NCBI GenBank assembly: GCA_039961715.1
Contig: JABRVW010000060.1
Location: 22,949 to 86,948 of the forward strand
Origin: Ignavibacterium sp.
GTDB lineage: Bacteria > Bacteroidota > Ignavibacteria > UBA10030
DNA length: 64,000 nucleotides
Direction: 5' to 3'
Shown here: positions 1-64,000 of the stretch, piece by piece
Layout: the number at the start of each line of letters is the position of its first letter
How positions within the stretch are numbered: position 1 is the first letter of the stretch
The notes under the pieces: generated by a model
The model's input: the letters and a program-made list of their open reading frames with translations, nothing else
What the model was told of the DNA's origin: nothing
Databases searched by the model: none
Translations under genes and position numbers: made by a program

Positions 1-389
1 GCGTGGGCAGACCCCACAACAATCGTACCTGGAAAGCATGCGGGAATTCGCGGCAGAACAAGGATTTATGCATTGGTATGAGCAACAGCTTTTGCGATTT
101 CAGGAATCTGAAGGTCGGAAGCGATGTTTCCTCAGGAATGAAGACCCTGCTGAACGCGTGACCAAGGAACATCGTCGAGTGACGAACAACAGGAGGCCAT
201 GTCCGATGAGGTCACATTGTGGAAAAAATGATCAGTCCTGAGGATGGTGATGATGAGGAAACTGACATTCCTGACCCTGCGAACGAACGGAATGGGCTAT
301 TCTCAAAGTCGGAAAGCATTTTGGCTTTACTTTTCACAAACTAATCGGTACTCTGTGCGGGATTTGAACGGATTTTCAGAGGAGAACGT

Positions 390-1751
390 ATGAAAAAGTT
401 GTCCCTCGCGTTGTTGATTCCCCTTGTCGTCCTTTCGGCCCAGGACAAAGGTCTGACCGTACCCTATGAGATGTTCAGACTCGAGAACGGGTTGACGGTG
501 ATTCTGCACGAGGATCATACGATTCCACGCGTAGCCGTCAACGTATGGTACCATGTGGGGTCGGGGCATGAAAAACCCGGGCGGACGGGATTTGCGCACT
601 TATTCGAACATATCATGTTCGAAGGATCGGGCAATGTGCCCGAAGGGATGTTCGACGTATGGCTGGAGGCGGCGGGAGGTGACAATAACGGATCAACCAC
701 GACCGACCGGACGAATTACTATGAGAATCTTCCGAGCAACGCGCTCGAACTGGCACTGTTTCTTGAGTCCGACCGGATGGGATACCTGCTTGACGCCATG
801 TCTCCTGCAAAGGTTGACGGACAGAGAGATGTTGTCAAGAATGAACGTCGCCAGCGTTACGAGAATCAACCGTACGGCATGGTGTGGATCGTAATGGCAA
901 GAGCACTCTACCCCGGCAACCATCCCTACTCCTGGCCCACGATCGGATCGATGGAAGACCTTTCCGCGGCCAGTTATGAAGACGTCGTCGAGTTTTTCAA
1001 GAAGTACTATGTCCCGAACAATGCCAGCCTTGTTATTGCGGGAGATATCGATCCCAAGACAACGAGGTCGCTGGTGAAAAAATGGTTTAAGGAGATCCCG
1101 GCGGGAAAGCCGGTGGAACCCATTGATCCCCCGGCGGCATTCCTGGCCTCTGAGAAACGCCTCACCATGGAAGATCGCGTTCAGCTTCCGCGTCTCATCA
1201 TGGCGTGGCTGACTCCCCCAGCCTATGATCCGGGGGACGCGGAGATGGATATTGCGGCCAATATCCTTGCAGGCGGCAAGAATTCGCGGCTCTACAAACG
1301 GCTTGTGTATGAGATGCAGATCGCCCAGGACGTATCGGCTTTTCAGTGGTCGGCGGCTCTTGCGTCGTCTTTCTGGATTGTCGCAACAGCGCGTGAAGGA
1401 CACACGCTTGCAGAAATTGAGGCCGTGATTCAGGACGAAATCGATAAACTGAAGATGGAACAACCCGCGACCCGGGAGCTTCAGAGAGCGGTGAACCAGT
1501 TTGAGGCGGCATTTCTTGATGGCCTTGAGACCTCATCGAGGAAGGCGGATCAACTCAATGCATACTATGTGCGGACCGGAAACCCGGATTACTTCAACGA
1601 AGACCTGGCCCGCTACAAGGCCGTCGCTCCGTCCGATATTCGCTCAATGATTCAAACGTATCTGCGGGATGAAGCACGCGTGGTGCTGAGCATTGTTCCG
1701 ACGGGCAAAAAAGAGCTGGCGGCGCCAAACAGTTCGGAGGTGAAGCCATGA
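390..1751 (+). CDS. M16 family zinc peptidase (insulinase/pitrilysin-like), secreted
   Basis: Signal peptide MKKLSLALLIPLVVLSAQ. Inverted zinc-binding motif HxxEH (HLFEHIMFEGS). GAGGAG RBS 6-11 nt upstream of ATG. 4-nt overlap with the next M16 gene. Confidence 0.85.
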   Translation: MKKLSLALLIPLVVLSAQDKGLTVPYEMFRLENGLTVILHEDHTIPRVAVNVWYHVGSGHEKPGRTGFAHLFEHIMFEGSGNVPEGMFDVWLEAAGGDNNGSTTTDRTNYYENLPSNALELALFLESDRMGYLLDAMSPAKVDGQRDVVKNERRQRYENQPYGMVWIVMARALYPGNHPYSWPTIGSMEDLSAASYEDVVEFFKKYYVPNNASLVIAGDIDPKTTRSLVKKWFKEIPAGKPVEPIDPPAAFLASEKRLTMEDRVQLPRLIMAWLTPPAYDPGDAEMDIAANILAGGKNSRLYKRLVYEMQIAQDVSAFQWSAALASSFWIVATAREGHTLAEIEAVIQDEIDKLKMEQPATRELQRAVNQFEAAFLDGLETSSRKADQLNAYYVRTGNPDYFNEDLARYKAVAPSDIRSMIQTYLRDEARVVLSIVPTGKKELAAPNSSEVKP

Positions 1752-3193
1752 GAAAGAGACTGACGCTTGCAATCGCCACTGCGTTCGTTCTGGCCCTTCC
1801 GGCAACAAGCCAGGTTCCCGACCGCAGTGCGCCTCCGGCTCTGGGAGCCCCGCGGCCCCTCCAATTGCCTGCCATCCAACGGTTCAAGCTTTCCAACGGG
1901 CTCCCCGTTGTGTTCATGGAAAAACGCGGCGTGCCGATTATTCAGGTGAATATGATGGTCAAGACCGGCTCCGCCATGGATCCATCGGACCGGAGCGGTC
2001 TGGCAAGCCTCACGGCGGCCATGCTGGATGAGGGTGCCGGAGCCCTTTCGGCCCTCGAATTGGCGGATGCGATCGATTTTCTGGGTGCAAGGATCTCCAC
2101 GGGAGCAGGAGCGCATACAAGCTCTGTTGCGCTCCACACACCGGTTTCCAAACTGGCCGAGGCGCTTCCGCTCATGGCGGACATTGCCATAAGACCCCGT
2201 TTTGATGTGGAGGAACTGGAAAGGCTTCGGAAAGAACGTCTGACCTCCCTGCTTCAGTGGCATGACCAGCCTTCGACCATTGCCTCAATCACGTTCAGCA
2301 CGAAACTGTTCGGACCGAGACATCCGTACGGACTACCAGGCATGGGGAACGAACAATCGTTGAGAGCCATGCGGGTGGCGGATCTGAGGAGGTTTCATGA
2401 GGCGTATTATCACCCCAATAATGCCGCATTGATCGTTGTGGGGGAGATCAGCCGCGGAGAGCTCGAGAAGCATTTGGAGGCTGTGTTTGGGGGTTGGAAA
2501 GGCCGGACGACGGCCACCGTCAATTGGCCTGACGCAGGGCAGGTGGAACAAAGGACGGTGTACCTTGTGAACAAGCCCGGCGCCGCGCAGTCGGAAATTC
2601 GCATCGGACGAATCGGGGTCCCCAGAACGACGAAAGACTATTTTCCGCTGGTCGTTATGAACACGATACTCGGCGGATCCTTCACGTCAAGGCTTAATCA
2701 AAACTTGCGCGAAACGCACGGTTACTCCTATGGAGCCGGATCGTTCTTTGATATGCGCCCTCTTCCCGGGCCGTTCATGGCCTACTCTGCCGTTCATACG
2801 GCGGTGACGGATAGTGCGTTGGCTGAATTTTTCAAGGAGTTGAACGGAATTCTCAAGCCGATCCCTGACAACGAGTTTGAAAAGGCAAAAAACTATCTCG
2901 CTCTGGGCTATGCGGACAACTTTGAGTCGGTTGGCCAGATCGCAGGCATGCTTGCCGACATGATTCTGTATAACCTCCCCGACGATTACTTCAATACGTA
3001 TGTGGAGAAGGTGCTCGCCGTGAAGAAAGAGGATGTTGAAAGGGTGGCGCGGGAATACATCGTGCCGGGAAAAACGCTGGTCGTTGTGGTGGGCGACAAG
3101 GCTGTGATTGAAAAAGGAATCCGGAGGTTGAATCTGGGAAAGTTGGAAGTCCTGAGCGTGGAGGATGTGCTCGGGAACAAGCCAAGGCTGTAA
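1748..3193 (+). CDS. M16 family peptidase-like protein (second/non-catalytic subunit type, no HxxEH)
   Basis: Signal peptide. M16 domain architecture similar to the upstream gene but lacking the HxxEH motif. ATGA start/stop overlap with the upstream gene is typical of paired M16 subunits. Confidence 0.75.
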   Translation: MRKRLTLAIATAFVLALPATSQVPDRSAPPALGAPRPLQLPAIQRFKLSNGLPVVFMEKRGVPIIQVNMMVKTGSAMDPSDRSGLASLTAAMLDEGAGALSALELADAIDFLGARISTGAGAHTSSVALHTPVSKLAEALPLMADIAIRPRFDVEELERLRKERLTSLLQWHDQPSTIASITFSTKLFGPRHPYGLPGMGNEQSLRAMRVADLRRFHEAYYHPNNAALIVVGEISRGELEKHLEAVFGGWKGRTTATVNWPDAGQVEQRTVYLVNKPGAAQSEIRIGRIGVPRTTKDYFPLVVMNTILGGSFTSRLNQNLRETHGYSYGAGSFFDMRPLPGPFMAYSAVHTAVTDSALAEFFKELNGILKPIPDNEFEKAKNYLALGYADNFESVGQIAGMLADMILYNLPDDYFNTYVEKVLAVKKEDVERVAREYIVPGKTLVVVVGDKAVIEKGIRRLNLGKLEVLSVEDVLGNKPRL

Positions 3194-3196
3194 GAT

Positions 3197-3226
3197 TTCC
3201 AATCTTCAGGTGAAGATTGGAATTTG
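3197..3226. terminator. Bidirectional hairpin terminator between convergent M16 and ychF genes
   Basis: Perfect 11-bp inverted repeat ttccaatcttc / gaagattggaa with 4-nt loop, lying between two convergent stop codons. Confidence 0.45.
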
Positions 3227-3244
3227 GAAATTCGGGAATGTTCT

Positions 3245-4342
3245 TCAGACATTGAACCTGAAGTACACTACATCTCCATCCTGAATCGTATACTCCTTCC
3301 CCTCGATTCTCAGGAGCCCTTGTTCTTTGACGGCCGTCTCTGATCCGAGGCGATCAAGATCAGCGAACGTCATGATCTCCGCACGGATGAAACCGCGCTC
3401 GAAGTCGGAATGAATGACGCCGGCCGCCTGGGGGGCAGATGTGCCACGCTCAACCGTCCACGCATGCACTTCCTTTGGTCCGGCCGTGAAGAAAGTGACA
3501 AGGTGAAGCATGTCATACCCTTCCCGGATAACCTTGGAAAGGCCGGATTCCTTCAATCCCAATCCCTCCAGAAAAGGGGAGCGCTCCTCTTCGGGTAATT
3601 CAGCCACCTCGGCTTCCACCGCTGCCGACACAACCACCACACGCGCATCTTCGCGGGCTGCGACCGAGCGGACGGAGGCGACATGTGCGTTTTCCGTTAC
3701 GAGATCGCGTTCGTGAACGTTGCAGACATACATAACGGGTTTGCGAGTGAGGAGGTGGAGATCACGCATCCAAAGGGCCTCTTCGTCTCCTTCCACCACG
3801 AAGTATCTGGCAAGCCGGCCAGTCCCAAAATGAGCTCGTAGACGCTCATAGAACCGGGCTTCGTCCTTCGCTTTCTTGTCCGCACTCCTCGTTCGCCTCT
3901 CCGCATCCGCAAGCTTTTTCTCCACAGTTTCCAGATCCTTCAGAATCAGCTCCGTCTCGATGACCTCGATGTCGCGTTGCGGATTGACTGAACCATCCAC
4001 GTGAACAACGTTGGGATCATCAAAACACCGGACCACGTGGGCAATGGCATCAACCATGCGTATGTGGCTGAGGAACTGATTGCCGAGACCTTCGCCTTTG
4101 CTGGCGCCCTTGACCAGCCCCGCAATATCGAGGAATTCGATTGTGGTCGGCACTGTCTTGGCGGGCTTGTACAACTCGGTTAGACGACGCACCCTGGGAT
4201 CCGGCACAGGGACGACTCCGACGTTCGGATCAATCGTGCAAAACGGATAGTTGGCTACATCAGCCCCCGCGGCGGTAATGGCATTGAAAATTGTGGATTT
4301 ACCCACATTGGGGAGTCCGACAATTCCACACGTAAATCCCAT
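3245..4342 (-). CDS. ychF: Redox-regulated ATPase/GTPase YchF (Obg family)
   Basis: N-terminal G1 motif GIVGLPNVGKSTIFNAIT. C-terminal TGS-like region. About 365 aa, typical YchF length. Confidence 0.9.
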   Translation of the reverse strand: MGFTCGIVGLPNVGKSTIFNAITAAGADVANYPFCTIDPNVGVVPVPDPRVRRLTELYKPAKTVPTTIEFLDIAGLVKGASKGEGLGNQFLSHIRMVDAIAHVVRCFDDPNVVHVDGSVNPQRDIEVIETELILKDLETVEKKLADAERRTRSADKKAKDEARFYERLRAHFGTGRLARYFVVEGDEEALWMRDLHLLTRKPVMYVCNVHERDLVTENAHVASVRSVAAREDARVVVVSAAVEAEVAELPEEERSPFLEGLGLKESGLSKVIREGYDMLHLVTFFTAGPKEVHAWTVERGTSAPQAAGVIHSDFERGFIRAEIMTFADLDRLGSETAVKEQGLLRIEGKEYTIQDGDVVYFRFNV

Positions 4343-4563
4343 AGATACAGCCTTTCTCTCTCGATTCTCGTAGAGTGGAAAATCAGAAAATCTGACTAAT
4401 GTACTGAAGATTGGGCGAAAAAAGTGCCAAAAACGGTGATTTTTTTACCATTTTCCGAACGTGACAAGGCTCAAGTTGACAAGTTGCCACCCAGTTTTTT
4501 TGCGATTATATTGCCTGGACTCAAACAACAATATCCTCCCATAACAAAAAGGATCCTACACGT

Positions 4564-5943
4564 ATGAACAGAAACCTGATGACCGTCCTCGCTTTCTTGA
4601 TGATTGTAGGCACGGTTTCTTCCCAGGAAAAGCCCAAGGCAGTGAGCGGTGGTCTTGGCCGAACGGCCGCTCTGGGCGGGAATCCCACCAACCCTTACAT
4701 TCAGGATTTCACCGACGTCTTTGTGAACCCGGCATACTCGGCGTGGAACAAGGATCTCCTCTTTGGAGAATTGGGCAACAGCTTTGCAAACCAGTACTTT
4801 GCACCGGGGCAATATGCCGCGTACACGTTGGGGCTGGGTAATCTGGCTGTCGGCATCGCCATTGGCAAGCGGGAAGGACCGATGTTTGGCGAGAATTCCT
4901 ACGGCTCGGGACTGTTCGCCAATTCGGATTACATGATTCCTCCCATTAATGCCTATGCCGGGTTTGGAACGGGCGAACCTCAGGCGCCCTTTCATTTCTA
5001 TGCCGCCTACCGGGCGGGTCCGCTGACCATTGGAGGAGCTCTGTACCGTTCGTCGTGGAGTTATACGGACGACGGCACCGGGACGGTGGGAGCCATGCAG
5101 AAGTTTGAGATTTCCAACAACCAGACGGGGTTCAAGGCCGGCATTCTGCTGGAATTGAGCTCGAGTTTTCTCGTGGATGCCGGTCTTCTCTTTCGGCTGA
5201 ACTCCTCCACGGCGGACTTTTCGGATTCCAATCCAGGCGCCAATCCGACGGCAGCCTCCTATGATGCTACAGGGACCGAGATCGGCGTGAGTGGCCGCGC
5301 GTTCATGAAGTTCTCGGATAAATTGACCCTTGTGCCCCAGGTACGGTTTGCCACCTTTGGGTATGAGCCCGAAATGACCGATAACTCAACCCCCGCTCCT
5401 CCGTCGCCGGTACTCACCAAACCCAATGATTTCGGACGTACAGAGTTCGAGGTTGGGGTAGGTGTGAATTCGACTTTCGAAGGCGGATGGGTATCGGTCG
5501 GCGCGGCGGTCCAGAGCATTTCGCTGACGAATGATGTGACGACCCAGCCCGGGGGCCCGGGGAATCCGCTGCAGACCACAAAGAACAAGATGAGCTGGTT
5601 TGATCTGCCCAAGCTGAATGTCGGAGCCGAATTTGAGCTTCTTTCCTGGCTCTACGGACGCCTGGGGTATTTCAAGCGGATCTCTTCGGTGACCACGACC
5701 TCAGAGCCGCCCGCTCCGGGGCAGAAAACGGAAAACACGGTTTCTTCGGAGCCGGGGTACATCCCCTCCCTTGGTTTCACGCCGGCCCAACAGCAGGTCT
5801 CCCTCGGCCTTGGCGTCCTCGTGAATCGGATCTCGATTGACGGGTATGTGGGAGAGCGGGTTCTGGCATCGGGAACCTGGCTCCTGAGCGGCCGGTTGCA
5901 GGACATCTTTGGGGTTCTGTCGATCAGCGTGAAGTTCGATTGA
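4564..5943 (+). CDS. Putative outer-membrane beta-barrel protein (unknown function)
   Basis: Signal peptide. Gly/Ser/Thr/aromatic-rich alternating-strand pattern. C-terminal ...SISVKFD ending. Followed by a strong intrinsic terminator. Confidence 0.45.
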   Translation: MNRNLMTVLAFLMIVGTVSSQEKPKAVSGGLGRTAALGGNPTNPYIQDFTDVFVNPAYSAWNKDLLFGELGNSFANQYFAPGQYAAYTLGLGNLAVGIAIGKREGPMFGENSYGSGLFANSDYMIPPINAYAGFGTGEPQAPFHFYAAYRAGPLTIGGALYRSSWSYTDDGTGTVGAMQKFEISNNQTGFKAGILLELSSSFLVDAGLLFRLNSSTADFSDSNPGANPTAASYDATGTEIGVSGRAFMKFSDKLTLVPQVRFATFGYEPEMTDNSTPAPPSPVLTKPNDFGRTEFEVGVGVNSTFEGGWVSVGAAVQSISLTNDVTTQPGGPGNPLQTTKNKMSWFDLPKLNVGAEFELLSWLYGRLGYFKRISSVTTTSEPPAPGQKTENTVSSEPGYIPSLGFTPAQQQVSLGLGVLVNRISIDGYVGERVLASGTWLLSGRLQDIFGVLSISVKFD

Positions 5944-5975
5944 CCGGTTCCGGCTGACCACGCATCTTTGTGAAG

Positions 5976-6002
5976 CCCCGCGTATCCCGCGGGGTTTTTT
6001 TT
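5976..6002 (+). terminator. Rho-independent terminator
   Basis: GC stem ccccgcg / cgcgggg with loop tatcc, followed by an 8-T run, directly after the stop of the 4564..5943 gene. Confidence 0.7.
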
Positions 6003-6012
6003 GCTTTTGTGC

Positions 6013-6041
6013 TTGCATATTTATACAATATATCGTATAAT
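6013..6041 (+). promoter_or_regulatory. Sigma70-like promoter for the arg cluster (TTGCAT-17 nt-TATAAT), overlapping an AT-rich imperfect palindrome (candidate ArgR operator)
   Basis: TTGCAT at 6013-6018 and TATAAT at 6036-6041 with 17-nt spacing. The argC ATG is at 6047, implying a near-leaderless transcript. A 16-nt near-palindrome atacaatatatcgtat (6023-6038) has 14/16 symmetric positions. Confidence 0.4.
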
Positions 6042-6046
6042 TATTC

Positions 6047-7063
6047 ATGCCCAATGCCGTGGTTTCCATCATCGGCGCCTCGGGGTATTCAGGTGCCGAG
6101 CTTCTTTCCGTTCTCGCCGGACATCCGTCCGTCAGACTCGGCAAGCTCTTTGCGAACGCTTCCGCAGGAAAGCCCGTGCACGAGGCACTTCCGCGCCTCG
6201 CAGGAGTCGTCAAGGCTTCGCTGGAGCCCTATTCACCCGACGCCGCCTGTGAGAGCGACCTTGTGTTCATTGCCCTCCCGTCGGGAGAGGCGATGAATCT
6301 TGTCCCCGAATTGTTGAAGCGCGGCAAGCGCGTGATCGATCTGGGAGGAGACTTCCGGCTGGCAGATCCAGGGACCTATGAGCACTTCTACAAAAGGGTG
6401 CACACGGCCGGTGATCTGCTGGGAGAAGCGATCTATGGGCTCCCGGAATGGAATCGCGAGAAAATCCGGAACGCCCGGCTTGTTGCGAATCCCGGGTGCT
6501 ATCCCACGAGCATTCTCCTTCCTCTGCTCCCGCTTCTCAAAGAGCGTCTTCTTGGCAACGAAGGAATCGTTGTGAACTCGTTGTCGGGAGTCTCCGGGGC
6601 CGGCCGGAGCGCTTCTCCGGACCTTTCGTTTGTCGAAGTGAACGAGTCTGTCAAGGCCTACAAGGTTGGGAACCATCAGCACATTCCCGAGATCGACCGC
6701 GCATTGACCGATCTGGCGCGCGCGCATGTATCCTTCACTTTTGTTCCTCATCTGCTCCCCATCACCCGCGGCATCTACACCACGATTTCCGCTCCCCTTG
6801 CGTCCAATGTCGGCGAGCCGGAAATCAGGGAAGCGTTCCAGCGCTGTTACGAGGGGGAGCCATTCATTCGTTTTGTGCCTGTTCCCGAAATCAAGCACGT
6901 GGCCCACACAAACTTCATCGACATCGGATACACGTTGCACCGAGAGTCCGGTCGTCTGATAATCCTTTCGGCCATTGACAACCTCGTCAAGGGAGCGGCG
7001 GGACAGGCTGTTCAGAACATGAACCTGATGCTCGGCGTCAGGGAAACGGAGGCACTTCTATGA
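6047..7063 (+). CDS. argC: N-acetyl-gamma-glutamyl-phosphate reductase
   Basis: N-terminal Rossmann motif VSIIGASGYSGAELL. Active-site Cys context ANPGCYPTS. Correct length (338 aa). Operon context. Confidence 0.9.
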   Translation: MPNAVVSIIGASGYSGAELLSVLAGHPSVRLGKLFANASAGKPVHEALPRLAGVVKASLEPYSPDAACESDLVFIALPSGEAMNLVPELLKRGKRVIDLGGDFRLADPGTYEHFYKRVHTAGDLLGEAIYGLPEWNREKIRNARLVANPGCYPTSILLPLLPLLKERLLGNEGIVVNSLSGVSGAGRSASPDLSFVEVNESVKAYKVGNHQHIPEIDRALTDLARAHVSFTFVPHLLPITRGIYTTISAPLASNVGEPEIREAFQRCYEGEPFIRFVPVPEIKHVAHTNFIDIGYTLHRESGRLIILSAIDNLVKGAAGQAVQNMNLMLGVRETEALL

Positions 7064-8280
7064 GCACGCCCGACGATGTCCGCGAATGCCAGGGCGGAGT
7101 CACCCTTGCCCGGGGATTCACGGCAGGAGGGATCTATTGCGGGATCCGCAAGGCGAAGAAAGACCTGGCCATCATTCGATCCGACAGACCGGCCGCGGTG
7201 GCGGCGGTGTTCACGCAGAACCGGACGCAGGCGGCGCCTGTGCTTGTGGACAAGATCCAGCTTCAGCGTTCGTCCACCTGTTCCGCCCTCGTGGTCAACA
7301 GCGGTAATGCCAACGCGTGCACGGGAGAACGCGGTCTCAACGACGCGTGGGACATGGTGAAGGTAACAGCCCGTGAACTTTCCGTTCCGGAACATCAGGT
7401 CATGGTGTCGTCAACCGGAGTCATCGGCCAATATCTGCCTATGGAAAAGGTTCTGAACGGGATCATTGAACTCGTTCCGCGCTTGAGCGGCAGCGGCGGG
7501 CAGGATGCCGCAGAGGCCATTATGACGACGGATACCTATCGGAAGGAATCCGCCGTGCAGTTCACCCTGGGGGGATCCGTGGTCACCATCGGCGGCATGG
7601 CGAAAGGATCGGGCATGATCGCTCCAAACATGGCGACGATGCTGGCATTCATCACCACCGATGCAGTCATTGAGCGCCCTTTGCTCCAAATGGCGCTCAA
7701 CCGGGCCAACCGGCATTCCTTCAATCGGGTCACGGTTGACGGGGACATGAGCACAAACGATATGGCAGTGGTTTTGGCGAACGGCGCAGCCGGCAATGTG
7801 GCGTTCGGCGAGCAGTCGGAGGAGTATCAACTGTTTTGCGCCGCCCTGGAATATGTGATGATCAAGCTGGCAAAAATGATCGCCAGGGACGGTGAGGGGG
7901 CCACGAAGCTGATCGAAGTGTGTGTCAAGGGAGCGAAGACCGAGACGGAGGCAGAGGCGGTGGCACGTTCCGTTGCAAACTCCAACCTCGTCAAAACCGC
8001 CGTGCACGGAAATGATGCGAACTGGGGACGGATCATGGCTGCCATCGGTTATTCGGGGGCCGAGGTGAACCCGGACGCGGTTGAAATCCGGTTCAACGAC
8101 CTGCCGGTATTGAACAGGGGCTATGAGATCGTTCTGGACGAGAAAAAGGCAGCCGAAGCGCTCGCAGGCGAGCATGTCATGATCGTTATTGACCTCAACC
8201 GGGGACAGGAAGAGGCTCGATTCTGGACCTGCGATCTCACGAAGGAATATGTGCACATCAACGCGAGTTACCGATCGTGA
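7060..8280 (+). CDS. argJ: Bifunctional ornithine acetyltransferase / N-acetylglutamate synthase ArgJ
   Basis: Self-cleavage/active-site motif ATMLAFITTDA. ATGA overlap with argC. 406 aa. Confidence 0.9.
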   Translation: MSTPDDVRECQGGVTLARGFTAGGIYCGIRKAKKDLAIIRSDRPAAVAAVFTQNRTQAAPVLVDKIQLQRSSTCSALVVNSGNANACTGERGLNDAWDMVKVTARELSVPEHQVMVSSTGVIGQYLPMEKVLNGIIELVPRLSGSGGQDAAEAIMTTDTYRKESAVQFTLGGSVVTIGGMAKGSGMIAPNMATMLAFITTDAVIERPLLQMALNRANRHSFNRVTVDGDMSTNDMAVVLANGAAGNVAFGEQSEEYQLFCAALEYVMIKLAKMIARDGEGATKLIEVCVKGAKTETEAEAVARSVANSNLVKTAVHGNDANWGRIMAAIGYSGAEVNPDAVEIRFNDLPVLNRGYEIVLDEKKAAEALAGEHVMIVIDLNRGQEEARFWTCDLTKEYVHINASYRS

Positions 8281-9170
8281 AGACCAAAACCATCGACTAC
8301 GCGACCAAGGAAGAAGTGTTGATTGAGGCGCTTCCGTACATTCAGACGTACGAAGGAAAGACGTTCGTCATCAAGTACGGCGGTGCCGCCATGACGGATG
8401 AAACCCTGAAGCACACGTTCGCAAAGGATGTCACGATCCTGAGGAAGATCGGAATCAACATTGTCATCGTACACGGCGGAGGGCGCGAGATCACGGACGT
8501 TGCTTCCGCGCTTGGAATCGAAACGCGGTTTGTAGACGGTCAACGGTACACGGACGAAGCCATGGCGCGGGTCGTCCTCATGGTGCTTTCCGGCAAGGTC
8601 AACAAGGAAATCGTGCATCTGATCAATCGCTCCGGAGGAAACGCGGTCGGACTGTGCGGGTTGGATAACGGATTGCTGAAAGCTGTGCGGCTGACAAAGG
8701 ACGGCCCGGACCTGGGATTCGTTGGAGGCGTATCGTCGGTTAATACGGCGTTCCTGGAGCTTCTTTTGCGAAATGGACTTATGCCGGTCGTGGCTCCCCT
8801 TGCGGCGGGTCCTTCGGGAGAGGTGTTCAACGTCAATGCTGATCTGGCCGCGGCCGCCGTGGCTTCTGCGCTCGAGGCAGAAAAGCTTGTGTACCTGAGC
8901 GATGTGGAGGGGATTCTCGGGAACGGTGCATTGGTGTCGACACTGACGCGGACGGAAGCGGCGCGAATGATTGAGCGCGGAGAAATTTTCGGCGGGATGA
9001 TTCCAAAAGTTCGATCAGCCTTTGAGACCCTGGATGCGGGGGTGCGAAAGGTCCATATTGTGGACGGCCGCGTCAAGCATTCGTTGCTGCTGGAAATCTT
9101 TACCGACGAAGGCATCGGGACACAGATGCTGCACGACAACGGGAATGGGAAGGGGCGCCCGCCTCTATGA
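8277..9170 (+). CDS. argB: Acetylglutamate kinase
   Basis: FVIKYGGAAM amino-acid-kinase N-terminal motif. GTG start overlapping the argJ stop. 297 aa. Confidence 0.9.
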   Translation: MKTKTIDYATKEEVLIEALPYIQTYEGKTFVIKYGGAAMTDETLKHTFAKDVTILRKIGINIVIVHGGGREITDVASALGIETRFVDGQRYTDEAMARVVLMVLSGKVNKEIVHLINRSGGNAVGLCGLDNGLLKAVRLTKDGPDLGFVGGVSSVNTAFLELLLRNGLMPVVAPLAAGPSGEVFNVNADLAAAAVASALEAEKLVYLSDVEGILGNGALVSTLTRTEAARMIERGEIFGGMIPKVRSAFETLDAGVRKVHIVDGRVKHSLLLEIFTDEGIGTQMLHDNGNGKGRPPL

Positions 9171-10105
9171 AGAAGGACCTGCTGACGCTTTTTGACCTGA
9201 CTCGGGAAGAGCTCGATCGCCTCTTTGAGGAAGCAGACAGGCTTCGTCACGACCGTTCGGCGGTACCTCTGCGCGGGCAGACCGTGGCGATGGTCTTTCA
9301 GAAACCTTCCCTCAGAACACGGGTGTCGTTCGAAGTGGCGGTTTCCCAGCTGGGAGGCCACACGACCTTTCTCTCACAGGAAAGCATCGGCATCGGCACC
9401 AGGGAATCGGTTCACGATGTGGCATTGCTGTTGTCGCGTTATTGCGAGGCCATCGTGGCGCGGTTGTTCGATCACCAGGTGCTCGTTGATCTCGCACAGT
9501 TCGCGACCATTCCGGTGATCAACGCACTGACGGACCTGTCCCATCCCTGTCAGGTGCTTGCTGATCTGTACACCGTACGCCGGCATGGGAGGTTGAGGCC
9601 GGGTGTAACCGTGGCGTTTGTCGGCGACGGCAACAACGTGGCCAATTCCTGGCTGGAGGTTTCCACATTGTACCCCATCCGCTTCTTGCTCGCGGCGCCG
9701 GAGGGGTATCAGCCCGATCCGGCAATCGTCCAAAGGGCTCGTGATGCGGGCGTGAGTTCCATTGAGATTGTTGTCGATCCAAAAGAAGCAGTACGGGACG
9801 CCGATGTGGTCTATACAGACGTATGGACAAGCATGGGGCAGGAGGCTGAGGCAGAGAAGCGAAAGAAGGCCTTCAAGGACTATCAGGTCAGCGAGGCGCT
9901 TATGCGCGAGGCTCCCTCCGAATGCCTGGTCATGCATTGCCTCCCGGCTCATCGGGGCGAAGAGATCACGGATGGCGTGATCGACGGGCCCCGATCCGTG
10001 GTGTTTGACCAGGCGGAGAACAGGCTCCACGTGCAAAGAGCGGTCCTTGCCGCTCTCTGTTCACAGAAGAAACGTGCCGCTATGGCACAAGGAGCGGAGC
10101 GATGA
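9167..10105 (+). CDS. argF: Ornithine carbamoyltransferase (canonical OTC)
   Basis: Carbamoyl-phosphate motif SLRTR (STRTR-type). Ornithine-binding DVWTSMG (DxxxSMG). HCLP motif. ATGA overlap with argB. Confidence 0.85.
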   Translation: MKKDLLTLFDLTREELDRLFEEADRLRHDRSAVPLRGQTVAMVFQKPSLRTRVSFEVAVSQLGGHTTFLSQESIGIGTRESVHDVALLLSRYCEAIVARLFDHQVLVDLAQFATIPVINALTDLSHPCQVLADLYTVRRHGRLRPGVTVAFVGDGNNVANSWLEVSTLYPIRFLLAAPEGYQPDPAIVQRARDAGVSSIEIVVDPKEAVRDADVVYTDVWTSMGQEAEAEKRKKAFKDYQVSEALMREAPSECLVMHCLPAHRGEEITDGVIDGPRSVVFDQAENRLHVQRAVLAALCSQKKRAAMAQGAER

Positions 10106-10560
10106 AACAGAAGCGTCAGTTGGCAATAAAGGAAATCCTGTCGGAAAAAAGCATTGCGACCCAGGACGAGCTCTCCCAGGCATTGAAGCGTGCAGGGTTC
10201 AAAGTCACCCAGGCAACGCTCTCGAGGGACCTCCGGGAACTCGGTGTGGGCCGCGTCAACACGCCGGATGGGCCGCGTTACGTTCTTCAGCCGGAAAACG
10301 AAGAGAGAAAGCTTCGGGCTTTTCTCGGATACGAGATCGAAGGCATCCGCGCAAATGAGGCGGTCATAGTCGTCAAGACTCTGCCCGGCCGGGCGCAGGG
10401 CGTTGCAGAGATTATCGACAGCCTGCATCATCCCCTCGTTCTTGGAACGCTGGCAGGGGACAACACGATTCTGGTTACGCCGGCCTCGGTCAAGAAGATC
10501 CCCGATGTCATGCGGGTGATCCGTTCGCTGATGGTGGAGCGGCGCGCCGCCGCAGGCTGA
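10102..10560 (+). CDS. argR: Arginine repressor ArgR
   Basis: N-terminal winged-helix [25 protein letters not shown]-terminal oligomerisation/arginine-binding domain. ATGA overlap with argF. Confidence 0.85.
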
Positions 10561-10604
10561 CAGGAACAATCAGGTCTTCTCATTACTCATTCTATGGAGT
10601 CACT

Positions 10605-11852
10605 GTGAAAAAACAACGAATTGCCGTGGCCTATTCGGGCGGATTGGACACCTCGGTCATTGTGCACTGGCTCAAGGAACGGTACAATGCAGAGATCGTC
10701 ACCGTGACCGGAAACCTGGGCCAGCGAAAGGAACTGGCTGGCCTGGCGGAGAAAGCATACAAAACCGGAGCCACAAAGGTCTATATCCAGGATCTGCGGG
10801 AAGAGTTTGTCGAGGAGTATCTCTGGCGATCACTCAAGGCCGGAGCCCTCTATGAGCACACATACCCGATGGCTACGTCCATCGGGAGACCATTGCTGGC
10901 AAAGGCTTTGGTTGACGTGGCCCGTCGCGAGCGTTGCACGGCCGTTGCACACGGTTGTACCGGAAAGGGAAACGATCAGGTGCGGTTTGAAGCCGCGGTG
11001 GCCGCGCTCGCGCCGGACCTGACCGTATTGGCTCCATTGCGGGAATGGGAGTTTCGTTCGCGGGAGGAAGAAATCGCCTATTGCGAACGACATGGCATCC
11101 CGGTCACAGCCACGAAGAAAAGCCCGTATTCCATCGATGAGAATGTCTGGGGGACAAGCATCGAATGCGGTGTTCTCGAGGACCCGATGGTCGAGCCTCC
11201 GGAGGACGCGTACCAACGTACCGTCTCGCCGAAAAGAGCCCCCGATAAGGTCCAATACGTCGCAATTGAATTCCGTCATGGAGTCCCCGTGGCAATGAAC
11301 GGAAAGACCATGAAGGGATTTGATCTCATCGATTCGCTCAATTCCATTGCCGGCGCGAACGGCATTGGGCGGATGGACCTCGTGGAGAACCGGCTGGTCG
11401 GAATAAAATCGCGCGAGATCTACGAGGCGCCCGCCGCCGTGACCCTGCACTTCGCACACCGCGAGCTCGAGAGGCTGACGCTTGACAAGGAGGTCATGCA
11501 CGTAAAGGCAAAAATCGCACACGATTATGCCAATCTCATCTACAATGGCCTGTGGTTTTCTCCTCTCCGCATGGCCTATGACGCGTTTGTGAATGAAACA
11601 CAGAAGGTTGTAAATGGATTGGTGAAGCTGAAGTTGTACAAAGGCACGATCGAGATCGCCGGCCGGACGTCACCGAACTCGCTCTACGACACGAAGCTGG
11701 CCACGTACACAGAAGAAGACTCGTTTGACCACAAGGCCAGCGAAGGTTTCATCAAAATCTTCAGCCTGCCGCTCAAAACCTACTATAGGGTCAATGGCAA
11801 CGGGCTTGCCAAAAGACCAGCCGTGATGCGGAAAAAAGCGAAAAAGCCGTAA
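10605..11852 (+). CDS. argG: Argininosuccinate synthase
   Basis: PP-loop motif [14 protein letters not shown] start with GGAG 6 nt upstream. 415 aa. Confidence 0.9.
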
Positions 11853-11881
11853 TTCTGAAGGCTCAAAACCACCCTTTTTTC

Positions 11882-11928
11882 TTGACTCCCGCAACTTTAT
11901 TGGCTTTATTATCGTAATAATACGATAA
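11882..11928 (+). promoter_or_regulatory. Putative ars promoter (-35 TTGACT) with 8-4-8 inverted-repeat operator, candidate ArsR binding site
   Basis: TTGACT at 11882-11887. Perfect inverted repeat TTATCGTA-ATAA-TACGATAA at 11909-11928, ending 5 nt before the arsR ATG. The region is conspicuously AT-rich relative to its surroundings. Confidence 0.4.
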
Positions 11929-11933
11929 AAGAA

Positions 11934-12266
11934 ATGCCCAGAACGAAGAAGCATTTGTTCAGCAAAGCCGACGTCGAGCTTTCAGAGATTGCAAAAGCCT
12001 TGACCCATCCGGCAAGGATTGCCATTCTGAAAGAATTGTCAAGACGACAAGAATGCATTTGTGGGGAGATTGTTGATCGCATTCCGCTCGCACAGGCCAC
12101 GGTTTCTCAGCATCTCAAGGAGTTGAAATCGTTGGGTCTCATCGCCGGAGAGATAGAAGGGCCGAAATCCTGCTATTGCATCAACTGGAAAAAGCTCGAC
12201 GAGGTGTCGGCTTTATTGAGGGATTTTTTCGATCAGCTCAGAACCAACCACCAACGCTGTTGTTAA
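11934..12266 (+). CDS. arsR: ArsR/SmtB family metalloregulator
   Basis: Helix-turn-helix ARIAILKELS....ATVSQHLKELK. Metal(loid)-binding Cys cluster ECICGE just upstream of the recognition helix. Visibly lower GC than neighbouring genes. Confidence 0.8.
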   Translation: MPRTKKHLFSKADVELSEIAKALTHPARIAILKELSRRQECICGEIVDRIPLAQATVSQHLKELKSLGLIAGEIEGPKSCYCINWKKLDEVSALLRDFFDQLRTNHQRCC

Positions 12267-12282
12267 GAAAGGGAAAAGCATC

Positions 12283-13086
12283 ATGGAGAATCGGACGGAT
12301 CTCAAGGACATCGTCAGGGAAAAATACGGGGAGATTGCCCGCCGGTCGGAGCGAGCATCGTCGTCGTGCTGTGGGCCGGGATGTGGCTGTTCGGGGGATA
12401 CCATCATGGCGGACTCCTACACGGCGCTTGAAGGCTATGTCGCGGAGGCCGACCTCGGTCTCGGGTGCGGAATCCCGACTGACGGAGCGGGCATACGAGC
12501 CGGCGACGTCGTGCTTGATCTTGGATCAGGTGCCGGGAACGATGTGTTTGTTGCACGCCGGCTCGTCGGAGAGCACGGCAGGGTCATCGGGGTGGACTTC
12601 ACTCCGGCCATGGTTGAAAAAGCGGAATCGAATCGGCGGAAACTGGGCTATGAGAACGTGGAGTTCCGGCTTGGCGATATCGAAGAGCTTCCGGTCGAGT
12701 CCGGTTCAGTGGACGTTGTCATTAGCAACTGCGTCTTGAATCTTGTACCGGAGAAGTCAAAGGCTTTTGAGCAAATCTTCCGTGTATTGAAGCCCGGAGG
12801 CCACTTCAGCATTTCGGACATCGTTGTGTCGGCCCCCCTCCCCCCTGCTCTTCGTTCCGTCGCAGAGCTCTATGCAGGATGTGTTGCAGGGGCCGTGGAG
12901 CGCAGAGAATACATCCGCTTGATCGAATCGGCTGGATTCCGTACTGTAAGAATCATAAAGGAAAAACAAATCACGATTCCCGAAGAAGACCTCAGAACAT
13001 TAGTTTCGCCTGCCGATCTCGAAGCATATTATTCATCGGGAGCGAAAATCGAAAGCATCACCGTCGTGGGAGAAAAACCTCAATGA
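12283..13086 (+). CDS. arsM: Arsenite S-adenosylmethionine methyltransferase
   Basis: N-terminal As(III)-binding cysteines SSSCCGPGCGCSGD. SAM-binding motif VLDLGSGAGNDVF. Third conserved Cys in NCVLNL. 267 aa. Confidence 0.85.
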   Translation: MENRTDLKDIVREKYGEIARRSERASSSCCGPGCGCSGDTIMADSYTALEGYVAEADLGLGCGIPTDGAGIRAGDVVLDLGSGAGNDVFVARRLVGEHGRVIGVDFTPAMVEKAESNRRKLGYENVEFRLGDIEELPVESGSVDVVISNCVLNLVPEKSKAFEQIFRVLKPGGHFSISDIVVSAPLPPALRSVAELYAGCVAGAVERREYIRLIESAGFRTVRIIKEKQITIPEEDLRTLVSPADLEAYYSSGAKIESITVVGEKPQ

Positions 13087-13514
13087 TGTTCAGGAGTGCC
13101 GGAGCAGGCGACCTGGAAGCCATTGTTCGATTGCTGGACGAAAACATGCTGCCTTCCGCCGACATTGGCGAGCACCTGGATGACGTTCTGGTCGCATTCG
13201 ATGACGGAGCAGTGATCGGTGTTGTGGGTGGTGAATACTCAGGCCATGATGCATTGCTCCGCTCCCTTGCGGTTCAAACAGCTTCTCGGGGACGCGGGCT
13301 CGGGATCGCTCTCACTCGTGCGATGCTCTCGGTCATGAAGGAACGGGGTGTCCGGCGGGTTGCCCTTCTGACCACAACCGCCGAGGGCTTTTTCGCTAAG
13401 CAGGGTTTTCGTACTGTCCCGAAAGGTCGGATCCCGGATTTCGTAAAAGCATCGAAGGAATTCCGTCTCTATTGTCCCTCGACGGCAGTCTGCATGGTAA
13501 AAGAACTGGCATGA
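13083..13514 (+). CDS. GNAT N-acetyltransferase, ArsN-like / short N-acetylglutamate-synthase-like
   Basis: 143 aa single GNAT domain with acetyl-CoA motif LAVQTASRGRGLGIAL. Start (MMFRS) overlaps the arsM stop by 4 nt, and its own stop overlaps the arsC start by 4 nt, so it is translationally coupled into the ars cassette. Confidence 0.7.
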   Translation: MMFRSAGAGDLEAIVRLLDENMLPSADIGEHLDDVLVAFDDGAVIGVVGGEYSGHDALLRSLAVQTASRGRGLGIALTRAMLSVMKERGVRRVALLTTTAEGFFAKQGFRTVPKGRIPDFVKASKEFRLYCPSTAVCMVKELA

Positions 13515-13948
13515 AAGGCCGGCAAAAGCAAAGGGTTCTTGTCCTCTGTACGGGCAACAGCTGTCGCAGTCAGATGGCTGAGGGATGGCTGAGGCATTTT
13601 GCCGGCGAACGCGCCGAAGTGTTCAGCGCGGGCATCGAGGCTCACGGCCTGAATCCCCTGGCCGTCCGCGTCATGCGCGAAGCGGGAATCGACATTTCCG
13701 GTCACACGTCGAAGACCATCGAGGACCTCGGCGCCAGGGATTTCGACATGGTCATTACCGTCTGCGACAATGCCCGCGAGCAGTGCCCCTATTTTCCGGC
13801 CCGCGTGCGTCAACTCCATCATGACTTTCAGGACCCCGCAAAGGTCAGCGGTACGGAAGAAGAAGTCCTTTCTGCCTTCCGCGCCGTTCGGGACCAGATC
13901 AGAATCTACTGCCAGGCCGTGGCTATTCAGTACATCAAAGCTGTTTAG
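13511..13948 (+). CDS. arsC: Arsenate reductase, LMW-PTP/thioredoxin-coupled type
   Basis: P-loop CX5R VLVLCTGNSCRSQMAEGW. Downstream redox Cys pair ITVCDNAREQCPYFP, as in Bacillus-type ArsC. The internal ATG at 13511 gives a 145-aa product. Confidence 0.85.
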   Translation: MKGRQKQRVLVLCTGNSCRSQMAEGWLRHFAGERAEVFSAGIEAHGLNPLAVRVMREAGIDISGHTSKTIEDLGARDFDMVITVCDNAREQCPYFPARVRQLHHDFQDPAKVSGTEEEVLSAFRAVRDQIRIYCQAVAIQYIKAV

Positions 13949-14045
13949 GCTGTAGTGCCCATTGCCAATTCAAAATCCCCATTGCCCTCCCTCCGATTTT
14001 TTCCTATCTTCTCACTCTTTCCTTCATCACACGGAACAAATCGTC

Positions 14046-15434
14046 ATGTCGCAGAAAGCGCTATGGAGCGGCCGGTTCAAGGAATCATTGTCGAAGGCCG
14101 CCCTCACGTTCTCCTCTTCCATCGAATTCGACAAGCAACTTTACCAGGAAGACATCGCAGGAAGCATTGCACACGTAGAGATGCTTTCCGCGTGCCGGAT
14201 CATCACAGCCGCCGAGGCGCGTAAGATCCGCAACACCCTCAAAGCTATCCAGAAGGAAATTGAAACAGGGAAATTCCCCCTGGGAGATGAAGAGGAGGAC
14301 ATCCATCTTGCCATCGAGCAGAGACTCATTCAGAAGATCGGGCCGGTCGGGGGGAAATTGCATACGGCGAGGAGCCGGAACGACCAGATAGCGCTTGATG
14401 AGCGTCTGTTCCTGCGAACCGCTGTCAGGGAGATCCAGAAGCTCATCACCCATCTTCAACGCGTCCTCTTGTACAAATCAGAGAAGTACTTTGGCGTTCT
14501 GATGCCCGGATACACTCATGTCCAGCGGGCACAGCCGGTTCTTTTGGCTCATCACCTGCTGGCGTACGTATCTATGCTTGAACGGGATTACGAACGGTTG
14601 GGCGACTGCCTGAAACGCTCTAACAAGTCGCCGCTCGGAGCGGCCGCGCTCGCCGGGACATCGTTCCCCATCGATCGGATGAAGACAGCGAAGAAGCTGG
14701 GATTTGACGGGATTGTGGAGAATAGCATCGATGCTGTCAGCGACCGCGATTATATCCTGGAATTTGTCTCCGCGTGCTCAATCCTTGCCATGCATCTGAG
14801 CCGCATGGCAGAGGAGTTCGTTTTGTGGTCAACCAAAGAGTTTGCCTTCGTGCAGATCAGCGATGCCTATACAACGGGCAGCAGCATCATGCCCCAGAAG
14901 AAGAATCCGGACATTGCCGAACTGATACGCGGCAAGACCGGTTCCGTGTACGGTAACCTGATGAACCTGCTGACGATGATGAAGGCCCTTCCGCTCGCCT
15001 ATAACAGAGACATGCAGGAGGACAAGGCCCCGCTCTTTGAAACCGTCAAAACCGTCCGGACAAGCCTGTTTGTAATGACGCACATGCTCGTGCATACGGA
15101 GTTCCGAAAGGAACATCTGGAAGAAGAGCTGCGAAACGACTTCACTTCAGCGACCGACGTCGCGGACTATCTGGTGCGCAAGGGCCTTCCCTTCAGGGAA
15201 GCACACGAAATCACGGGACGCATCGTTTCCTACTGCATCGATCACAGGATGTACTTCGGGAACCTCGACCTGGAAACTCTGAAGACCTTTTCGAAGCATT
15301 TCGAAGCGGATATTTTTGATTTCCTCCTTCCGCGCCAGAGTGTGGAGCAAAAGAAATCAGCAGGCAGTACGTCGCCGCAGGAAGTGAAGAAGCAGATTGT
15401 ACACTGGACCCGGGTGTTGAAGGCGAGAAAATAG
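14046..15434 (+). CDS. argH: Argininosuccinate lyase
   Basis: Fumarate-lyase family. MSQKALWSGRF start gives a 462-aa product; the 28-codon upstream extension in the ORF track is rejected. Conserved GSSIMPQKKNPD signature. Confidence 0.9.
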   Translation: MSQKALWSGRFKESLSKAALTFSSSIEFDKQLYQEDIAGSIAHVEMLSACRIITAAEARKIRNTLKAIQKEIETGKFPLGDEEEDIHLAIEQRLIQKIGPVGGKLHTARSRNDQIALDERLFLRTAVREIQKLITHLQRVLLYKSEKYFGVLMPGYTHVQRAQPVLLAHHLLAYVSMLERDYERLGDCLKRSNKSPLGAAALAGTSFPIDRMKTAKKLGFDGIVENSIDAVSDRDYILEFVSACSILAMHLSRMAEEFVLWSTKEFAFVQISDAYTTGSSIMPQKKNPDIAELIRGKTGSVYGNLMNLLTMMKALPLAYNRDMQEDKAPLFETVKTVRTSLFVMTHMLVHTEFRKEHLEEELRNDFTSATDVADYLVRKGLPFREAHEITGRIVSYCIDHRMYFGNLDLETLKTFSKHFEADIFDFLLPRQSVEQKKSAGSTSPQEVKKQIVHWTRVLKARK

Positions 15435-15551
15435 CAGGGTGGGGAAATCGGGGTCCTGTCCGGTCACTTGTCCGGAGAGGATTTTCCCGCCGGCCATGTG
15501 AGGGGCGAGCACCTCGAATTCTTTACAACACTGTGCGAAGGTCCCGTTGCG

Positions 15552-17237
15552 CTACCTCCGATAGCCGGGCCCCCGGAGTGGCTTCCCCGGAAAATTCCCG
15601 GTGAATCTCCCGTCTTCCCACACAGAAACCCCATTCACCAGAACAAGATCCATTCCTTCGGAGTACCGATGCGGATTCTCGAACGTGGCTTTGTCGGTCA
15701 CTTTCGCGGGATCAAATATCACGACATCCGCGTAGAACCCCGGTTTCAGCAATCCCCGATCCCGTAATCCCACGCGTTGCGCAGGAAGCGAGGTCATCTT
15801 CCGGACCGCTTCTTCAAGTGTCAACACCTGCGCTTCGCGCACGTAGTGCCGCAAAATACGGGGGAAACTTCCATATGCCCGGGGGTGCGGTTTCCCTTCG
15901 CTAAGGGGTCCATCCGTTGCGCGCTGTCCGCCATCCGTGCAGAAGCTGACCCACGGCTGTGCCATGGCCATCCGCACGTCCTCCTCGTTCATCGAGAAGA
16001 AGATCGCGCTGACCCGCGCCGAATCCTCCAGGACAAGATCCAACAGTGCATCGATGGGGTGAACTTTTCGATCTCTGGCGATCTGACTCAGACGCATTCC
16101 CTCGTATTGCTTCAGCCCCGGCGATTGCACCCCCGCAATGAGAATCCCCTCGGGCCCCGTGGCTGCAAAGGAATTATCCGTTCCTGCCGTGGCTCCCGTC
16201 ATCTCATCCCGAATCTTCTTCCTTGTTCCAGGATCTGAGAGTCTCTCCAACAGCCGATGGACGCCGCCGTCATGAGCCCATGTGGGAATTCGGGAACTAA
16301 GGCTGGTTCCGCTTGCGGGATACGGGTAGATATTGGCCGTCATGTCGAGGCCGTCTTGCCTGTATCGATTGATCAGGTTTACTACTGACGCCATCGCGCC
16401 CCAGTTCTGCCTTCCGGCGACTTTGAGGTGCCAGATCTCCACAGGCAGTGAAGCCGCGCGGGCAATGTCGCCGGCTTCCAACAAGGCTTCCGTGATCCGG
16501 TTGCCTTCATCGCGAATATGCGAAATGTAGATCCCGCCGAAGGCGCTTGCCTCCTTCGCCAGTTCGATGAGCTCGTCCGTTCTGGCAAACGTCGCTGGCG
16601 CGTAAATCAGCGACGTGCTGAGGCCCAGGGCGCCCTGCTCCATGGCTGTTCGCACAAGGTGCTTCATCTGGACCAGTTCTTCCCCTGTAGGGGCACGGTC
16701 ATCCAGACCGATCACAAAACGGCGAACCTGCGTTGCTCCGACGAATGTTCCGAGATTGATGGCGGGTTTGCGGCGCTCCAGGGCCCGGAAATATCCCGCG
16801 AGATCGGTCCAGTCTATTTCAACACCATATCGTTCCGTCCACCGACGCATGCTCTCGCGAATCCGGTCATTGACAGGAGCGGCAGAGCTTCCCTCCCCCG
16901 TTATCTCTGTCGTGATCCCTTGGGAGATCTTGCTCATCGCGCGAGGGTCAACGAGCAGGTTCAGTTCCGACTGCCCGAGCATGTCGATGAATCCGGGGGC
17001 CACAACCCTTCCGCCGGCATCAATGACACGGTCCGCGTTCACTGTATCGAGTTTTCCAATGGCCGCGATCCTGTCGCCGCGGATTCCAACGTCGCCTCTG
17101 TACCAGGGGTTGCCGGTTCCGTCCACGATCGTCGCACGGGTGATGACAATGTCAAACCGTTCACTGCGGGAATCACATCCCGCAAGGAAGGCCAAGGCAA
17201 CAAGAATGAGTGGGCAGAGGCGCATGAATGGGTTCAT
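15552..17237 (-). CDS. N-acyl-D-amino-acid deacylase (D-aminoacylase) family amidohydrolase, lipoprotein
   Basis: Lipoprotein signal ...LAFLAGCDS. D-aminoacylase N-terminal pattern ATIVDGTGNPWYRGDVGIRGDRIAAIG...APGFIDMLGQSE. 561 aa. Confidence 0.75.
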   Translation of the reverse strand: MNPFMRLCPLILVALAFLAGCDSRSERFDIVITRATIVDGTGNPWYRGDVGIRGDRIAAIGKLDTVNADRVIDAGGRVVAPGFIDMLGQSELNLLVDPRAMSKISQGITTEITGEGSSAAPVNDRIRESMRRWTERYGVEIDWTDLAGYFRALERRKPAINLGTFVGATQVRRFVIGLDDRAPTGEELVQMKHLVRTAMEQGALGLSTSLIYAPATFARTDELIELAKEASAFGGIYISHIRDEGNRITEALLEAGDIARAASLPVEIWHLKVAGRQNWGAMASVVNLINRYRQDGLDMTANIYPYPASGTSLSSRIPTWAHDGGVHRLLERLSDPGTRKKIRDEMTGATAGTDNSFAATGPEGILIAGVQSPGLKQYEGMRLSQIARDRKVHPIDALLDLVLEDSARVSAIFFSMNEEDVRMAMAQPWVSFCTDGGQRATDGPLSEGKPHPRAYGSFPRILRHYVREAQVLTLEEAVRKMTSLPAQRVGLRDRGLLKPGFYADVVIFDPAKVTDKATFENPHRYSEGMDLVLVNGVSVWEDGRFTGNFPGKPLRGPGYRR

Positions 17238-17815
17238 TCGAATGCTCCGGAATTGATGATCTCATAGAGCCCCCCGGCAAGGAAGGTCAGGAGAACGATC
17301 GCTGCCGCCTTGGCCTCATGGAGTCGCTCTGCGTACTTCAGGCCGAAATAACACAGAATCCCGGGCCATCCCCAGGCCATGCCGATGAGGGAAACCAGAA
17401 GGCTGATCTTTGGCAAAATGAGCTCAGGATCGTCGGGGAAAGCAAGCGCGCCGCCGACAGTGATGACGATGGAAACGGCAGAGGTGACAACGAGAGGGGC
17501 TGCAGAGAGGCCCACAACAGCAACAATGTTCGGAAGCTCCCCCAGGCCCCCCATCACTTCCGCCGCGAGGCGGAAGAGAATCGTCAAAAAGGCCCACGTG
17601 AGATAGGTGGTCAGAAACGATCCGAAAAAGGTGATGAGACTGAAGCCCATGCTGCCCGACTTGATCGATGCGGACAGAAAGGAATTCAGCGAAGAGATCA
17701 ACGCATAGACAGAAACGATGATGATGGCATGGCCAAGGCTCGGTGATTCATACTGGTCGAACATCGCATCGTCCGGGGAGGACAACAGGAGAATAAAGCG
17801 GTCGAGGACACTCAT
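17234..17815 (-). CDS. Yip1-domain integral membrane protein
   Basis: About 5 TM helices and overall Yip1/DUF1282-like topology. Stop/start overlap with the D-aminoacylase gene. Confidence 0.5.
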   Translation of the reverse strand: MSVLDRFILLLSSPDDAMFDQYESPSLGHAIIIVSVYALISSLNSFLSASIKSGSMGFSLITFFGSFLTTYLTWAFLTILFRLAAEVMGGLGELPNIVAVVGLSAAPLVVTSAVSIVITVGGALAFPDDPELILPKISLLVSLIGMAWGWPGILCYFGLKYAERLHEAKAAAIVLLTFLAGGLYEIINSGAFE

Positions 17816-17890
17816 GAAGTGGGGGGCGCCTGATGTGGTCGGGAAATTATACCGGTTTTACGAGGGAAAAGCAACAAAAACCGTTGAACG

Positions 17891-18820
17891 TCAGTCTGCC
17901 TTCGCCCGTGCGAAAAACAAACCAAACCCTCCCCGCTCCACGAAACGATCCCATGCCCGCATCAGCGATGGCGCAAGAGCCAGAGCAATGCCGGCAACCA
18001 GAATCCCCACGACCGCGTCCGTAAGGTAATGATATCGGCCATAGAAGGTGGAAACGTACAGGGAAAGAACGATCGGGGTAAGAATGTAGAAAGAAGGACG
18101 GTGGTAGCGATAGGCCATGACCCACATAATGGTTGCGGCCGCGGCATGAGGACTCGGAATGGACCCGCCTGCATAGTGGAGCTGGCTTCGCATCAGCTCT
18201 CCGAGGTATGTGAACACATATCCGTCGAGGGGGACGGTGTAGATATCGGGTACGTAATAGAGCGGACTGGCAACGGGGAACAGGATGAAGCCGATGTCAC
18301 AGAAAACGTTTGTCAGTCCGAGGGCGAAAAAGTACTCCTCCATCGGAAGCTCTCCGCGCGTGAAATATATGATGCCGCAGAGGACGGGATACATCGGCAC
18401 GTAGATCACATAGGAAAACATCATCCACTCCGTCAGCCACGGCATGGTATATTTCTGAAGCCAGAGTGTCGGCTGGACGCCGAACACATATTGTTCGAAA
18501 TCCAGTACCAGGTAATCGAGCCAGTCTGAGTGGATGATCAGTTGGAGGCTTGCCACGGCGCCGAACAAATAGGCGTAGGAAAGCGTGATGGCGGCAACCC
18601 GCACGAAGAAACGCCAGAAGCGATGGCGAATCTTCGGCGTGACATAGACCGCGGCAACGAACAGCGCTCCAACTCCCAGATTCTTCAAGAGCAAAACGTG
18701 CCATCCGTCGACAAGAAAGAGAATGGCGAGGAGGCTGAAAATGACAAGTGTTCCAAGAACGAGCGCGTCGGTGATCTGAAACTCAAGTTTTCCCACAATG
18801 ATCCGTCGGCCGAGAAACAT
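17891..18820 (-). CDS. PAP2 superfamily membrane phosphatase/phosphotransferase-like protein
   Basis: Multi-TM protein with C-terminal PAP2-like motifs: SIPSPH (PSxH) and GRYHYLTDAV (R..H...D). Confidence 0.5.
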   Translation of the reverse strand: MFLGRRIIVGKLEFQITDALVLGTLVIFSLLAILFLVDGWHVLLLKNLGVGALFVAAVYVTPKIRHRFWRFFVRVAAITLSYAYLFGAVASLQLIIHSDWLDYLVLDFEQYVFGVQPTLWLQKYTMPWLTEWMMFSYVIYVPMYPVLCGIIYFTRGELPMEEYFFALGLTNVFCDIGFILFPVASPLYYVPDIYTVPLDGYVFTYLGELMRSQLHYAGGSIPSPHAAAATIMWVMAYRYHRPSFYILTPIVLSLYVSTFYGRYHYLTDAVVGILVAGIALALAPSLMRAWDRFVERGGFGLFFARAKAD

Positions 18821-18849
18821 GGATGTTCCTGAATCGTGAAACGAAGAAA

Positions 18850-19569
18850 TTATACCACAATAAAAAAGTCGAGAGCAACCCCCAACAACCAGTGGATGAG
18901 AAATCCGTAGAAGATCGATCCGGTCCGAAAGGCCAGGATTCCCCAGACAAGGCCTCCGAGAATGGAGCTGAACGTCTCGGCGGCAGGCTTACCGATGTGG
19001 ACCAGGCAAGAGGCAAGGACCTGAATGAGAATGCTGTTCCAATCGCCGAAGGCACTGCGAAGGCCAAACTGCATGAACCCTCTGAAATACGTCTCCCACC
19101 CTGCGTAGAAGAGCCCGTACGAAAGAGCGTGGAGCGCAAACGAGTTCCAGTTCTCGCCTGCTCCGCGATACAACGGATACTCCGCCAGAAATTCAGGCAT
19201 GGAGGCCGAGGGATACGCTGAGGCGACAAACAGGGGCGCTAGAACGGCCAGGGCGGCAAACCCGAATCGCGCATCGCCCCAACGGAATCCATACAGCGAC
19301 AGCTTCTCCCCGAAAACAAACCGGATAAGGGCAACGGGGATCAACCCAAAAAGCACAAAAGACGACAGAAAAACATACAACGCCGCCGTCCACTCCGGAT
19401 TGCCGGCGAGAACAAACGTGCCGCTCAGGGCCTCCTCGTACCACTCCTTCGAACCGTAGTACTTGAACAGAGTCAGGAGGATGGGCGTTAGCAGAAGGAT
19501 CAGCGTGGTCTTCCGTTGTCCGCCGCTGAAGAGAGCCGAAGGGGGAAGCGAGGAACCGAACAGGCTCAT
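18850..19569 (-). CDS. CPBP family intramembrane metalloprotease (CAAX protease/Abi-like)
   Basis: TM protein carrying WETYFRG (EExxxR-like), LVHIG (FxxxH) and HWLLG motifs. The ATG at 19569 overlaps the upstream epimerase stop by 4 nt. Confidence 0.6.
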   Translation of the reverse strand: MSLFGSSLPPSALFSGGQRKTTLILLLTPILLTLFKYYGSKEWYEEALSGTFVLAGNPEWTAALYVFLSSFVLFGLIPVALIRFVFGEKLSLYGFRWGDARFGFAALAVLAPLFVASAYPSASMPEFLAEYPLYRGAGENWNSFALHALSYGLFYAGWETYFRGFMQFGLRSAFGDWNSILIQVLASCLVHIGKPAAETFSSILGGLVWGILAFRTGSIFYGFLIHWLLGVALDFFIVV

Positions 19570-20576
19570 GATTTCACGACGTTCTGTTTCAGCCATTCGT
19601 ACGTGATGCGGATACCCTCGCGGAGGGGCGTGACCGTGTACCCGATTTCCCTCTCAGCCTTCGCAGTGGAGTATGCCCAGTCGTGGAGAAACGTTTCCAC
19701 CCACCCAGGCGTGATCTGTGGGTATAATCCAAACCATTCGGCCTTCTTTTGCTCGATGCCGGCATAGAAGTACGCGAGCCGCGGGGGGAGATTGATCTGA
19801 AAATGACGCTTCCCGCTGATCTCGTCCACGAGTTCGAAGAGGCCCTTGAGCGAAGCGTTCTCGCCTCCGAGGATGTACGATTCGCCCGTGCGTCCTCTCT
19901 CCATGGCAAGAATATGCCCCCGGACAAGGTCGTCCACAAAAACGTAGTTGCCGACGTTCAAGCCTCTGTTCAGCAGAACGGGAAGCTTGCCCTTGTCGTA
20001 CATCGAAATCATGAGAGTCACGGAATTCCCTTCCGTCAGTTTTCCGGGCCCGTACACGCGGGTCGGATTGACCATAACAATATCCTGTCCCCGGTCGACG
20101 TGCTTGAGGGCTTCGCGATGGGCAATGGTCTTGCTCTCTTCGTATTCTGTAAAGCAACGTTGAGTGATGCGTGGCATCGTCTCGTCTCCGACAACGCCCG
20201 GCGGGGTTGGTCCATAGACCACGATCGTCGACGTGAAGACAACGCGTTTGACCCCCACTTCCCGCGCTGTATCAAACACCAATTTCATTCCGTCAACATT
20301 CTGCCGGTAGAACACGGCAGGGTCCCTGGACCAGTTCTTGGCATAGGCCGCCAGATGATACACCTGGGTACATCCTTCCATCCCCCTGCGGAGGGAATCC
20401 CTGTTCATCAGGTCACCTTCGACAAACGAAATGCGTTCGTGGTTGAGGCCCGCGCGGTTGCTGGTCGAACGCGTAAGTACACGCACGGTGTGGCCTTTTT
20501 GAATGAGGGCGTTGACAAGCTTCGTGCCAATGAACCCCGTTCCTCCGGTGACGAAGATCGTTGTGGGTGCGGTCAT
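19566..20576 (-). CDS. NAD-dependent epimerase/dehydratase (extended SDR)
   Basis: Rossmann motif IFVTGGTGFIGTKLV. YxxxK present. Start taken at MTAPTT (ATG 20576), giving a 4-nt overlap with the upstream gene. Confidence 0.8.
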   Translation of the reverse strand: MTAPTTIFVTGGTGFIGTKLVNALIQKGHTVRVLTRSTSNRAGLNHERISFVEGDLMNRDSLRRGMEGCTQVYHLAAYAKNWSRDPAVFYRQNVDGMKLVFDTAREVGVKRVVFTSTIVVYGPTPPGVVGDETMPRITQRCFTEYEESKTIAHREALKHVDRGQDIVMVNPTRVYGPGKLTEGNSVTLMISMYDKGKLPVLLNRGLNVGNYVFVDDLVRGHILAMERGRTGESYILGGENASLKGLFELVDEISGKRHFQINLPPRLAYFYAGIEQKKAEWFGLYPQITPGWVETFLHDWAYSTAKAEREIGYTVTPLREGIRITYEWLKQNVVKS

Positions 20577-21394
20577 GGCTTTTCTGAGATCACGGGGGGC
20601 TGCCAGCCTGCCCGGTTCCACTCCTCAAGCTGAACATCCACCGTTCCAAGCGTGATGCTCATTTCCGCCAGGATGGGGATGGCGGCGCCGTCGTCGCTGA
20701 ACCAACCCCTGAAATCCCCCGAAAATCCCCCGATGGTCTTGCCGCCGAAGTTTGCCTTGCCGAAGAGCTCACGGGTCCGGACCGGCTGCTCCAGAGCGCC
20801 GATGGAGATCGGCTTCACCGTTGCCGGGAACGTGATATCGGTGAAGAAGAGGTCGAAATCCACAAGGGTCGGGACGCTCACGGATGTGTCGCGATGCACA
20901 AGCGTACGGGCAAGAAAGATCAGCGAGGCGCCGTCAAAGAACCGATCAACGCTGTCTTTCACTTCCGCTCTGAGGAGCGTGTCGGCGGGAAGCACGTGTT
21001 GCGACATCAAAATCCGCTTCAGCGAATCAACAAACACATATCGTGTCACGAGCGTATCGTCGCCATTGACTTCCCACGATTGGAACGATTCACAGCGGAT
21101 GGGGTTCGACCGGATGACAGCTTCGTACCGATTGTGCACGCTGATGAAGAAAAGGTCGGGATTGGAGTCAAGCGTTATTGCGGTTCGATACAGACCAGGC
21201 CGGTTTTGTACATTCTCCGTGCTGACGGTGATGGTACCGATCCGGAAGAAAAGCCATTTCACCTTGTATCGCAATGTTTCGGAGGACGCGAACACGTTGC
21301 CGTCCGTTTCCCGCTTCGGGGAGGCGAAAAACGGTTCGGCGATAAGATAACCACCGAGAAGCAGCGAACCGAGAAGGCCCGCGACGCGCTTCAT
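20573..21394 (-). CDS. Secreted hypothetical protein (DUF3108-like)
   Basis: Signal peptide MKRVAGLLGSLLLGG. No catalytic motif recognised. Confidence 0.4.
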   Translation of the reverse strand: MKRVAGLLGSLLLGGYLIAEPFFASPKRETDGNVFASSETLRYKVKWLFFRIGTITVSTENVQNRPGLYRTAITLDSNPDLFFISVHNRYEAVIRSNPIRCESFQSWEVNGDDTLVTRYVFVDSLKRILMSQHVLPADTLLRAEVKDSVDRFFDGASLIFLARTLVHRDTSVSVPTLVDFDLFFTDITFPATVKPISIGALEQPVRTRELFGKANFGGKTIGGFSGDFRGWFSDDGAAIPILAEMSITLGTVDVQLEEWNRAGWQPPVISEKP

Positions 21395-21493
21395 GGACAA
21401 GGCTTTTCCTCTGCCGTGGACCATTTCAGTACGGCCGTCAAAATAGCGAAAAATGGGGTGAATTCCAACGAGGAACCGACACTGCGCCGGCGG

Positions 21494-22522
21494 CTATGGC
21501 ACTGACTCTACGCGGTGTTCAATGCGCATCCGCGACTGGTATAACTGCGTTTGCGAGGCATATGCCATCGCTCTGACCGAGAGGCGCGCGGCGATGTACA
21601 ACTGCTGAAAGAGAAACAAAAGGACCATCGACCAGTAACCGCTTACGGAAAGAGTACTCTGAAGAAGGGCATACAGAACAATGAAACCGAGTCCGGTTAC
21701 CACAAGCAGAAGAAACAGGCCGGCGGTTGCAGCGAAGTTGGAAAACACAAAGCGCATGCCCGCCCAGGTCGCAAATAAAGCACTGAACCGGTCATCAACA
21801 ACGGTGCGGATTTTGGCGTAATCGAAACACAGGATAAGAATACCAAGAACGATCAGTATGACCGCATTGCGAATCATGTAATGCAAGAATGGGGTCCACT
21901 CCGAAGGGGAATCCTGCGTCATGGACGGTATGCTCCCCGTCCACCAATCCACGATCCCTTCGAAGAACACAAGCCCTATGATCAGAAACACCAGCGAGAT
22001 CCTGAAAAATTTCCCGAAGTATTTTGCTCCTTCCATCAGGAATTCCTGAAACGTCACACGGTACGGCTTCGCAAACGACCCGATGAATGACCCGGCGAGG
22101 AAGGTCGAGGCGAGCAGATAGACAAACGTCAGAATTGTCACCGGTCCGAGGTATTCGATGCCGACCCTCCAGCGAAACACAAGATCCACCAGAAAATTGC
22201 CGATGGCTTTCAGGACGACGCCGGAGAGAAACATCTCATAGTGTGCAAAGAAAGGGGCGTATCCGGTGATCGTATAATCGAAGGAACGCACGAGCGAATG
22301 CTCCTGATGATCCGCCCGGAAGGTATCGAACCAGTTCGAATCCAGGCCCTGCAAAAGCTTCTCCTCATACACGGTACTGCCAATGTAGTCGTCGAGGAGA
22401 TTGACGATCGGAAGCGCCACGGTGAAGGCAAGTACCACGTTGACGATCCAGGCGAAGAACACCATTCGCTTGGCTTGCCAGGCCTGTCGGAATCCGATAC
22501 GGAAAGCCTGAAGAATGCTCAT
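21494..22522 (-). CDS. Hypothetical polytopic membrane protein
   Basis: About 7 predicted TM segments. No recognisable motif. Confidence 0.4.
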   Translation of the reverse strand: MSILQAFRIGFRQAWQAKRMVFFAWIVNVVLAFTVALPIVNLLDDYIGSTVYEEKLLQGLDSNWFDTFRADHQEHSLVRSFDYTITGYAPFFAHYEMFLSGVVLKAIGNFLVDLVFRWRVGIEYLGPVTILTFVYLLASTFLAGSFIGSFAKPYRVTFQEFLMEGAKYFGKFFRISLVFLIIGLVFFEGIVDWWTGSIPSMTQDSPSEWTPFLHYMIRNAVILIVLGILILCFDYAKIRTVVDDRFSALFATWAGMRFVFSNFAATAGLFLLLVVTGLGFIVLYALLQSTLSVSGYWSMVLLFLFQQLYIAARLSVRAMAYASQTQLYQSRMRIEHRVESVP

Positions 22523-24372
22523 GAGGAAGCCCTTTGTTCTGATGACGGAACGGAATCAAACAAGACATTCTTGTACCTCTGGTACGCGTATGAGACACCC
22601 AACAGGATGACGCCGAGCCCGAGAAAGGAGAATACGCGGTAGAGTGTTTCAAGGAAGGCGAGATCGATGATGAAGATCTTCAGAATCGTGAGACCAAACA
22701 GGCCGATGGCGAAGTACCGTGGTCCCCGCACACCCCTCCACAGTCCCACCGCCATCGCAAGAATGGAGTAAATGAGCCACAGAACGGAGATTGCGAGTTG
22801 GCGAAGGTTGAGGACGGAGGTGATCTCGTCTTTGATCGTTTCGCCGGGATGGTCCCGTCGAAGAACATGCAGAGCATGTCTGAAAAAATCGTTCGTTTCT
22901 GCTGTCAAGATGACAAAGAGCGTCAGGAAGAACACAAACCCGAGGATTGGTCGACATTTCCGTGCCAGAGCCGAGGCTGTCCGGGCGGAGATAAGAGTGG
23001 CTGCGCCGATCGCCGCCGCGAGAGTAACCGCGGTGAGCACTCGGGGCGTTGCCAGAAGCGTAAAGTCGCCGATGGGCTCGTACACCAATGATCCATCCAG
23101 CGTGAAGAATCCGAACAGAGCACACGCAAAGAATCCCAGGGCGGAAACAAGAAACGCCGTTCGCTGATACTTTGCTCCGGCAAGAAAAAGCAGAAAGGCT
23201 TCCACAGCCCACAGACGGACGGTGTTCGTTTCGCTGAACTCGAAAGCCGTTCCCAGGAGCAGGAGGCCTGCGGTCATGGCCTCAAACCGCTCGGGGGTTC
23301 CCCGTGTGCTCTCGCGGGGAAGAACGCGTCCAACAGGAACCGAGAGGGCATACACCAGGGCCAGGGCAAGGAAGGCTATGCCGACGCTGTCGGGATCCCT
23401 GTTTCCGATGAGAATCCCGATTGCGATGGAAGTCAGGAGCCCGTGAAATGATTGCACCGTATGCCGAACCGCCGTCAGGGAAGCAAATCCCAACTTTTGA
23501 CGCAGAAGGTCTGCAACGTGGAAGAGAAGCCAGAAGACGCCAAGGAAGAAAAGGGTCAGCGCAAAATCCCCATCAGTGTAAAATTCTGCATACCATGCGA
23601 AATACACCGTGAACAGGGCGGTAAGCGACAGCGGCTCCAGAATGTACCAGGCTTCCTTTCTGAGCGTGATGCCGAGGAGCCCAACCGTCAGAAGTGCCGC
23701 GTAGGTGAACAAAGCGATCTCATTCGACTCACCGGTGCTGAGCAGGAACGGCGTAAGGAATCCACCGAGCCATCCGAGGATGCTCACTGCAAGCGAGTCA
23801 TAGCGAACGGCTTGAACCAGCGTGAGAATGGTCACGCCCGACATGAGGACAAATGCGGCCCATTGAGGGATCAGATGATAGAAGTTGAATGATGCGTACA
23901 GAGAAAGGTAGAGAATGGCAATGCCCGCTCCCACAAGACCCTGCGCAAAGATCGCGTATCCGCGCGTTCGCGAGCGATCGCCGGCCCAAAGGCAGAGGAA
24001 ACCAGTGATGATCCCGATCAACACGCGCAACGTTTCGCTCAACCAGCCGTGGTCGAATGCATACTTCAAAAAGAAGCCCATTCCGATCACCAGTGCCGCC
24101 GCGCCGATGCGGTTCATGAGCCGTCCGCCGATCAAGGCTTCCAGCTCCTGCTGGTGGATGCCCGTGCTCTGTGCTTCGGCCGGCTCCGCCTTTGTTGTTG
24201 GCCGGGGAACGGGAGGAGGAGGCGCTGCAGGGGTCGCAGTCGCTCGTTCCGCACGGATTCCCGCCTGCTCTTCAAGCCGCGAAATCCGCTGGCCGAGGGA
24301 GCTCACGCGGACAAAGAGCACGATGAGGAGAACGATCGGGACGATTAAAATGAGCAGGGCAATTGCAGCCAT
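22519..24372 (-). CDS. Large polytopic membrane protein (DUF2339-like)
   Basis: N-terminal TM + coiled segment (RISRLEEQAGIRAER) + Pro-rich linker, then more than 12 TM helices. 4-nt overlap with the downstream gene and 3-nt gap from the upstream M1 gene. Confidence 0.45.
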   Translation of the reverse strand: MAAIALLILIVPIVLLIVLFVRVSSLGQRISRLEEQAGIRAERATATPAAPPPPVPRPTTKAEPAEAQSTGIHQQELEALIGGRLMNRIGAAALVIGMGFFLKYAFDHGWLSETLRVLIGIITGFLCLWAGDRSRTRGYAIFAQGLVGAGIAILYLSLYASFNFYHLIPQWAAFVLMSGVTILTLVQAVRYDSLAVSILGWLGGFLTPFLLSTGESNEIALFTYAALLTVGLLGITLRKEAWYILEPLSLTALFTVYFAWYAEFYTDGDFALTLFFLGVFWLLFHVADLLRQKLGFASLTAVRHTVQSFHGLLTSIAIGILIGNRDPDSVGIAFLALALVYALSVPVGRVLPRESTRGTPERFEAMTAGLLLLGTAFEFSETNTVRLWAVEAFLLFLAGAKYQRTAFLVSALGFFACALFGFFTLDGSLVYEPIGDFTLLATPRVLTAVTLAAAIGAATLISARTASALARKCRPILGFVFFLTLFVILTAETNDFFRHALHVLRRDHPGETIKDEITSVLNLRQLAISVLWLIYSILAMAVGLWRGVRGPRYFAIGLFGLTILKIFIIDLAFLETLYRVFSFLGLGVILLGVSYAYQRYKNVLFDSVPSSEQRASS

Positions 24373-24375
24373 GAT

Positions 24376-26517
24376 CTAACGCCAGAACGATCCTACTTCC
24401 ATGAAATTCTGCACCCAGAAGAGCCAACGAATGCCGAGAGCTCGAGCGGCGGTGGAACGAAATCCGGAAGGTCGGACAACCTTGCTGTTGTTCACATAGT
24501 TGACGTCCATGACGATCTTCATGTCCGGATCGACGACGGCATACCGAACCGGCGAATTCGTCCTGTACACGAATTGCGTCCACCGGTACTCGCCGTCCCA
24601 ATGCTCCCGTCGTTCCTCCCCGTTGTCAAAGACGACAAGGACATCCACCGGTGAAATGGCTTCTCCCTCCCGGCTGACTACCACAGTGCATTCGTACGCG
24701 GAGTCGGGCGGCGCGGGAGGATCCACCGGTTGTCCATTGTTCGTAAACACGCCCGCGGGCGGAGGAAGCCTTCGGTTCACGATGGACTCAATCTTGTAGT
24801 CGAACAGATTACTGCTGTACCAGGTGTTGCGGAAAAACCAGCTCATGTCGTTTCCGGTTACTTCGTTGACGACGGCGATGAAGTCTTGAGAAGTGGGGTG
24901 TTTGAAGCGATAACGGTGGTGGTAGGTGCGCAGAATTCGGTACATGGCTTCCTCCCCCACCGTGTATTCCAATTGCCAGAGCGACATCGCGGGCTTCGTG
25001 TAGGAATTCAGGCCATAGGACTGAAAGTACTCCCACCCCCTGCGGGCCATGACATCGTTCTTGCCTTGGTTCCGAAGCTGAAGATTTCCGCTGGAGTATC
25101 GCGATTGTTCGATGTCGTTGAACACGTAGGGAATCCCCACGAAGGACCCGGCTCCCGGTCCACCAAAGAAATACCGAACCGCCTTGAACGGAGGCCAGGC
25201 AGTCTGCAGAACACGGTCCTGAGAGTACGAATTGAAACCTTCATCGAGCCAGGCTTCCTCGAACTCGTTGTTGCCGATCAGCCCATACCAGAACTGGTGG
25301 CCGAATTCATGGACGGTGACGCTTTCGGGAGACGGAGCTTCCTTCGGGGCAAACATGGTTCCCCCTCCCGTGAAGATCGTCGGATACTCCATGCCACCCG
25401 ACCTGCTGTCGTTGGCCGGATCGACCACCGTGACCGTCTCGTAGGGGTACTCTCCGTACCACTCTCCGTAGTATCGCAGGGCCTTGAAGGTCGCCTCAAA
25501 ATAGCGCTCAACCAGATTCTGGTGATGTGGTTGGGACAGAAGGATGACCTGGACGGGCCTCAGCGGATGGTGACGGTCCAGGCGTTCGCCTTCTTCGGGC
25601 TCTGCGTGAACGAATGTTCTGACCTCACGGACCAGGCTAGGAGATGCAACCCATGTGAAATCGTGGACATCTTCCTGATAAAACCGATGAGTGGTGGTTC
25701 CGTCGCTGTTTTGGCGAATCTCCCGCGGAATCCCCCCTGTTGCACCTATGACGTAATGATCCGGAAGGGTGATCTTCACGTCATAGACCCCGTAGTCTGC
25801 GAAGAATTCAGTCGTCGCATGAAACTGGTGGCAATTCCACTCGCCGTTCCACCACACGCCGATCTTCGGAAACCACTGGGCCACAAAATGATAGTCCCTG
25901 ATGGCCCCCGTGCGGGATATCGGAAGAGGCTGTTTTGTTTCAAACTCGATGCGCAGTCTGAGGGTTTCTCCATTTCTAATCGGCCGCGGAGTGGCGATCT
26001 GGAAAACTGTTTGATCGTCGGCATTGTCGTCGTCGGGCTGAATATAACGGAAGGTTCCCGTGATGTCCGTTTCGCCGCGCTGGTCAAGCATGACCACGCG
26101 CGTAACGTTGGTATAACCATAATCCTCCTGCTTCATGTTCGGGCGGCCGAGTCTCCATCCGCTTTCTTTGGCAAACGTACTCCGATTGTTCTTCCAGGCG
26201 TTGTGATACAGATGAAAGGGGAATTGGGATTGAGGACGGCCTGTCGTGTTCTTCCATTCAAGGATTTCCCATCCCGAGATGCGCCGGGCATCCGGATCCA
26301 GCCGGACATCCATGGTGTAGTTGGCGATGCGTTCGCTCCGCGGCGGAAGTGTGAGGGCGCGATCCCAGGCCGCGAGAGCTGAACCCTGGGAGAGACTGGG
26401 TCGTGGCGGCGAATCGATGGCGCGATTGCTTTGAGGCAGGCCAAGGAACGCGACGAGAGCGAGCGCGACTGCAACCAACACGCCGCCTTCAAGGAGGGAA
26501 AGGAACCGACGGGACAT
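24376..26517 (-). CDS. M1 family zinc metallopeptidase (aminopeptidase N-like), secreted
   Basis: Signal peptide. HEFGH + 18 residues + E (HExxHx18E). GGMEY variant of the GAMEN exopeptidase motif. Confidence 0.8.
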   Translation of the reverse strand: MSRRFLSLLEGGVLVAVALALVAFLGLPQSNRAIDSPPRPSLSQGSALAAWDRALTLPPRSERIANYTMDVRLDPDARRISGWEILEWKNTTGRPQSQFPFHLYHNAWKNNRSTFAKESGWRLGRPNMKQEDYGYTNVTRVVMLDQRGETDITGTFRYIQPDDDNADDQTVFQIATPRPIRNGETLRLRIEFETKQPLPISRTGAIRDYHFVAQWFPKIGVWWNGEWNCHQFHATTEFFADYGVYDVKITLPDHYVIGATGGIPREIRQNSDGTTTHRFYQEDVHDFTWVASPSLVREVRTFVHAEPEEGERLDRHHPLRPVQVILLSQPHHQNLVERYFEATFKALRYYGEWYGEYPYETVTVVDPANDSRSGGMEYPTIFTGGGTMFAPKEAPSPESVTVHEFGHQFWYGLIGNNEFEEAWLDEGFNSYSQDRVLQTAWPPFKAVRYFFGGPGAGSFVGIPYVFNDIEQSRYSSGNLQLRNQGKNDVMARRGWEYFQSYGLNSYTKPAMSLWQLEYTVGEEAMYRILRTYHHRYRFKHPTSQDFIAVVNEVTGNDMSWFFRNTWYSSNLFDYKIESIVNRRLPPPAGVFTNNGQPVDPPAPPDSAYECTVVVSREGEAISPVDVLVVFDNGEERREHWDGEYRWTQFVYRTNSPVRYAVVDPDMKIVMDVNYVNNSKVVRPSGFRSTAARALGIRWLFWVQNFMEVGSFWR

Positions 26518-26595
26518 GGTGAGTCTCCTGGGTCTTATTCTGTACCAAACGGTTTCTGAATATAGGAAAAAGCGGCCTGAAAAGAGATACGCCCG

Positions 26596-28635
26596 TCAGC
26601 GGCTGCGAATCCGGGCCCGGAGATCTTCCAGAAGCCTGGGATCTTGTTTGTAGCCCATTGTTTCAAGCCGCTCAAAGTGCTGTAAGGCAGCGGCATAGTC
26701 TCCCTTTCCCATGAAAGCCAGGCCCCGGTTTCGGAATGCGTCAACGTGATTCGGATTAAGCTCCAGGGCGCGCGTGAAATCGTGGATCGCAGGATCAAAC
26801 ATGCCGAGGTTGGCATAGGCGCTTCCCCGGTTGACGAAAACGGCCTCCGAGGCAAAGCCCAGGCTCAACGCTTGTGTGTAATCCCGAATGGCCGAGGTGA
26901 AGTCGCCGAGACGGAAGGACACGTCACCGCGCCGCATGTAAGCTTCTCCAAAATCCGGTTGAAGCCGGATGGCGATTGTGAAATCGCGGAGGCTTTCGTC
27001 GGCTCTTCGCAAAAGATCGTACACCTGCCCCCGCAGCACGAGGGCAAGGACGTTTCCCGGCTCGATCTCAAGAGCCTTATTGCATGCGGCAAGCGCTTCG
27101 GGAAGATTCCGCTGAAGCATGTGCACCCGGGCTGCATTGATGAAGGCATCGGTGTAAACAGGATAAGCATCATGCGCCCTTCGATAATCTGCAAGCGCCA
27201 TGTCATATCGTCCCTGGCGGGCATGGATGTTCCCCCGATTGTTCCACCCGATTGCAAGCGTGCTATCGCGCTCAAGCGCAAGCGTATAATCGTCAAGAGC
27301 CTGCTCCAATTTTCCCCGTTCCGCATATGCAAGTGCACGGTGGACGTATGCCATGGGCGGGGGGGGATCGGAGGCTTCAAGAACCGAGTTCCAGAGCGTC
27401 AGGCTGTTCTCCCAGACCTTTGTGCGTTCGCGCGTTGCAAAGGCGAGCAGAAGAACAGCAACGGCCGCGGCGACAGAGACCAGTGCACGGGGAAGACCGC
27501 GCGAAACGAACCGCTCATGGACCCGAACCGCAGCAAGGGCCACGATCATCAACAGACCGGTAAGCGGAATGTAGGTGAAACGATCGGCGATCAGGGCGAC
27601 ACCGGCAGGGGCAACTTGAAGCACCGGTACGAGGGTGACCAGATACCAGAGCACGCCAAAGGCCACGAGGGGGGCCCGGTCTCGGAGGAAGAAGGCGCCT
27701 GCGAGGATTCCGCCCACGATGAAAGGAAAAGCGAAGAAAATGGCCGGGACTTCACCGCTTGTCAAAGGCGCCTGGTAGAGAGCGGAGAGATTTACGGGTA
27801 AGAGAAGTTTCCCCGCATAAAAAAACACGGCCCATGAGGCAAGAGCAATTCGCTCGAAAAACGAGAAAGCGGCCTGGCCGGTCTGAATCTGCTGAAGGGA
27901 ACTTGTCGCGGGGTCATGCGCGATCAGGGCAAGGACGCCCGATGCCATGGCCAGCAGGAAAAAAGGGATCTTCTCCATGACAACGGATCGCGCCAGTGTT
28001 CGCCGCTCAAAGACGTCGATGAGGACAAGGATCACGGGGAATGACATCGCCATGGCCTTGGAAAGCAGGGAGAAAAGGAACGCAATGCCTGAGAGGAGGA
28101 GAAGAGCTCTCCTGTGCGGCGTACGAACGTACGCCAGATAGACAAGCAGGCCGGCAAAGTATCCGACGGCACATAAGACGTCCTTGCGCTCCGTCACCCA
28201 GGCAACGGATTCCACGCGAAGAGGATGGACCGCAAACAGGAGTGCGGTCAGGAGGGCAAGAGGTATGCTCTGCCTGAGACGAAATACGAACCAGAGAACC
28301 AGGACTGCACTGACGCAATGGAGAACAACATTGGTCGAGTGATAGAGCGCAGGCTCCAGCCCGGCAATCTGATATTCCACAGCGAACGAGAGCAAAACGA
28401 GCGGAATGTAATGACGGAATTCCCGGAGAGAATCAAATGAGAACATGGCTGAGATGTTCTCGGCGTTCAGGGAGCGGATCAGGCGATTCTCGGTGACGAG
28501 AACGGGATCGTCCCAGTTGGTGAATCCGGCGGTGAAGACGGGGGAAAACGTGATGAAAGTGACGAGGATGACAAGGGCGGAGGCGCCGGTGAGTCGGTTT
28601 CTCGTCTCTTGGTTCAAGTGTTCAAAGAAGGGCAT
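26596..28635 (-). CDS. TMTC-like membrane protein: N-terminal polytopic (DUF1736/GT39-like) domain + C-terminal TPR repeats
   Basis: N-terminal FTNWDDPVLVTEN motif typical of TMTC/PMT-like proteins. About 10 TM helices. At least 7 TPR repeats (AYxRRGxA... pattern). Confidence 0.7.
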   Translation of the reverse strand: MPFFEHLNQETRNRLTGASALVILVTFITFSPVFTAGFTNWDDPVLVTENRLIRSLNAENISAMFSFDSLREFRHYIPLVLLSFAVEYQIAGLEPALYHSTNVVLHCVSAVLVLWFVFRLRQSIPLALLTALLFAVHPLRVESVAWVTERKDVLCAVGYFAGLLVYLAYVRTPHRRALLLLSGIAFLFSLLSKAMAMSFPVILVLIDVFERRTLARSVVMEKIPFFLLAMASGVLALIAHDPATSSLQQIQTGQAAFSFFERIALASWAVFFYAGKLLLPVNLSALYQAPLTSGEVPAIFFAFPFIVGGILAGAFFLRDRAPLVAFGVLWYLVTLVPVLQVAPAGVALIADRFTYIPLTGLLMIVALAAVRVHERFVSRGLPRALVSVAAAVAVLLLAFATRERTKVWENSLTLWNSVLEASDPPPPMAYVHRALAYAERGKLEQALDDYTLALERDSTLAIGWNNRGNIHARQGRYDMALADYRRAHDAYPVYTDAFINAARVHMLQRNLPEALAACNKALEIEPGNVLALVLRGQVYDLLRRADESLRDFTIAIRLQPDFGEAYMRRGDVSFRLGDFTSAIRDYTQALSLGFASEAVFVNRGSAYANLGMFDPAIHDFTRALELNPNHVDAFRNRGLAFMGKGDYAAALQHFERLETMGYKQDPRLLEDLRARIRSR

Positions 28636-28705
28636 TCAGGAATCTGCGCAAGAAGAGGCACGGAAGAGTGTACCGCACAATTCCTTTGAATGCAAGATTT
28701 GCTAG

Positions 28706-31700
28706 CTAGTAGGGTGAGACTCTGGGTTGAATCACGGCGAGCTTGAGCACCTTCGTTTCGCCAATGTCGGGCATTTCGACGTAACAGAGGTAGAGGCCGC
28801 TTGCAACCTGCCAGTTGTCCCTGTTTCGGAGATCCCATTCCAGGAATTGGGATGGGTCATTCTTTTCAAGAATGCGCACCAGATGTCCTGCAAGGTTGAA
28901 GATACGGATGGTGACACGCGGCGGGAGGTTGTTGAAGGTCACAAAACTCCGGTACAGGGTGGTTTCCTGCTCGCGGCCCGCGTAGTACGGATTGGGAAAC
29001 ACCCCCACGTTGCTCGCGGCGGCTTTCTGAATCTCAAGTCCCGATTGAACTGAAGGGGTCGTGAAGGAGTATGTATCGAGCGACGAGTTCCGTCGCGGAG
29101 CGACAATTCGAAAAATCGTACCTGTCTCGGGAAGCCCCTGCGGGACATTCGTGGGGAAAGAAGGATCACTCACGCTTCCCCCGTTCCAGAGCACCAGCAC
29201 CATTGGTGACAGAACCTGCTCCCCGGGGGAAGAAAGCCCTGATACCCAATCCTGGTATCCCGCATCTCCCGGTGCGGGATTTTGCGGCTGGTACCATGCA
29301 ATGGCCTCGGTTTCCGGGTCGTTGTCGCCGCCGGAAAACGTATGATCGATCGGGCGCAGATTGAACAGACCGTTGCCGTCTCCATCTGCAACAACCGGAA
29401 TCATCCGATAATCGTCACTGGCATCGCCGGGTGTGCCGCGGATATTCCAGAGTTCAAAGGGAACATCGATGGCCGGAGGACCGGGAGAGCCGTCGGCGGC
29501 TTTTCCTCCGGCCGCCGTAAACCGAAGTTCGAATTGGTTATCGAGAATTCTCGGCCAATTTGCGCCATTGTTGCCAATCCGGCTGAGGAACAGCGCATAC
29601 GTCATTGGCAGATTCCCTTCCTGAGGCACATGGATCCCCCATCCTTGCGAGGCGCTCAGTGCGGACGTTTGCTGGCGGGTCCCGTCAGGAATTCCATCCG
29701 TTGTAGAGGGGTGCGGGAACCCGTTAAAAGAGAACGCGGCATCTTCCGGCGGTGAAAGCACTCCCCCGCCGTTGGCCACGACGAGGAACTCCCTGAATTC
29801 CTCCGGAGCATCGGAAACTCTTACTTGAATGCCGTCGATGATCGGGAAAGAGCCATCGCTGGATTGATTCGTCCTTCCCGAAATCACGACATTTCCCAAC
29901 GTGGAGTTCTCGAGATCCCAAACGACGGTGTTTCCAACCGGGCGAAATCGCACAACGTAAGATGCGCCTGTGGTTGCAAGCGGATTCACGACAAGAGCGG
30001 AAACTGAGCCGTCGCTGGGGCCCGAGTGTGTTACCTGCAGGCTGTCTCCGAACGCGGCACCCGGAATGACTCCAAAGGGAATTCTCGGCTTGGCGGAGAC
30101 TCTGCCAGGCTGGGACTCAAATGAGCCCGGAAGGATTCCTGGTTCTGGCGAGTAATTATACGCGGTGACGGCAAAATGATACTCCTCCCCGTTGCGCAGT
30201 CGCCGGGGAACAAGGGAGTTCGTAAGGAGATCGCGCGAAACCGAGATGAACCGTTCCACACCACTGTCATTGCCCTTCTGCGTCAGAATGGGTCTGGCTT
30301 CTCCCGTTACGGGGTCGAATTGCATGCTGACAATGGACTTGATTCCGTTCTTCACGTCAAACGTGGCGATCTTGATTCCTTGAGAAACATCCGTTCCCGG
30401 TCCCGGAAGTTGGTACACGTTGTATCCTTCGAACCGATAGCTGCGCGCAATGACCTCGGTTTCCGTTGCCTCGGCCTGGCTTGAGGAACCCCATTCCAGA
30501 ATGATCTGGCCATCAAGTTCCGTGGCTCTGACAACGGGAGCTGTGGGCGCCCGCGGTACGGAAAAGAGACCTTTCTGGATTGTTTCAGAGAATCTCGCTG
30601 CTGCTTTCATGACTCCCACACTGGAAAGCCGGTCTGCTCCAAGCCCGAAGACCACGGAAACAATCACTTCCTGTGTGTCCCCGGAAGAAAGTCTGAAAGG
30701 ACCTGCGGAAACAAGAAATCTTCTGTCGCCGGGATGGAACGAATAGGAAGTGCCCAGGCCATCGAGGAAGCCGACTCCCGCGATCGGATCGCCGGACAAC
30801 GGAAACGGCGTGGGAGATACCCCGGGTGGGTGGGCATAGGGAATGTCTGCCGTGTTGAGTGTGCCCAGGGGGGCGTAGCCGCGGAGCATCTTCCACCACT
30901 GACCGGTGACGCTTGCATAACTACGGGACTCCCCCGCGGGAGGATCTGCGTACGGCGAACTCCCAAAGTACGCAAATGAAGTCATCGGGAGATTCTTTGC
31001 TCCCTGAACCACGCGAAACCCCTTGTAGCCTGAATCCGATGGTGATGGAACGAGAGGACCCTGGAGCATGCGGTATCCGACAGACGGCGGTGCTACACCG
31101 AAGTTTCTGAACGTTGCATCTTCGTCGTTGGAATTGTATCCGTAGCCCAGATTAAGGTCCACGTCGCATCCAATGACGTCATCAGAAAATGATCCAATGT
31201 CTGTGTCCACCCACTGCCCGACAAACATGCTGTCAATGGAGAACGATCCTCTCTGGGTCCCGGGAGCGGGGTCAACATCCACACCGCCTTTGTTGATGAT
31301 CTTGTATCGCGTGAAATAGATGTTTTGAAGAGGAAAACTTCCCCCGTACGCCCAGACTGTTTTCTGAATCTCGAGCCCCGTTGGTTTGGAATTCGCGAAA
31401 AGGTCGGATTGGCTCTCGTCGAGATCATTATAGATCATGAAGACAACCTGATCCGCGGGCGCATGCCCCTCGAGGTCGGCAATCCCGGGCTCGTCATATC
31501 TCCCGGTTCGGAGGCTGTCGAGGAGGTGCTCCGCAGGAAACGCAGGAGCCTGATAGCCGGGGAGGCCGTTGCGCTCAATGTAGGGAGCTCCGAGGTGAAC
31601 AGGCCACTCAGCCCAGTCCTTTTCGTACTGGTTGTAAACCGCCTGCATGTGAACATCTGTGACATTCACAACGGGGATCTCGTAAGTCCAGGCGGCTTCT

Positions 31701-32221
31701 CGTTGAAGCTCTCCAGTGTAGGTTCCTTGATTGATGAGCATCCCAAAATCCCGCCGGATCCGGTAGATTCTCACTTCCGGGGCCGACGGATTGGCGGGAA
31801 CTGCCGACGAGCCCAGACCGGTCACATGTCCACCCCTGGTTCCAACGCCGTACGTTCCTCCACCCACCCTCACTACCTGTTCACCTGCAGGCTGGGTGTA
31901 TGCGGGATCAAGATACATCTTCCCACCCCAGACAAACCCGTCCCGATACACCACGTTCCCTGTCCCCTTCGGAAAATAGGTTCCGTTGTCCCCGTTGGGC
32001 GATCTGTTGGAAAGCCCGTCGTTGCGAAACCATGCCGTCATGTTGCCGATGGTCAGCCCGTTGTACGAGGGAGTCCCGGTGCTCTTCGTCATCGCGACCT
32101 CATCCCGGCGTGCAGATTTGTCGGGTGTTTGCCCTTCGGCGATCGTCAGAATTCCGGATCCCGCGAGAGCGAGGATCCCCCTGCACGTCAACAATGTCAA
32201 CGAAGAATGCCGAAGATGCAT
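28706..32221 (-). CDS. Large secreted surface protein with T9SS C-terminal sorting domain (cargo)
   Basis: Signal peptide. FN3-like segment. C-terminus ...GLYLCYVEMPDIGETKVLKLAVIQ matches the Por/T9SS CTD pattern. 1171 aa. Start overlaps the upstream outer-membrane gene stop by 4 nt. Confidence 0.7.
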   Translation of the reverse strand: MHLRHSSLTLLTCRGILALAGSGILTIAEGQTPDKSARRDEVAMTKSTGTPSYNGLTIGNMTAWFRNDGLSNRSPNGDNGTYFPKGTGNVVYRDGFVWGGKMYLDPAYTQPAGEQVVRVGGGTYGVGTRGGHVTGLGSSAVPANPSAPEVRIYRIRRDFGMLINQGTYTGELQREAAWTYEIPVVNVTDVHMQAVYNQYEKDWAEWPVHLGAPYIERNGLPGYQAPAFPAEHLLDSLRTGRYDEPGIADLEGHAPADQVVFMIYNDLDESQSDLFANSKPTGLEIQKTVWAYGGSFPLQNIYFTRYKIINKGGVDVDPAPGTQRGSFSIDSMFVGQWVDTDIGSFSDDVIGCDVDLNLGYGYNSNDEDATFRNFGVAPPSVGYRMLQGPLVPSPSDSGYKGFRVVQGAKNLPMTSFAYFGSSPYADPPAGESRSYASVTGQWWKMLRGYAPLGTLNTADIPYAHPPGVSPTPFPLSGDPIAGVGFLDGLGTSYSFHPGDRRFLVSAGPFRLSSGDTQEVIVSVVFGLGADRLSSVGVMKAAARFSETIQKGLFSVPRAPTAPVVRATELDGQIILEWGSSSQAEATETEVIARSYRFEGYNVYQLPGPGTDVSQGIKIATFDVKNGIKSIVSMQFDPVTGEARPILTQKGNDSGVERFISVSRDLLTNSLVPRRLRNGEEYHFAVTAYNYSPEPGILPGSFESQPGRVSAKPRIPFGVIPGAAFGDSLQVTHSGPSDGSVSALVVNPLATTGASYVVRFRPVGNTVVWDLENSTLGNVVISGRTNQSSDGSFPIIDGIQVRVSDAPEEFREFLVVANGGGVLSPPEDAAFSFNGFPHPSTTDGIPDGTRQQTSALSASQGWGIHVPQEGNLPMTYALFLSRIGNNGANWPRILDNQFELRFTAAGGKAADGSPGPPAIDVPFELWNIRGTPGDASDDYRMIPVVADGDGNGLFNLRPIDHTFSGGDNDPETEAIAWYQPQNPAPGDAGYQDWVSGLSSPGEQVLSPMVLVLWNGGSVSDPSFPTNVPQGLPETGTIFRIVAPRRNSSLDTYSFTTPSVQSGLEIQKAAASNVGVFPNPYYAGREQETTLYRSFVTFNNLPPRVTIRIFNLAGHLVRILEKNDPSQFLEWDLRNRDNWQVASGLYLCYVEMPDIGETKVLKLAVIQPRVSPY

Positions 32222-32223
32222 GA

Positions 32224-35200
32224 TCAGTACCTCACAGTAAGTCCAAGCCGGATCTGCCGGGGAGTTCCGTAAATATCGTTGCCCGTTGCGTTCATATAAG
32301 CCCAGCGATTATCAAGAATGACGGTTCGGTAGAATTCTTCATAGAGAGGAAGCGCCTTGTAAGGCTCCGCCCCTGTCTGCTGGAGCCATCCATCATCGTT
32401 CGGGTGGCCCGTTGTCGGAAAGACGTTCAGAACGTGCTTTCGGTCAAAGAGATTCAAAATATCCAAAACCAATTCGATGGTCAGCGGCGAAAAGAAGAAC
32501 GATTTTCTGAATCGAAGATCGAAATTGTAATACCATGGGGTGGTGACTTCATTCTGGAATGACGTGGAGGTTGCGCTGCGGTAGTCGGTCAGGACGCGGA
32601 CACCGACATTCCAGGGGCTGGCCGTACCCAGGAACAAAGGAGGGGCAAGTGCCGTGTATCTCTGACCGCTCCGGAAGCTGAAGATGAGGGAAAGCGACGT
32701 GCCTGCAAGAAATGATTCATCATCGTGAGGCACGATAAATCTCCCAATCATGGTTCCCCGATGCGTCTGATCATAGTCGGCTGGAATCAGCGATTCGGGA
32801 TATTGACGGATTGAAAAATCGTCGGACACATAACGCCAATCATGGGGATCAAATATCCTTCCCTCAGTTCTTGAATACGTGTACCAAACACCTGCCGAAA
32901 TGTATCGGCCAAGAGGGATGTCGGCCGAGAACTCCAATCCCGACGAAACTCCCTTCCCACCGTTCCGAAGAGCCACAAAGATCGGAGTTCCCGCTGAGTT
33001 TGCGACCTGCTCCAATTGGAGTTGGTTGTCCATGGATTTCCGGTAGTACGCCATTTTCAGGGAAATACCGGAATCCAGGAAATGGTCGAGTCCCGCCTCA
33101 AAGTGTTGTGACCTTTCCGGTTCAGCCATGAAGGGAATCGCAGACGCGCCGAGGTTGTACGGCACGCGCGCAAACGGATCCATCCGGGTGCTCAATGTCA
33201 CGTTGTGCATGTACAAATCCTCCAGCTTACGGAGCTGTACATACGATCCATAGGCGACACGTGCCATTGTGCGTTTCGAGGGAGCAAACGTGATTCCGAT
33301 GCGGGGAAGAACATACTCATAGGCCGGTGTCTTGGTCAGGGCATCTTCGATGAGCATATCGAGGTTCCCGTCGAACGGCACCTCCTGCCAATCTTCCTGG
33401 CCGGTTGAAGGATTGACGGTTCTTGGGACGGCGGTCAGGTCGGCATCGATCGACTCATATCGGAGGCCGACGTCGATCGTTGCCACATCAAACGTCAGGA
33501 GATTTCGCACATATATTGATCCAAAGTCCGGCCGAATCGGTCCGTCAGGACCGTCGTTTACTTCAACCGATGGATCGTCGTACCGGTACCCGGCGGTTGC
33601 GATGTCACCTGTGCGCATCAGCCGTATGCGTCGTTCCTGTTCAAACGTGGAAGAAAGCCAGGGACTCATCATGAACGACCGGATGTTCTGTATGCGGTAC
33701 AATCGCATGGTCCACAGGGATAGCCTTCCGCCCGCCTCCACGCGCCATTCGTCAAGGACCTGATGCTTCACGCCGGCTGAGAATTCGAGCGAGGATTGAT
33801 TCTCTCGCGTGTAGGAGTTGTTTGGAGTCGAGGGATGATCTATGCCAAAGTTGAAGACGACGCTGTAGGACGGCGGGGGGAAGTATCGTGAAAAGAATCC
33901 CCCATACCCGAGTTGTGCGTTGGCAAGGCTGTCGGTATAGACGCGGAAGTTGTGACGGAAATCGGGATCGTAGATACGATGGAAACGATCATACCATGCA
34001 ACGGAAACATCCGCGCGGGTCTTGGGGGTAAGGTGCACCCCCGCCTTCAACGCGGCGAAACGGGTTGTAGCCTTGTTGAGAGGATTGCGGTCCTGCACGA
34101 AGATACGCCGGAGCGCATCCGGCCACCGGCCCCCCTCGGGATGGACCTCGTTTCTGTAACTGCCTATGAGTGTAAGATCAACTCCGGCGACGGAGAACGC
34201 AACGTTCCCCTGAACGGTTGTCCGTTCCAGCCAGTTGCCGGGGAGATGGTTTCGTGCAATAGCAACGGGACCGGGAAGATGTGTCCCCGGGGGATATGAC
34301 CCCAAATCGTCCGTCACAAGGTCATACCGAAAAGGAGCAAGAAACATGGGATCGCGATCTCGGAGGAAAATGTACTCCCCCGCTACAAAGAACCTGGCTG
34401 CTTCAAGAGGGAGCGGCCCATCGACGGTCGCAGCCACATTCTTGTAACCGAATGGAGAGGTGCCGGCGAATTGCTTTCCCGGCGGAGCAAAATCGTCTCC
34501 GCGCAGGTCAACGAACACGTTCAACCGCTCTCCTCCGGTTTTCATCCTGCTTACGACGGTTCCGCCACCCCATGATCCCAGGGAAGCTCCGTAAGCGCCC
34601 GAATGCAATTCAATCGACTCGATTGCTTCCGGCAGAAGCGGTACACCCTCCTCGTTGGTGAAGGGGTTGAGCACGCTGATGTCTTCGAGCAGGTATCCGG
34701 TCTCTCCGTCCCGGCTTCCTCGAATGTGAAGACCGCCGTTTACGGATGATACGCCGTTGAGGAACGGGAGATACTCATCCGTTCCCCTGTGCGGAACATC
34801 GCGAATGTATTGTGCATCCAGAACGTGAATCGTCCAGGCTTCTTTGTCCGGTTCTTTCAGGTCGTTCGGCGGGGGCACGCTGTCCGTGAGGTGCCTGACC
34901 GGCCCGGGCTTCGCAATCTCCCCATCCGTGCCCCGGGGAACTTCCTCTGTTTCCGCGGTGTCGCCTGAGAAGGGTTCGATTCGGGGTGGAACGCTGATGG
35001 AACCCTCGGAGCGCAGGTGCCCCAGCAACGAACCCGAGCGCTCATCCCCGAGACCGAAAGCTTCGGTCAGATAAGAGCCCGCACCCGCAGGGTTGCCAGA
35101 AGCAGCCTCTGTGAAGGCAAGATTCCGGAGGATGTGTCTGCTGACCTGCCGATGAGCATTGTCTGCGGAGAGAATGCCGGCAGCTGTCTTGAAATGCTTT

Positions 35201-35664
35201 CTTGCACTGTTGTACTCTCCCTCGTTGAATGCCATCACTCCGAGGGCCTCTTCCCGTGATGCGAACTCACGCATGAGGTCAAGACGCTCGTCCGAAAAAC
35301 CTTCATCGTGACTCAGACATTCCAAAAGAGCAATGTTCATACTGTCGTATTCGGCGAGTCGTCCGTGCGCATACGCCAGCCAGTAGTATGCCTGCGCGCG
35401 TCGCAGGGGCAGTGTGGGGTTGTCGTCGCGTACGCTGTACTCATCGAGGAGTCTTTGCATCAGCTGCTTCGCCTGTACGAAATCTCCGTCGGCAATCAAC
35501 TGGTCGAACTCGGCGTTTCGCGCTGATGAACAGGCGAGAAGGATCGCAGATACGACAAGGAGGAACCCTCGCCCCACGGCCTGAAGGAGGATTGTAGGAA
35601 TAAAGGGATGTTGAGCGGCGGGAAAAGCGGAGCCGGGTGACGGCCCAAAAGGACAAACTATCAT
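32224..35664 (-). CDS. TonB-dependent-receptor-like outer-membrane protein with N-terminal TPR-like extension
   Basis: Plug-like region ...GGLHIRGSRDGETGYLLEDISVLNPF. Long Gly/aromatic-rich beta-barrel region. C-terminal ...LGLTVRY. About 250-aa helical TPR-like N-terminal region. The true start may be an internal or non-ATG codon. Confidence 0.5.
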   Translation of the reverse strand: MIVCPFGPSPGSAFPAAQHPFIPTILLQAVGRGFLLVVSAILLACSSARNAEFDQLIADGDFVQAKQLMQRLLDEYSVRDDNPTLPLRRAQAYYWLAYAHGRLAEYDSMNIALLECLSHDEGFSDERLDLMREFASREEALGVMAFNEGEYNSARKHFKTAAGILSADNAHRQVSRHILRNLAFTEAASGNPAGAGSYLTEAFGLGDERSGSLLGHLRSEGSISVPPRIEPFSGDTAETEEVPRGTDGEIAKPGPVRHLTDSVPPPNDLKEPDKEAWTIHVLDAQYIRDVPHRGTDEYLPFLNGVSSVNGGLHIRGSRDGETGYLLEDISVLNPFTNEEGVPLLPEAIESIELHSGAYGASLGSWGGGTVVSRMKTGGERLNVFVDLRGDDFAPPGKQFAGTSPFGYKNVAATVDGPLPLEAARFFVAGEYIFLRDRDPMFLAPFRYDLVTDDLGSYPPGTHLPGPVAIARNHLPGNWLERTTVQGNVAFSVAGVDLTLIGSYRNEVHPEGGRWPDALRRIFVQDRNPLNKATTRFAALKAGVHLTPKTRADVSVAWYDRFHRIYDPDFRHNFRVYTDSLANAQLGYGGFFSRYFPPPSYSVVFNFGIDHPSTPNNSYTRENQSSLEFSAGVKHQVLDEWRVEAGGRLSLWTMRLYRIQNIRSFMMSPWLSSTFEQERRIRLMRTGDIATAGYRYDDPSVEVNDGPDGPIRPDFGSIYVRNLLTFDVATIDVGLRYESIDADLTAVPRTVNPSTGQEDWQEVPFDGNLDMLIEDALTKTPAYEYVLPRIGITFAPSKRTMARVAYGSYVQLRKLEDLYMHNVTLSTRMDPFARVPYNLGASAIPFMAEPERSQHFEAGLDHFLDSGISLKMAYYRKSMDNQLQLEQVANSAGTPIFVALRNGGKGVSSGLEFSADIPLGRYISAGVWYTYSRTEGRIFDPHDWRYVSDDFSIRQYPESLIPADYDQTHRGTMIGRFIVPHDDESFLAGTSLSLIFSFRSGQRYTALAPPLFLGTASPWNVGVRVLTDYRSATSTSFQNEVTTPWYYNFDLRFRKSFFFSPLTIELVLDILNLFDRKHVLNVFPTTGHPNDDGWLQQTGAEPYKALPLYEEFYRTVILDNRWAYMNATGNDIYGTPRQIRLGLTVRY

Positions 35665-35718
35665 GAGCCCCCTACTATTTCATGAGTGTTGGTGTTGTGC
35701 CGTTGTTTTTGTAGCGGA

Positions 35719-38208
35719 TTAGTATGAAAGTCGCTGAATAGTTTCGATGGCGAGACGAGCGGCATGTCGAATGTCGCTGTCCCCATTGTAAGCAGCAACT
35801 TCCTCAAGGGCAGGAAGCGCCTCGCGCACTCCAAGCTGCGCAAGAATCTCAATGGCTGTAAGACGTACGGGCAAAATATCATTCCTCGCAAACGATGTCA
35901 AGCGATTTATCAACTGTAGGTCGGCGGGTGCACAGGCGGCCCAGGTGGTCAGCGCCTGCTGGCGAACAGCGTAGTGGTAGCGAGTGTCAGCAAATCGGCG
36001 CGCATGAGGGACGAATTGCGTTCTGTGAGGGACGAAATGCACGTCGGCGAGAATCTCCATCGCTTTCAGCGCGGCGATGCGTTTAACGTCATACCACGAA
36101 CGGCTGGCCGCAAAACGCTCGAGCAACTCCATCGACAGTGCTCCATCAATCTTCGCGAGAGACACAAGGGCCGTCGCAGCAATATCATCGCTGGTGTCCG
36201 CTTGCGCCACAAGCCGCAGGCGTTCTCGGGCCCGATCCGTGTACCGTGCACCAAGGGCAATGACGGCGGATTTTCGGATATGCTCCTCTTCTGCCCCCAG
36301 GTGCGAGAGGAGAATCTCCTCGGCGTCGGAGGACCCAATCGTTCGGAGCCGGGCGACCGCTTCCGCCTTCACAATCCAGTGTGCATCGCTCTCCAGAAGA
36401 TTCCGCACTGCGGCAACCACGGCGGGATCGGTCGGATGATCCGCCACAAGCTGCTCCAGAGCAAACATTCGCCCCGGAATCTCGTCGTTGAGGACCTGAT
36501 AGAGAAGTTCCCCGATTGGCTTCTTATGCCGGATCTCTGCAACGAGCGCGCCACGTCCGTCAAAACTGACCATGTCGGGGACCCCGGTAACGTCAAAATG
36601 ATAGGTTTCTTCGGCCTCATCAACCCACACAACCTGCCGTTGAACTTTTCCCGCGGCATCGATTCGGATCTCGACGGGAAGCCAGAACAGATCCTGGCCT
36701 TCAACGAAAGGTTGTATCTGCTGAACCTTCACCTCAACCTTCTTTCTGCCGGGGATGAATCGGGACTGAACTTCAAAGACCGGGTGCCCGCCGCCCCACA
36801 TCCATTGTTCGAAAAAGTACTGCAGGTTGACCCCGGTCGCCTCTTCGATGGCCTTCTTGAGATCCGCACTCTCCACGTTCGAGAATTTGTGCTTGTTCTG
36901 AAAATGAGAAAGAGCCCGAAAGAACGCCTCGTCGCCAAGAATCCAGCGCATCATGTGGAGAACGATGGCTCCTTTCAGGTATGTGGTCTCTGAATTGTAG
37001 ATCTGCGACCTGCTGTCGAAGAAGCGGTATTCAAGAGGACGGATGATATGCGAGGAGGAGACGTACTTCAGATACGCTTGCCGGGCCAGCCAGGTCGAGG
37101 CCTGAAGTTCCTCAGCGCCCAGGCGGTGTTCATCCCAGAGCATCATGAGATACGATGCGAAACTCTCATTGATCCAGATGTTGGCAAGGTTGGTGCACGT
37201 GGTGTTGTTCCCGAACCAATGATGCGCGAGCTCGTGGGAGATCAGGGTTTCAGTGGTCCAGTTCGTGGCGTATGATTCAAAGTCAGGGTTGAATTCCTGC
37301 GTTTGCCCCGGTGCGCGAAGGATTCGGTCGTTATGCCCGGTGATGCCGGTGTTCTCCATGGCGCCGATGGCGTAGTCGTAGGCCGATACCTGGTCGTACT
37401 TGTCCCACGGATACCTGAAATTAAACCTCTCCGAAAAGAACTCCACCATGTCCGGAGTTCGCTCGAATACGGTGGCGGCATCCCGCTCCTGTCCGGGATG
37501 AACCCACACGCTGAGGGGGATTGTGCCGAACGCGGGGCGAAGAGGTACCTCCCGGTAATCGCCTACAAACAACGCGATGAGATAGTTGGAATGGGGAAGG
37601 GTCTGCGACCAGTGGAATGTTCGCGTTCCGTCGCTGTTCTCCGTGGTTTTCAGAAGCCTGCCGTTGGAGAGAGCCACATGGGGTTTGGTCACCGTCGCCA
37701 CGATTTCGGTGGAAAACTTGTCGTTATTGCCGTTGTAGATCGGGAGCCAATTGGCGTGAATGCCGCCTTCGCCATAGGTGAAAATGGCCGGCTGGTTGTT
37801 CGTACCAGGACAGGCATCGATGAAGTACATGCCGGCCGTCGGCACGGCGCTGTATTCAACAACGAACGACACTGTATCGGTCGGCCGGAAAGTCTCACCC
37901 AGTTGAATGGTGAGGGAAACCGTGTCGGAAGAGAACTTCAAGGGGGTGCCCGAAGATGCATCGCGTACGCGCCGAACATTCAGCCGGTAGGCGTCAAGTG
38001 TCACCGAGCTTGCCTGGAGAAGAGGGCGCAGGGTGAGCGTGGCGTTACCCCCCACACTCCGTGTCTTCCAGTCGACTCGAAGCTCCGCCTTGTAGTGGAT
38101 CAAATCATACGAGCGCTCGCGGTTCGGATGGTAGGTTCCGGTGGGAAGCTGTTGCGCCTGAAGAGTCAGCGGGGCGCCAATGGCAAGAGCGAGAAGAATT
38201 CTTTTCAT
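35719..38208 (-). CDS. M1 aminopeptidase N family protein with C-terminal HEAT/ARM repeats, secreted
   Basis: Signal peptide MKRILLALAIGAPLTLQAQ. GAMEN motif (AIGAMENTG). HELAH x18 E zinc site. C-terminal 250 aa helical repeat region. Confidence 0.8.
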   Translation of the reverse strand: MKRILLALAIGAPLTLQAQQLPTGTYHPNRERSYDLIHYKAELRVDWKTRSVGGNATLTLRPLLQASSVTLDAYRLNVRRVRDASSGTPLKFSSDTVSLTIQLGETFRPTDTVSFVVEYSAVPTAGMYFIDACPGTNNQPAIFTYGEGGIHANWLPIYNGNNDKFSTEIVATVTKPHVALSNGRLLKTTENSDGTRTFHWSQTLPHSNYLIALFVGDYREVPLRPAFGTIPLSVWVHPGQERDAATVFERTPDMVEFFSERFNFRYPWDKYDQVSAYDYAIGAMENTGITGHNDRILRAPGQTQEFNPDFESYATNWTTETLISHELAHHWFGNNTTCTNLANIWINESFASYLMMLWDEHRLGAEELQASTWLARQAYLKYVSSSHIIRPLEYRFFDSRSQIYNSETTYLKGAIVLHMMRWILGDEAFFRALSHFQNKHKFSNVESADLKKAIEEATGVNLQYFFEQWMWGGGHPVFEVQSRFIPGRKKVEVKVQQIQPFVEGQDLFWLPVEIRIDAAGKVQRQVVWVDEAEETYHFDVTGVPDMVSFDGRGALVAEIRHKKPIGELLYQVLNDEIPGRMFALEQLVADHPTDPAVVAAVRNLLESDAHWIVKAEAVARLRTIGSSDAEEILLSHLGAEEEHIRKSAVIALGARYTDRARERLRLVAQADTSDDIAATALVSLAKIDGALSMELLERFAASRSWYDVKRIAALKAMEILADVHFVPHRTQFVPHARRFADTRYHYAVRQQALTTWAACAPADLQLINRLTSFARNDILPVRLTAIEILAQLGVREALPALEEVAAYNGDSDIRHAARLAIETIQRLSY

Positions 38209-38256
38209 CGGAGGTATCCGGTACGATGTCAGGAGGTACGGAGAACAAACGAGATA

Positions 38257-40047
38257 TCACTCCCACGCTGTGCCCAGCCAGGATTCATAGATCTGCTTCT
38301 GTAAAGCCGTCGGTTTGTCAGACCGTTTGACCTGGTAAGAGGGGACTGTACTCGGCGTAAGGGTGACGTCAAATTCGCGCAGGCGGTCATCGCGTATGAC
38401 CGTTATGCGCACGCGATCACCGTTCTTCTTGGAAGCAATTCGGTCCGGAATGTCGCCAGAACGAGCCCTGTACCCGTCCAGAGCAACGATCTCATCGCCG
38501 ACATTGAGGCCGGCGAGATAGGCAGGCGACCCGGCAACAACCGTACGGATGATGGTCCGCCCATCTTCATCTCGTGTAGAAGCGCCCAACCAGGGTGTTG
38601 CTCTTTGTTCGGAAGTGACGACGAGGCCGGCGTAGGAAAGCGCCTTTTCCCATTCAAGTGATTTTGTCCCATAGACGTGATCATCAAAAAATTGCTCGAA
38701 GCTTCCTCCGCCAAATTCCTCGCAAAGTTTTCTGAAGTCCTCGACCGTGTAACCGCTTCCGTTCCAGGGAAATCTCCTGTAGAGGGCGCGCATAACATCA
38801 TCAAGCGACCGCTTGTTCCCGGAACGCTGACGGATCTCCAGGTCCAGGATGAGACTGACGTCTGCTCCGCGGTCGTAGTAGTCAGATTCCGCATTGTAGG
38901 CATTTTCGTTGGATTTCCAGTATTTGACCCACGCGTCGAAACTGGACTCTGTCACCGGCTGCACCCTGTTTCCCGGCCTCATGCGCTCGCTTTCGATTTC
39001 CCGCGGAAGCTGGTCGATGATCTCCCGAGCCGTGATGTACCCCGTCCGCGCGAGCAACAGTCGTCCGTAGTAAGATGTTGTCCCTTCGGCAACCCACAGC
39101 TCCCGCGTATAGTTTTCCCGCGACCAGTCGTACGGGCTGATCCCTGCAGGCCGGATTTGTTTTACATTCCAGGTGTGAAAGTACTCGTGATTGACCAGGC
39201 CAAGAAAACCCCGATACGACCCCGGATTGGTAAGGGCAAACGGTCGGCCGCCCATGATCGTGGAGTTGATGTGCTCAGTACCGCCGCCTCCCCTCGCCGA
39301 AAGGTGGAGCATGAAGATGTAACGCTCATACGGCAGATCTCCCCAGAATTCCCGATTGGCCTTGATGATTCGCTTGAGGTCTTCCAGGATGGCCTTGACA
39401 TCGTACTCGCCCTTTCCGAGCACGCTGAATACGTGCTTCTTTCCTTCTGCTTCGAATTCGTAATCCTTCTGATCCCCCACGAAGAGGGGGCAATCCACCA
39501 AATAGTCATAGCTTGGGGCCCGGAAGGTGTTCGGGGTTCCAGCAGCACGGTCGAGGCCCGTTGTGACATGCCAATTGCCGTACGGAACGACAGTCAGCGT
39601 CACAGGGCGCTGGCGGTGGTTTGACGAATACATGAACACTGCCGCGCCGTCAAGAAATGCCCCCTCATCGTTCAACCCCTTTGTCCGTAAATGAAACTCG
39701 TTGGCGTACACCCGATACCGCGCAACCACTTTGGCCGAGCTTCCTTTTTCAATGCGCCAGGTGTCCTTGTCGGTCTTAATCCATTTCAAAAGCTTCCCCC
39801 CACCGTCGACAGCAGAAAAATCCTGCACAGCCCCCGCAAAGTCGAGGATGATATATCTTCCGGTTCGCCAGGCCGGGAGAGAAAGCTCGAACGACGATTC
39901 CGCTGCAGGAAGACCGTCAAAAGTAACCTCGACTTCGAACAAATGGGTCCAGGGCTCCGGCATGGAAAGCCGGTAAGCGATGGAAGGAGATTGTGCAATG
40001 GCCATGGTTGTCCAGAGACCGGTGATGAGAAGAAGAGATTGTTTCAT
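38257..40047 (-). CDS. M61 glycyl-aminopeptidase family protein with C-terminal PDZ domain
   Basis: Signal peptide. HEYFH (HExxH) zinc motif. C-terminal PDZ-like segment GSPAYLAGLNVGDEIVALDG. Confidence 0.75.
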   Translation of the reverse strand: MKQSLLLITGLWTTMAIAQSPSIAYRLSMPEPWTHLFEVEVTFDGLPAAESSFELSLPAWRTGRYIILDFAGAVQDFSAVDGGGKLLKWIKTDKDTWRIEKGSSAKVVARYRVYANEFHLRTKGLNDEGAFLDGAAVFMYSSNHRQRPVTLTVVPYGNWHVTTGLDRAAGTPNTFRAPSYDYLVDCPLFVGDQKDYEFEAEGKKHVFSVLGKGEYDVKAILEDLKRIIKANREFWGDLPYERYIFMLHLSARGGGGTEHINSTIMGGRPFALTNPGSYRGFLGLVNHEYFHTWNVKQIRPAGISPYDWSRENYTRELWVAEGTTSYYGRLLLARTGYITAREIIDQLPREIESERMRPGNRVQPVTESSFDAWVKYWKSNENAYNAESDYYDRGADVSLILDLEIRQRSGNKRSLDDVMRALYRRFPWNGSGYTVEDFRKLCEEFGGGSFEQFFDDHVYGTKSLEWEKALSYAGLVVTSEQRATPWLGASTRDEDGRTIIRTVVAGSPAYLAGLNVGDEIVALDGYRARSGDIPDRIASKKNGDRVRITVIRDDRLREFDVTLTPSTVPSYQVKRSDKPTALQKQIYESWLGTAWE

Positions 40048-40137
40048 GATCTGGTGCGCGATTGGTGGGTGGATGCCCGTCGTTTGTCTGGCATGATAAC
40101 GATATTGAATCTTCCATTCAAGGAGGGATTGTCGAAA

Positions 40138-41022
40138 TCACCGTTCGGTCCCCAGCATGATCAGGCCCCGGAGGAATCTGAACCCTACCACGGGATCATC
40201 CGATCGGATTGAAAGGGTCTTGGCGTCAAGCCGTGTCACGCCTGGAATGACCGAGGCCTGGTCTGCCTGCGAGCTTCGGAAGAACGTGAGCTCGAAGGTG
40301 TAAGGAGCGGGAAGAGTGTATGGTTTGATCGATTTCCTCTGGAGCACCGCCTTCTTCACTTCCTGCCTGATGAGTTCGTGGGCCTTCTTCAGTGGGAGTG
40401 TCCTGGCGGCACGCTTTCCGATGCCTTCTTTGACCGCCACAGTGATAACAGCATCGCCAAGAATCCTTCTTGCCTGTTCGCAGACAGCCTTGTCGCCGGA
40501 AACAAAAACCGCAGGGACGTTGTATCGTCCTGCAAGAAGCGCGTTGAGACCCAGCTCCGGCATTTCCACGCCGTTGACCTTTACCGAGGCCACCGTTCCA
40601 CCCGAAATCGTGTGGTCCAGCACTCCGTCCGTGGTGCCCTCTGCAGGGTGGTAGCCGATGAACACCGCCGCATCATAGGTGTCGTCGATTCCCTGCATCA
40701 TGCTGAGCGGCTTGGGGGATCCCGTAATGAGCGTTGCCGAAGGATGCAGGTCGGCAAGAATCAGGTTACGCATGCTTCCGTGGGAGTCGTTGACCACCAC
40801 TTCGGTGGCTCCGGCATCGAGCGCGCCCTGAACGGCCGCATTCGCTTCTTCTGTCATCCACCGTCTTGCCATTCCGTAATCCTTTCCATCACTCCCAACC
40901 TGATCCCCGTGCACGAGGCCTGTAATCCCTTCCATATCCACGGAAATGAATACCTTCAGCGATTGGGCGGACGCACCCGTGATGAGAAAGAGAAGAGAGA
41001 AGAGCAAACCGATTGTTTTCAT
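40138..41022 (-). CDS. M55 D-aminopeptidase DppA family
   Basis: Start at MKTIGLLFSLLFLITGASAQ (ATG 41022; the upstream 70-codon extension is rejected). DppA signature ISVDMEGITGL. Confidence 0.7.
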   Translation of the reverse strand: MKTIGLLFSLLFLITGASAQSLKVFISVDMEGITGLVHGDQVGSDGKDYGMARRWMTEEANAAVQGALDAGATEVVVNDSHGSMRNLILADLHPSATLITGSPKPLSMMQGIDDTYDAAVFIGYHPAEGTTDGVLDHTISGGTVASVKVNGVEMPELGLNALLAGRYNVPAVFVSGDKAVCEQARRILGDAVITVAVKEGIGKRAARTLPLKKAHELIRQEVKKAVLQRKSIKPYTLPAPYTFELTFFRSSQADQASVIPGVTRLDAKTLSIRSDDPVVGFRFLRGLIMLGTER

Positions 41023-41038
41023 AGCATCTCCTTGTGAA

Positions 41039-42061
41039 TTACGTCTGAAGAAAATTGAGTTGCCAGAGGTCGCGGCTGCTTGTTCTGAGAAACGGATGAA
41101 GAGCGAGCCGTCCCGTGGCTCCGATGCTTTGCTGTAAATACGCAAGCTCCTTGAATTTTGCCCGCACGTCGGCATCTTCGGCTGCAGGGGGGGTGAATCC
41201 CGCTTCACGCAGGAGAAGCATCCCCTTTGCACGGATGGAGAGTTCGAGGTAGATCTGAAGGTAGCAAATCATGTCGGCGATGATCTCACCGCGAAATCGG
41301 TCCTGGAGGGTCTTCAGGTACGTCCCTACGCGCGTCTGTGTCAGGTTCCCTGACGTGATCATTTCAAGCAGTTGGACGTCAGTATCAAATCCCACGCCGA
41401 GCCATTCCCTTGTCGAACGCTCGCTGGCTTGAAATACTGCTGCGAGGAGGAGGGGCAATCCTGCAATGATGGTCAGCGGTGAAAAGAGCGGGTGGAACAG
41501 AAAGTGGTTGTAGTAGGAGTGAATGAGTACGGCAAGAAGAAGCCCTTTCCACAGGACAAGAGGGGATTCCGTGGACCGTTCTTCGGCCTCCCGCTTTGCC
41601 ACGATGGCTACGATGGCGGTCGCGCCGCCGTGCATCACCGCCGTCCCAAAGCCGCGGACAATCCAGAGAAACATGTCGTCCGCCACGGAGGTCGTCAGAT
41701 AGTAAAGATTCTCGATGAACGCAAAGCCGGCCCCGACGGCAAATCCATAGATTGCCGCATCAACCATGAACCCGATGCGCTGTTTCCGGAGCAGGTAAAC
41801 GATGAACAGCGCCTTGAGAATTTCTTCGTTGACGGGGGCACCATAGCGCGTGAAGGTTACAAAGGGCAGGCCGATCAGCCCCTGAGTCCACGAATTGATG
41901 AAGTAGGACGCTCCCGCGGCTGCGCAGCCAAAGAGGATCGCCCCCGAAACGCCGCGTGCCCTCACAAGCTTGTAACTGTCGAGGAAAATCAGGGCGACGA
42001 GGAACAGGAACACCGGAGCCAGGCTGATGACGATGGCCGGTACTGCAGAGAGGTCGATCAT
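41039..42061 (-). CDS. PrsW family intramembrane protease
   Basis: Polytopic membrane protein with PrsW motifs NEEILKALF (EE), GFAFIENLYY, AVMHGGATA (H). Confidence 0.6.
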   Translation of the reverse strand: MIDLSAVPAIVISLAPVFLFLVALIFLDSYKLVRARGVSGAILFGCAAAGASYFINSWTQGLIGLPFVTFTRYGAPVNEEILKALFIVYLLRKQRIGFMVDAAIYGFAVGAGFAFIENLYYLTTSVADDMFLWIVRGFGTAVMHGGATAIVAIVAKREAEERSTESPLVLWKGLLLAVLIHSYYNHFLFHPLFSPLTIIAGLPLLLAAVFQASERSTREWLGVGFDTDVQLLEMITSGNLTQTRVGTYLKTLQDRFRGEIIADMICYLQIYLELSIRAKGMLLLREAGFTPPAAEDADVRAKFKELAYLQQSIGATGRLALHPFLRTSSRDLWQLNFLQT

Positions 42062-45015
42062 TGCAGAATCTTAAGGGACACCATGAATTCGTCCGACGAT
42101 CGCTGATTCTTCTCTGCGGCCCTCGCATAGCCCAGAGAGAAGGTTGATTCAAAGGACGAGAAGAGCACGAGTCGAACATCGAGTTGTGCGCCCGCGCTGA
42201 TTGCTGTGCCGCGCGAAATCTTGTCTACATTCGTCCCGATGGCCGCGGTGAACAGGGACAGGCGCATCCAGTTGGAATAGAGAGTCTGGAATCCCAGGTG
42301 ACGGAATCGTATGGGCGGAAGGTTCCATTCCAGCATGCCCTTCAAATAATTGATGCCGCCAATCTGGTTGATGGCGAGCCCGGGAAAACTTTGGTCCTCC
42401 CGGTACCGCCAGATCTCTCCCACGTCCACCCAGTTGTTTCCAAAACCCCCGAAATAGAAATTGGCGAACGGATTGTCGCGCCGGCCGAACGAAATGCCTC
42501 CGGCTGTCCTCAGCCACAGGGACGAATGGTCGATGGGTAACAGGAAGCCGTAGCCGAGATTCGTGCTCATGCGCGGATAAGCTTCCCCCAGCACCATGTT
42601 CGCATGGGTGGCTGCGCGCCACTCCAGGCCCTTCTCATGCTCCACGGCTCCCAGAGACTTCGAAAGGTTCTGATAGTTGATGCGGGCATCGAAGGACCAG
42701 AACCGGTCAAACGAAGCGACAATGTTCTGAAACTCCGGCAAACGCTCCAGTCCCCAGTATCCGCCAACGGTGAACCGGTAATCCATCGTTTCCGGCTCGT
42801 CAAAGATTGCGTAATCCTTGTACTGGAGCGAAAGGGAATATCCTTTCCGGCTTGTCTTCGTCGGCCCAAACAGGTCGTAGAAGTCCGCTCCGTTCATTGC
42901 GGCCGTCAGCTTCCATTCCCAAAGCCTGTAGTTGAGAACGGCATGAATGCGCTCGTTGGATGGAAGCACTGTGTTGGGAGTGTAGGAAGCCGTCAGGTCG
43001 ATCATATGCGAGTAGATGGGATCCGCAAAGCTGAAACGCATCCCGTACGCTGCAAAGTTCTTGTATCCCTCAACCACGGGGTAGGCGGACACGAGCGAGA
43101 TGTGCGTCTTGTACTCCCCGCGGTAGGCGACAAGCGAATCAAGGTTCACGTTTGCCGCTGAGGGACGGCGCACGTGCCATGATCGCACCACGGGATGACG
43201 TTTTGCGATCTCGTTCCCCAGGTAACGGATTGCGCCCACGTTCTCTACGGGTGTGGTGCCGATCATCACGGGCACAAATCCCTGCCCTGTATACAGAAAG
43301 GCGAGGATAGAATCGGGAGACACCGGAGTTGGGCGGAAGAGGCCGGTTTCGCAATTCGTCAACCAGTGCATCTCCTTTGTCTCAAAATCGTACCGGACAA
43401 TGTTCGATACCCCGCTGTAGTACGACGATCCGAACAGATGCTTCCCGTCGGGTGAGAACACAAAGTTCGCAGGGGTGCTGATGTCGAAATCGTACAGAAT
43501 GTCATAGGACGTCTTCCCTGCAAGAAGATCGGCAATGTTCATCGCGATAAGCTTCTGCGTACCGTCCAGTTCCGCTAACGCGGCCGTCAGCATCGTTCCA
43601 TCCGGCGAAATGTCGAGATCAAAAATGTCCTTCCCATACGGCCACGCAGAGACCAGATTCCATTCCGTATACGGCGCGGGGATTCTCACGAGGGAGGAGA
43701 TCCCATTGTAGTGCCGGACGCCCCAGAGGCTCCGATCGGAGGGATTGAACACGAAGTCCCCGGTACGGCAGTCCTTCAGGAGCATCGTTGTCTGGCCTGT
43801 TTTGAGATCATAGGCGTTCAGGTCCCGCCACTTATTGTTATCGGTCGAGAAGAACAAAGTTTCTGTTGAAGGATCGTGGGCGAGGGAGGTGACGTAAAAC
43901 AGAGTGCCTCCGCGAACGTCATGCAGTCTGCGCTTTGTTCCCGTGGCGAGGTCGATTGCGGCAAGGTGTGCGACCTGGCCCGGATAATTCACCGCGGCGT
44001 AAAGAACGTTTCGCTCCCTGTCCACAAACGGCCTCGAGACAGATCCCAGGAGCGTCCGCGTGATTTTCCGGTACGGAGTGACCGGATTCATCCTGATCAG
44101 ATCGAGGTTCTCGCGTTGCCACTCACGCTCCCATGCGATCCAACGGGCCCACTCCTCGTCAAGCGGAGTTCCGAACACCTGCCTGAACCGCGCCGCGAAA
44201 TGATTCTTGCTCTCGCGATCGTGGTTGTTCCATGCCACGACCTTCTCCGGTCCGTACTGGAGAGCCAGATAGCTCATGAAGCGGGTGCCGTACAGATAGG
44301 AATTTGCCCCGACCTGGAAATCGGCCTTGGTCCCTTCTGCCTCCAGCCCCACGATGTCATAGAAGTGCGCGCTGTCTCTGACCATGGTACGGAACATCAT
44401 TTCGTCATAGGCGCCGAGGGCGCGGCCCAGTCCCCCGTTCATCCAGGTCTCCATGAACACCGCCTGCCCCTCGAAAAACCAGCTCGGCGCGTAGAGACGC
44501 GGGCTGGTAAGATACCCGTAGAGAAGCGAGAGAGGCGCTTCGGGAATCGGCGCAATCTTCCCCCCGAAGAGCGATCGAAAGAATTTCGCGGTCGATGAAG
44601 GCTTGTCCATGGTGACGATATGGGCAAGTTCGTGATTCATCATCCAGCTCATCCGCTCCACTGCCGGCATGGTTTCGTAGGAATAGTGAAACGGCGAGAT
44701 TCCCACGCTGATAAGATTTCTCGGTACTCCGGTGGCCCCTCCGTTTCCGAAATCGCCAAAATCCTGGATCAGCACCGTCACAGGTTCCGAAGGTGTGTAG
44801 TCGAAGAGCCGGGAATGGAAATCGAGGGCAACCTCAAAGCAGCGGGCCACGTGAGGGACAAGGTATTCATGTCCTTTGGAGAAATACACAAGTCGAAGAT
44901 GCTCGGTCTCCAGGGCGGACAGCTGGGCGTGCACGTGACCCGCCGAAAGCCCGTGGAACAATCCGGCCAGGAGGAGTGATCGTGCGGACAGGGGCATGCG
45001 TCCTTCGCTGATCAA
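42058..45015 (-). CDS. Large secreted HExxH zinc metalloprotease-like protein with beta-propeller-type repeats
   Basis: Signal peptide. N-terminal HELAH motif. Central region with repeated WD/TolB-like blades. 985 aa. ATGA overlap with the downstream PrsW gene. Confidence 0.5.
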   Translation of the reverse strand: MISEGRMPLSARSLLLAGLFHGLSAGHVHAQLSALETEHLRLVYFSKGHEYLVPHVARCFEVALDFHSRLFDYTPSEPVTVLIQDFGDFGNGGATGVPRNLISVGISPFHYSYETMPAVERMSWMMNHELAHIVTMDKPSSTAKFFRSLFGGKIAPIPEAPLSLLYGYLTSPRLYAPSWFFEGQAVFMETWMNGGLGRALGAYDEMMFRTMVRDSAHFYDIVGLEAEGTKADFQVGANSYLYGTRFMSYLALQYGPEKVVAWNNHDRESKNHFAARFRQVFGTPLDEEWARWIAWEREWQRENLDLIRMNPVTPYRKITRTLLGSVSRPFVDRERNVLYAAVNYPGQVAHLAAIDLATGTKRRLHDVRGGTLFYVTSLAHDPSTETLFFSTDNNKWRDLNAYDLKTGQTTMLLKDCRTGDFVFNPSDRSLWGVRHYNGISSLVRIPAPYTEWNLVSAWPYGKDIFDLDISPDGTMLTAALAELDGTQKLIAMNIADLLAGKTSYDILYDFDISTPANFVFSPDGKHLFGSSYYSGVSNIVRYDFETKEMHWLTNCETGLFRPTPVSPDSILAFLYTGQGFVPVMIGTTPVENVGAIRYLGNEIAKRHPVVRSWHVRRPSAANVNLDSLVAYRGEYKTHISLVSAYPVVEGYKNFAAYGMRFSFADPIYSHMIDLTASYTPNTVLPSNERIHAVLNYRLWEWKLTAAMNGADFYDLFGPTKTSRKGYSLSLQYKDYAIFDEPETMDYRFTVGGYWGLERLPEFQNIVASFDRFWSFDARINYQNLSKSLGAVEHEKGLEWRAATHANMVLGEAYPRMSTNLGYGFLLPIDHSSLWLRTAGGISFGRRDNPFANFYFGGFGNNWVDVGEIWRYREDQSFPGLAINQIGGINYLKGMLEWNLPPIRFRHLGFQTLYSNWMRLSLFTAAIGTNVDKISRGTAISAGAQLDVRLVLFSSFESTFSLGYARAAEKNQRSSDEFMVSLKILQ

Positions 45016-45085
45016 AAAATGAGAGGGGTGATGGCGTTGTAGTCGCTAAGAATCGGAGATAATATGGAGAAAGGCAAGCCGGAAG

Positions 45086-45121
45086 GAAAAAAGAAGAGGG
45101 AATGACCTCGCGGCCATTCCC
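45086..45121 (-). terminator. Intrinsic terminator (minus strand) after the repeat-protein gene
   Basis: 7-bp stem gggaatg / cattccc with a 10-nt loop. The plus-strand A/G-rich run immediately 5' of it gives a U-rich tract on the minus-strand transcript. Confidence 0.45.
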
Positions 45122-45144
45122 TCGAAACAACCAGCAAACAGTGG

Positions 45145-46452
45145 TCAGTCCAGACGATGAACGCCCTTGACCAGCTCTGCGAATCGCGCGCTCTTCAGGA
45201 GCTCGGCGAAACGGGCATCTTTCATGAGGCCCGCGAACCTGGCATCCTTGGCGAGCTGGGCGAACCGTGCATCCTTCATGAGCTCGGCAAAACGGGCATC
45301 TTTCATCAGCTCGGCAAAGCGTGCGTCTTTCATAAGTCCCGCGAAACGGGCGTCCTTTGCCAATTCCGCAAACCGTGCATCTTTCATCAGCGCGGCAAAT
45401 CGCGCGTCCTTGGCGAGCTCGGCGAACCGTGCATCCTTCATAAGCTCGGCAAAGCGGGCGTCCTTCGCCAGTTCCGCGAACCGGGCGCTCTTCAGGAGTT
45501 CTGCAAACCGTGAATCCTTGGCAAGCTCAGCAAACCTGGCATCTTTGGCCAGCGCAGCGAAGCGAGCGTTGTTTGCCAGTTCCGCAAAGCGGGCATCTTT
45601 CATCAGCTCCGCGAATCTGGCGTCCTTCATGAGTTCCGCAAAGCGGGCGCTTTTCACAAGCTCTGCAAAGCGGGCATCCTTCGCCAGCTCGGCGAACCGG
45701 GCATCTTTTGCCAGTTCGGCAAACCGCGCATCCTTTGCCAGTTCGGCAAAGCGGGCGTCCTTCGCCAGTTCCGCGAACCGTGCATCCTTCAGAAGCTCGG
45801 CAAACCGCGCATCTTTTGCCAGCTCTGCGAATCGCGCATCCTTGGCCAGTTCGGCAAACCGCGCATTGTTCGCCAGTTCCGCAAACCGCGCATCCTGCAT
45901 AAGCTCGGCGAAGCGCGCATCCTTCATCAGCTCGGCAAACCGGGCGTCTTTCATAAGTTCCGCAAAGCGGGCGCCCTGAAGCAATTCGGCAAACCGCGCA
46001 TCCTTCGCCAGCTCTGCGAACCGTGCATCCTTCGCCAGCTCGGCGAACCGTGCATCTTTTGCCAGTTCGGCAAACCGCGCATCCTGCATGAGCTCGGCAA
46101 AGTATGCGCCTTGCATCAATTCGGCAAACCGCGCATCCTTCGCCAGTTCGACGAACCGGGCATCCTGCATCAGCGCCTGGAAGTTCGGGTCGCCGATCAG
46201 CTTCTGAACCTGGTCGCTCTGCAACAGCAGTTGAAACTCGGGATCCTCAAGATTGACATCCTCGGCTGTCATTTGCTCGGCGCGGTACTTCTCAGCCTTC
46301 TGGATCCCGCCAATCGTTCCCGCCGCATCGTCTGAGCTGACGGGCGGATAGAAGAACGCAAAATAGATGATTGCCAGTGCGGCGACGACAACTCCGCCGG
46401 CGGCAAACAATCTCTTGCGGCTTCCCGCTGATCCTGTGGAACTCGGTGCCAT
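45145..46452 (-). CDS. Membrane-anchored tandem nonapeptide-repeat protein (about 40 x [K/Q]-D-A-R-F-A-E-L-[A/M/L])
   Basis: N-terminal single TM (RKRLFAAGGVVVAALAIIYFAFFY) with positive-inside residues. About 40 consecutive 9-aa repeats. Perfect SD (AAGGAGGA) 5 nt upstream of ATG. 17-nt gap after the anti-sigma gene. Own terminator downstream. Confidence 0.75.
   Translation of the reverse strand: MAPSSTGSAGSRKRLFAAGGVVVAALAIIYFAFFYPPVSSDDAAGTIGGIQKAEKYRAEQMTAEDVNLEDPEFQLLLQSDQVQKLIGDPNFQALMQDARFVELAKDARFAELMQGAYFAELMQDARFAELAKDARFAELAKDARFAELAKDARFAELLQGARFAELMKDARFAELMKDARFAELMQDARFAELANNARFAELAKDARFAELAKDARFAELLKDARFAELAKDARFAELAKDARFAELAKDARFAELAKDARFAELVKSARFAELMKDARFAELMKDARFAELANNARFAALAKDARFAELAKDSRFAELLKSARFAELAKDARFAELMKDARFAELAKDARFAALMKDARFAELAKDARFAGLMKDARFAELMKDARFAELMKDARFAQLAKDARFAGLMKDARFAELLKSARFAELVKGVHRLD
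45166..46248 (-). repeat. Coding tandem repeat, 27-bp period, about 40 copies, degenerate at synonymous positions
   Basis: Protein-level period of 9 residues, with 3 degenerate N-terminal copies then about 37 near-identical copies. The DNA copies differ mainly at third codon positions. Confidence 0.85.
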
Positions 46453-46469
46453 GACTCCTCCTTGTGGGT

Positions 46470-47225
46470 TTAGTGTGATTGATCCGTTTGACGTTCGGAA
46501 TCAAAAACCAGTCGTTGCTCGAACTGCGTCGTTCCATCGAGAAGAATCTGTACAGCGAGTGTCGGAGTCTGTTGATCGGAGGCAAAGCTGAGGGTGGTGT
46601 TCACGTCATTCCTGACGGCCAGGCGCACCTGACCGGGGGAAACTTCAAGTGTGGAGGGCTGATCGGCCGCATAGCGCACAAACCTGGCGTCGGTTGGGGA
46701 ATAAAGAACACGCACGGTGAATTCACGGCCGCTCTGAAAAGAACCATGGACCTGAATTGTCCCGTCGACCACCTGGCCCCTGATCGAACCGCTGACCTCG
46801 GGGAGTTCGATCCGGGCGGAGGCTTTTGCGGATTGTCCGATCGTGCCCGCGAGCCCGGCGGAATCCGAGGGAGCTCCGGAGAAGGCAAGAAAAAGGGCGA
46901 TCCCCGCCACAACGCCGCCGGCAAAGGTAGAGGCAGTGCGGAAAACCGGAATCCGGACAAAATCGGAGAGACGATCCCAAAGGGAGGACGAGGCCGCGGA
47001 AGGCCGCGGAAGCGAATTGAGAATTCTGAGCTTGAGGGAACGTGGAGGATCAACTTTGGGAACGTTCTTGAGCGTTGCCGAAAGCTTCTTCAACTCGGCG
47101 TACAGCTCACGCGCTTCTTTGTTCCGTTCAAGAGTCTCCCGCACGCGTTCACTGTCACGCGGAGAGTTTGCTCCATCGATTTCCTGATTCACGAGATCGT
47201 ACGTTCGCTTGTCAAGCATTGGCAA
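46470..47225 (-). CDS. Membrane anti-sigma factor (single TM, cytoplasmic N-domain)
   Basis: Start overlaps the ECF sigma gene end. N-terminal 70 aa charged/helical, typical of anti-sigma domains. Single TM FAGGVVAGIALFLAF. Periplasmic C-domain. Confidence 0.6.
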   Translation of the reverse strand: MPMLDKRTYDLVNQEIDGANSPRDSERVRETLERNKEARELYAELKKLSATLKNVPKVDPPRSLKLRILNSLPRPSAASSSLWDRLSDFVRIPVFRTASTFAGGVVAGIALFLAFSGAPSDSAGLAGTIGQSAKASARIELPEVSGSIRGQVVDGTIQVHGSFQSGREFTVRVLYSPTDARFVRYAADQPSTLEVSPGQVRLAVRNDVNTTLSFASDQQTPTLAVQILLDGTTQFEQRLVFDSERQTDQSH

Positions 47226-47754
47226 TTCCCTTTTTCATCAACACTCGTCTGAGAACGCGTCTGGCGGAAAAAAGGCGTGACTTGACGGTATTCTCGCGAA
47301 GATCGAGAATGTAGGCAATCTCACGGTAGGAAAGGTCCTGAAAGTGATTCAAGATCACGAGGATGCGATAGTCGGGCTTCAATTCCAGCAGAGCATTGTT
47401 GATGGCGAGTGTCATTTCGGGATCGCCGGCCGTTTCTTCTTCTCTCTGCTTCGAATGAAGTGTTTCGTCGAACCGGTCGAAATCCCGTTTGCGATTCAGG
47501 AAGTTGATGGATTCGTTCACGGCGATCTTATAAAGCCAGCTGAAGAACTTGTACTTCGGATCGAACGTGCTCAGCTTCTCGAATGCCTTGACGAACACCG
47601 TCTGCGTGATATCCTCGGCGTCTTCCGTGTCCGTTGTGAAGCGGAAGGCCAGATTGAACACCGGTTTCTGGTACCGGTCAACAAGCTCCTCAAAGGCTTT
47701 CTGGTTCCCGTCCAGGCATTGGCGAACGAGAAGGGAATCCTCTTCCTGTCTCAT
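47212..47754 (-). CDS. ECF (group IV) RNA polymerase sigma factor
   Basis: Region 2 (FEELVDRYQKPVFNLAFRF...DITQTVFVKAF) and region 4 (LSYREIAYILDLRENTVKSRL). Start taken at MRQEEDS (ATG 47754); a 35-codon upstream extension is possible. Confidence 0.8.
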   Translation of the reverse strand: MRQEEDSLLVRQCLDGNQKAFEELVDRYQKPVFNLAFRFTTDTEDAEDITQTVFVKAFEKLSTFDPKYKFFSWLYKIAVNESINFLNRKRDFDRFDETLHSKQREEETAGDPEMTLAINNALLELKPDYRILVILNHFQDLSYREIAYILDLRENTVKSRLFSARRVLRRVLMKKGIANA

Positions 47755-47876
47755 ACCTACAAGCGATCTCTGGAAAAGTTGGCGTGTGCAGGGGGAGAAA
47801 GGTACTCCCTTTTGAGGGAGAGTTGCAACCAAAACCGGAAAAACGGCCAAAAAACGCAAAAACCGGGGGGTGGGAT

Positions 47877-48161
47877 TTACTCGATCTCAAAAATCATGTC
47901 AAATCGAGCAAAATGAAAGACATCCCTGATATGCTTGTTCATATTGATTAATTTCAGCTTCTTGCCCGACTGGCTCAGGCGCTTCTGGGTTGCCAGCAGA
48001 ACTCCCAGCCCGGCGCTGGAGATATACTGAAGCTCCTTGAAGTCCACCCTGGCGGAATCGTTGATCCTGCCCAATACTTCCGATGCTTTATCCGTTTGGG
48101 CGGCATCCAACCTCCCGCTCAAGACTACATCACCCTGATCGGTTATTCTGATATCAAACAT
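47877..48161 (-). CDS. STAS-domain anti-sigma-factor antagonist (RsbV/SpoIIAA-like)
   Basis: 94 aa. Phosphorylatable Ser motif ELQYISSAGLGVLL. Confidence 0.8.
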   Translation of the reverse strand: MFDIRITDQGDVVLSGRLDAAQTDKASEVLGRINDSARVDFKELQYISSAGLGVLLATQKRLSQSGKKLKLINMNKHIRDVFHFARFDMIFEIE

Positions 48162-48164
48162 TGC

Positions 48165-48566
48165 TTACTCCAGCGGCAGGTGAAACGAAATGATGCTCGT
48201 TCTATCCTGATGCTCATACTGAAGATTCTCGACAAGTTTCTGGACGAGGTAGATTCCCAGGCCGCCCGGCTTCCGTTCTTCCAGCGACCGTTTCAGATCG
48301 ACGCTCCTCTGCTTGCTGACGTCAAACGGATCGGAATCCGGATCGGTGATCCTGACCAGCACTTCCTTTCCGTCAGAAGCCAGATGCATGTGAATATCGC
48401 CTTTTCCGGACTGGTTGTACTTCACCATGTTTGTAAAGAGCTCTTCAACGGCAAGGTCAAGCACGTATCTTACCTTCTCGCTGACTGCATGAATCCGCGT
48501 GAACTCGTTTGTGAACTCAAACACGCTTTGAAGCTGTGCGAACGTGCGTTTGAAGGACCGGTCCAC
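48165..48566 (-). CDS. Anti-sigma regulatory factor / Ser-protein kinase (RsbW/SpoIIAB-like, HATPase_c)
   Basis: 133 aa. N-box EELFTNMVKYN. Placed 3 nt upstream of the STAS gene. Confidence 0.7.
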   Translation of the reverse strand: MDRSFKRTFAQLQSVFEFTNEFTRIHAVSEKVRYVLDLAVEELFTNMVKYNQSGKGDIHMHLASDGKEVLVRITDPDSDPFDVSKQRSVDLKRSLEERKPGGLGIYLVQKLVENLQYEHQDRTSIISFHLPLE

Positions 48567-48570
48567 GGCG

Positions 48571-49854
48571 TCAGGGTCCGCGTTTGTACACGATTCCCTC
48601 TTTCATAACAAATCCGATCTGCTCCAGGGTGCTGATGTCCTTCAACGGATCGCCGCGGGTTGCCACAATGTCCGCAAATGCTCCAGGGGTGATCTCGCCG
48701 ATCATTCCGTTCATCCCCAACAAGTCCGCCGCGACTGTGGTTGCCGACTTGATGGCCTGCATTGGGGTCATGCCCCATTGAACCATGTAGGAGAATTCCT
48801 TGGCCTGGTTCTCCGTCCACGCGAAACCTCCCGCATCGGTCCCAAACGCGATCTTCACGCCGGCTTTCAAGGCCCTGGCGAAGGTGAGCGGGAGCCGGTC
48901 TTTGAGGCTGAGAAAAACCGTATTGCCCTCGGCGGCCCTCCCCTCGGCCACCCACATGTTGACATGAATTGTTGGGCACCAGTACACTCCGTTCTTTACC
49001 ATTGAACGGATGCACTCGTCATCAAGTGCCTGCCCGTGCTCGATGGTCCGAGCGCCCGCGGCAATGGCTGCGAGCACACCATCCCGTGTCACCGCATGAG
49101 CGGCAAGCTTCTTGCGCAAACGAAGAGTCTCTTCCCCAATGGCTGTGATTTCCTCCTTTGTGAAATTCGGAATGCTCCTGAAGGTCCCGTCGGGAAGCTG
49201 ATAATAGCTCCCGTCCGCATAGATCTTGATCCAGTCGGCTCCGTACGAGACCTGTTCCCGCACTGCGCGCCGCGCCTCATCGACGCCGGTAATCTCCTGC
49301 ACACCTTTGGGCATGCGCAATTCCCAGGCGTAGGAAGAATTGTTCAGGAGATACCGTCCCGTGGTGCTGATCGATCGCGTGGCGACGAACATGCGCGGGC
49401 CGATGATCACTCCGTTGTTGATCGCTTTCTTCAAATCAACATCAGCATACATCGCGCCCTCAGTTTCAAGGTCGCGGATCGTTGTGAAGCCGTTCATGAG
49501 GGCTGTGGAACAGGCGCGCGCGGCACGGAGCGTCCGGTAGGGAATTGATTCTTTCAGGATCTGTTCGGCGTAGTCCTCGGTCGTGATGTCTCCCTGGAGC
49601 AGGACATGGGTGTGACAATCGATGAGGCCAGGAAGCACCGTGGCCGAGGACAGGTCAATGATTGTGGCGCCCGGAGGAATCGCGAGGTTCCTCCCAACCG
49701 CCGTGATCCGTGCGCCCTCAATGAGGATAACAGCATTCTCCAGCGGCGCGTCCGATCGCCCATCGATCAGCCTGCCGCATTGAACGGCGGTGATTTGGGC
49801 GGAGAGGAATGTGGGAGCGACAACAGCCAGGAAAAGCAACGTGCGGATCATCAT
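48571..49854 (-). CDS. Amidohydrolase family metal-dependent hydrolase, secreted
   Basis: Signal peptide. N-terminal composite-domain pattern ...LPGLIDCHTHV. 427 aa. Ends 4 nt before the RsbW-like gene. Confidence 0.75.
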   Translation of the reverse strand: MMIRTLLFLAVVAPTFLSAQITAVQCGRLIDGRSDAPLENAVILIEGARITAVGRNLAIPPGATIIDLSSATVLPGLIDCHTHVLLQGDITTEDYAEQILKESIPYRTLRAARACSTALMNGFTTIRDLETEGAMYADVDLKKAINNGVIIGPRMFVATRSISTTGRYLLNNSSYAWELRMPKGVQEITGVDEARRAVREQVSYGADWIKIYADGSYYQLPDGTFRSIPNFTKEEITAIGEETLRLRKKLAAHAVTRDGVLAAIAAGARTIEHGQALDDECIRSMVKNGVYWCPTIHVNMWVAEGRAAEGNTVFLSLKDRLPLTFARALKAGVKIAFGTDAGGFAWTENQAKEFSYMVQWGMTPMQAIKSATTVAADLLGMNGMIGEITPGAFADIVATRGDPLKDISTLEQIGFVMKEGIVYKRGP

Positions 49855-49913
49855 GCCTTCCTTTACGTGTCTGTTGCGGGATCGTGGCGGGGGGCAATAT
49901 GATACATGGGAGG

Positions 49914-50852
49914 CTAAGAGTCAAGGAACGGAAGAGTCTCCTGTTCCCCGATGTCGAGGAAGAGGATCCTTTCCGTGATGCCGGCGGTATCCGCCAGGGC
50001 GAGAAGCTGTTCAATCGCATACGTGGGCGAAGGATCGAATCCCTGGACAAGGGTTCTGTGATGCATCGGAAGCATCAGCCTGGCGCCGAGGTCCTGAAAG
50101 ACCTGCAACGCCTGTGCGGGATCGACATGATAGCGCTCCATGAAGTCCCGCGGTTCGATGGGTCCGATGGGCAGAATGGCGAGATCGATGCGAAAGCGGC
50201 GTCCGATCTCTTTGAATAACTCAGGATGGTACCCCGTGTCGCCGCCAAAAAACACCGTGATTCCTCTGTACTCGATGACCCATCCCGTGTATCCGCGGTC
50301 GCGCATCCAGAGCATGTCGAATCCGTACCTGCCGCTGAAGTGCTGAACGGGAACGGCCGTAATGCGAACGCCCTGATGTTCGATTGTTTCCCAGGGTCGC
50401 ATTTCCCTCATTTCTTCAAAACCCAATTCCGGCGTATAGGGAAGGGATCCGAGCGGAAGGAGAAGCTTCCCGTGCTTGGGAATTCTGTCCAGGCTGCCGA
50501 AGCTGAAGTGATCAAAGTGGATGTGGGATATGAGCGTGAAATCGACCTGTGAGAGGCGGGACGGGTCAAGGCCTGGGGCGATCGTCCGTTTCATCACCAT
50601 GCCGACGGTGTTCGTGAACAACGGATCAGTGAGAAACACTTTGTCGTGAATGTGAACCAGGACTGTGGCATGACCCGACCAGAGAACGGAGAACTTCCCC
50701 TCCGATGCATGAATTGTCTGCTCATGGACCGGCGCAGGTTCGATGGGCCTGCCGATCTGTTCCACGGACTTCATGAGGAACCTGCTCACCATGGAGCTGC
50801 AGCCTCCGAAGATCACAATGGTCGCGAGAGAAGCAAAGATTGGCCGAATCAT
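49914..50852 (-). CDS. MBL-fold metallo-hydrolase lipoprotein (COG2220/NAPE-PLD-like), paralog 1
   Basis: Start at MIRPIFASLATIVIFGGCSS (ATG 50852; the 136-codon extension is rejected). HIHFDH = HxHxDH motif. N-terminal WSGHATVLV pattern. Confidence 0.7.
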   Translation of the reverse strand: MIRPIFASLATIVIFGGCSSMVSRFLMKSVEQIGRPIEPAPVHEQTIHASEGKFSVLWSGHATVLVHIHDKVFLTDPLFTNTVGMVMKRTIAPGLDPSRLSQVDFTLISHIHFDHFSFGSLDRIPKHGKLLLPLGSLPYTPELGFEEMREMRPWETIEHQGVRITAVPVQHFSGRYGFDMLWMRDRGYTGWVIEYRGITVFFGGDTGYHPELFKEIGRRFRIDLAILPIGPIEPRDFMERYHVDPAQALQVFQDLGARLMLPMHHRTLVQGFDPSPTYAIEQLLALADTAGITERILFLDIGEQETLPFLDS

Positions 50853-51808
50853 GGGGTGACGGGCGGACGCGAAGAGGGGATTATGACCTGTTGCTCCCCG
50901 ACGTCGAGATCGACGATACGGTCGGAGAGGCCCATTTCGGCGGCAAGAGCCCGGAGCGTGATGATGGATTGAGCGGGATCCTGCTCGAAACCGTAAAAGA
51001 GGGTTTTGTGGTGAACCGGAAGCATGTAGTCTGCGCGGACATCCTGAAAAATCATCAATGCTCCGCGTGGGTGCACATGAATCCGCGACCCCACTTCCCA
51101 GGAACCGCCGGGACCGATCGGGATGACAGCAAGGTCGATCGTGAAGCGTCGACCGATCTCCTTGAAGTGCTCGGAGTGGTATCCTGTGTCCCCTGCGAAA
51201 AAGATCGTGAGGTCCTTGTATTGAACCACGTACCCCGTAAAGCCGTGATCCCGCATCCATGCGCCGTCGAAGCCGTATCGCCCGCTGAAATGCTGGACTG
51301 GAACTGCGGTAATGGTCAGACCGGAATCTTCAATCGATTCCCAGGGGGAGAGCTCATAGACTGCGCGGAAACCGAATTCAGGCGTGTAACGAAGGGCGCC
51401 GAGGGGGATTGCCAGGATGCCATTTCGGGGAAGCTGTTCGATGCTTCCGTAGCTGAAATGGTCAAAATGCGTGTGCGAAATCAGCGTTGCGTCGAGCTTG
51501 GGGAGGATGGCTGGATCGATACCCGGGGCGATGTAGCGTTTAACCACGATGCCCACGGTGCCTGTGAACAACGGATCGGTCATGACCAGCTTGTCGTACA
51601 TCTGGATGAGCGCCGTTGCATGGCCCACCCAGGCGACGGCAAGATCTGCCGACGGCTGGATGGGTTGGGTAATCATCGACGGAGCGGGCGCGATGGGTTC
51701 GTTGATGCGGCTCATGGAACGCGTGAACATCCGCGCGGCCCAGGTACTGCAGCCGGCCAGAAGGAGGGCAAGGCCGAGAGATGCCAGGGAGAGAAGCCGG
51801 CGCCTCAT
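50849..51808 (-). CDS. MBL-fold metallo-hydrolase lipoprotein, paralog 2
   Basis: Lipoprotein signal LLLAGCS. HTHFDH motif. Collinear similarity to paralog 1. ATGA overlap with paralog 1. Start at 51808 (or 51841). Confidence 0.7.
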   Translation of the reverse strand: MRRRLLSLASLGLALLLAGCSTWAARMFTRSMSRINEPIAPAPSMITQPIQPSADLAVAWVGHATALIQMYDKLVMTDPLFTGTVGIVVKRYIAPGIDPAILPKLDATLISHTHFDHFSYGSIEQLPRNGILAIPLGALRYTPEFGFRAVYELSPWESIEDSGLTITAVPVQHFSGRYGFDGAWMRDHGFTGYVVQYKDLTIFFAGDTGYHSEHFKEIGRRFTIDLAVIPIGPGGSWEVGSRIHVHPRGALMIFQDVRADYMLPVHHKTLFYGFEQDPAQSIITLRALAAEMGLSDRIVDLDVGEQQVIIPSSRPPVTP

Positions 51809-52344
51809 CAAAACACCCTGAATTCCAGTGATCCGATCCATGCGGTGGGGTTGTCGGCATGCTTGAGGTTAAGATGGAGCATGCCGAAGAGCGTGGAGAT
51901 GCCGGCAATTTTGAACACGCATGTGGTTCCGGCGACGCGGTGTGCTCCCACCCCCAGGTTCAGCGTCAAATGCTCGCCGCGTTCGGACAGCGGAATGAAT
52001 CCCATGATTCTGGCATACGAGCCGAAATACGACGAGCCGAGCTTGGATGTATAGATCTGTCCTGCAACGCTCAGCTCAACGGATCCCGTGAAACGGGCGG
52101 TCGGTTCGACGATGAAGGTGTACCAGGGGGAGACGTACCGGTTGATGCCGAAGGAGTACAGGAGCGGCGTGACTTCCCACTCGAATCCAAAGTTGGAGGT
52201 GTGGGCATCGTTATAGAGCGTAAGCGTGGGGAGGAACTGAAGCGGAAGCCAGACGGAGAATTTGTCGGCGTTTTCCTGGGACAATTGCGCGTGTGCTCTG
52301 GGAACCACACACACCAGAGCAATGACGAGAAGAGTTGTTTTCAT
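51808..52344 (-). CDS. Small outer-membrane beta-barrel protein (OmpW/PagL-size)
   Basis: Signal peptide MKTTLLVIALVCVVPRAHAQ. About 8 amphipathic beta-strands. C-terminal ...LEFRVF. Stop overlaps the paralog-2 start. Confidence 0.45.
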   Translation of the reverse strand: MKTTLLVIALVCVVPRAHAQLSQENADKFSVWLPLQFLPTLTLYNDAHTSNFGFEWEVTPLLYSFGINRYVSPWYTFIVEPTARFTGSVELSVAGQIYTSKLGSSYFGSYARIMGFIPLSERGEHLTLNLGVGAHRVAGTTCVFKIAGISTLFGMLHLNLKHADNPTAWIGSLEFRVF

Positions 52345-52504
52345 GGCAATTGATATAACGCACCGGCATTTCTCAAAGTTCTGTAAAGTAAGAACAAAAG
52401 CAGATGAAGCCAAGGCCAAATGAGAAGACAGAAACCGGACCCAACGTCCGCATCAACAGCGGACGTTGGATCGTACCGGGGATGTGAAACAGGTCCCTTG
52501 AGCT

Positions 52505-52753
52505 TTACGGATTCCTTTTCAGGACAAACTCCTCAGGAAGCACATACATCCCCGTGTCAGGCACGGAAGTCATGTACATCGTATCCGGTACCGAAGTGGC
52601 CACCCTGCCCGTGTCGGGTACAGAGGTCACGAGGTACACGTTGCTATGGAGTCTTTTCGCGCGGATCTCCGTTTGCTCCGGGCAGCAGTCACATCCCGCC
52701 GTTCCGAGAACGAAGAGAAGGAAAGCGCCGAGGATGGGGAATTGACGGTTCAT
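52505..52753 (-). CDS. Small lipoprotein with three TSVPDTG-like repeats
   Basis: Lipobox LGTAGC followed by DCC. Internal repeats VTSVPDTGRV / ATSVPDTMYM / TSVPDTGMYV. Confidence 0.35.
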   Translation of the reverse strand: MNRQFPILGAFLLFVLGTAGCDCCPEQTEIRAKRLHSNVYLVTSVPDTGRVATSVPDTMYMTSVPDTGMYVLPEEFVLKRNP

Positions 52754-52783
52754 AAGTCCTCCCGTTTGAAGTGGACAAGTGAA

Positions 52784-55700
52784 TTAGGAAGCCGAGAGGC
52801 GGTCGAGCATCAATCGGACCACCCGGGCTTTTTGATGCGAATCATCGGCTTCGCTCCATGCTTCGGCGGCTTGTTTCAGGTGATACAAAGCTTGCTCGTT
52901 GCGGCCAATTGTTGCGTACCGAAGGCCCATCTCCGCGTGGAGGCCCGGCCATAGTTCTGTGATCCAAAAACCATTGGATCTCAACGAAATGAACACACCA
53001 GTGACCACCTCCCCCCGGTGACGAAGGATCGATTGTGAAACGGCGGCCCACGACGAATCGGAGACCCGGAAGAACCCCTCTGCAATCCTTGCCTGTGCGA
53101 GAAAATACAGTGGATCCCCTGCATGAATCTTCCGGATAGAATGGAACTTCTGAAGGGCATCTTCGACCAGTCCCCGCTCCAGATCAAGCTCGGCGAGGAT
53201 AAAATTCCTGAAGTCGTCCTTGCGTTTCAGAAAGTAAGGGTCTATGCTGTTGAGGCGGTTGAAGCGACGCACGATGCCAGCGGCCTTTTCCACAAATCCT
53301 TTGCGTGCAAAGCTGCTTCCGACAAACAAGTACTCCAGGAACGGGGAAGTGGAAAGCCCAAGGGCCTGCTCCATGAGTCGGTGATAGTCGGGAACGTCAC
53401 CAAAGTCAAACGAAAGCTCGCCGAGCAAATAGAGAAACCACGTTTCCTCTTTGGTTCTCTTCAATGTATGGCTAAGCCACAACCCCTCCTGACAATAACG
53501 CCTGGCCTCCGAGAAGCGTCCTCGGAAGTGACAGAATGAAGCAAGATTGAGCAACGCCTGAAGCCGGGTGGCATCATCCCCCACATTCAAAACGTGTCGA
53601 AGAATCACCTCGGATGAGTCAAAACGTTCAGCACACCACCAGGCGCGGGCTCTATAAATATCAATCGTATGATAGGAGGGCCGCAGGGCTTTGCTCTTTG
53701 CGTAGTAATCAAGTGCTTGATGGGGATCTCCGGCAAGGGAAAGCGCAAATCCCATGTTGTTGAAGACCGGGCCGGCATATACGGAATCCAACGAGAGGTA
53801 CTGCTTGCCCGTTTCGACTGACCGGACAAAATCGCCGGCGAACATTGCAAGGTGCGCCAGTGTTGGAAGGCCTTCCGGGCTGTTGGGGTAACGGACGACG
53901 AGATTTTGGAGACTCTCGTAAGCTTTTTGAAAATCAAGTTCAAAACTCGGCCCATAGTATACTGAAAGGATGTAAAACTTCTCCCGATCGGTTACACGGT
54001 GGATCAACGGGAGAACGCGGCGATGAAATTCAAGAGCCAGACTGTCGTTTCCCAGTTTGCGATGAATGTAGGAGAGATCGCTGACAGCCATGGTGAACAG
54101 CGAATCCAGCTCCACCGCCCGTCCCTTCAGGATGGCGGCTTCTTGGTATTTTCCCTGCCGCTCCAGCACGTCTCCGCGTGAGTACAACTCAAGTGCTTCC
54201 AGAGACCTCGTGGTGACTTCCACAAGGGGCAACGTTGTGCGAGAGATTTCCGACAGGGACTCTCCAAGCGATTCCCGAATATCCTCAGCGAGGCGGTCGA
54301 CGCCCGAAAGAATGTTTTCGAGTGATGCGACTTCCTGCCTGTGGAGAGCCACAGCTTCTCCGGAACCCGCATCGATGATCTTTCCGGTAAGGACGTATGT
54401 TGATCCCAGGCGACCGATCGATGCGGACAACACCACCCGCGCTCCTACCCGGCGTGCCAGCGACACCCCGGTCGATTCGCCGACAAAGACGTCAGGAGAG
54501 AGATCCATGAGGGGGAGGGTTGTGTACAGGCGTTCCGCCGGGAGGATGTTGAAATGAGACGACTGGCGCAGTGAAACGCGTATGGCCTCCTTGATCGAAG
54601 AATCAAACCGGCTGTCGCCGGTCTCATTCACAATATCGGTGATAAGGACGTAGTCCCGGGGAGAAATGTCTACGGACGGAGTCCTTGTCACCATGAACCA
54701 GATTGTGCCCATGCCCAGGAAGAGGAGAGTGCCGGAGAGGAGAGTCCTTGTCGACGGTCGACGTTGCATCGTGGGGCTCTTCACGTCCCCGAGCGACGGG
54801 GTCTGAAGGCTTCTCAGGACCTCATCCATGGATCGAGGCCGAAGCAAAGGATCCTTTTGCAGACAACGCGTGCAGAGATGCGCGAGTTCATGGGGGATGT
54901 TGGAACGGAGATTTTTGGGCGAAGGGGGATCCTCCTGGGTGATGGCGTATATCATGGCAGGGGCATGCTCGCCGCGAAATGGGAGCTGGCCGGTCAGCAT
55001 TTGAAAAAGAACCACGCCCAGTGACCAGAGGTCGCTCCGTTCGTCCGTGCCCTGTCCGTTCAGCTGCTCGGGGGCCATATAGGCGATACTTCCCAAAACG
55101 GTTCCGCGTTCGGAGACAGTAGAAAGACTGGCAATCTTTGCCACGCCGAAATCGAGGATCTTCACAACGCCATCGCTTGTCACGATGACGTTTGCCGGCT
55201 TGATGTCGCGATGGAGGATTCCATGAAGGTGGGCCGCGCGGATGCCTTGGGCAATTTGGATCACGATAGCCCTGGCCCGTTCGGGAGGAAGAGGCCCCTC
55301 CTCAAGGATGTCCTGAAGTGTTCTCCCTTCCACATATTCCATTGCGATGAAACTGCGAGTTTCCTTTGTCAGAGGATCTTCGGCTGATCCCAGCTCAAAA
55401 ATTCCCGCAATGTTGGGATGGGTCAGGCGTGCCGCCGCCTGGGCTTCGCGCGAAAAACGGACCTGTTCCTCGTGGGAGACATTTTTGTCGAGCGGCAGGA
55501 ACTTCAGGGCGACTGGCCTGTGGAGGGACGTATCTTCGGCCTTATATACAACCCCCATTCCGCCCTCCCCCAGCTTCTCAAGAATGTTGTAATGAGATAT
55601 GGTTCGGCCGATCAAGGCACACCCCGTGTCGTGACACCATGATGACGGCGTGAATCGGAACGCTGTGAGAACCCGGAGAGAATTGTCTCCCAGGATTCCC

Positions 55701-55864
55701 CTTGATGAGTGGTGGTGAATCAGCTGAGAAAGCAAACAAAAGTAGTTATTTGACCACCGAGAGTCAAACAGTTCCCGGGGTCCTGATTTCGCCTGAAAAA
55801 TTGACGTTTTGCCACCGATTCGAGTCCCGATGGAGCGGAATTGGAAGGAAAGAATCCCTGGCAC
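52784..55864 (-). CDS. Hanks-type Ser/Thr protein kinase with TM segment and C-terminal TPR repeats
   Basis: Kinase subdomains LGEGGMGVVYKA, VALKFL, HRDIKPANVI, DFGVAK. A TM helix after the kinase domain, then an extracytoplasmic TPR-rich domain of about 600 aa. The N-terminal 90 aa of the ORF precede the kinase domain, so the true start may be an internal non-ATG codon. Confidence 0.75.
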   Translation of the reverse strand: MPGILSFQFRSIGTRIGGKTSIFQAKSGPRELFDSRWSNNYFCLLSQLIHHHSSRGILGDNSLRVLTAFRFTPSSWCHDTGCALIGRTISHYNILEKLGEGGMGVVYKAEDTSLHRPVALKFLPLDKNVSHEEQVRFSREAQAAARLTHPNIAGIFELGSAEDPLTKETRSFIAMEYVEGRTLQDILEEGPLPPERARAIVIQIAQGIRAAHLHGILHRDIKPANVIVTSDGVVKILDFGVAKIASLSTVSERGTVLGSIAYMAPEQLNGQGTDERSDLWSLGVVLFQMLTGQLPFRGEHAPAMIYAITQEDPPSPKNLRSNIPHELAHLCTRCLQKDPLLRPRSMDEVLRSLQTPSLGDVKSPTMQRRPSTRTLLSGTLLFLGMGTIWFMVTRTPSVDISPRDYVLITDIVNETGDSRFDSSIKEAIRVSLRQSSHFNILPAERLYTTLPLMDLSPDVFVGESTGVSLARRVGARVVLSASIGRLGSTYVLTGKIIDAGSGEAVALHRQEVASLENILSGVDRLAEDIRESLGESLSEISRTTLPLVEVTTRSLEALELYSRGDVLERQGKYQEAAILKGRAVELDSLFTMAVSDLSYIHRKLGNDSLALEFHRRVLPLIHRVTDREKFYILSVYYGPSFELDFQKAYESLQNLVVRYPNSPEGLPTLAHLAMFAGDFVRSVETGKQYLSLDSVYAGPVFNNMGFALSLAGDPHQALDYYAKSKALRPSYHTIDIYRARAWWCAERFDSSEVILRHVLNVGDDATRLQALLNLASFCHFRGRFSEARRYCQEGLWLSHTLKRTKEETWFLYLLGELSFDFGDVPDYHRLMEQALGLSTSPFLEYLFVGSSFARKGFVEKAAGIVRRFNRLNSIDPYFLKRKDDFRNFILAELDLERGLVEDALQKFHSIRKIHAGDPLYFLAQARIAEGFFRVSDSSWAAVSQSILRHRGEVVTGVFISLRSNGFWITELWPGLHAEMGLRYATIGRNEQALYHLKQAAEAWSEADDSHQKARVVRLMLDRLSAS

Positions 55865-55947
55865 GTGGCCCTCACGGCCTGTATTGCCGGGAACTCAATC
55901 TTGTTGTACTGCGGAAGGAGGGCTGGGGAAAAACAGAAAATTGAACG

Positions 55948-56151
55948 TTACAATTTCGAGAGCTGGGAACCGGCATCCGCCCCGATGTCGCCGTAGCTCA
56001 CAAGTGTGTTGCCGTCGTTGTCGACCTCGAACTCGACGACCACCCCCGCCTGCATGAGGATGCTGAACAGGCGTGTTTCGTCGTATCCCTTCAGATTGGG
56101 AAACTGGCCGTGGATTGTGGCGAGGAACTGATCGTATGGCACTTTCGGCAT
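55948..56151 (-). CDS. Small hypothetical protein (67 aa)
   Basis: ORF only. No recognisable motif. Confidence 0.2.
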   Translation of the reverse strand: MPKVPYDQFLATIHGQFPNLKGYDETRLFSILMQAGVVVEFEVDNDGNTLVSYGDIGADAGSQLSKL

Positions 56152-56244
56152 CACACAAATCCTTTCATCCTGATGCACCACGCACATTCCGAAAAATACT
56201 CAACATGGATAAACCTCCAATGACGTGCGTCACTCCGGGCGATG

Positions 56245-57003
56245 TCAGCCGAAACTCTTCAAAGCCACGACATTGAATCCTTCGACCTTCAGGTCATCAG
56301 ACGTTGCCGCGCTTCCCTGCCGGGCGGGGTCCAATGCGATTTTCCATTGGACCAGGTCGGTGAAGGTGTGCTTTACCTTCGCGACGAGTTCAGAAAAGAG
56401 CCCGCTTTGTTCGTAGGCCGCGGCGCTTTCCCTGGAATCCCAGATCGTAACGGACAGCGATTCCCTGCTCCCGCGGGAAGGCATGATCAGAAAGGCGTGG
56501 AGACAACCTTTGGCGGCCTGGAGTGCAGGGATGATCTCGTTGAGGTAAAGCGTGTGGTACTCGTCTTTCTTTTCGGGTTTCAGCATCACGGAAAGAATGC
56601 GCAAATACAAATGATTGCCCTTGAATCCGAGGTCCTGCTTCGTCGGGAGGTCGAGAGAGACCGGGTAGGCGGAGATCGCGGGCTCCTGGGGAAGTTTTGA
56701 ATACTCCAGCTTCATGTCATGGGAAAGGCCCATACGCCATTCGGTCGTTTCGTGGAGAAAAGGCCGGACACGGCCCATGAGTTCCGCAAAGAGCCCGCTT
56801 TCGACATACGCCTCTGCATCGGCCACTGTTTCCCACAGGGTGAGAGAGACAAAATCCTCAGGATTCTTTGCGCTCTGCATCAGCGCGGCGTGCAGACAGC
56901 CCGGCACGCCGCCGAGGGCGGGAATGATCGATTCGGTGTAGGCGCTCTGAAGCGAATCGATTGCCGACGGTATTGCTTTAGCCCGAACAAGCCGGAGGTA
57001 CAT
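56245..57003 (-). CDS. Tandem ABM/Dabb (antibiotic-biosynthesis-monooxygenase-like) domain protein
   Basis: Internal duplication: ...SLTLWETVADAEAYVESGLFAEL... and ...SVTIWDSRESAAAYEQSGLFSEL... Confidence 0.5.
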   Translation of the reverse strand: MYLRLVRAKAIPSAIDSLQSAYTESIIPALGGVPGCLHAALMQSAKNPEDFVSLTLWETVADAEAYVESGLFAELMGRVRPFLHETTEWRMGLSHDMKLEYSKLPQEPAISAYPVSLDLPTKQDLGFKGNHLYLRILSVMLKPEKKDEYHTLYLNEIIPALQAAKGCLHAFLIMPSRGSRESLSVTIWDSRESAAAYEQSGLFSELVAKVKHTFTDLVQWKIALDPARQGSAATSDDLKVEGFNVVALKSFG

Positions 57004-57142
57004 TGCAGGAGAAACCTCCCAGATTCTCGTCGTGTATCAGTTACCTCATGCTTTCCGTGTACATGACGCAGAGAACCGCCGAGACAAAAAAAGAGGACCA
57101 CAGAGAAACGCTTTGCATGTCCAAGATGACGCCATACCTTAT

Positions 57143-57691
57143 CTATTTTGCAACCCCTACAACGCCGCAGGCAAGACGCCCTCCCGCATCGCCGGTGGGC
57201 TGAGTTTTCAGATCGTCTGCTTTTTCGTGGACAATCACACCCCGTCCGATGATGGAGTTCGGTCCCGAAAACGACAGCATGGGATCGACGTACTCAAGGT
57301 GCGCGTTGCCGCCCTTGTCTGCTTCTATGTTTCCGAGGTCTCCGACATGGCGCTTTCCGCTCGAGGGGGAGCTGTGGGGCATGTTGGTCGGATTAAAATG
57401 CCCGCCGGCCGAGATGGCGTCGTCGGCGGTGCAGTCGCCGTACTCATGAATGTGAAAGCCGTGTTTCCCGGGTGTCAATCCGGAGAGATGCGCGGTAACT
57501 TTCATGCCGCCCTTGACGGACTCAAACCAGACAATGCCGGACGTCGTATTGCCTTTTGTTGGATGCAGCACGGCTACGGCTTTTTCTCCACTGGTGGTCT
57601 TCGCAGGACCATGCTTCAGGTGATCCTGGGCCACTAAAACGGAACCGGCTGTTAACCCGGCGCACACCGCAATGAGAAGTGATTTGTTCAT
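57143..57691 (-). CDS. sodC: Periplasmic Cu,Zn superoxide dismutase
   Basis: Signal peptide. Cu/Zn ligands HGFHIHEYGDC, GGHFNP, HVGDLGN. Disulfide Cys in ACGVVG. Start at MNKSLL (ATG 57691). Confidence 0.85.
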   Translation of the reverse strand: MNKSLLIAVCAGLTAGSVLVAQDHLKHGPAKTTSGEKAVAVLHPTKGNTTSGIVWFESVKGGMKVTAHLSGLTPGKHGFHIHEYGDCTADDAISAGGHFNPTNMPHSSPSSGKRHVGDLGNIEADKGGNAHLEYVDPMLSFSGPNSIIGRGVIVHEKADDLKTQPTGDAGGRLACGVVGVAK

Positions 57692-57970
57692 GACATGGTC
57701 TCCTTCACGTGACCTGTTCTTGGGACAAAATATACGGAAGGAAAATGTAACCAACGCAGGAGTGAAGGTCAACACTTGCAGGTGCCGTCACCAAAACATC
57801 AAGACCTGGTTTTTCGGGACAACGAAGAATCATGTTCGAAGAGGAGAGGTGAAACCTCTGAAACGAAACTGCCCCAGAGGCTGGAATTCCTCAGTGACGA
57901 TCGAATACGGGGTGCAAGTCCGCCCTGCCCGATTTCTCTTCAACAGCATGATTACGGGATTCCATTCCCA

Positions 57971-59278
57971 TCACCTGGATTCCGCTCTCTTGACCACGAC
58001 CACCGTCATGTCGTCTGCCTGGGGTTCTTTTCCTGCGTGATGTCTGGCGGCGTGAACGATTTTCTCGAGCAGGTCCGGCGCGGAAAGTGCCCGGTGTTCT
58101 TGAAGAACGGAAAGGAGGCGTTGTTCTCCGAACTGCTCTTGTTCGGAATTCATGGATTCCGTGATACCGTCGGAATACAGGACAACGACGTCACCGGGAT
58201 CCAGGGGAATGGCTTCTTCTTCGTAGGTCGAGGATTCCATGATGCTGAGAACAAGACCGCCGGTGCCCAATCGTTGCACGTCGCCGGTCTTGCGAACAAG
58301 AAATGGGTTGTCATGGCCTGCGTTGCAGTAGGAGAGCTGATGGTTGGTAGGGTCGAGGATTCCGTAGAACAGGGTGACGAACTTGTCCGGGCCGGTGCTG
58401 CGATAGAGAAGCGTGTTTGCTCGTTCAATGCTTTGTTGTGGGGGGGAACCAAGGAGAGCCTGACTGCGGAGGGTCGCCTGCGTGTTGGCCATCAGCAAAG
58501 ATGCCGGAAGGCCCTTTCCCGAGACGTCACCCAGGCAAACGGACCAGCGCCCGTCATCCATCGCGACAAAATCAAAATAATCACCCCCAACGACCTGTGC
58601 AGGAATGTTCCTTCCTGCAATCTCGTACCCCGGAAGCTTCGGAAATTCCCTCGGAAGCAGTTCTGCCTGGATTTTCGCTGCAAGAGCAAGCTGTTCCTGC
58701 ATCTTGATGTATTCCTGTTGTTCTTCAAGCAGGCGTGCGTTCTCAACAATTTGAGCAGATTGTGCGGCAATGATTGCCAGGAGGCGTTGATCATCGTCGG
58801 TAAATGCCAGTCGGTCCTTCTTGTTGTAAACCGTCAACACGCCGGTGAGCTCGGACTTGACCATCATGGGAACGCACAGGAACGAATGGATCTGCTCGTC
58901 CCACCGGACGCCACGAAAACGCTCATCAAACGAGGGATTGTTGACCAGGAGTGGTTTTTTGTTGAGTTGCATCCAGCCCAGCAGGGCTTGATTGAAATGG
59001 AACTGCTGTCGGTCGTGAGAGCTGACCATCGTTCGGACAAGTGTAACCATGGGCTGGTCTTCCTTGCGATCCACCAGCGTGATCACACCCTGCTCTGCTT
59101 CCATTGCACGGAGCGATCGGCGAATGATTGTCTGCATGATCTCCTGGGAATTATACGAAGAGCCGATGGCGCGTGCGAGATCGTTCAGGATAGATAATTC
59201 CTCCACGGCCCGCTTCAAGCGGGAGTTTTCCTGTCGGAGAGCTTCGACCGAAAGCGGCATGGTACTATCACTACCCAT
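57971..59278 (-). CDS. GAF-domain PP2C-type Ser/Thr phosphatase (SpoIIE/RsbU family)
   Basis: N-terminal GAF-like domain. C-terminal PP2C motifs VGGDYFDF, CLGDVSGKGLPASLLMA, VLYSDGITE. Start at ATG 59278 with GGAGG 7 nt upstream. Confidence 0.8.
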   Translation of the reverse strand: MGSDSTMPLSVEALRQENSRLKRAVEELSILNDLARAIGSSYNSQEIMQTIIRRSLRAMEAEQGVITLVDRKEDQPMVTLVRTMVSSHDRQQFHFNQALLGWMQLNKKPLLVNNPSFDERFRGVRWDEQIHSFLCVPMMVKSELTGVLTVYNKKDRLAFTDDDQRLLAIIAAQSAQIVENARLLEEQQEYIKMQEQLALAAKIQAELLPREFPKLPGYEIAGRNIPAQVVGGDYFDFVAMDDGRWSVCLGDVSGKGLPASLLMANTQATLRSQALLGSPPQQSIERANTLLYRSTGPDKFVTLFYGILDPTNHQLSYCNAGHDNPFLVRKTGDVQRLGTGGLVLSIMESSTYEEEAIPLDPGDVVVLYSDGITESMNSEQEQFGEQRLLSVLQEHRALSAPDLLEKIVHAARHHAGKEPQADDMTVVVVKRAESR

Positions 59279-59442
59279 GCAACTGCCTCCAGGGGGTTGT
59301 CGGACGTGAAGGAGTGCCCCGCGGCCTGTCAGGGCGTAGAGTTGAGGAACTGACCCCAAAGGTAACGATGCAGCGGGTGAGATGCAACGAAAACAGCAGG
59401 GATTCCCCGGCATGCCGGGAAATCCCTGCTGTCGGTTTGGCT

Positions 59443-61593
59443 TTACTGAATGGTCCCCGATCGGAGCTCTTTGGCAATTCTCTCTGCCTTGTAAATATCT
59501 TCCAAGGCTTCCAGAATTCCCGCCGAATGCACCGACACGCACCGGTTCTTCGTGTCATCAAAGATGAAGTCGCCCGGAAGGCTCTCGATGTTGCCGTCGA
59601 ACGCGATCCCGACAACTTCAAGATTCTTGTTCAGGACGGGACTTCCTGAATTCCCGCCGATGATGTCGTTGGTGGAGATGAAGTTGAACCGTGTACTCAG
59701 ATCAAACGAGGTCGGCGGATTCTTCCAGCGCTCCGGAATGTTCCACGGATCGGTCTTCTGAAATGAATGGTACCGGTCATACAGGCCGTAAAACGTTGTG
59801 TACACCGGCGCAAGGGTTCCGTTGTACTCGTAGTTCTTCACCACGCCGTCTGCGATGCGAAGCGTGAATGTAGCGTCGGGAGGGATCGAAGTTCCGTAGA
59901 TGTCGAAAACAGCTTTCCCAAGCACCTGGACGCGCGCCTGCTCGCGCGAGACCGCGTCATTGAATCGTTCCCGGACATTCGTTGCATGCGAAGATACGCC
60001 GGTGATGAATGCAAGGAACGGATCCGTGGAAGAAGCGATCTCCGCAGGATTGGCGAGGAGCCTTTCCACATACTCCGCATCCTTGAGGCTTGTCCTCTGC
60101 AGCAGTGAAACCGCCGCCTGGTCCGGAGACTGGGTCCCTCGGAGCGTGTTGAACGATGGAATTCGTGTCCCCAGCCGTGCCGACGCCCACTGGAGATAGG
60201 AAGCAAGAACCGCCCGGTCAAGTTCCTCATTGATCCTCATGCCGGCAATCCTGTTCTTCATGGTCTCCAGGCTCATTCCGCGCATTTGCCTGGCACGCTC
60301 GTCCTCGGGCATGGCGGACAGGGTGGCGAACTCCGCGAGGGAGTTTGCCAGCATCAAAACGGTTGGCCTTCCAATGCCGGAGAATGTCAGGGCCTGCACC
60401 TCCCCGAACAACGCCGCCTTTTCCCTCTGCATGCCTTCAATGTCCGGCCAGACACTCGAGTAGCGGGATTTGAGGTCCGGGCGTGCGGCGACGCTGTTTC
60501 GGAACTTGCGCTCAAAATCGCGCTTCTTGGCCATGATCACGGGATCCCGAAGTCCCTCGATCCTGCCAATGTACACCTTCTGGCTGTTCGAGAAGCTGAA
60601 CAGCATCGTCTGGTACTGGAGCTTCTGATCCGGATGCTTTTCGAGAAAAGCGCTGTAGACCGAGACCATGTCGTTCAGACGTTCCAGCACAAACGGATAC
60701 AGGTGGTCGCGGCTGAACTCCAGCTGGGCCACCGTATGGAGGCGGCTTGTGCGGCCGGGATTGCCGATGACAAACACCGGCTCACCTTCGCGGGCGCCTT
60801 CAGGGCTCCACCGAAAATAGCTGTCGGTTTTGAGCGGCTTGCCCTCATCATCGTAGACACGGAAGAACGAAATGTCCAGATCATATCGCGGATATGTGAA
60901 GTTATCGTAGTCCCCCCCGAAATAGGCGACAGCCTGCTCGGGAGCAAACACAACGCGCACATCGTTGTAACGCTTGTAGCCGTACACGGAATACTTGCCG
61001 CCGTTGTAGAACGTGATCACATTGCAGCGCAGACCGGTGTTCTCGGAGTAACGTTTTTCGAGCTCTTCGATTTTGGCGGACCGGTTGGCGATGCGTTCCT
61101 CATCAGTCTTCCCCGTTTCAAATGCCGCAACCACTTCGTTCGTGACATCCTCCATCAGGACTAGCTGATCGACATACAGCCGGGGAACCTTCCGCTCATC
61201 AGCCAATGTGGGAGCATAGAATCCTTCCTCCGGCAGATTCTCGCCTTCTCTGTTGACGGCGTCAAGTGCTCCGCGCGCGCAGTGATGGTTGGTGAACACC
61301 AGACCGTCGGCGGACACAAAAGAGGCCGAACAGTTCGGGAGACGGAGGGATCCGAGCCGAGCTTTCTCGAACCATGCGGGGGACGGATTGAAATTGTACG
61401 CCCGCTTGAAATAATCGACCGGGGGATAGTCAAAGGTCCACATCTTGCCGGTGTCAAATTCTCCGGCCTGCACCGTGTCGACATTGAAGAATGCAGTCGA
61501 CGACTGTGGTTGCACCATCTCCTTTTGAGTTGAACAGGCAGCAAGGAGCAGAAGTGGAACCAGAAGGAAATACACCATGCGTGGGAATTTCAT
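59443..61593 (-). CDS. S46 family dipeptidyl-peptidase (DPP7/DPP11-like), secreted
   Basis: Signal peptide MKFPRMVYFLLVPLLLLAACS. N-terminal CSASFVSADGLVFTNHHCA. Catalytic Ser context GGNSGSPVLN. Confidence 0.8.
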   Translation of the reverse strand: MKFPRMVYFLLVPLLLLAACSTQKEMVQPQSSTAFFNVDTVQAGEFDTGKMWTFDYPPVDYFKRAYNFNPSPAWFEKARLGSLRLPNCSASFVSADGLVFTNHHCARGALDAVNREGENLPEEGFYAPTLADERKVPRLYVDQLVLMEDVTNEVVAAFETGKTDEERIANRSAKIEELEKRYSENTGLRCNVITFYNGGKYSVYGYKRYNDVRVVFAPEQAVAYFGGDYDNFTYPRYDLDISFFRVYDDEGKPLKTDSYFRWSPEGAREGEPVFVIGNPGRTSRLHTVAQLEFSRDHLYPFVLERLNDMVSVYSAFLEKHPDQKLQYQTMLFSFSNSQKVYIGRIEGLRDPVIMAKKRDFERKFRNSVAARPDLKSRYSSVWPDIEGMQREKAALFGEVQALTFSGIGRPTVLMLANSLAEFATLSAMPEDERARQMRGMSLETMKNRIAGMRINEELDRAVLASYLQWASARLGTRIPSFNTLRGTQSPDQAAVSLLQRTSLKDAEYVERLLANPAEIASSTDPFLAFITGVSSHATNVRERFNDAVSREQARVQVLGKAVFDIYGTSIPPDATFTLRIADGVVKNYEYNGTLAPVYTTFYGLYDRYHSFQKTDPWNIPERWKNPPTSFDLSTRFNFISTNDIIGGNSGSPVLNKNLEVVGIAFDGNIESLPGDFIFDDTKNRCVSVHSAGILEALEDIYKAERIAKELRSGTIQ

Positions 61594-61778
61594 AGAGGGT
61601 TCTCCTGAGATGGGTAATGCGGTGGGATCAAAGTAGGGAGAAGAAGGGGAGGATGCAACTGCGAAACAACGGTGGATGAGACAAGACAACAATCCACCGT
61701 AAAGACGGGACGATGTCCCATCTCAGGAATGCAACCCGTAAAGACGGGTTACGGCACCCTCAAGAGCAGCCCCGCCTC

Positions 61779-62192
61779 TTAGGCGGACGGCGCCGACCTG
61801 GGCTTGAATACGATTGCCAGAGCGATGCCGCAAATAATGTACATCGCAATGTTATACAGGAACCATTGCAGTGCAAGGGAGTACGGAATAGGCATCGATG
61901 CGTAGGACCCGTATGCCATCGAAATCCCGAACATGAGTCCGATGTATAATCCGTACCGGACTCCTTCGGCAATTCCCTTGTTCTCGTATCCCTTGGAAAA
62001 AACCAGCGTGAAGAAGTACGCGATGACCGCGTCCACGACGAAGATGATCCACATCTTCATCTCCGCCTGTGGCCTCATCATTCCCTCCGGCAGGGTCGAG
62101 TACGTTGGCACGAGCAGCACGCCATGAATGATCATGCCGAGGATGACGAGGAGAATGAACACGACTCCGGATCCGATCCAGACTTTGTTCAT
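61779..62192 (-). CDS. Small 4-TM membrane protein (DUF1761-like)
   Basis: 137 aa with four hydrophobic helices. Confidence 0.4.
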   Translation of the reverse strand: MNKVWIGSGVVFILLVILGMIIHGVLLVPTYSTLPEGMMRPQAEMKMWIIFVVDAVIAYFFTLVFSKGYENKGIAEGVRYGLYIGLMFGISMAYGSYASMPIPYSLALQWFLYNIAMYIICGIALAIVFKPRSAPSA

Positions 62193-62273
62193 ACTTCCTC
62201 CGTGTTGTGGTGGGAGAGGTTGGGAAACCGCATCATGCTACAAAATCAGCCGCCCAGAGTCAAGCCTGCCAGA

Positions 62274-63938
62274 TCAGAATGAGAGAATCCCGAAGGCCTT
62301 GTCGGCGACAAGCACGAGAATCGCCACCGTGACGACCCATCCGGCAATATCGAGAAGAATACCGCTCCGCATCATGGAAACAATGGAAACGTATCCGGTT
62401 CCATAGACGAGCGCGTTGGGAGGTGTTGCAACCGGAAGCATGAACGCCATGGAGGACGCGAGCGCCGCGCCTACTGACAGGGTCACCGGGTCCGCTCCCG
62501 ACGTCATGGCCACGGAAATAATGACCGGAATCATCATCGAAGTGACAGCAGTGTTCGATGTGATTTCCGTCAGGAAGTCCACAAGAATGACAACGAGAAT
62601 GAGAAGGCCTAGTGTGCCGGGCGATCCGAAAATTCCGACGAACGATGATGCCAACAAACCCGCGAGACCCGTGCGAAACATCGCGTCCGAAAGCGCTATG
62701 CCCCCTCCGAACAGAAGCAGGGTCCCCCATTCAACAGAGCGGGAATCCCTCCAATCGAGGACAAACGTCCAGCTCCGCAGATCGACCGGTACAATGAAGA
62801 GAACGAAACCGGCGGCGATGCCAATGGCATACTCATCGATCCAACCGAGCGCTTGAGCGAGCATTGAAGGCAGAAGGTCCGGCCAAAAGGGATTTGTGAT
62901 CCAGAGGAGAACAACGAACACGAAAACGGCGGCTGTGCGAAGCTCGCCTTTTGACGGGGGGCCAAGAGAAGCTTGCTCGGCAACCATGCGCTCCTTGCCC
63001 CCCGGAATGACGGTGAATTCCGGCGGATTCATCTTCAACAGGATCCACCAGGCGAGCGGAATCGAGACCAGCACAAAGGGAACTCCAAAGGTCATCCATT
63101 CGAGAAAATTGATAGCACGGTATGCGGGGTCGTCGCCAAACGTGGCATTCAGAATTCCCAGCGCGATGCCGTTCGGTGGGGTTCCGATGATTGTCCCTGC
63201 CCCGCCGATGGAGGCTGCCCAGGCAATTCCAAGCATGAGAGCGGTCCCGAATCGCGAGGAACCCGGATGGGCATGGAGAAGCGTCAGAATGCCGAGCCCC
63301 AACGGCAGCATCATCGCGGCGGTCGCCGTGTTGGAAACCCACATCGAAAGAAAAGCCGTGATGACCATGATGCCGAGGAGCATGGTCCTCGCATCGTTTG
63401 CGATGGAGCCGCGCGTCAGAAACCAGAGAGTCAATCGGCGGTCGAGCTTCCATTTCTGCATGGCGCCGGCGAGAAGAAATCCACCCATGAACAGAAAGAT
63501 GACGGGATTCGCGTAGTGATGAGCGACCGAGCGGAGGTCAAATTGAACGATCCCGCCGTCCTGCCATCCCACCGTGTGAAACCAGGGAAGAGCCACCAGA
63601 GGGAGAAGGGCGGTTGCGGGCAGTGGTACAGCGTCAGTGATCCACCAACTGACCATCAAGAGGAGAAGAGCGAGCACCGACTGCGTGGACCGAGCAAGAG
63701 TTTCGGCCGAAGGGGACAAAAGGCCGGACTGTGCAAGAGCGTCCCGGGCCGCATCCAGAAACGGAGGAAATACGGGAAGGACGTGGAGGGCCACAAAAGC
63801 CGCCAGTCCCGCAAAAAACCCAATGAACTTTGCATTCAAGGGTGTTATCCGGCTTCCTCCGGCGGTCGTGCCGAAGCCGAGGAGATGACCGGTCCGAAGA
63901 ACAGCGCGTTGAGAAACATTCGGTTTGTGCCGAACCAA
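62274..63938 (-). CDS. DASS/SLC13 family anion:Na+ symporter (ArsB/NhaD superfamily permease)
   Basis: Polytopic (more than 12 TM) protein with two-fold internal repeat architecture and N-terminal KFIGFFAGLAAFV-type segment. 554 aa. Confidence 0.7.
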   Translation of the reverse strand: MVRHKPNVSQRAVLRTGHLLGFGTTAGGSRITPLNAKFIGFFAGLAAFVALHVLPVFPPFLDAARDALAQSGLLSPSAETLARSTQSVLALLLLMVSWWITDAVPLPATALLPLVALPWFHTVGWQDGGIVQFDLRSVAHHYANPVIFLFMGGFLLAGAMQKWKLDRRLTLWFLTRGSIANDARTMLLGIMVITAFLSMWVSNTATAAMMLPLGLGILTLLHAHPGSSRFGTALMLGIAWAASIGGAGTIIGTPPNGIALGILNATFGDDPAYRAINFLEWMTFGVPFVLVSIPLAWWILLKMNPPEFTVIPGGKERMVAEQASLGPPSKGELRTAAVFVFVVLLWITNPFWPDLLPSMLAQALGWIDEYAIGIAAGFVLFIVPVDLRSWTFVLDWRDSRSVEWGTLLLFGGGIALSDAMFRTGLAGLLASSFVGIFGSPGTLGLLILVVILVDFLTEITSNTAVTSMMIPVIISVAMTSGADPVTLSVGAALASSMAFMLPVATPPNALVYGTGYVSIVSMMRSGILLDIAGWVVTVAILVLVADKAFGILSF

Positions 63939-64000
63939 AATGCGCGAAAGTTCGGATTGTCGGCAAACAGAATAACGCGTCCTGATTGAAGAGCCTGAAC

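What the first reader, a model, noticed from the sequence alone, without database searches (positions are those of the whole stretch)
11882..13948. Arsenic cassette (arsR-arsM-GNAT-arsC) inserted between argG and argH of the arginine operon
The arg cluster argCJBF-argR-argG is interrupted before argH by four genes: ArsR, the arsenite methyltransferase ArsM, a 143-aa GNAT and a thioredoxin-type ArsC. The GNAT overlaps both arsM (ATGA) and arsC (ATGA), so it is translationally locked into the ars unit. Single-domain GNATs of this size next to arsC have been described as ArsN, which is homologous to N-acetylglutamate synthase, the first step of arginine synthesis. Finding such a gene physically inside an arginine biosynthesis cluster that already encodes ArgJ is striking. 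It may reflect the evolutionary recruitment route of ArsN from arg GNATs, a dual-function enzyme, or a horizontally acquired cassette that landed in the arg operon. The arsR gene and its upstream region are visibly more AT-rich than their flanks.
Basis: partly seen in the sequence, partly recalled or inferred. Interest (0 to 1): 0.6.

Follow-up and report, generated by a model that had tools for sequence, protein, structure and literature searches.

The report
Arsenic operon lodged in arginine cluster
A self-regulated four-gene arsenic-detoxification operon (arsR-arsM-arsN2-arsC) sits between two arginine-synthesis genes in one clade of Ignavibacteria, but it landed in a spot where unrelated genes often insert, so the link to arginine looks accidental and the locus is largely ordinary.

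Summary
arsR (11934-12266), arsM (12283-13086), a 143-aa GNAT (13083-13514) and a thioredoxin-type arsC (13511-13948) lie between argG and argH, with ATGA overlaps on both sides of the GNAT. The GNAT is a member of the ArsN2 family: it scores 137.7 bits against a cutoff of 125. It is not ArsN1 and not an N-acetylglutamate synthase (NAGS), although NAGS domains are its closest solved fold.

The cassette has its own conserved promoter-like region and a perfect palindrome. That palindrome precedes every orthologous arsR, including two cassettes that have no arg genes nearby.

The cassette occurs at this site in one monophyletic Ignavibacteriales clade. It is under purifying selection and has host-like base composition, so it is an old, vertically inherited single insertion rather than a recent transfer.

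In relatives, the argG-argH interval holds an amidase, a restriction-modification pair, glycosidases or nothing. argH keeps its own conserved promoter-like motif in all of them. Only 1 of 80 other ArsN2 loci lies near arg genes, and that one belongs to the same clade; 36 of the 80 lie next to arsM.

Verdict: a new member of a known kind, and the arginine context is incidental. The remaining interest is the unknown ArsN2 reaction and its strong linkage to ArsM.

The parts
6014..6047 (+). Two ARG-box-like sites (TGCATATTTATACA and its neighbour) upstream of argC. They are context only and show where ArgR control of the cluster probably sits.
   Evidence: The pattern TGCATAWWWATRCA matches only here in or near the arg-ars region of the window, with none near arsR or argH. 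The sites are conserved upstream of argC in relatives.
10605..11852 (+). argG (argininosuccinate synthase), the left flank of the insertion site.
   Evidence: NF001770 scores 598.7 bits. It was used to fetch 80 related loci.
11882..11887 (+). TTGACT, a -35-like box of the cassette's own promoter region.
   Evidence: TTGAC(A/T) is conserved at the same distance from arsR in all nine aligned upstream regions. The consensus scan did not call a full sigma-70 promoter here, so promoter function is inferred.
11909..11928 (.). A perfect 8-4-8 palindrome, TTATCGTA-ATAA-TACGATAA, ending 5 nt before the arsR start codon. It is the putative ArsR operator.
   Evidence: It occurs once in the window even with 3 mismatches allowed. 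The core TATCGTA-N4-TACGATA occurs exactly once in each of the 14 loci with this arsR type, always just upstream of arsR. These include L081 and L097, which have no arg genes. It is absent from the other 162 loci.
11934..12266 (+). arsR, an ArsR/SmtB metalloregulator of 110 aa.
   Evidence: NF033788 scores 64.5 bits against a cutoff of 55; HTH_5 and HTH_20 also match. The EC[VIL]CGE motif (C41, C43) is conserved in 12 of 13 aligned homologues (L092 has SCICSD), and the C-terminal CC (C109, C110) in all but L081.
12283..13086 (+). arsM, a SAM-dependent arsenite methyltransferase of 267 aa.
   Evidence: NF008823 scores 335.3 bits against a cutoff of 263. The four cysteine motifs SCCG, GLGCG, SNCVLNL and AGCV are present; the last three are conserved in all 13 homologues and the first is GCCG in L081. 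dN/dS is 0.069 against L001.
13083..13514 (+). arsN2, a 143-aa GNAT N-acetyltransferase of the ArsN2 family.
   Evidence: NF040501 scores 137.7 bits against a cutoff of 125. ArsN1a scores 12.8 against 170, and the NAGS models score 21-36 against 180-344. It carries all family-invariant residues, including C131. The AF2 model has pLDDT 93.9, and its nearest solved folds are NAGS domains. dN/dS is 0.13-0.16.
13511..13948 (+). arsC, a 145-aa arsenate reductase of the LMW-PTP / thioredoxin-coupled type.
   Evidence: TIGR02691 scores 162.1 bits, just under its cutoff of 174.3. PF01451 scores 78.3. The CTGNSCRS P-loop and the VCDN..C.P cysteines are conserved.
13998..14010 (+). TTTTTCCTATCTT, a conserved promoter-like motif upstream of argH and the right boundary of the inserted segment.
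   Evidence: The motif lies about 36-65 nt before the argH ATG, both in relatives with the cassette and in most relatives without it (L032 lacks a clear copy). A near-identical motif precedes another gene at 26559-26571 on the - strand. Promoter function is inferred.
14046..15434 (+). argH (argininosuccinate lyase), the right flank of the insertion site.
   Evidence: TIGR00838 scores 622.7 bits.

Best explanation
This is a self-contained, ArsR-controlled arsenic detoxification operon, arsR-arsM-arsN2-arsC.

How it got there. It was inserted once, as a pre-assembled module with its own promoter and operator, into the variable argG-argH interval of an ancestor of one Ignavibacteriales clade. It has been inherited vertically since then. 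In the window's sub-lineage, the amidase gene that normally follows argG was later lost, which left the cassette flush against argG.

Inferred working (from what is established for these families, not shown here):
- Without arsenic, ArsR sits on the palindrome next to the promoter and represses the operon.
- As(III), and possibly methylarsenite, binds the ArsR cysteines and releases it.
- ArsC reduces arsenate to arsenite using thioredoxin.
- ArsM methylates arsenite with SAM towards volatile or less reactive species.
- ArsN2 is an amino-acid-type N-acetyltransferase with a NAGS-like fold. It acetylates a substrate that is still unidentified and probably connected with ArsM chemistry.

The cassette encodes no efflux pump. 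The neighbourhood of arginine genes is incidental. argCJBF-argR-argG keeps its ARG boxes upstream of argC, and argH keeps its own promoter-like element.
For: Identity: family scores are above the curated cutoffs for ArsR, ArsM and ArsN2. ArsC carries the catalytic cysteines.

Own control region: the TTGAC box and the palindrome are conserved upstream of arsR in all 14 loci with this arsR type and in none of the 162 others. They are present in L081 and L097, where no arg genes are near.

Single old insertion:
- The carriers (window, L001-L004, L006) form one clade in an ArgJ+ArgB+ArgG tree of 66 loci.
- Identities of the cassette proteins fall in step with the arg proteins.
- dN/dS is 0.06-0.16.
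- G+C of arsM, arsN2 and arsC equals the flanks.
- There are no flanking repeats.

Variable site:
- Thirty-seven loci carry an Amidase_3 gene after argG.
- Other relatives carry a GH3 glycosidase, a TldD/PmbA peptidase, a TonB receptor, a methylase plus TdeIII restriction pair or type IX secretion cargo, or only a 160-620 bp spacer.

argH autonomy: an upstream motif is conserved with and without the cassette. ARG boxes occur only before argC.

ArsN2 is linked to ars genes, not arg genes:
- There are 262 plasmid records annotated arsN2, and the four inspected lie among ars genes.
- Of 80 metagenome ArsN2 loci, 49 have an ars gene within 1.5 kb and 36 have arsM.
- Only 1 of the 80 has arg genes, and it belongs to the same Ignavibacteria clade.
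- In the GNAT tree, the arg-context proteins are one nested clade whose neighbours are arg-free arsR-arsM-arsN2 cassettes.
Against: - No experiment supports any step. ArsR binding, inducer specificity and promoter use are inferred.
- The consensus scan called no canonical sigma-70 promoter at arsR. It also found no terminators after argG or arsC. Read-through from argG into the cassette, and from the cassette into argH, is therefore possible and could create a regulatory link.
- The ArsN2 substrate is unknown in the literature. Some proteins that pass the ArsN2 cutoff lie in non-arsenic contexts, so the label does not guarantee an arsenic substrate.
- The trees are neighbour-joining without bootstrap, and the GNAT is short.
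- The rest of the genome was not available. I cannot show that another NAGS exists, or whether an arsenite pump is encoded elsewhere.
Confidence: 0.8

Rival explanations
1. The GNAT is, or doubles as, the arginine pathway's N-acetylglutamate synthase (a short NAGS like Mtb Rv2747 or the ArgH(A) fusions). On this reading its position in the arg cluster is functional.
For: The nearest solved folds and sequences are NAGS domains: 2r8v with TMq 0.86 and E 1.5e-11, 5yo2/5yge, and 3e0k. There are weak hits to NAGS models and to the GNAT part of the ArgH-NAGS fusion model PRK12308. The gene lies between argG and argH.
Against: All NAGS models score far below their cutoffs: 36 vs 180, 26.3 vs 344, 21.2 vs 202.85. 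The ArsN2 model is passed. The gene is packed tightly with arsM and arsC, behind an ArsR operator and with no ARG box. Relatives with the same arg cluster and ArgJ lack any GNAT there. ArgJ matches the bifunctional model at 523 bits. 79 of 80 other ArsN2 loci have no arg genes.
Confidence: 0.05
2. The cassette is a recent horizontal acquisition (a genomic islet), marked by the AT-rich arsR region.
For: G+C dips to 0.46-0.47 around arsR. GC3 of arsR, arsM and arsN2 (0.57-0.60) is lower than that of the arg genes (0.68-0.73) in the window. dS between the window and L001 is higher in the cassette (0.97-1.44) than in the arg genes (0.40-0.76).
Against: The same cassette sits at the same site in six species-level genomes plus several metagenome contigs, and these form one clade. 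Identities decline in parallel with the arg genes. arsR is the low-GC gene in every relative, and the other three genes match the flanks. There are no flanking repeats, integrase or transposase.
Confidence: 0.05
3. The co-location is selected. For example, arsenic-induced read-through from the cassette may raise argH expression, or ArsN2 may supply N-acetylglutamate or an arginine-related metabolite under arsenic stress.
For: No terminator-like hairpin lies between argG and arsR or between arsC and argH, and all genes are co-directional. The arrangement has been kept across a clade in which ArgG has diverged to about 82% identity.
Against: Retention is expected for any vertically inherited insertion. 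The same interval holds unrelated cargo elsewhere, including a restriction-modification pair. argH keeps its own conserved upstream motif. The same cassette type works in arg-free contexts.
Confidence: 0.08
4. ArsN2-family GNATs are general xenobiotic or thiol-conjugate N-acetyltransferases, not arsenic-specific enzymes. The cassette copy would then be a generalist carried along with arsM.
For: Proteins that pass the ArsN2 cutoff lie next to, and overlap, DinB/MST-type S-transferase genes with no ars genes (P0051 and P0054; L084-L087, L099, L101, L104, L107). Others are orphans, such as P0073. Seven of 24 well-flanked metagenome loci show no recognisable ars gene within 1.5 kb.
Against: Most loci are ars-linked, and 36 of 80 are arsM-linked. 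The DinB-linked proteins form a separate subclade. A cloned arsN raised arsenate resistance in E. coli (Chauhan 2009, as cited).
Confidence: 0.12

Closest known systems
ArsN2-containing ars operons (Nadar et al. 2019, Commun Biol, PMC6465285; Chauhan et al. 2009; NCBIfam NF040501)
   Same: The GNAT passes the ArsN2 equivalog model. It shares all residues that are invariant across members from Pseudomonadota, Deinococcota, Bacteroidota, Gemmatimonadota-like bacteria and Halobacteria. It lies in an ArsR-headed operon with arsC and arsM. The Adhaeribacter plasmid operon arsR-arsN2-arsM-metallophosphoesterase-acr3 is the closest annotated layout.
   Different: The gene order here is arsR-arsM-arsN2-arsC, and the cassette has no ACR3/ArsB, ArsH, ArsI, aquaporin or MFS gene. 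It is chromosomal, fixed in one Ignavibacteriales clade, and lies between argG and argH. Identity to annotated plasmid ArsN2 proteins is only 37-46%.
N-acetylglutamate synthases: N. gonorrhoeae NAGS (2R8V), short NAGS Mtb Rv2747 (5YGE/5YO2), ArgH(A) fusions (PRK12308)
   Same: These are the best structural and sequence matches among solved proteins. The size is that of a single GNAT domain, as in short NAGS. The gene neighbours arg genes.
   Different: It fails every NAGS family cutoff. It has the ArsN2-specific motifs LP..D, LLRSLAV, LLTTTAE.FF and a C-terminal E..C131PS, and the alignments to NAGS stop before that last motif. It is regulated with ars genes, not by ARG boxes.
ArsN1 / phosphinothricin N-acetyltransferase-type arsinothricin resistance enzymes (PpArsN1)
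   Same: It is a GNAT encoded in an ars operon, and its presumed acceptor is an amino-acid-like compound.
   Different: It belongs to a different GNAT clade. The ArsN1a model scores 12.8 bits against a cutoff of 170. No phosphinothricin-type structure appears among the top 47 fold matches. The cassette's ArsM is the general arsenite methyltransferase type, not the arsinothricin-pathway ArsM, which scores 144.7 against a cutoff of 500. No ArsL-type radical SAM gene is present.
arsRM / arsRMC methylation-type ars operons of anaerobes and soil bacteria
   Same: An ArsR-controlled ArsM serves as the detoxifying step, with no dedicated efflux pump. The ArsC is thioredoxin-type.
   Different: There is an additional, tightly packed ArsN2 between arsM and arsC. 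This pairing recurs in 36 of 80 sampled ArsN2 loci.

Membership tests
ArsN2 (NF040501, arsenic resistance N-acetyltransferase) | The whole-protein score reaches the curated equivalog cutoff. | tested here: met
   137.7 bits against a cutoff of 125, covering model positions 1-132 of 133. Clade relatives score 134.6-143.6 bits.
ArsN2 (NF040501, arsenic resistance N-acetyltransferase) | It shares the residues conserved across the family. | tested here: met
   L17, L18, L23, P24, E51, L59, R60, S61, L95-A100, F104, E126 and C131 are invariant in the 42 aligned members. L17, L18, L23, P24, E51, L59, R60, S61, L95, T97-A100, F104 and C131 are invariant in a second 26-sequence set that includes four annotated plasmid ArsN2 proteins. 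The window protein has all of them.
ArsN2 (NF040501, arsenic resistance N-acetyltransferase) | It is encoded within an ars operon. | tested here: met
   It overlaps arsM and arsC and lies behind arsR and its operator.
ArsN2 (NF040501, arsenic resistance N-acetyltransferase) | It confers arsenic resistance or acetylates an arsenic-related substrate. | not testable with these tools
   The literature held here calls the function not fully understood.
ArsN1 (arsinothricin resistance N-acetyltransferase) | The score reaches the ArsN1 model cutoff. | tested here: not met
   NF040503 scores 12.8 bits against a cutoff of 170.
N-acetylglutamate synthase (ArgA, short NAGS) | The score reaches a NAGS model cutoff. 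| tested here: not met
   PRK07922 scores 36 against 180, PRK05279 26.3 against 344, and TIGR01890 21.2 against 202.85.
N-acetylglutamate synthase (ArgA, short NAGS) | It has a NAGS-type GNAT fold. | tested here: met
   The AF2 model has pLDDT 93.9. The top Foldseek hits are 2r8v, 5yo2, 3d2p and 5yge, with 3e0k at rank 12; TMq is 0.76-0.86. This shows what it resembles, not membership.
N-acetylglutamate synthase (ArgA, short NAGS) | It is conserved with arg genes independently of ars genes. | tested here: not met
   Relatives with the same arg cluster but no ars cassette have no GNAT there. 79 of 80 other ArsN2 loci lack arg genes.
N-acetylglutamate synthase (ArgA, short NAGS) | It acetylates L-glutamate or complements argA. 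| not testable with these tools
   This needs an enzyme assay or genetic complementation.
ArsM arsenite S-adenosylmethionine methyltransferase | It reaches the model cutoff and has the four conserved cysteines. | tested here: met
   NF008823 scores 335.3 against a cutoff of 263. The SCCG, GLGCG, SNCVLNL and AGCV motifs are present; the last three are conserved in all 13 homologues and the first is GCCG in L081. The roles of these cysteines come from established work on CmArsM.
Thioredoxin-coupled ArsC (pI258 type, LMW-PTP fold) | It reaches the model cutoff. | tested here: inconclusive
   TIGR02691 scores 162.1, just below its cutoff of 174.3. PF01451 scores 78.3 against a cutoff of 23.2.
Thioredoxin-coupled ArsC (pI258 type, LMW-PTP fold) | It has the CX5R P-loop cysteine plus the two downstream cysteines of the disulfide cascade. 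| tested here: met
   LCTGNSCRS and VCDN-AREQCP are present and conserved across the clade. Equivalence to Cys10, Cys82 and Cys89 comes from knowledge of pI258 ArsC.
ArsR/SmtB arsenic-responsive repressor | It reaches the family model cutoff, has metalloid-binding cysteines, and has a palindromic operator at its own promoter. | tested here: met
   NF033788 scores 64.5 against a cutoff of 55. It has the EC[VIL]CGE motif and a C-terminal CC. The unique 8-4-8 palindrome is conserved in all 14 orthologous loci. Binding and inducer were not tested.
Mobile element / genomic island | It has flanking direct or inverted repeats, or an integrase or transposase. | tested here: not met
   No flanking repeats beyond chance-size matches were found. 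The neighbours are arg genes, an amidohydrolase, and Yip1 and PAP2 proteins.

The most novel reading that the evidence does not exclude
ArsN2 may catalyse a new arsenic-detoxification reaction tied to ArsM. On this reading it is a NAGS-derived amino-acid N-acetyltransferase. Its family-invariant cysteine (C131) lies in the beta6-beta7 connection. In NAGS, as I recall from the literature, that region carries carboxylate-binding Arg and Ser residues. In ArsN2 the cysteine might instead hold a trivalent arsenic atom of the acceptor. Candidate acceptors are an arsenical amino acid or a cysteine-arsenical conjugate, which would then be N-acetylated in a mercapturate-like step.

Two observations would both fit. 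ArsN2 is linked to arsM in 36 of 80 loci, and ArsN2-like genes pair with DinB/MST S-transferase genes elsewhere. The structural equivalence of C131 to the NAGS residues is my inference from topology, not from a superposition.
Probability: 0.15. Interest if true: 0.65.

Novelty: new member of a known kind. Interest (0 to 1): 0.3.

Why it matters
As a locus it matters little. It is a standard ArsR-controlled methylation-type ars operon whose position among arginine genes is an accident of an insertion-prone interval. Showing this removes a tempting but unsupported story, that ArsN was born from an arginine-pathway GNAT.

Three things have some value:
- The work gives a clean, phylogenetically dated example of a detoxification module fixed inside a biosynthetic cluster without disturbing that cluster's control elements.
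- It identifies a sharply defined candidate operator for this ArsR subfamily.
- It gives quantitative evidence that ArsN2, whose reaction is still unknown, is most often partnered with ArsM and carries an invariant cysteine. These are usable leads for finding its substrate.

Tried and rejected
- Flanking repeats or att-like sites around 11700-14150: only short, chance-size matches.
- Terminators after argG and after arsC: none convincing. The only strong hairpin in the argG-arsR spacer is the operator palindrome itself.
- A canonical sigma-70 promoter at arsR: not called by the consensus scan. I rely on conservation instead.
- tRNA genes as integration targets: none in the window.
- The missing amidase elsewhere in the window: no hit.
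- ACR3/ArsB among ten mid-sized window ORFs: none. The whole genome was not available.
- Residue-level comparison of C131 with the NAGS substrate site: not possible. Model coordinates and PDB files are not exposed, and sequence alignments to NAGS stop at about residue 122.
- Chauhan 2009 (PubMed 19016868) is not held, so its content is cited only through other papers.
- dS is saturated for window vs L002, so dN/dS there is mostly undefined.
Full report
**Observation**

The window carries, all on the + strand:
- argC 6047-7063, argJ 7060-8280, argB 8277-9170, argF 9167-10105, argR 10102-10560, argG 10605-11852
- arsR 11934-12266, arsM 12283-13086, a 143-aa GNAT 13083-13514, arsC 13511-13948
- argH 14046-15434

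The GNAT start overlaps the arsM stop (ATGA at 13083-13086). Its stop overlaps the arsC start (ATGA at 13511-14). Gene calls on a public contig that encodes the identical GNAT give the same products.

Family assignments are firm:

| Gene | Model | Score (bits) | Cutoff |
|---|---|---|---|
| arsR | ArsR/SmtB, NF033788 | 64.5 | 55 |
| arsM | arsenite methyltransferase, NF008823 | 335.3 | 263 |
| arsC | LMWPc fold, PF01451 | 78.3 | 23.2 |
| arsC | TIGR02691 | 162.1 | 174.3 (just below) |
| argJ | bifunctional model | 523.4 | 351 |

**What the GNAT is**

It passes the NCBIfam equivalog model for ArsN2 (NF040501) at 137.7 bits against a cutoff of 125, over the whole model. It fails ArsN1 (12.8 against 170). 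It also fails every N-acetylglutamate synthase model (36 against 180, 26.3 against 344, 21.2 against 202.85).

In alignments with members from several phyla, including four plasmid proteins annotated ArsN2, it has every invariant residue (L17, L18, L23, P24, E51, L59, R60, S61, L95, T97-A100, F104, C131).

Nadar et al. 2019 defined arsN2 as the clade of ars-operon GNATs that is closer to N-acetylglutamate synthases, and did not characterise it. Reviews from 2025-2026 still call its function unclear.

A confident AlphaFold model (pLDDT 93.9) has NAGS GNAT domains as its closest solved structures:
- N. gonorrhoeae 2r8v, TMq 0.86
- M. tuberculosis Rv2747
- Vibrio 3e0k

A family profile finds the same proteins first by sequence. 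So it resembles an amino-acid N-acetyltransferase but is not a member of the NAGS families.

**The cassette is an autonomous unit**

Upstream of arsR lie a TTGACT box (11882-11887) and a perfect palindrome, TTATCGTA-ATAA-TACGATAA (11909-11928). The palindrome is unique in the window even with three mismatches allowed.

The same architecture is conserved upstream of arsR in all related loci. The core TATCGTA-N4-TACGATA occurs exactly once in each of 14 loci that have this arsR type. It is always just before arsR, and it is absent from the other 162 loci fetched.

Two of those 14 loci (L081, L097) carry arsR-arsM-GNAT with no arg genes anywhere near. I infer that the palindrome is the ArsR operator and that the module travelled with its own control region.

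The residues needed for function are present:
- ArsR has the EC[VIL]CGE cysteines and a C-terminal CC pair.
- ArsM has its four cysteine motifs.
- ArsC has the CX5R loop and the two downstream cysteines.

The roles of these residues come from established work on R773 ArsR, CmArsM and pI258 ArsC, not from tests made here.

**History of the locus**

A scan of 185,579 species genomes with ArgG returned 80 Ignavibacteriota/Chlorobiota-like loci. The same four-gene cassette lies between argG and argH in six of them (L001-L004, L006, L009). It also lies there in several metagenome contigs (L082/83, L089/90, L098).

In an ArgJ+ArgB+ArgG tree of 66 loci the carriers form one clade. Cassette protein identities fall in step with the arg proteins.

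All four genes are under purifying selection. For the window against L001, dN/dS is 0.06-0.13, and the GNAT is the fastest-evolving gene (dN 0.18).

G+C of arsM, arsN2 and arsC (0.56-0.59) equals the flanks. Only arsR is lower (0.49), and it is the lowest-GC gene in every relative. It is not a mark of recent transfer.

**Why the arginine context looks incidental**

In 37 related loci argG is followed by a secreted protein of about 600 aa, confirmed as Amidase_3 in three of them (L082, L089, L090). In the deeper cassette carriers the order is argG-amidase-arsRMN2C-argH. The window, L001 and L002 have since lost the amidase.

Other relatives carry different cargo in the same interval:
- a GH3 glycosidase
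- a TldD/PmbA peptidase
- a TonB-dependent receptor
- a DNA methylase plus TdeIII restriction endonuclease pair
- type IX secretion cargo
- or only a 160-620 bp spacer

argH keeps a conserved upstream motif (TTTTTCCTATCTT, 13998-14010) in genomes with and without the cassette. ARG-box-like sites occur only upstream of argC (6014-6047). So argH was already a separate unit, and the interval is an insertion-prone, variable region.

Conversely, ArsN2 proteins elsewhere associate with arsenic genes:
- 262 plasmid records carry a homologue, annotated arsN2 where annotation was listed.
- All four loci inspected lie among ars genes.
- Of 80 metagenome ArsN2 loci, 49 have an ars-type gene within 1.5 kb and 36 have arsM.
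- Only one of the 80 has arg genes, and it belongs to the same Ignavibacteria clade.

In a GNAT tree rooted on NAGS fragments, the arg-context proteins are a single nested clade. Its neighbours are the arg-free cassettes L081 and L097. This argues against ArsN having been recruited from an arginine-pathway GNAT at this locus.

**Mechanism, with its status**

- Shown: gene content, tight packing, a conserved private control region, purifying selection, vertical inheritance, and a NAGS-like fold for ArsN2.
- Inferred from family knowledge: ArsR represses at the palindrome and is released by As(III), possibly also by methylarsenite given the C-terminal CC pair. ArsC reduces As(V). ArsM methylates As(III). 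No pump is encoded in the cassette, so detoxification would rely on methylation and volatilisation or on a pump encoded elsewhere.
- Unknown: the ArsN2 acceptor. Its frequent pairing with arsM and its invariant cysteine suggest a substrate linked to ArsM chemistry.

**Caveats**

- No terminators separate argG, the cassette and argH, so transcriptional read-through and a regulatory side-effect on argH cannot be excluded.
- Some proteins that pass the ArsN2 cutoff lie beside DinB/MST S-transferases with no ars genes.
- The trees are neighbour-joining without support values.
- The rest of the genome was not available.

**Verdict**

This is a new member of a known kind, an ArsN2-type ars operon. 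Its position in the arginine cluster is best explained by one old insertion into a variable interval. Interest is modest (0.3) and rests mainly on the unresolved function of ArsN2.

Noticed in passing
L097-L176 (metagenome loci); e.g. L111, L132, L138, L139, L154, L162, L176; plasmid L092 4633-8234: A recurrent module of arsM, arsN2 and a metallophosphoesterase. 36 of 80 ArsN2 loci have arsM within 1.5 kb (25 upstream on the same strand, 11 divergent). Many are followed by a metallophosphoesterase gene of unknown role.
   Followed up: partly
L084-L087, L099, L101, L104, L107: Proteins that pass the ArsN2 model cutoff (140-142 bits) abut or overlap a DinB/MST-type thiol S-transferase gene, with an ECF/ABC transporter downstream and no ars genes. 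They form their own subclade. This hints at a thiol-conjugate (mercapturate-like) acetylation role for part of the family.
   Followed up: partly
window 13473-13475 (codon of C131 of the GNAT); alignments A1 and A2: An invariant cysteine sits in the ArsN2-specific C-terminal motif E-F-R-x-x-C-P-S-T-A-V-C-M. The motif lies beyond the point where alignments to NAGS end. From the model's topology, the cysteine falls in the beta6-beta7 connection that usually lines the acceptor site.
   Followed up: partly
L052 9633-12398; L064 4273-6960: A type II restriction-modification pair (N6/N4 DNA methylase plus TdeIII endonuclease) is inserted between argG and the amidase gene in two relatives. Other cargo in the same interval elsewhere includes a GH3 glycosidase, a TldD/PmbA peptidase and a TonB receptor. 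The interval is an insertion hot spot.
   Followed up: yes
L003 11253-13073; L082 2932-4734; 37 loci in all: A secreted protein of about 600 aa (Amidase_3 in the three loci with Pfam calls) is conserved between argG and argH across Ignavibacteriales. It is absent from this 64-kb window and from L001 and L002.
   Followed up: yes
window 6014-6047: Tandem ARG-box-like operators of the form TGCAT-N4-ATGCA (not the E. coli TGAAT-N4-ATTCA form) lie between a terminator hairpin and argC. They are conserved in relatives.
   Followed up: partly
window 13998-14010 and 26559-26571 (- strand): The motif TTTTTCCTAT(C/A)TT lies about 35-55 nt upstream of two unrelated genes: argH, and an M1-peptidase-like gene at 24376-26517. 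It is conserved upstream of argH in most relatives examined. It may be a promoter element of this lineage.
   Followed up: partly
window 11934-13948 against L001: Synonymous divergence between the window and L001 is higher in the four cassette genes (dS 0.97-1.44) than in the flanking arg genes (0.40-0.76). This fits weaker codon bias in the cassette (lower GC3), or possibly an old recombinational replacement.
   Followed up: no
L093 5001-6011 (Deinococcus aetherius plasmid pDAETH-3): An ArsN2 is fused to a C-terminal extension of about 190 aa that ends in a cysteine-rich tail (CCAPTSGSGCCGP). It lies between a MarR gene and an MFS transporter gene.
   Followed up: no
window 45145-46452 (- strand): A 435-aa ORF with a strongly histidine-rich, low-complexity region. 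Its Pfam hit to Plasmodium_HRP is a composition-driven match.
   Followed up: no

Follow-up and report, generated by a model that had tools for sequence, protein, structure and literature searches.

Switches composed of an ECF sigma factor and an anti-sigma factor are the main envelope-stress sensors of bacteria, and for most ECF groups we know of no signal that has been assigned to the periplasmic domains. PrsW is the site-1 protease of RsiW, and to our knowledge studies of PrsW-type site-1 proteolysis are essentially confined to Firmicutes. The stretch of DNA analysed here, a window of 64,000 nucleotides from Ignavibacterium sp. (contig JABRVW010000060.1), carries a cluster that resembles the Bacillus subtilis sigmaW-RsiW-PrsW system, as it combines genes for an ECF sigma factor and a PrsW-family protease with one for a single-pass anti-sigma factor, which overlaps the sigma stop codon, and has a candidate autoregulatory promoter with an AAC-containing -35 element, a (C/T)GTA -10 element and a sigmaW-like spacing of 16 nt. 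It departs from sigmaW in that the sigma factor scores below the SigW equivalog cutoff, in that the hosts are diderm bacteria of the FCB group as well as Acidobacteriota, and in that the cluster has further conserved components, namely an RsbW/STAS pair, a repeat protein and a HExxH/PD40/Omp85-like protein of ~980 aa.

Bulky periplasmic domains of anti-sigma factors block site-2 cleavage until they are removed (PMC11506125), and in Myxococcus DdvA (TPR-CHAT), as in the cluster described here, a single-pass anti-sigma factor goes with a large repeat-bearing periplasmic domain (PMC11506125). Unlike DdvA, in which 34-residue TPR hairpins are joined to a CHAT protease domain, the array of the window is built from nine-residue, putative one-helix units, has no enzymatic domain and resides on a separate polypeptide. 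By analogy only, the cluster also recalls FecA-FecR-FecI, with an outer-membrane barrel, a single-pass inner-membrane protein reaching across the periplasm, an ECF sigma factor and proteolytic release, but its protease is PrsW and Pfam searches revealed neither a TonB-dependent transducer nor a FecR domain. The repeat units themselves resemble the STI1/DP elements of Hop/Sti1, Sgt2/SGTA and ubiquilins (PF17830; PDB 2LLW) in their pattern [D/S/N]-[P/A]-x-Phi-x-x-[L/A]-[L/M]-x, in their predicted short amphipathic helix and in its Asp/Pro-type cap, and two units at the start of the array, DPEFQLLLQ and DPNFQALMQ, match the STI1 DP motif. In cytosolic eukaryotic co-chaperones a single STI1 'hand' of five or six helices follows TPR domains (PMC8010706), whereas here 16-60 units lie in tandem in a bacterial periplasmic protein, and homology between the two is unproven.

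The sigma operon and its conserved neighbourhood

All genes of the cluster lie on the minus strand, to which the coordinates below refer. The ECF sigma factor (180 aa, 47212..47754, a length also given by the JGI gene call) is encoded within an ORF spanning 47212..47859, in which the ATG at 47754 is the probable start. It matches Sigma70_r2 (4.7e-17) and Sigma70_r4_2 (2.3e-13) in Pfam, has sigma regions 2 and 4 only, as in ECF (group 4) sigma-70 factors, and scores 110 bits against the NCBIfam sigma70-ECF model TIGR02937 (cutoff 42.9). Assignment as a SigW equivalog was rejected (NF007223, 116.2 bits versus 209; TIGR02948, 102.8 versus 243), and the SigY model likewise stays below its cutoff. 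The ATG at 47219 of the adjoining single-pass protein (249 aa, 46470..47219, ORF 46470..47225) overlaps the sigma stop by 8 nt. This protein is a putative anti-sigma factor by its gene position, its single TM helix and its N-terminal domain, which is homologous to that of the fused proteins described below; NCBIfam anti-sigma models match it weakly (26 bits, cutoff 100), and a zinc-binding (ZAS, class I) anti-sigma factor was excluded, as the H-x3-C-x2-C motif is absent and residues 1-90 contain neither Cys nor His.

The repeat gene (435 aa, 45145..46452) begins at an ATG (46452) that is separated by 17 nt from the anti-sigma stop TAA (46472..46470) and is preceded at a distance of 4 nt by the Shine-Dalgarno sequence AAGGAGG (46457..46463). 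The original prediction of an ECF sigma gene, an anti-sigma gene and a 435-aa repeat ORF on one strand, with this gap and this ribosome-binding site, was therefore found as described. It had also held that the three genes form an operon, and co-transcription is upheld by the overlap, by the 17-nt gap with its Shine-Dalgarno site, and by the only terminator of the operon, a strong intrinsic one with a 12-bp stem and a T tract (45096..45123), which lies 3' of the repeat gene; most related loci have a comparable hairpin in this position. At the other end, a candidate ECF-type promoter, CCAACTTT-N13-TGTA (47758..47782), ends 3 nt before the sigma ATG. The same motif occurs just 5' of the sigma gene in 40 related loci and 13-87 nt 5' of the repeat gene in 21, with only 7 other matches.

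The three genes are correctly placed in one operon but constitute only part of a larger conserved cluster. Upstream lie genes for an RsbW-like serine kinase/anti-sigma factor (48165..48566; HATPase_c_2, 7.7e-19) and a STAS-domain protein of the anti-anti-sigma type (47877..48161; STAS_2, 1.8e-11). Downstream, 147 nt from the repeat gene, lies the gene for the ~980-aa protein, here called big985 (42058..44997), which has a signal peptide, an HExxH metallopeptidase-like N-domain, a PD40 beta-propeller and an Omp85-like C-terminal region. H128, E129, H132 and E182 are invariant among 30 big985 sequences, for which Pfam reports PD40 in 18, Omp85_2 in 12 (weakly, best E 8.5e-5) and Peptidase_MA_2 in 7; none of at least 5526 homologues is named for a function. 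It is followed by a gene for a 340-aa protein (41039..42061; Pfam PrsW-protease, 1.4e-22, 80.6 bits) called 'PrsW family intramembrane metalloprotease' by NCBI and 'RsiW-degrading membrane proteinase PrsW' by IMG, so that a PrsW-family protease is encoded together with a sigma/anti-sigma pair, as in PrsW-dependent regulated intramembrane proteolysis.

Across 80 related loci the conserved order is RsbW-like kinase, STAS, ECF sigma, anti-sigma, repeat protein, ~980-aa protein and PrsW, which defines a seven-gene module conserved in Ignavibacteria/Bacteroidota, Calditrichia, KSB1, Gemmatimonadota and Acidobacteriota; the repeat protein and the ~980-aa protein, both part of its core, are 'hypothetical' wherever the source gives them a name. 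Among these loci, which were chosen by presence of the repeat gene and many of which are incomplete at their ends, a sigma gene was found in 62, an anti-sigma gene in 56, big985 in 68, PrsW in 54, STAS in 59 and RsbW in 50. Co-occurrence of the repeat gene with sigma/anti-sigma pairs, as originally proposed, is thus common, but big985 is the steadier partner: it lies immediately downstream of the repeat gene in 68 of the 68 loci whose DNA reaches far enough, and likewise in all three independent loci with which the synteny was confirmed. In Thermoanaerobaculia a Trans_reg_C+TPR regulator replaces the sigma/anti-sigma pair, and the Cloacimonadota, Marinimicrobia and similar loci among the 80 have no adjacent sigma gene. 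Since the pairing with big985 is the steadier one and some loci have no sigma gene, the core function of the repeat protein may not be sigma control.

A candidate sensing or shielding arm

In the repeat protein, R12-K13-R14 precedes a hydrophobic stretch of ~21 residues (aa 15-35, 46348..46410; helix 18-34 in the AlphaFold model), a signal-anchor that places the N-terminus inside and the repeats outside. In agreement with this topology, fused relatives carry a cytoplasmic anti-sigma domain N-terminal to the same TM helix, and both observations bear out the earlier proposal, by the positive-inside rule, that the repeats are periplasmic. The anchor is followed by a juxtamembrane module (aa 36-96, 46165..46347; PP-x6-GTIGG-x-KAEKYRAEQ…DV-L-DPEFQLLLQ-D-VQKL), which is conserved more strongly than any other part of the family proteins and includes three lead-in units. 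In an alignment of 33 members, the first row of which is a 95-residue stretch of the window protein beginning at aa 12, G34, D54 and Q67 of that row (aa 45, 65 and 78 of the protein) are invariant and I36, A42, Y45 and F80 nearly so. GTIG (aa 45) lies ~10 residues past the TM helix, and the segment GTIG…KYR…DV is probably extended. Residues 35-64 were modelled with pLDDT <50 even when an alignment was supplied.

Searches with the repeat protein returned 1084 matches at E<=1e-3, and a motif pattern located the GTIG...KYR element in 63 of the best 150. By sequence comparison the protein is not an orphan but a member of an unannotated, unnamed and widespread family, found in MAGs of the five groups in which the module is conserved. 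The family layout is a TM helix, the PP-x6-GTIG…KYR…DPEFQ-LLQ module and then a lineage-specific, homogeneous array of period 9 (rarely 10 or 11). The window protein conforms at its N-terminus (an N-in anchor, then PP-x6-G-T-I-G…(K/R)-Y-(R/Q)…D-V…Q-x-L-L-Q-x-D), in its homogeneous array of nine-residue units (9-11 residues in the family) and in having the ~980-aa HExxH/PD40 gene next to it. Variation is otherwise wide, from ~16 to 60 units and from 144 to 546 array residues, and units are extremely uniform inside one protein and different between lineages. The repeat had not been recognised at the outset, and no curated Pfam or NCBIfam family describes the protein, which has compositional or motif-level matches only. 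Plasmodium histidine-rich protein PF05403 scores 94.5 bits, above its gathering score, a compositional/periodicity artefact, since the only His of the 435-residue protein lies outside the repeats; NCBIfam TPR_END_plus (NF047558) reaches 55 bits against a cutoff of 32, but only over profile positions 32-55 and with no stretch passing alone, and no TPR family is reported by Pfam.

The array, module and TM helix form one polypeptide with an anti-sigma domain in at least 14 of the 80 loci and in many database proteins. These gene fusions provide a testable wiring diagram and indicate that the repeat protein is probably the sensing arm of an undescribed envelope signalling system. The anti-sigma factor of the window, with its TM helix at ~aa 95-118, carries G-T-I-G at aa 125-128 (46836..46847), and a GTI motif lies 9-16 aa past the TM helix in 36 of 42 stand-alone anti-sigma homologues, versus 3.8±1.8 in shuffles. 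The fusions and this shared membrane-proximal G-T-I genuinely strengthen the earlier suggestion that the protein is a partner or sensor of the anti-sigma factor. When the repeat protein and the anti-sigma factor of the window were compared over their TM and juxtamembrane stretches, BLASTP did not align them significantly.

We propose, with moderate confidence, that the repeat protein serves an ECF sigma/anti-sigma switch as its extracytoplasmic arm, for sensing or shielding, and that this switch is run by regulated proteolysis, presumably of the PrsW type. The protein is bitopic in the inner membrane, with a short N-terminal stretch in the cytoplasm and the remainder in the periplasm. The arm would be the anti-sigma factor's own C-terminal domain in some lineages and a separate protein of the same operon in the window genome. 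The intact, bulky array would protect the membrane-proximal GTIG segments of both the repeat protein and the anti-sigma factor until an envelope signal removes or displaces it; either the neighbouring HExxH/propeller/barrel protein might carry the signal, or hydrophobic polypeptides might do so by binding to the short amphipathic helices. The anti-sigma factor would then be cut by PrsW at site 1 and afterwards by a postulated site-2 protease. Acting at the CCAACTTT-N-TGTA promoter, the freed sigma factor would renew transcription of its own gene and of those for the anti-sigma factor and the repeat protein, so resetting the switch. The strong constraint on the gene, the existence of the family, the fusions, the synteny, the shared promoter motif, the terminator, the GTI motif, the short helices predicted twice (see below) and the published roles of PrsW and of bulky periplasmic domains count in favour. 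Counted against are the steadier pairing with big985 than with sigma, the wide variation in repeat sequence, period and number, which suits a physical role more than the recognition of a specific ligand, the sigma factor's not being a SigW equivalog, the TM and juxtamembrane stretches without BLASTP alignment and moderate model confidence.

Some of the same evidence bears on an effector role, in which a sigma-induced, membrane-anchored periplasmic holdase or adaptor would bind hydrophobic segments of misfolded envelope proteins with STI1/DP-like two-turn helices and pass them to the HExxH/PD40/Omp85-like protease, as an ECF-controlled quality-control pair. We consider this unlikely, although a separate copy of the sigma-type promoter motif precedes the repeat gene in the 21 loci mentioned, the protease-like protein is invariably next downstream, and the pair is kept in loci without sigma and anti-sigma genes. 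Moreover, the units fit the STI1 pattern D-P-x-Phi-x-x-L-L-Q, STI1 domains, built as helical hands, bind hydrophobic helices (PMC8010706), and whole-protein scores against STI1/DP (PF17830, STI1-HOP_DP) exceed the gathering score of 29.1 bits in the window protein (32.0, profile positions 4-30 only) and in relatives P0004 (39.6) and P0005 (54.5). Yet no single domain match passes in any of them, no match to solved STI1 structures with their five- or six-helix hand (as in PDB 2LLW) was obtained by sequence or fold, client-binding grooves are usually conserved whereas these units are uniform per protein but lineage-specific, and a pure effector would not be expected to form part of the anti-sigma factor.

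A trans-envelope tether, a rigid spacer that bridges the periplasm between the inner membrane and the barrel-anchored ~980-aa protein and notifies the anti-sigma factor of an event in the outer membrane or at the surface (compare FecA-FecR-FecI or TonB), seems quite improbable. The signal peptide and Omp85-like C-terminus of the constant neighbour, the membrane anchor and elongated repetitive architecture, the fusion to an anti-sigma domain in some lineages and a repeat number exactly equal in the window and in L001, a related locus, would all suit it, but an array that ranges so widely in length is awkward as a ruler, the outer-membrane location of the partner is read from the weak Omp85_2 matches, and a TonB-dependent transducer and a FecR domain are lacking. 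Beyond the sensing or shielding arm itself, it is possible, though on balance doubtful, that the cluster constitutes a previously unrecognised trans-envelope signalling and quality-control system across several phyla (FCB group, Acidobacteriota), in which the RsbW/STAS partner switch would be a second, cytoplasmic input and the units would be kept identical by selection while their codons are maximally different.

Predicted fold of the repeats

Tandem Repeats Finder delimits the array at 45165..46174 (period 27, 37.4 copies, 70% matches, 0% indels, score 562). In a nine-residue register it comprises three lead-in units (aa 70-96; DPEFQLLLQ, SDQVQKLIG and DPNFQALMQ) and 37 core units DARFAEL[A/M/L]K (aa 97-429, 45166..46164) without a single indel, 40 units in perfect register and hence the ~40 uninterrupted repeats first reported. 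Two AlphaFold runs, at moderate confidence in the repeats (pLDDT 70-88), both predicted seven-residue helices with two-residue breaks, one at every K-D junction; no solved fold matches the model. Consistent with short helices, S, N or D, which are N-cap residues, stand first in ~84% of units across the family, and each unit contains one Pro in 8 of 73 relatives (SPELQAALK, KPEVAAVLA and SPEFRAALA in clear homologues). With the same moderate confidence as the sensing or shielding arm, of which it forms part, the array is thus modelled as a rod or solenoid of ~40 capped two-turn helices, possibly a new one-helix-per-repeat solenoid of use in protein design.

The original structural reading, by which 18-residue super-repeats of five turns each would build a single, very long and continuous amphipathic alpha-helix or a fibre akin to a coiled coil, is by contrast very improbable. 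The arithmetic holds (18 residues over 5 turns give 3.6 residues per turn), and the window units, which are Ala-rich, lack Pro and have i/i+3 charge pairs (R3-E6, E6-K9), favour helix. However, the breaks, the N-caps and the homologues with Pro in every unit oppose it, periods of 9, 10 and 11 among relatives are hard to square with a continuous helix needing a fixed hydrophobic stripe, and successive F4/L7/A8 patches would by geometry face 180° apart. A canonical coiled coil was rejected by the period of 9, which is neither a heptad nor 11, by autocorrelations near zero at lags 7, 8, 10 and 11 in the closest orthologues, which share the repeat unit of the window, and by the helix break modelled every nine residues.

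Selection on the repeat peptide

The 37 DNA copies share a mean identity of 72% at the nucleotide and 81% at the amino acid level, and only one 27-mer is present twice. Codon position 3 accounts for 3393 of 5096 pairwise base differences and is nearly saturated (entropy 0.9-1.7 bits), while there is no variation at most first and second positions and the peptide is conserved, with 2795 synonymous versus 1124 non-synonymous codon differences. The L001 orthologue, at 87.6% DNA identity, equals the window gene in array length and number of units, without an indel, and dN/dS is 0.016 with an elevated dS of 1.07. The initial claim that the copies differ mainly at synonymous positions, and hence that selection acts on the peptide, is well supported by these counts, and the 435-aa ORF is a real, strongly constrained gene in the correct frame. 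It offers a natural case of peptide uniformity under selection together with diversity at the DNA level, with ~40 near-identical peptides, scrambled codons and a copy number constant between related species.

That the array is a non-coding or recently slipped tandem DNA repeat with an accidental ORF, for which nothing speaks beyond the existence of the 27-bp array, has a virtually nil probability and is refuted by the dependence of variation on codon position, the dN/dS and indel-free array relative to the positional orthologue in L001, the flanking Shine-Dalgarno site and terminator, and the occurrence of homologues in many phyla. ORFs antisense to the array, such as 45167..45979 on the plus strand, are mirror artefacts of the repeat.

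The sigma, anti-sigma and repeat-protein genes

ORF listing and direct reading revealed three tightly packed genes on the minus strand: an ECF sigma gene (47212..47754), whose ATG lies 3 nt past a conserved motif (see below), a gene for a 249-aa single-pass anti-sigma factor (46470..47219), whose ATG overlaps the sigma stop codon in the sequence ATGCTTGA, and the 435-aa repeat-protein ORF (45145..46452), followed directly 3' by an intrinsic terminator (12-bp stem and T tract, 45123..45096, minus strand). The 17-nt gap with Shine-Dalgarno sequence that the original prediction placed between the latter two genes is present, with AAGGAGG preceding the repeat-protein ATG. Regions 2 and 4 are the only sigma regions present in the sigma factor, which passes the ECF superfamily model of NCBIfam. 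JGI gene calls on the source contig (metagenome 3300028461, 94.7 kb) match these gene boundaries, and the same proteins are present in NCBI from an 'Ignavibacterium sp.' MAG. Antisense ORFs of 118, 270 and 64 aa at 45157..45979 (plus strand) were rejected as genes, being mirror products of the 27-bp repeat, as were several plus-strand terminator-like matches inside the array.

Tandem Repeats Finder reports a period of 27, 37.4 copies, 70% matches and zero indels. At the protein level the predicted array of about 40 nonapeptides holds exactly: 40 units of nine residues each run in unbroken register from aa 70 to 429, three of them lead-in units (DPEFQLLLQ, SDQVQKLIG and DPNFQALMQ) and the other 37 of the form DARFAEL[A/M/L]K. 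The repeat core lacks Pro, Cys, Trp and His altogether and has a net charge of +5. Units are 72% identical as DNA versus 81% as peptide, and codon position 3 accounts for two thirds of the pairwise differences between DNA copies and is near saturation.

To the closest relative, a locus from 'Bacteroidia bacterium HBSIN02' (L001), DNA identity is 87.6% across 10 kb. Its repeat gene is likewise 1308 nt long, with no indel, and differs from that of the window at 170 bases (145 at position 3) and 16 residues. Since units of the two arrays are 87% identical in register versus about 75% out of register, they are positionally orthologous and the array has been stable between window and L001. The dN/dS of the repeat region in this comparison (0.016, Nei-Gojobori) is the lowest of the cluster, the corresponding values being 0.217 for the anti-sigma factor, 0.089 for sigma and 0.05 for the ~980-aa protein encoded downstream. 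Together with the substitution pattern among copies, this value shows that the repeat frame is coding and that the peptide is under strong selection, as had been proposed. The dS of the repeat region (1.07; window 45166..46164 versus L001:5256-6254) is two to three times that of neighbouring genes, possibly because intragenic conversion between units shuffles synonymous variants or because DNA-level diversity is selected. For comparison, dS is 0.34 in the N-terminus of the repeat gene itself and 0.38-0.51 in neighbouring genes.

A repeat-protein family with a conserved N-terminal module

An exhaustive HMMER search with the repeat protein as query returned 1084 proteins at E<=1e-3, and a motif pattern located a conserved N-terminal element in 63 of the best 150 matches. 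Many top matches (P0001, P0006, P0008, P0012, P0016, P0077 and others) are not relatives: all they have in common with the query is the 9-residue period. In the family proper, a TM helix is followed by (Y)PP, six residues, G-T-I-G, an optional GVxK insert, A-x-(K/R)-Y-(R/Q), x-x-Q, D-V-x-L and D-P-E-x-Q-x-L-L-Q-x-D-x-x-Q-K-L, after which the repeat array begins. Members come in two architectures: the stand-alone repeat protein, as in the window, and a form with ~100-150 additional N-terminal residues that resemble the N-terminus of the window anti-sigma factor and match the same weak NCBIfam anti-sigma models.

The repeat family was unrecognised in the original prediction, and neither Pfam-A nor NCBIfam contains a model for it. 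PDB sequence searches gave no match for the repeat protein or the family profile. Two models score above threshold, Plasmodium_HRP of Pfam (94.5 bits against a gathering score of 45.8) and TPR_END_plus of NCBIfam (55 bits against a cutoff of 32). Both were rejected as compositional or periodicity matches, and automatic pipelines could mis-name the family on their account. All members with a source name are called 'hypothetical protein', as are the neighbouring window proteins except sigma and PrsW. Three short 'hypothetical' members (L082, L083 and L084) lie on frameshift-ridden contigs in which the sigma, ~980-aa and PrsW genes are fragmented, and their short lengths are assembly artefacts.

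A genome scan with the 12 closest sequences recovered 80 genomic loci, every one MAG-derived, from Ignavibacteria/Bacteroidota, Calditrichia, KSB1, Thermoanaerobaculia and other Acidobacteriota, Aminicenantes, Gemmatimonadota, Cloacimonadota and Marinimicrobia. The unit is lineage-specific and highly homogeneous within each lineage (for example SDAFREALK, SPELQAALK, KPEVAAVLA, DAAFQELLK, NDAFQKVLQ, SKAYQELAA, NNAYRELMS and SPEFRAALA), follows the common pattern [S/N/D]-[P/A/D/E]-[A/E]-aromatic-[R/Q]-x-[A/L]-[L/M]-x and is charge-balanced across the family. The region after the module spans 144-546 residues (median 265), with about one Pro per unit in 8 of 73 complete family proteins. The repeat period is not fixed within the family, as clear members with an unchanged N-terminal module have periods of 10 (LDNAQARAAL; L043, L046 and L050) or 11 (RNLDAKSVDAL and SKLEPAALQAV; L059 and L060).

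AlphaFold2 modelled the repeats with pLDDT 70-88 without an alignment and, for residues 1-170 with a 31-row alignment, with pLDDT 76-85 across residues 70-120. Both runs yielded 7-residue helices with 2-residue breaks at every K-D junction, which speaks against the single long amphipathic helix or fibre first envisaged. In sequence the units are similar to the D-P-x-Phi-x-x-L-L-Q motif found in STI1/DP domains, where short amphipathic helices and helix-breaking prolines form helical hands that bind hydrophobic helices (PMC8010706). The whole-protein score for Pfam STI1-HOP_DP is at or above the gathering score in several family members; no individual domain match passes, and PDB sequence and fold searches recovered no solved STI1 structure. 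We treat the resemblance as one of motif and not of family membership, and the array is possibly a new repeat architecture. The conserved GTIG…KYR…DV stretch (aa 35-64) was modelled with pLDDT <50 and no regular structure, which would fit a linear motif that becomes ordered only upon partner binding.

The conserved gene cluster and its putative promoter motifs

To survey gene context, the window proteins were compared by phmmer with all ORFs of the 80 loci. The conserved order is RsbW-like kinase (48165..48566 in the window, minus strand like the rest), STAS (47877..48161), ECF sigma, anti-sigma, repeat protein, ~980-aa protein (42058..44997) and PrsW (41039..42061). Matches were found to the ~980-aa protein in 68/80 loci, STAS in 59, PrsW in 54 and the RsbW-like kinase in 50, frequencies that apply to loci chosen for having the repeat gene, many of them truncated. 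On the same basis, the pairing of the repeat gene with an ECF sigma factor (62/80) and an anti-sigma factor (56/80) recurs well beyond the window. Wherever the ~980-aa gene was detected (68 loci), it lies 3' of the repeat gene. Among the remaining 12 loci, 11 end within ~0.4 kb, and L075 shows no match in its 0.97 kb of downstream DNA. In three additional loci, from a different sub-branch and found by a different route, sigma precedes the repeat gene and the ~980-aa gene follows it; two of these loci also have PrsW. The Thermoanaerobaculia loci L022, L028 and L051 lack sigma and anti-sigma. Here a divergent regulator combining Trans_reg_C (an OmpR/CadC-type winged helix) and TPR lies upstream (e.g. 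L028:2428-4566, minus strand), and the RsbW/STAS pair is kept, on the opposite strand and downstream of the ~980-aa gene.

The ~980-aa protein has homologues across phyla at 47-80% identity to the window protein, a signal-peptide-like N-terminus and invariant H128, E129, H132 and E182 (HExxH…E). A Pfam scan of 30 members gave matches, all weak, to a PD40 propeller in 18, Omp85_2 in 12 and Peptidase_MA_2 in 7, and PDB sequence searches with the protein and its profile returned no solved relative. At least 5526 database proteins match it at E<=1e-20; none of the matches listed has been given a functional name, and a precomputed Pfam match exists for a single one of the 120 listed. Outer-membrane anchoring and protease activity of the ~980-aa protein are putative.

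Copies of the motif CCAACTTT-N12/13-TGTA sit directly before the sigma gene in 40 loci, usually with 3 nt between motif end and start codon. In 21 loci with more widely spaced genes, the motif also lies 13-87 nt before the repeat gene. Seven matches fall elsewhere, most of them at the same two positions with mis-called starts. In the window a single copy (47782..47758, minus strand) ends 3 nt before the sigma ATG; a second match, at 37589 inside a peptidase gene, is probably due to chance. ECF promoters such as those of sigmaW have the same AAC…(T/C)GTA layout and 16-nt spacing. This layout and the positions of the motif make it most likely that both the sigma operon and the repeat gene are transcribed under the control of the sigma factor itself. 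With so little space between motif and ATG, the mRNA may be leaderless or nearly so; alternatively, the -10 element may lie at an unusual distance from the start site. In most loci a hairpin terminator lies 3' of the repeat gene, so that the ~980-aa gene and prsW are transcribed as a unit of their own. A second upstream element, roughly CTTGC(C/T/A)TTT-N7-8-AAGAATTGGCAT and distinct from the sigma-type motif, precedes the ~980-aa gene in the window (45040..45078, minus strand) and in the Ignavibacteria-like loci L003, L004, L007, L008, L013, L016, L026, L034 and L035, and may be a promoter or an operator.

Candidate roles of the repeat protein

Anti-sigma domain, TM helix, module and repeats are encoded by one ORF in at least 14 and probably 18 loci; in 42 loci anti-sigma and repeat protein are separate. 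In 36 of 42 stand-alone anti-sigma factors a G-[T/S]-[I/V/L/M] motif occurs 9-16 residues past the TM helix (shuffled controls: 3.8±1.8, maximum 11 in 2000 trials). In the window, the anti-sigma factor has GTIG at its aa 125 and the repeat protein at its aa 45, ~10 residues past the TM helix of the latter. BLASTP of the TM and juxtamembrane stretches of these two proteins produced no alignment, and our claim is therefore limited to a short common motif at a fixed distance from the membrane and does not extend to paralogy. A membrane-embedded factor such as PrsW may recognise or cleave both proteins at this motif.

The fusions, the G-T-I motif, the promoter motif found before both genes and the steady association with PrsW point to the repeat protein as the extracytoplasmic sensing or shielding arm of a regulated-proteolysis ECF switch, a reading to which we give an even chance. 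The juxtamembrane segments would be protected as long as the bulky array stood in the periplasm, and an envelope signal that removed or displaced the array would end the protection. Protection by a bulky periplasmic domain is a general logic established for other anti-sigma factors (PMC11506125). Two other readings stay alive because linkage to the ~980-aa protein is the tighter one and because some loci lack sigma: the repeat protein may instead be a sigma-induced holdase or adaptor for the putative ~980-aa protease, which we consider unlikely, or a trans-envelope tether, which we hold to be distinctly doubtful.

ECF/anti-sigma/PrsW signalling is a known kind of system. Curated libraries and the searchable literature gave no description of the repeat family, its cluster, the anti-sigma fusion, the obligatory ~980-aa partner, the RsbW/STAS association or the promoter motif, and the text of the ECF reclassification paper mentions neither PrsW, STAS nor Ignavibacteria.

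The surroundings of the cluster are rich in peptidase genes on the same strand (28706..41232 and 59443..61692), encoding an M55 D-aminopeptidase, an M61 peptidase with PDZ, an M1 peptidase with HEAT repeats and, further upstream, an S46 dipeptidyl-peptidase, along with two ~1150-aa proteins, one with a weak outer-membrane beta-barrel match. Two tandem MBL-fold (Lactamase_B_2/3) paralogues and a Ser/Thr kinase with TPR (49914..51841 and 52784..55864, minus strand) sit just upstream of the RsbW/STAS pair.

Follow-up and report, generated by a model that had tools for sequence, protein, structure and literature searches.

Introduction

No other family of alternative sigma factors is as large as that of the ECF factors, and the ways in which these are controlled have been documented extensively. 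The sigmaB (RsbU/RsbP, RsbV and RsbW) and sigmaF (SpoIIE, SpoIIAA and SpoIIAB) systems of Bacillus subtilis control group 3 sigma factors by means of a PP2C/SpoIIE phosphatase, a HATPase_c_2 serine kinase and a single-domain STAS protein with a conserved serine. RsbW binds sigmaB, and the structure of SpoIIAB with sigmaF shows that anti-sigma factors of the RsbW type contact region 3 of the sigma factor among other parts. In Rv1364c of Mycobacterium tuberculosis, which regulates the group 3 sigma factor SigF, the PP2C, RsbW-like kinase and STAS domains are united in one polypeptide. To our knowledge, targets are unknown for most RsbU/V/W-like modules outside Firmicutes and Actinobacteria.

In the CrsR-CrsA switch of Shewanella and the HsbR-HsbA switch of Pseudomonas, a PP2C domain and an RsbW-like kinase are part of the same protein chain, and the STAS antagonist is a protein of its own. 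The kinase domain of CrsR/HsbR binds and sequesters RpoS, which is not a group 3 sigma factor, in the manner of an anti-sigma factor, and is antagonized by the STAS protein, which can also bind FlgM (PMC6482189). The targets of these switches are RpoS and FlgM/FliA instead of an ECF sigma factor, and the sigma gene is not adjacent. The alphaproteobacterial PhyR-NepR-EcfG system also is a partner switch on an ECF sigma factor, but its proteins are unrelated: it employs a sigma-mimic response regulator and a small anti-sigma factor, with no serine kinase, STAS protein or PP2C. Reviews of ECF sigma factors treat PhyR-NepR-EcfG as the sole ECF partner switch (PMC8103513, PMC8999054), and control of the RsbW/STAS type is unmentioned in the 2021 ECF reclassification and in two ECF reviews from 2021-2022. 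The only described locus found that pairs an ECF sigma factor with an RsbU/W/V-type switch is Bordetella btr, which encodes the ECF sigma factor BtrS, BtrA and BtrU/BtrW/BtrV (PMC7498569).

The window analyzed here, a 64-kb stretch of DNA, contains a single copy of a widespread three-part signaling cassette. The first part is a cytoplasmic partner switch composed of a GAF-PP2C phosphatase, an RsbW-like kinase and a STAS protein, the same three protein types as in the sigmaB and sigmaF systems. The second comprises a sigmaW/sigmaE-like ECF sigma factor and an RsiW-like single-pass anti-sigma factor. The third belongs to the envelope and consists of a membrane-anchored repeat protein, a 979-aa protein with an HExxH motif, a TolB-like propeller and a barrel, and a membrane protease of the PrsW family. 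In contrast to B. subtilis, the host lineages of the cassette presumably are Gram-negative (diderm). The cassette differs from Bordetella btr in that the latter has unrelated genes in between, a secreted anti-sigma factor (BtrA), no homolog of PrsW or of the 979-aa protein, and a distribution confined to Bordetella.

Results

Organization of the Cassette and Its Upstream Neighbors

An earlier note on this DNA had described the gene order kinase, STAS, ECF sigma factor, membrane anti-sigma factor and repeat protein, and the coordinates of these genes all were confirmed on the minus strand, on which the other cassette genes, the amidohydrolase gene and the motifs and hairpin described below also lie. 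The note had presented the RsbW/RsbV-type pair as fused upstream of the sigma pair; in the window the genes adjoin but are separate. The cassette extends downstream to position 41039, past the genes named earlier, to include the genes for the 979-aa protein and the PrsW-like protease. The presence of these two proteins identifies the membrane arm as a proteolytic pathway of the sigmaW/RsiW/PrsW type.

As the note had observed, an amidohydrolase gene (48571-49854) ends 4 nt before the kinase gene, with its stop codon at 48571-48573 and the GTG start of the kinase at 48566. The product, assigned as a secreted, Xaa-Pro dipeptidase-like enzyme, matched Amidohydro_1 (E = 1.7e-39) and NF051886 (E = 1e-97, which is below the curated cut-off) and has a signal-peptide-like N-terminus. 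The gene probably is co-transcribed with that of the kinase. The narrow spacing and the retention of this neighbor in the close lineage would be in keeping with a kinase-STAS pair that belongs to an amidohydrolase operon and whose place before the sigma gene is incidental. This reading is highly improbable as it is contradicted by the comparative data: the amidohydrolase gene is upstream of the kinase gene only in the close lineage (L001, L002, L004, L011-L016), outside which it is missing whereas the kinase-STAS-sigma order persists. The amidohydrolase is outside the conserved cassette, and the adjacency is lineage-specific. Further upstream, the Ser/Thr kinase-TPR (Pkinase-TPR) protein that had been proposed as another input was located by domain search at 52784-55864 on the minus strand, but is a weak candidate for that role as it is nearby in only about 9 of 80 loci.

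Conservation of Gene Order

Gene order was compared in 80 kinase-anchored genome loci. As these represent the nearest relatives of the query, distant members may show a looser linkage. The loci represent Bacteroidota/Ignavibacteria, Rhodothermales, KSB1, Calditrichota, Gammaproteobacteria, Gemmatimonadota and Acidobacteriota. The STAS gene was behind the kinase gene in every case that could be scored (78/78), and the order kinase-STAS-ECF sigma, part of the five-gene arrangement whose conservation in related genomes the earlier note had proposed to check, was kept in 71 of 75 informative loci from several phyla. An anti-sigma gene came after the sigma gene in at least 59 of 68 loci, and the genes for the 979-aa protein and PrsW were present in 49/55 and 45/49, respectively. 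When loci were anchored instead on the 979-aa gene, PrsW was found in 53 of 58, and kinase or STAS genes were detected in 16 of the 19 metagenome loci with enough flanking sequence. The placement of the switch genes in these metagenome loci varies, being upstream, divergent from the sigma gene or behind PrsW, and their retention despite this shuffling argues for function. Most arrangements by far have the kinase or STAS gene immediately next to the sigma gene. Clusters without any switch also occur (L142, L146 and L163). The gene order of the cassette is not due to chance. As the two modules do lie side by side and this arrangement is strongly conserved, the RsbW/STAS pair is likely to be linked functionally to the ECF sigma pathway, and the conserved linkage of switch and sigma factor points to an undescribed form of control of this sigma class.

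The placement of the kinase and STAS genes directly before the sigma gene resembles the sigmaB and sigmaF operons, although the order is reversed relative to rsbV-rsbW, with the kinase gene preceding the STAS gene. The cassette differs further in that the sigma factor is of the ECF type (group 4) and not of group 3, in that this factor also possesses a membrane anti-sigma factor, and in that the internal sigma-dependent promoter is behind the switch genes and not ahead of them.

Linkage of this kind might also arise if the switch served the same response but acted on something encoded elsewhere, be it a different sigma factor, an enzyme or a second-messenger protein, and stayed beside the ECF cluster only through co-regulation or gene-island co-transfer. 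Many Gram-negative partner switches have non-sigma or unknown outputs, and BtrU/W/V share a locus with the ECF sigma factor BtrS, yet regulate type III secretion, doing so post-transcriptionally and with no part acting as a negative regulator (PMC7498569, PMC8256260). The switch genes of the cassette have no sigma-dependent promoter, and two loci (L021 and L032) bear PP2C-kinase-STAS genes without other cassette genes. Nevertheless, the linkage with the sigma gene spans several phyla and survives rearrangements, and the neighborhoods reveal no other conserved candidate target gene, which makes an unlinked target improbable.

The Partner Switch Proteins

The RsbW-like serine kinase (48165-48566) is a soluble, 133-aa protein and a candidate anti-sigma factor. 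It matched HATPase_c_2 (PF13581) with E = 7.7e-19, and the family profile matched RsbW (6m36_A) with E = 9.4e-8. The ATP-binding residues E41, E42, N46, D75, R98 and G101-G102-L103-G104 are invariant among 16 diverse relatives and include the N-box, the G1 aspartate and the G2 glycine motif of the GHKL fold. There are 784 related protein clusters, and 333 matching stretches were found in a species-representative genome collection. The assignment of the kinase as an RsbW ortholog was rejected as the NCBIfam RsbW models matched only far below their cut-offs.

The STAS gene (47877-48161) starts 3 nt past the kinase stop codon and encodes a 94-aa antagonist that matched STAS_2 (PF13466; E = 1.8e-11), TIGR00377 (E = 1.2e-13) and PF01740. 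The phospho-serine motif claimed previously is present as YISSAGLGVLL, in which S49 aligns with the DS*xGLG phospho-serine of RsbV (6m36_B) and of TM1442. Absence of the phosphorylatable serine from the alignment, raised earlier as an observation that would count against the proposal, does not apply to this protein, and of 79 relatives 78 share S48, S49, A50 and G51 and 77 share L52. S49 thus is the predicted phospho-acceptor.

The GAF-PP2C phosphatase of the SpoIIE family (57971-59278; SpoIIE, E = 3e-55; GAF_2, E = 6.6e-17) is encoded on the strand of the kinase gene, 9.4 kb ahead of it, and no membrane segment was found in the protein. It is the sole PP2C of the window, and matched PP2C proteins encoded adjacent to the cluster elsewhere (564 bits for L049; about 265 bits for L055 and L075). 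The suggestion in the earlier note that this phosphatase is the partner of the switch gained weight from comparison, since 39 of 72 relatives have a homolog immediately ahead of the kinase gene, and in 17 the two form one reading frame. The phosphatase is predicted to dephosphorylate the STAS protein. The PP2C-kinase polypeptides of these 17 relatives resemble CrsR and HsbR, but CrsR and HsbR carry an N-terminal receiver domain whereas the cassette phosphatase has GAF. In L064 and L087, PP2C, kinase and STAS form a single polypeptide as in Rv1364c, whose sensor domain and genomic context differ from those of the cassette. Both types of fusion occur beside the sigma gene, and tie the three switch proteins together as one unit next to the sigma factor. 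A stressosome, with its two types of STAS protein, one of them bearing an N-terminal sensor domain, and its RsbT kinase, is not indicated: the window has one short STAS protein and one kinase only, and the neighborhoods lack an RsbR-like gene.

The ECF Sigma Factor, Its Anti-sigma Factor and Promoter Motifs

The 180-aa sigma factor (47212-47754) has Sigma70_r2 (E = 4.7e-17) and Sigma70_r4_2 (E = 2.3e-13) domains without region 3, and a canonical DAEDITQ motif in region 2.2 that can be read straight from the translation. TIGR02937 matched with 110 bits against a cut-off of 42.9, and the best NCBIfam matches were SigY and SigW. Matches in the PDB were 6in7_B (1.5e-24), which was deposited as 'sigma-H factor' and which we take to be AlgU, SigW (5wuq_A; 8e-23) and RpoE (1or7; 1e-21). 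The most likely start is the ATG at 47754, which was preferred to a TTG at 47859 and leaves a gap of 122 nt behind the STAS gene that harbors promoter-like motifs.

The start codon of the anti-sigma gene (46470-47219) overlaps the sigma stop codon (ATGCTTGA). The product, a 251-aa protein, had no match in a Pfam search. However, its N-terminal profile matched RsiW (5wuq_C) over residues 5-78 with E = 8e-9 and RskA with E = 0.008, and the anti-sigma model NF052375 matched with E = 7.8e-6. A single membrane segment (residues 100-118) is followed by a periplasmic C-terminal domain. Unlike RsiW, the protein lacks the HxxxCxxC zinc ligands: the 'HLETCEKC' of RsiW aligns with 'aLLeadpea' in the family consensus. 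A working mode like that of RsiW therefore is predicted for this class I anti-sigma factor, which is not a zinc anti-sigma factor.

A sigmaW-like motif, CCAACyTTT-N12-nGTA, abuts the start codon of the sigma gene in 73 of 74 loci, as counted with the form [AC]AAC-N16-nGTA. In the window the motif (CGCCAACTTTTCCAGAGATCGCTTGTAGGTA; 47754-47784) comprises a -35-like CCAAC plus T-tract (47782-47774) and a -10-like GTA (47760-47758), and its last base is the A of the sigma ATG. The start-site geometry of the sigma-gene motif is unusual. A position-weight matrix trained on L011-L090 only gave the window site a score of 28.8, equal to the training median, and this was the sole strong match in 64 kb. 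The form of the motif, AAC, a T-tract, N and a CGTA-like -10 element, is that of published sigmaW-type promoters, tGAAACnTTTt ... CGTA (PMC5758882), and the motif presumably is recognized by this sigma factor.

A second copy precedes the repeat-protein gene in about 45 of 80 loci and travels with this gene in L078 and L081, and in such other lineages the repeat protein presumably is a direct target of the sigma factor; the matrix scan of the 64-kb window found no such copy before the repeat-protein gene. The motif never was observed before the switch genes, and stray matches were absent from about 2 Mb scanned. A further promoter-like element in the STAS-sigma gap, TTGCAA-N18-TACCTT (47799-47828), occurs once in the intergenic DNA of the window and is lineage-specific, being kept as TTGnnn-N18-TACCTT in the close relatives L001, L002 and L011-L016. 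Separate transcription and action on a different sigma factor had been named at the outset as observations that would speak against the proposed pathway. The first applies in part: behind the STAS gene there is an ECF-type promoter that belongs to the sigma gene, and the motif is never ahead of the switch genes, so that transcription is at least partly separate. Conserved synteny, by contrast, argues against a different sigma factor as target.

The Envelope Proteins

The repeat protein (45145-46452) has a membrane segment at residues 15-33 and about 37 copies of a nine-residue unit, (K/Q)DARFAEL(A/M), which correspond to a 27-nt period with 37.4 copies. It is fused to the anti-sigma factor in seven loci. 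A consensus scan located a putative terminator-like hairpin, a 12-bp stem followed by a T run, 3' of the gene (45096-45123).

The 979-aa secreted protein (42058-44997) has an N-terminal domain with an HExxH motif that occurs in every homolog listed, with H122, E123 and H126 invariant in two alignments. The AlphaFold2 model (mean pLDDT 75.7) matched TolB in Foldseek with E of about 1e-10, and the C-terminus, assigned as a beta-barrel, gave a weak match to Omp85_2. An NCBIfam search produced no match. At least 5526 related clusters exist and, among the matches listed, the names all were 'hypothetical protein', one with Pfam PF26550.

The gene for the 340-aa PrsW-family intramembrane protease (41039-42061; PF13367, E = 1.4e-22) overlaps the 979-aa gene by 4 nt. 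Residues E79, E80 and K83 of the EExxK motif and H181 and N185 of HxxxN are invariant. The score against the NCBIfam PrsW equivalog, 28 bits, is far under the cut-off of 225, which marks the protease as a distant member of the PrsW family. Fold matching was confined to the membrane part, which matched APH-1. In addition, the C-terminus of the protease forms a cytoplasmic domain of about 125 aa whose conservation extends across phyla and for which PDB and Pfam searches gave no match. The cassette protease thus differs from Bacillus PrsW in this extra domain and in being encoded within the cluster.

This domain is a plausible docking site for the switch, as it is conserved in all phyla and has no known relative. 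Unphosphorylated STAS protein, or the kinase, might bind to it or to the cytoplasmic domain of the anti-sigma factor, and thereby either dislodge the sigma factor or control whether the first cleavage takes place. The envelope pathway could in that case be triggered or vetoed from the cytoplasm, and the switch would act on the membrane arm and not on the sigma factor. In four loci (L050, L147, L156 and L160) the switch is beside the repeat-979aa-PrsW genes with no sigma, anti-sigma or motif nearby, and in L170 it lies right behind PrsW. There are precedents: in its non-phosphorylated form the STAS protein HsbA binds FlgM, which is an anti-sigma factor but no kinase (PMC6482189), and STAS proteins such as SiaC (PMC9239204) and SypA (PMC8256260) are known to act on targets other than sigma factors. 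Against this, the switch genes adjoin the sigma gene and not PrsW in most loci, loci without a sigma gene are uncommon and may have that gene elsewhere, and neither a fusion nor another sequence sign joins STAS or kinase to PrsW or the anti-sigma factor. Action on the membrane arm is unlikely on balance, but is to be taken seriously.

Discussion

The membrane arm of the cassette resembles the sigmaW-RsiW-PrsW(-RasP) pathway of B. subtilis in its sigma factor, the anti-sigma domain and the EExxK and HxxxN motifs of its protease, and augments that pathway with a repeat protein, a 979-aa outer-membrane-type protein and a partner switch. Our preferred reading, which is tentative and only just short of probable, is that the switch feeds a second, cytoplasmic input into this pathway and that its kinase serves as an additional anti-sigma factor. 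The membrane anti-sigma factor would hold the sigma factor until the PrsW-like protease initiated proteolysis and led to its release, as for sigmaW in Bacillus. The soluble kinase would bind free sigma factor and phosphorylate S49 of the STAS protein. A cytoplasmic signal would activate the GAF-PP2C phosphatase, whereupon dephosphorylated STAS protein would capture the kinase and free the sigma factor. Full sigma activity then would require both an envelope signal and a cytoplasmic signal. As the switch genes are outside the sigma-dependent transcripts, the switch would be present in a fixed amount and could set a threshold against spurious self-activation. Of the multi-input pathway envisaged in the earlier note, the conserved juxtaposition of the two modes of control and the GAF-PP2C partner are supported, whereas a Ser/Thr kinase-TPR input is doubtful.

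Direct sequestration of a region-3-less ECF sigma factor by an RsbW-type kinase beside a membrane anti-sigma factor, a two-key gate at roughly 300 loci or more, is possible, although we would stop somewhat short of calling it probable. In a mirror-tree analysis with the locus phylogeny removed, the residual correlation was highest for kinase and sigma factor (0.38), although the positive control, kinase and STAS, gave only 0.12, which leaves this analysis with little weight. ECF sigma factors have no region 3, which counts against contact between kinase and sigma factor. Moreover, the sigma factor already has a complete, co-induced class I anti-sigma factor such that a second is not required, and the sigma-less switch loci fit a membrane-side target as well. 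No natural fusions of a switch protein to the sigma factor, the anti-sigma factor or PrsW were found.

The cassette is a concrete, testable candidate both for a new form of ECF control and for the targets of RsbU/V/W-like modules. It also reveals two very common, uncharacterized components of envelope responses, namely the 979-aa family with at least 5500 clusters and a PrsW variant with a new cytoplasmic domain. If the two-key gate is correct, it would unite PrsW-initiated proteolysis with PP2C/STAS partner switching, and would span Bacteroidota, Gammaproteobacteria, Acidobacteriota, Gemmatimonadota and other phyla in the species-representative genome collection. Sequestration of an ECF sigma factor by the kinase would then be a new class of ECF regulation, and would provide a concrete target for many 'orphan' RsbU/V/W modules of bacteria that lack sigmaB.

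Gene organization of the cassette

The genes recognized from the sequence in the earlier note were all found on the minus strand of the window, and its observation holds except that the genes it described as fused are instead adjacent, the start of the sigma gene moves to 47754, and the cassette reaches further downstream. The RsbW-like kinase (48165-48566, minus strand) is a 133-residue protein with a GTG start codon that matched HATPase_c_2 (E=7.7e-19). Its similarity to RsbW models was weak and sub-threshold, and an exact look-up of the protein returned no record. The amidohydrolase gene (48571-49854, minus strand) ends 4 nt before this GTG codon, as the note had stated. The gene for the 94-residue STAS protein (47877-48161, minus strand; STAS_2, E=1.8e-11) begins 3 nt past the kinase stop codon, and Ser-49 of the protein aligned with the serine that is phosphorylated in RsbV and TM1442. 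The longest reading frame for the ECF sigma factor opens at a TTG codon at 47859, but relatives and N-terminal alignment put the start at the ATG codon at 47754 (minus strand) which leaves a gap of 122 nt between the STAS and sigma genes. The sigma factor possesses regions 2 and 4 only, and its best solved relatives are 6in7_B (taken to be AlgU), SigW and RpoE.

The anti-sigma gene (46470-47219, minus strand) overlaps the sigma stop codon (ATGCTTGA). The product of this gene elicited no Pfam match, but a profile of the N-terminal 90 residues from 28 loci matched the RsiW anti-sigma domain (5wuq_C) over residues 5-78 (E=8e-9). The protein contains one membrane segment (residues 100-118). The next gene (45145-46452, minus strand) specifies a protein with one N-terminal membrane segment and ~37 copies of a nine-residue unit, (K/Q)DARFAEL(A/M), each encoded by 27 nt. 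Relatives of this repeat protein share a similar N-terminal region with other repeat sequences, for example ANLANL...DPKAQ in the kinase-anchored locus L050; Pfam matches to the repeat protein were rejected as compositional artefacts. A terminator-like hairpin (45096-45123) separates the repeat-protein gene from that for a 979-residue protein (42058-44997, minus strand), and a generic scan for sigma-70 promoters and terminators was uninformative except for this hairpin. The 979-aa gene overlaps by 4 nt with a gene for a PrsW-family intramembrane protease of 340 residues (41039-42061, minus strand; PF13367, E=1.4e-22). Both of these genes had been missed previously. In Bacillus subtilis, site-1 cleavage of RsiW is carried out by PrsW. 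As a PrsW-family protease is present and the best relatives of the sigma factor include SigW, the membrane arm of the cassette looks like the sigmaW/RsiW/PrsW pathway.

The GAF-SpoIIE phosphatase and Pkinase-TPR genes likewise lie at the coordinates noted previously (57971-59278 and 52784-55864, respectively). Genes located between those for PP2C and kinase (49914-57775), each on the minus strand like the two of them, specify a tandem pair of metallo-beta-lactamase-fold paralogues, a 203-residue protein with no Pfam match, the Ser/Thr kinase-TPR protein, a protein with an ABM domain and a Cu/Zn superoxide dismutase. The majority also are upstream neighbors in three close relatives (L001, L002, and L004). 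No matches were obtained with Rfam over 40-60 kb of the window or with PADLOC for eight proteins, which speaks against the presence of an RNA element or a defence system of known type.

Conservation and rearrangement of the cassette

There are 784 clusters of proteins related to the kinase. Eight homologue contexts (42-74% identity) all comprise kinase, STAS and ECF sigma genes followed by genes for a ~260-residue and a ~985-residue protein, with a variable protein of ~290-465 residues in most of them, and PrsW is next in every context long enough to reach it. In gammaproteobacterial contexts a GAF-SpoIIE gene replaces the amidohydrolase gene directly upstream. A scan with a kinase alignment in one genome per species yielded 333 matching stretches of which the best 80, the closest relatives of the query, were analysed by single-sequence phmmer with the window proteins on stop-to-stop reading frames. 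According to record titles of metagenome-assembled genomes, the best 80 of the 333 derive from Bacteroidota (including Ignavibacteria and Rhodothermales), KSB1, Calditrichota, Gemmatimonadota and Acidobacteriota, as well as Gammaproteobacteria (Rhodanobacteraceae, Rudaea, Arenimonas and others). The closest locus is in Bacteroidia MAG HBSIN02 (90% identity). Genus labels among the relatives include Rhodanobacter, Rudaea, Arenimonas and Caldithrix. Among these loci, STAS follows the kinase in all 78 that were informative and the ECF sigma gene comes after in 71 of 75. The anti-sigma gene was detected in at least 59/68 informative loci, the 979-aa gene in 49/55 and PrsW in 45/49. A GAF-PP2C gene is located directly upstream in 39 of 72 informative loci, and PP2C and kinase share one reading frame in 17 loci. 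The ATP-binding residues of the kinase are invariant and the serine motif of the STAS protein is almost so. The sole PP2C of the window matches the cluster-adjacent PP2C enzymes. The Ser/Thr kinase-TPR gene was rejected as a fixed component of the cassette as it is near the cluster in only ~9/80 loci; it may be a lineage-specific input. The amidohydrolase neighbor is limited to the lineage of the window, and on comparative grounds a functional assignment of the kinase-STAS pair to its operon was rejected. A stressosome also was ruled out as there is a single type of STAS protein. Two complete cassettes (L045 and L048) are present on different contigs of one Ignavibacteriota MAG (MFD00032.bin.2.15), which suggests paralogous systems in one genome.

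Gene fusions were of three types only: PP2C-kinase(-STAS), kinase-STAS and anti-sigma-repeat. GAF-PP2C and kinase are in one frame in gammaproteobacterial loci that include L026, L028, L034, L039, L040, L044, L050, L061, L064 and L087. In L050 Pfam resolved a GAF-SpoIIE-HATPase_c_2 protein, and in L064 a reading frame of the type GAF-SpoIIE-HATPase_c_2-STAS; a STAS domain is within the PP2C-kinase frame in L087 also. The order is kinase then PP2C in the metagenome loci L118 and L144. The anti-sigma and repeat proteins are combined in one frame of ~500-550 residues in seven loci (L056, L058, L064, L077, L083, L085, and L087), mainly of the Rhodanobacteraceae type, which suggests joint action on the periplasmic side. 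No fusion of a switch protein (PP2C, kinase or STAS) with sigma, anti-sigma or PrsW was found in the loci searched.

Metagenomes were scanned with a 979-aa protein alignment, which provided 80 further loci and avoided circularity, as the kinase was not used as anchor. PrsW follows the 979-aa gene in 53/58 of these loci and sigma is upstream in 33/40, whereas a co-directional kinase is upstream in only 16/33. Kinase or STAS genes are nearby in 16 of the 19 metagenome loci with at least 4.5 kb of upstream and at least 3 kb of downstream sequence; the other three (L142, L146, and L163) have no switch. The switch is divergent from sigma in L145, L154, L116, L126, L130 and L141, and is placed after PrsW in L170. 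The kinase-anchored L050 (6708-13936) and the metagenome loci L147, L156 and L160 retain the PP2C-kinase, STAS, repeat, 979-aa and PrsW proteins with no sigma, anti-sigma or promoter motif nearby. The retention of the neighborhood through rearrangement is good comparative evidence that the switch, the sigma/anti-sigma pair and the envelope genes work together. The data also show the switch to be a common addition to the cassette that is not obligatory.

Envelope proteins

Members of the 979-aa family carry a signal peptide and, near residue 122, an HExxH motif that is invariant. It comprises at least 5526 related clusters with a mean column identity of 62-66% across phyla. Names given by the sources were all "hypothetical protein" among the matches listed, one of which carries Pfam entry PF26550, and the family has no NCBIfam match. 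An AlphaFold2 model (pLDDT 75.7) consists of a helical/mixed N-terminal domain, a beta-propeller and a C-terminal beta-barrel. In a fold search with this model the propeller matched TolB (E about 1e-10), and neither the HExxH domain nor the barrel produced a separate match. The PrsW homologue retains the EExxK and HxxxN motifs and terminates in a helical cytoplasmic domain of ~125 residues (residues about 207-340; 41039-41440, minus strand) that is kept in every phylum with the cluster. Profile searches revealed no PDB or Pfam relative of this domain, and a fold search with an AlphaFold2 model of PrsW matched only APH-1, through the membrane part alone.

Promoter motif and predicted regulon

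The sequence [AC]AAC-N16-nGTA is located just 5′ of the sigma start codon in 73 of 74 loci with the consensus CCAACyTTT-N12-nGTAnTn, which has the form published for promoters of the sigmaW type, tGAAACnTTTt with CGTA as the -10 element (PMC5758882). A weight matrix trained on the 80 loci only, with the window excluded, gave the site in the window (47784-47754) a score of 28.8, which is the median of the training set, and detected no further strong sites in the 64-kb window. In ~2 Mb of loci, all other matches that scored 15 or more lie between the end of the anti-sigma gene and the repeat-protein gene. Such a second site occurs in ~45 loci, in several cases inside an anti-sigma-repeat frame, and where the repeat gene has been relocated behind PrsW (L078 and L081) the motif was relocated with it. 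The second copies are followed by a normal leader of 50-65 nt and a GGAGG ribosome-binding site which confirms, as far as comparison of loci goes, that the motif is a promoter.

The motif at the sigma gene is positioned differently. At ~59/74 loci (~80%), including the window (47754-47760, minus strand), the sigma ATG codon is only 3-4 nt past GTA with no ribosome-binding site, so that the usual ECF geometry would place the transcription start ~6 nt inside the sigma reading frame. Either transcription begins unusually close to the -10 element and gives a leaderless sigma mRNA, or this promoter yields no translatable sigma mRNA. The former fits L145, in which the ATG codon of the divergent kinase touches the motif and leaves no space for another intergenic promoter, but TTG in place of ATG in four high-GC loci is not in its favor. 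The -35 element directly follows the STAS stop codon in many loci, and transcription of the switch genes therefore is likely to continue into the sigma gene. A promoter-like element, TTGCAA-N18-TACCTT (47799-47828, minus strand), is ~45 nt upstream of the ECF-type motif, and TTGnnn-N18-TACCTT is kept only in the close lineage of the window. A hairpin (CTCCCT/AGGGAG) in the STAS-sigma gap was rejected as there are no compensating changes in relatives.

No motif precedes PP2C, kinase or STAS genes in the scanned loci. Thus, the motif, which this sigma factor presumably recognizes, accompanies the sigma and repeat genes and never those of the switch, and the regulon would consist of the sigma/anti-sigma pair and envelope genes with the switch outside the sigma-dependent transcripts.

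Discussion

Each part of the cassette is a member of a known family. A full-text literature search found no description of the combination, and none of RsbW, STAS, HATPase and PrsW is mentioned in the main text of the 2021 ECF reclassification. PhyR-NepR is the only ECF partner switch listed in two ECF reviews. Among described loci, the btr locus of Bordetella comes nearest to this co-location; its switch acts post-transcriptionally by an unknown route.

The sequences show which parts are present, that catalytic and acceptor residues are conserved in them, and how genes and promoters are arranged and linked; the contacts and enzymatic activities of the proteins are predicted. RsbW and SpoIIAB are anti-sigma factors of their linked sigma factors, as is the sigma-linked kinase Rv1364c. 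The HsbR/CrsR kinase functions as the anti-sigma factor for RpoS (PMC6482189). As sigma-linked kinases of this type are the anti-sigma factor of that sigma in these studied cases, as most arrangements have the genes for kinase and STAS directly next to that for sigma, and as fusions of PP2C and kinase with STAS as a separate neighbor resemble CrsR/CrsA, the kinase could be a second, soluble anti-sigma factor that is relieved by dephosphorylated STAS, a proposal with a chance just short of even. A mirror-tree comparison of 34 loci with all six proteins gave the top residual correlation for kinase and sigma (0.38), with only 0.12 for the kinase-STAS control, which leaves the comparison with little weight. 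Alternatively, the STAS protein or the kinase might target the anti-sigma factor or the cytoplasmic domain of PrsW. The loci without sigma and the precedent of HsbA, which binds FlgM, support such a target, and we consider this main rival the less likely of the two. In the proposed mechanism, with the kinase tentatively retained as a second anti-sigma factor, the RsiW-like anti-sigma would hold the sigma factor until it is freed by proteolysis that PrsW initiates, and the PP2C/kinase/STAS switch would contribute a cytoplasmic input.
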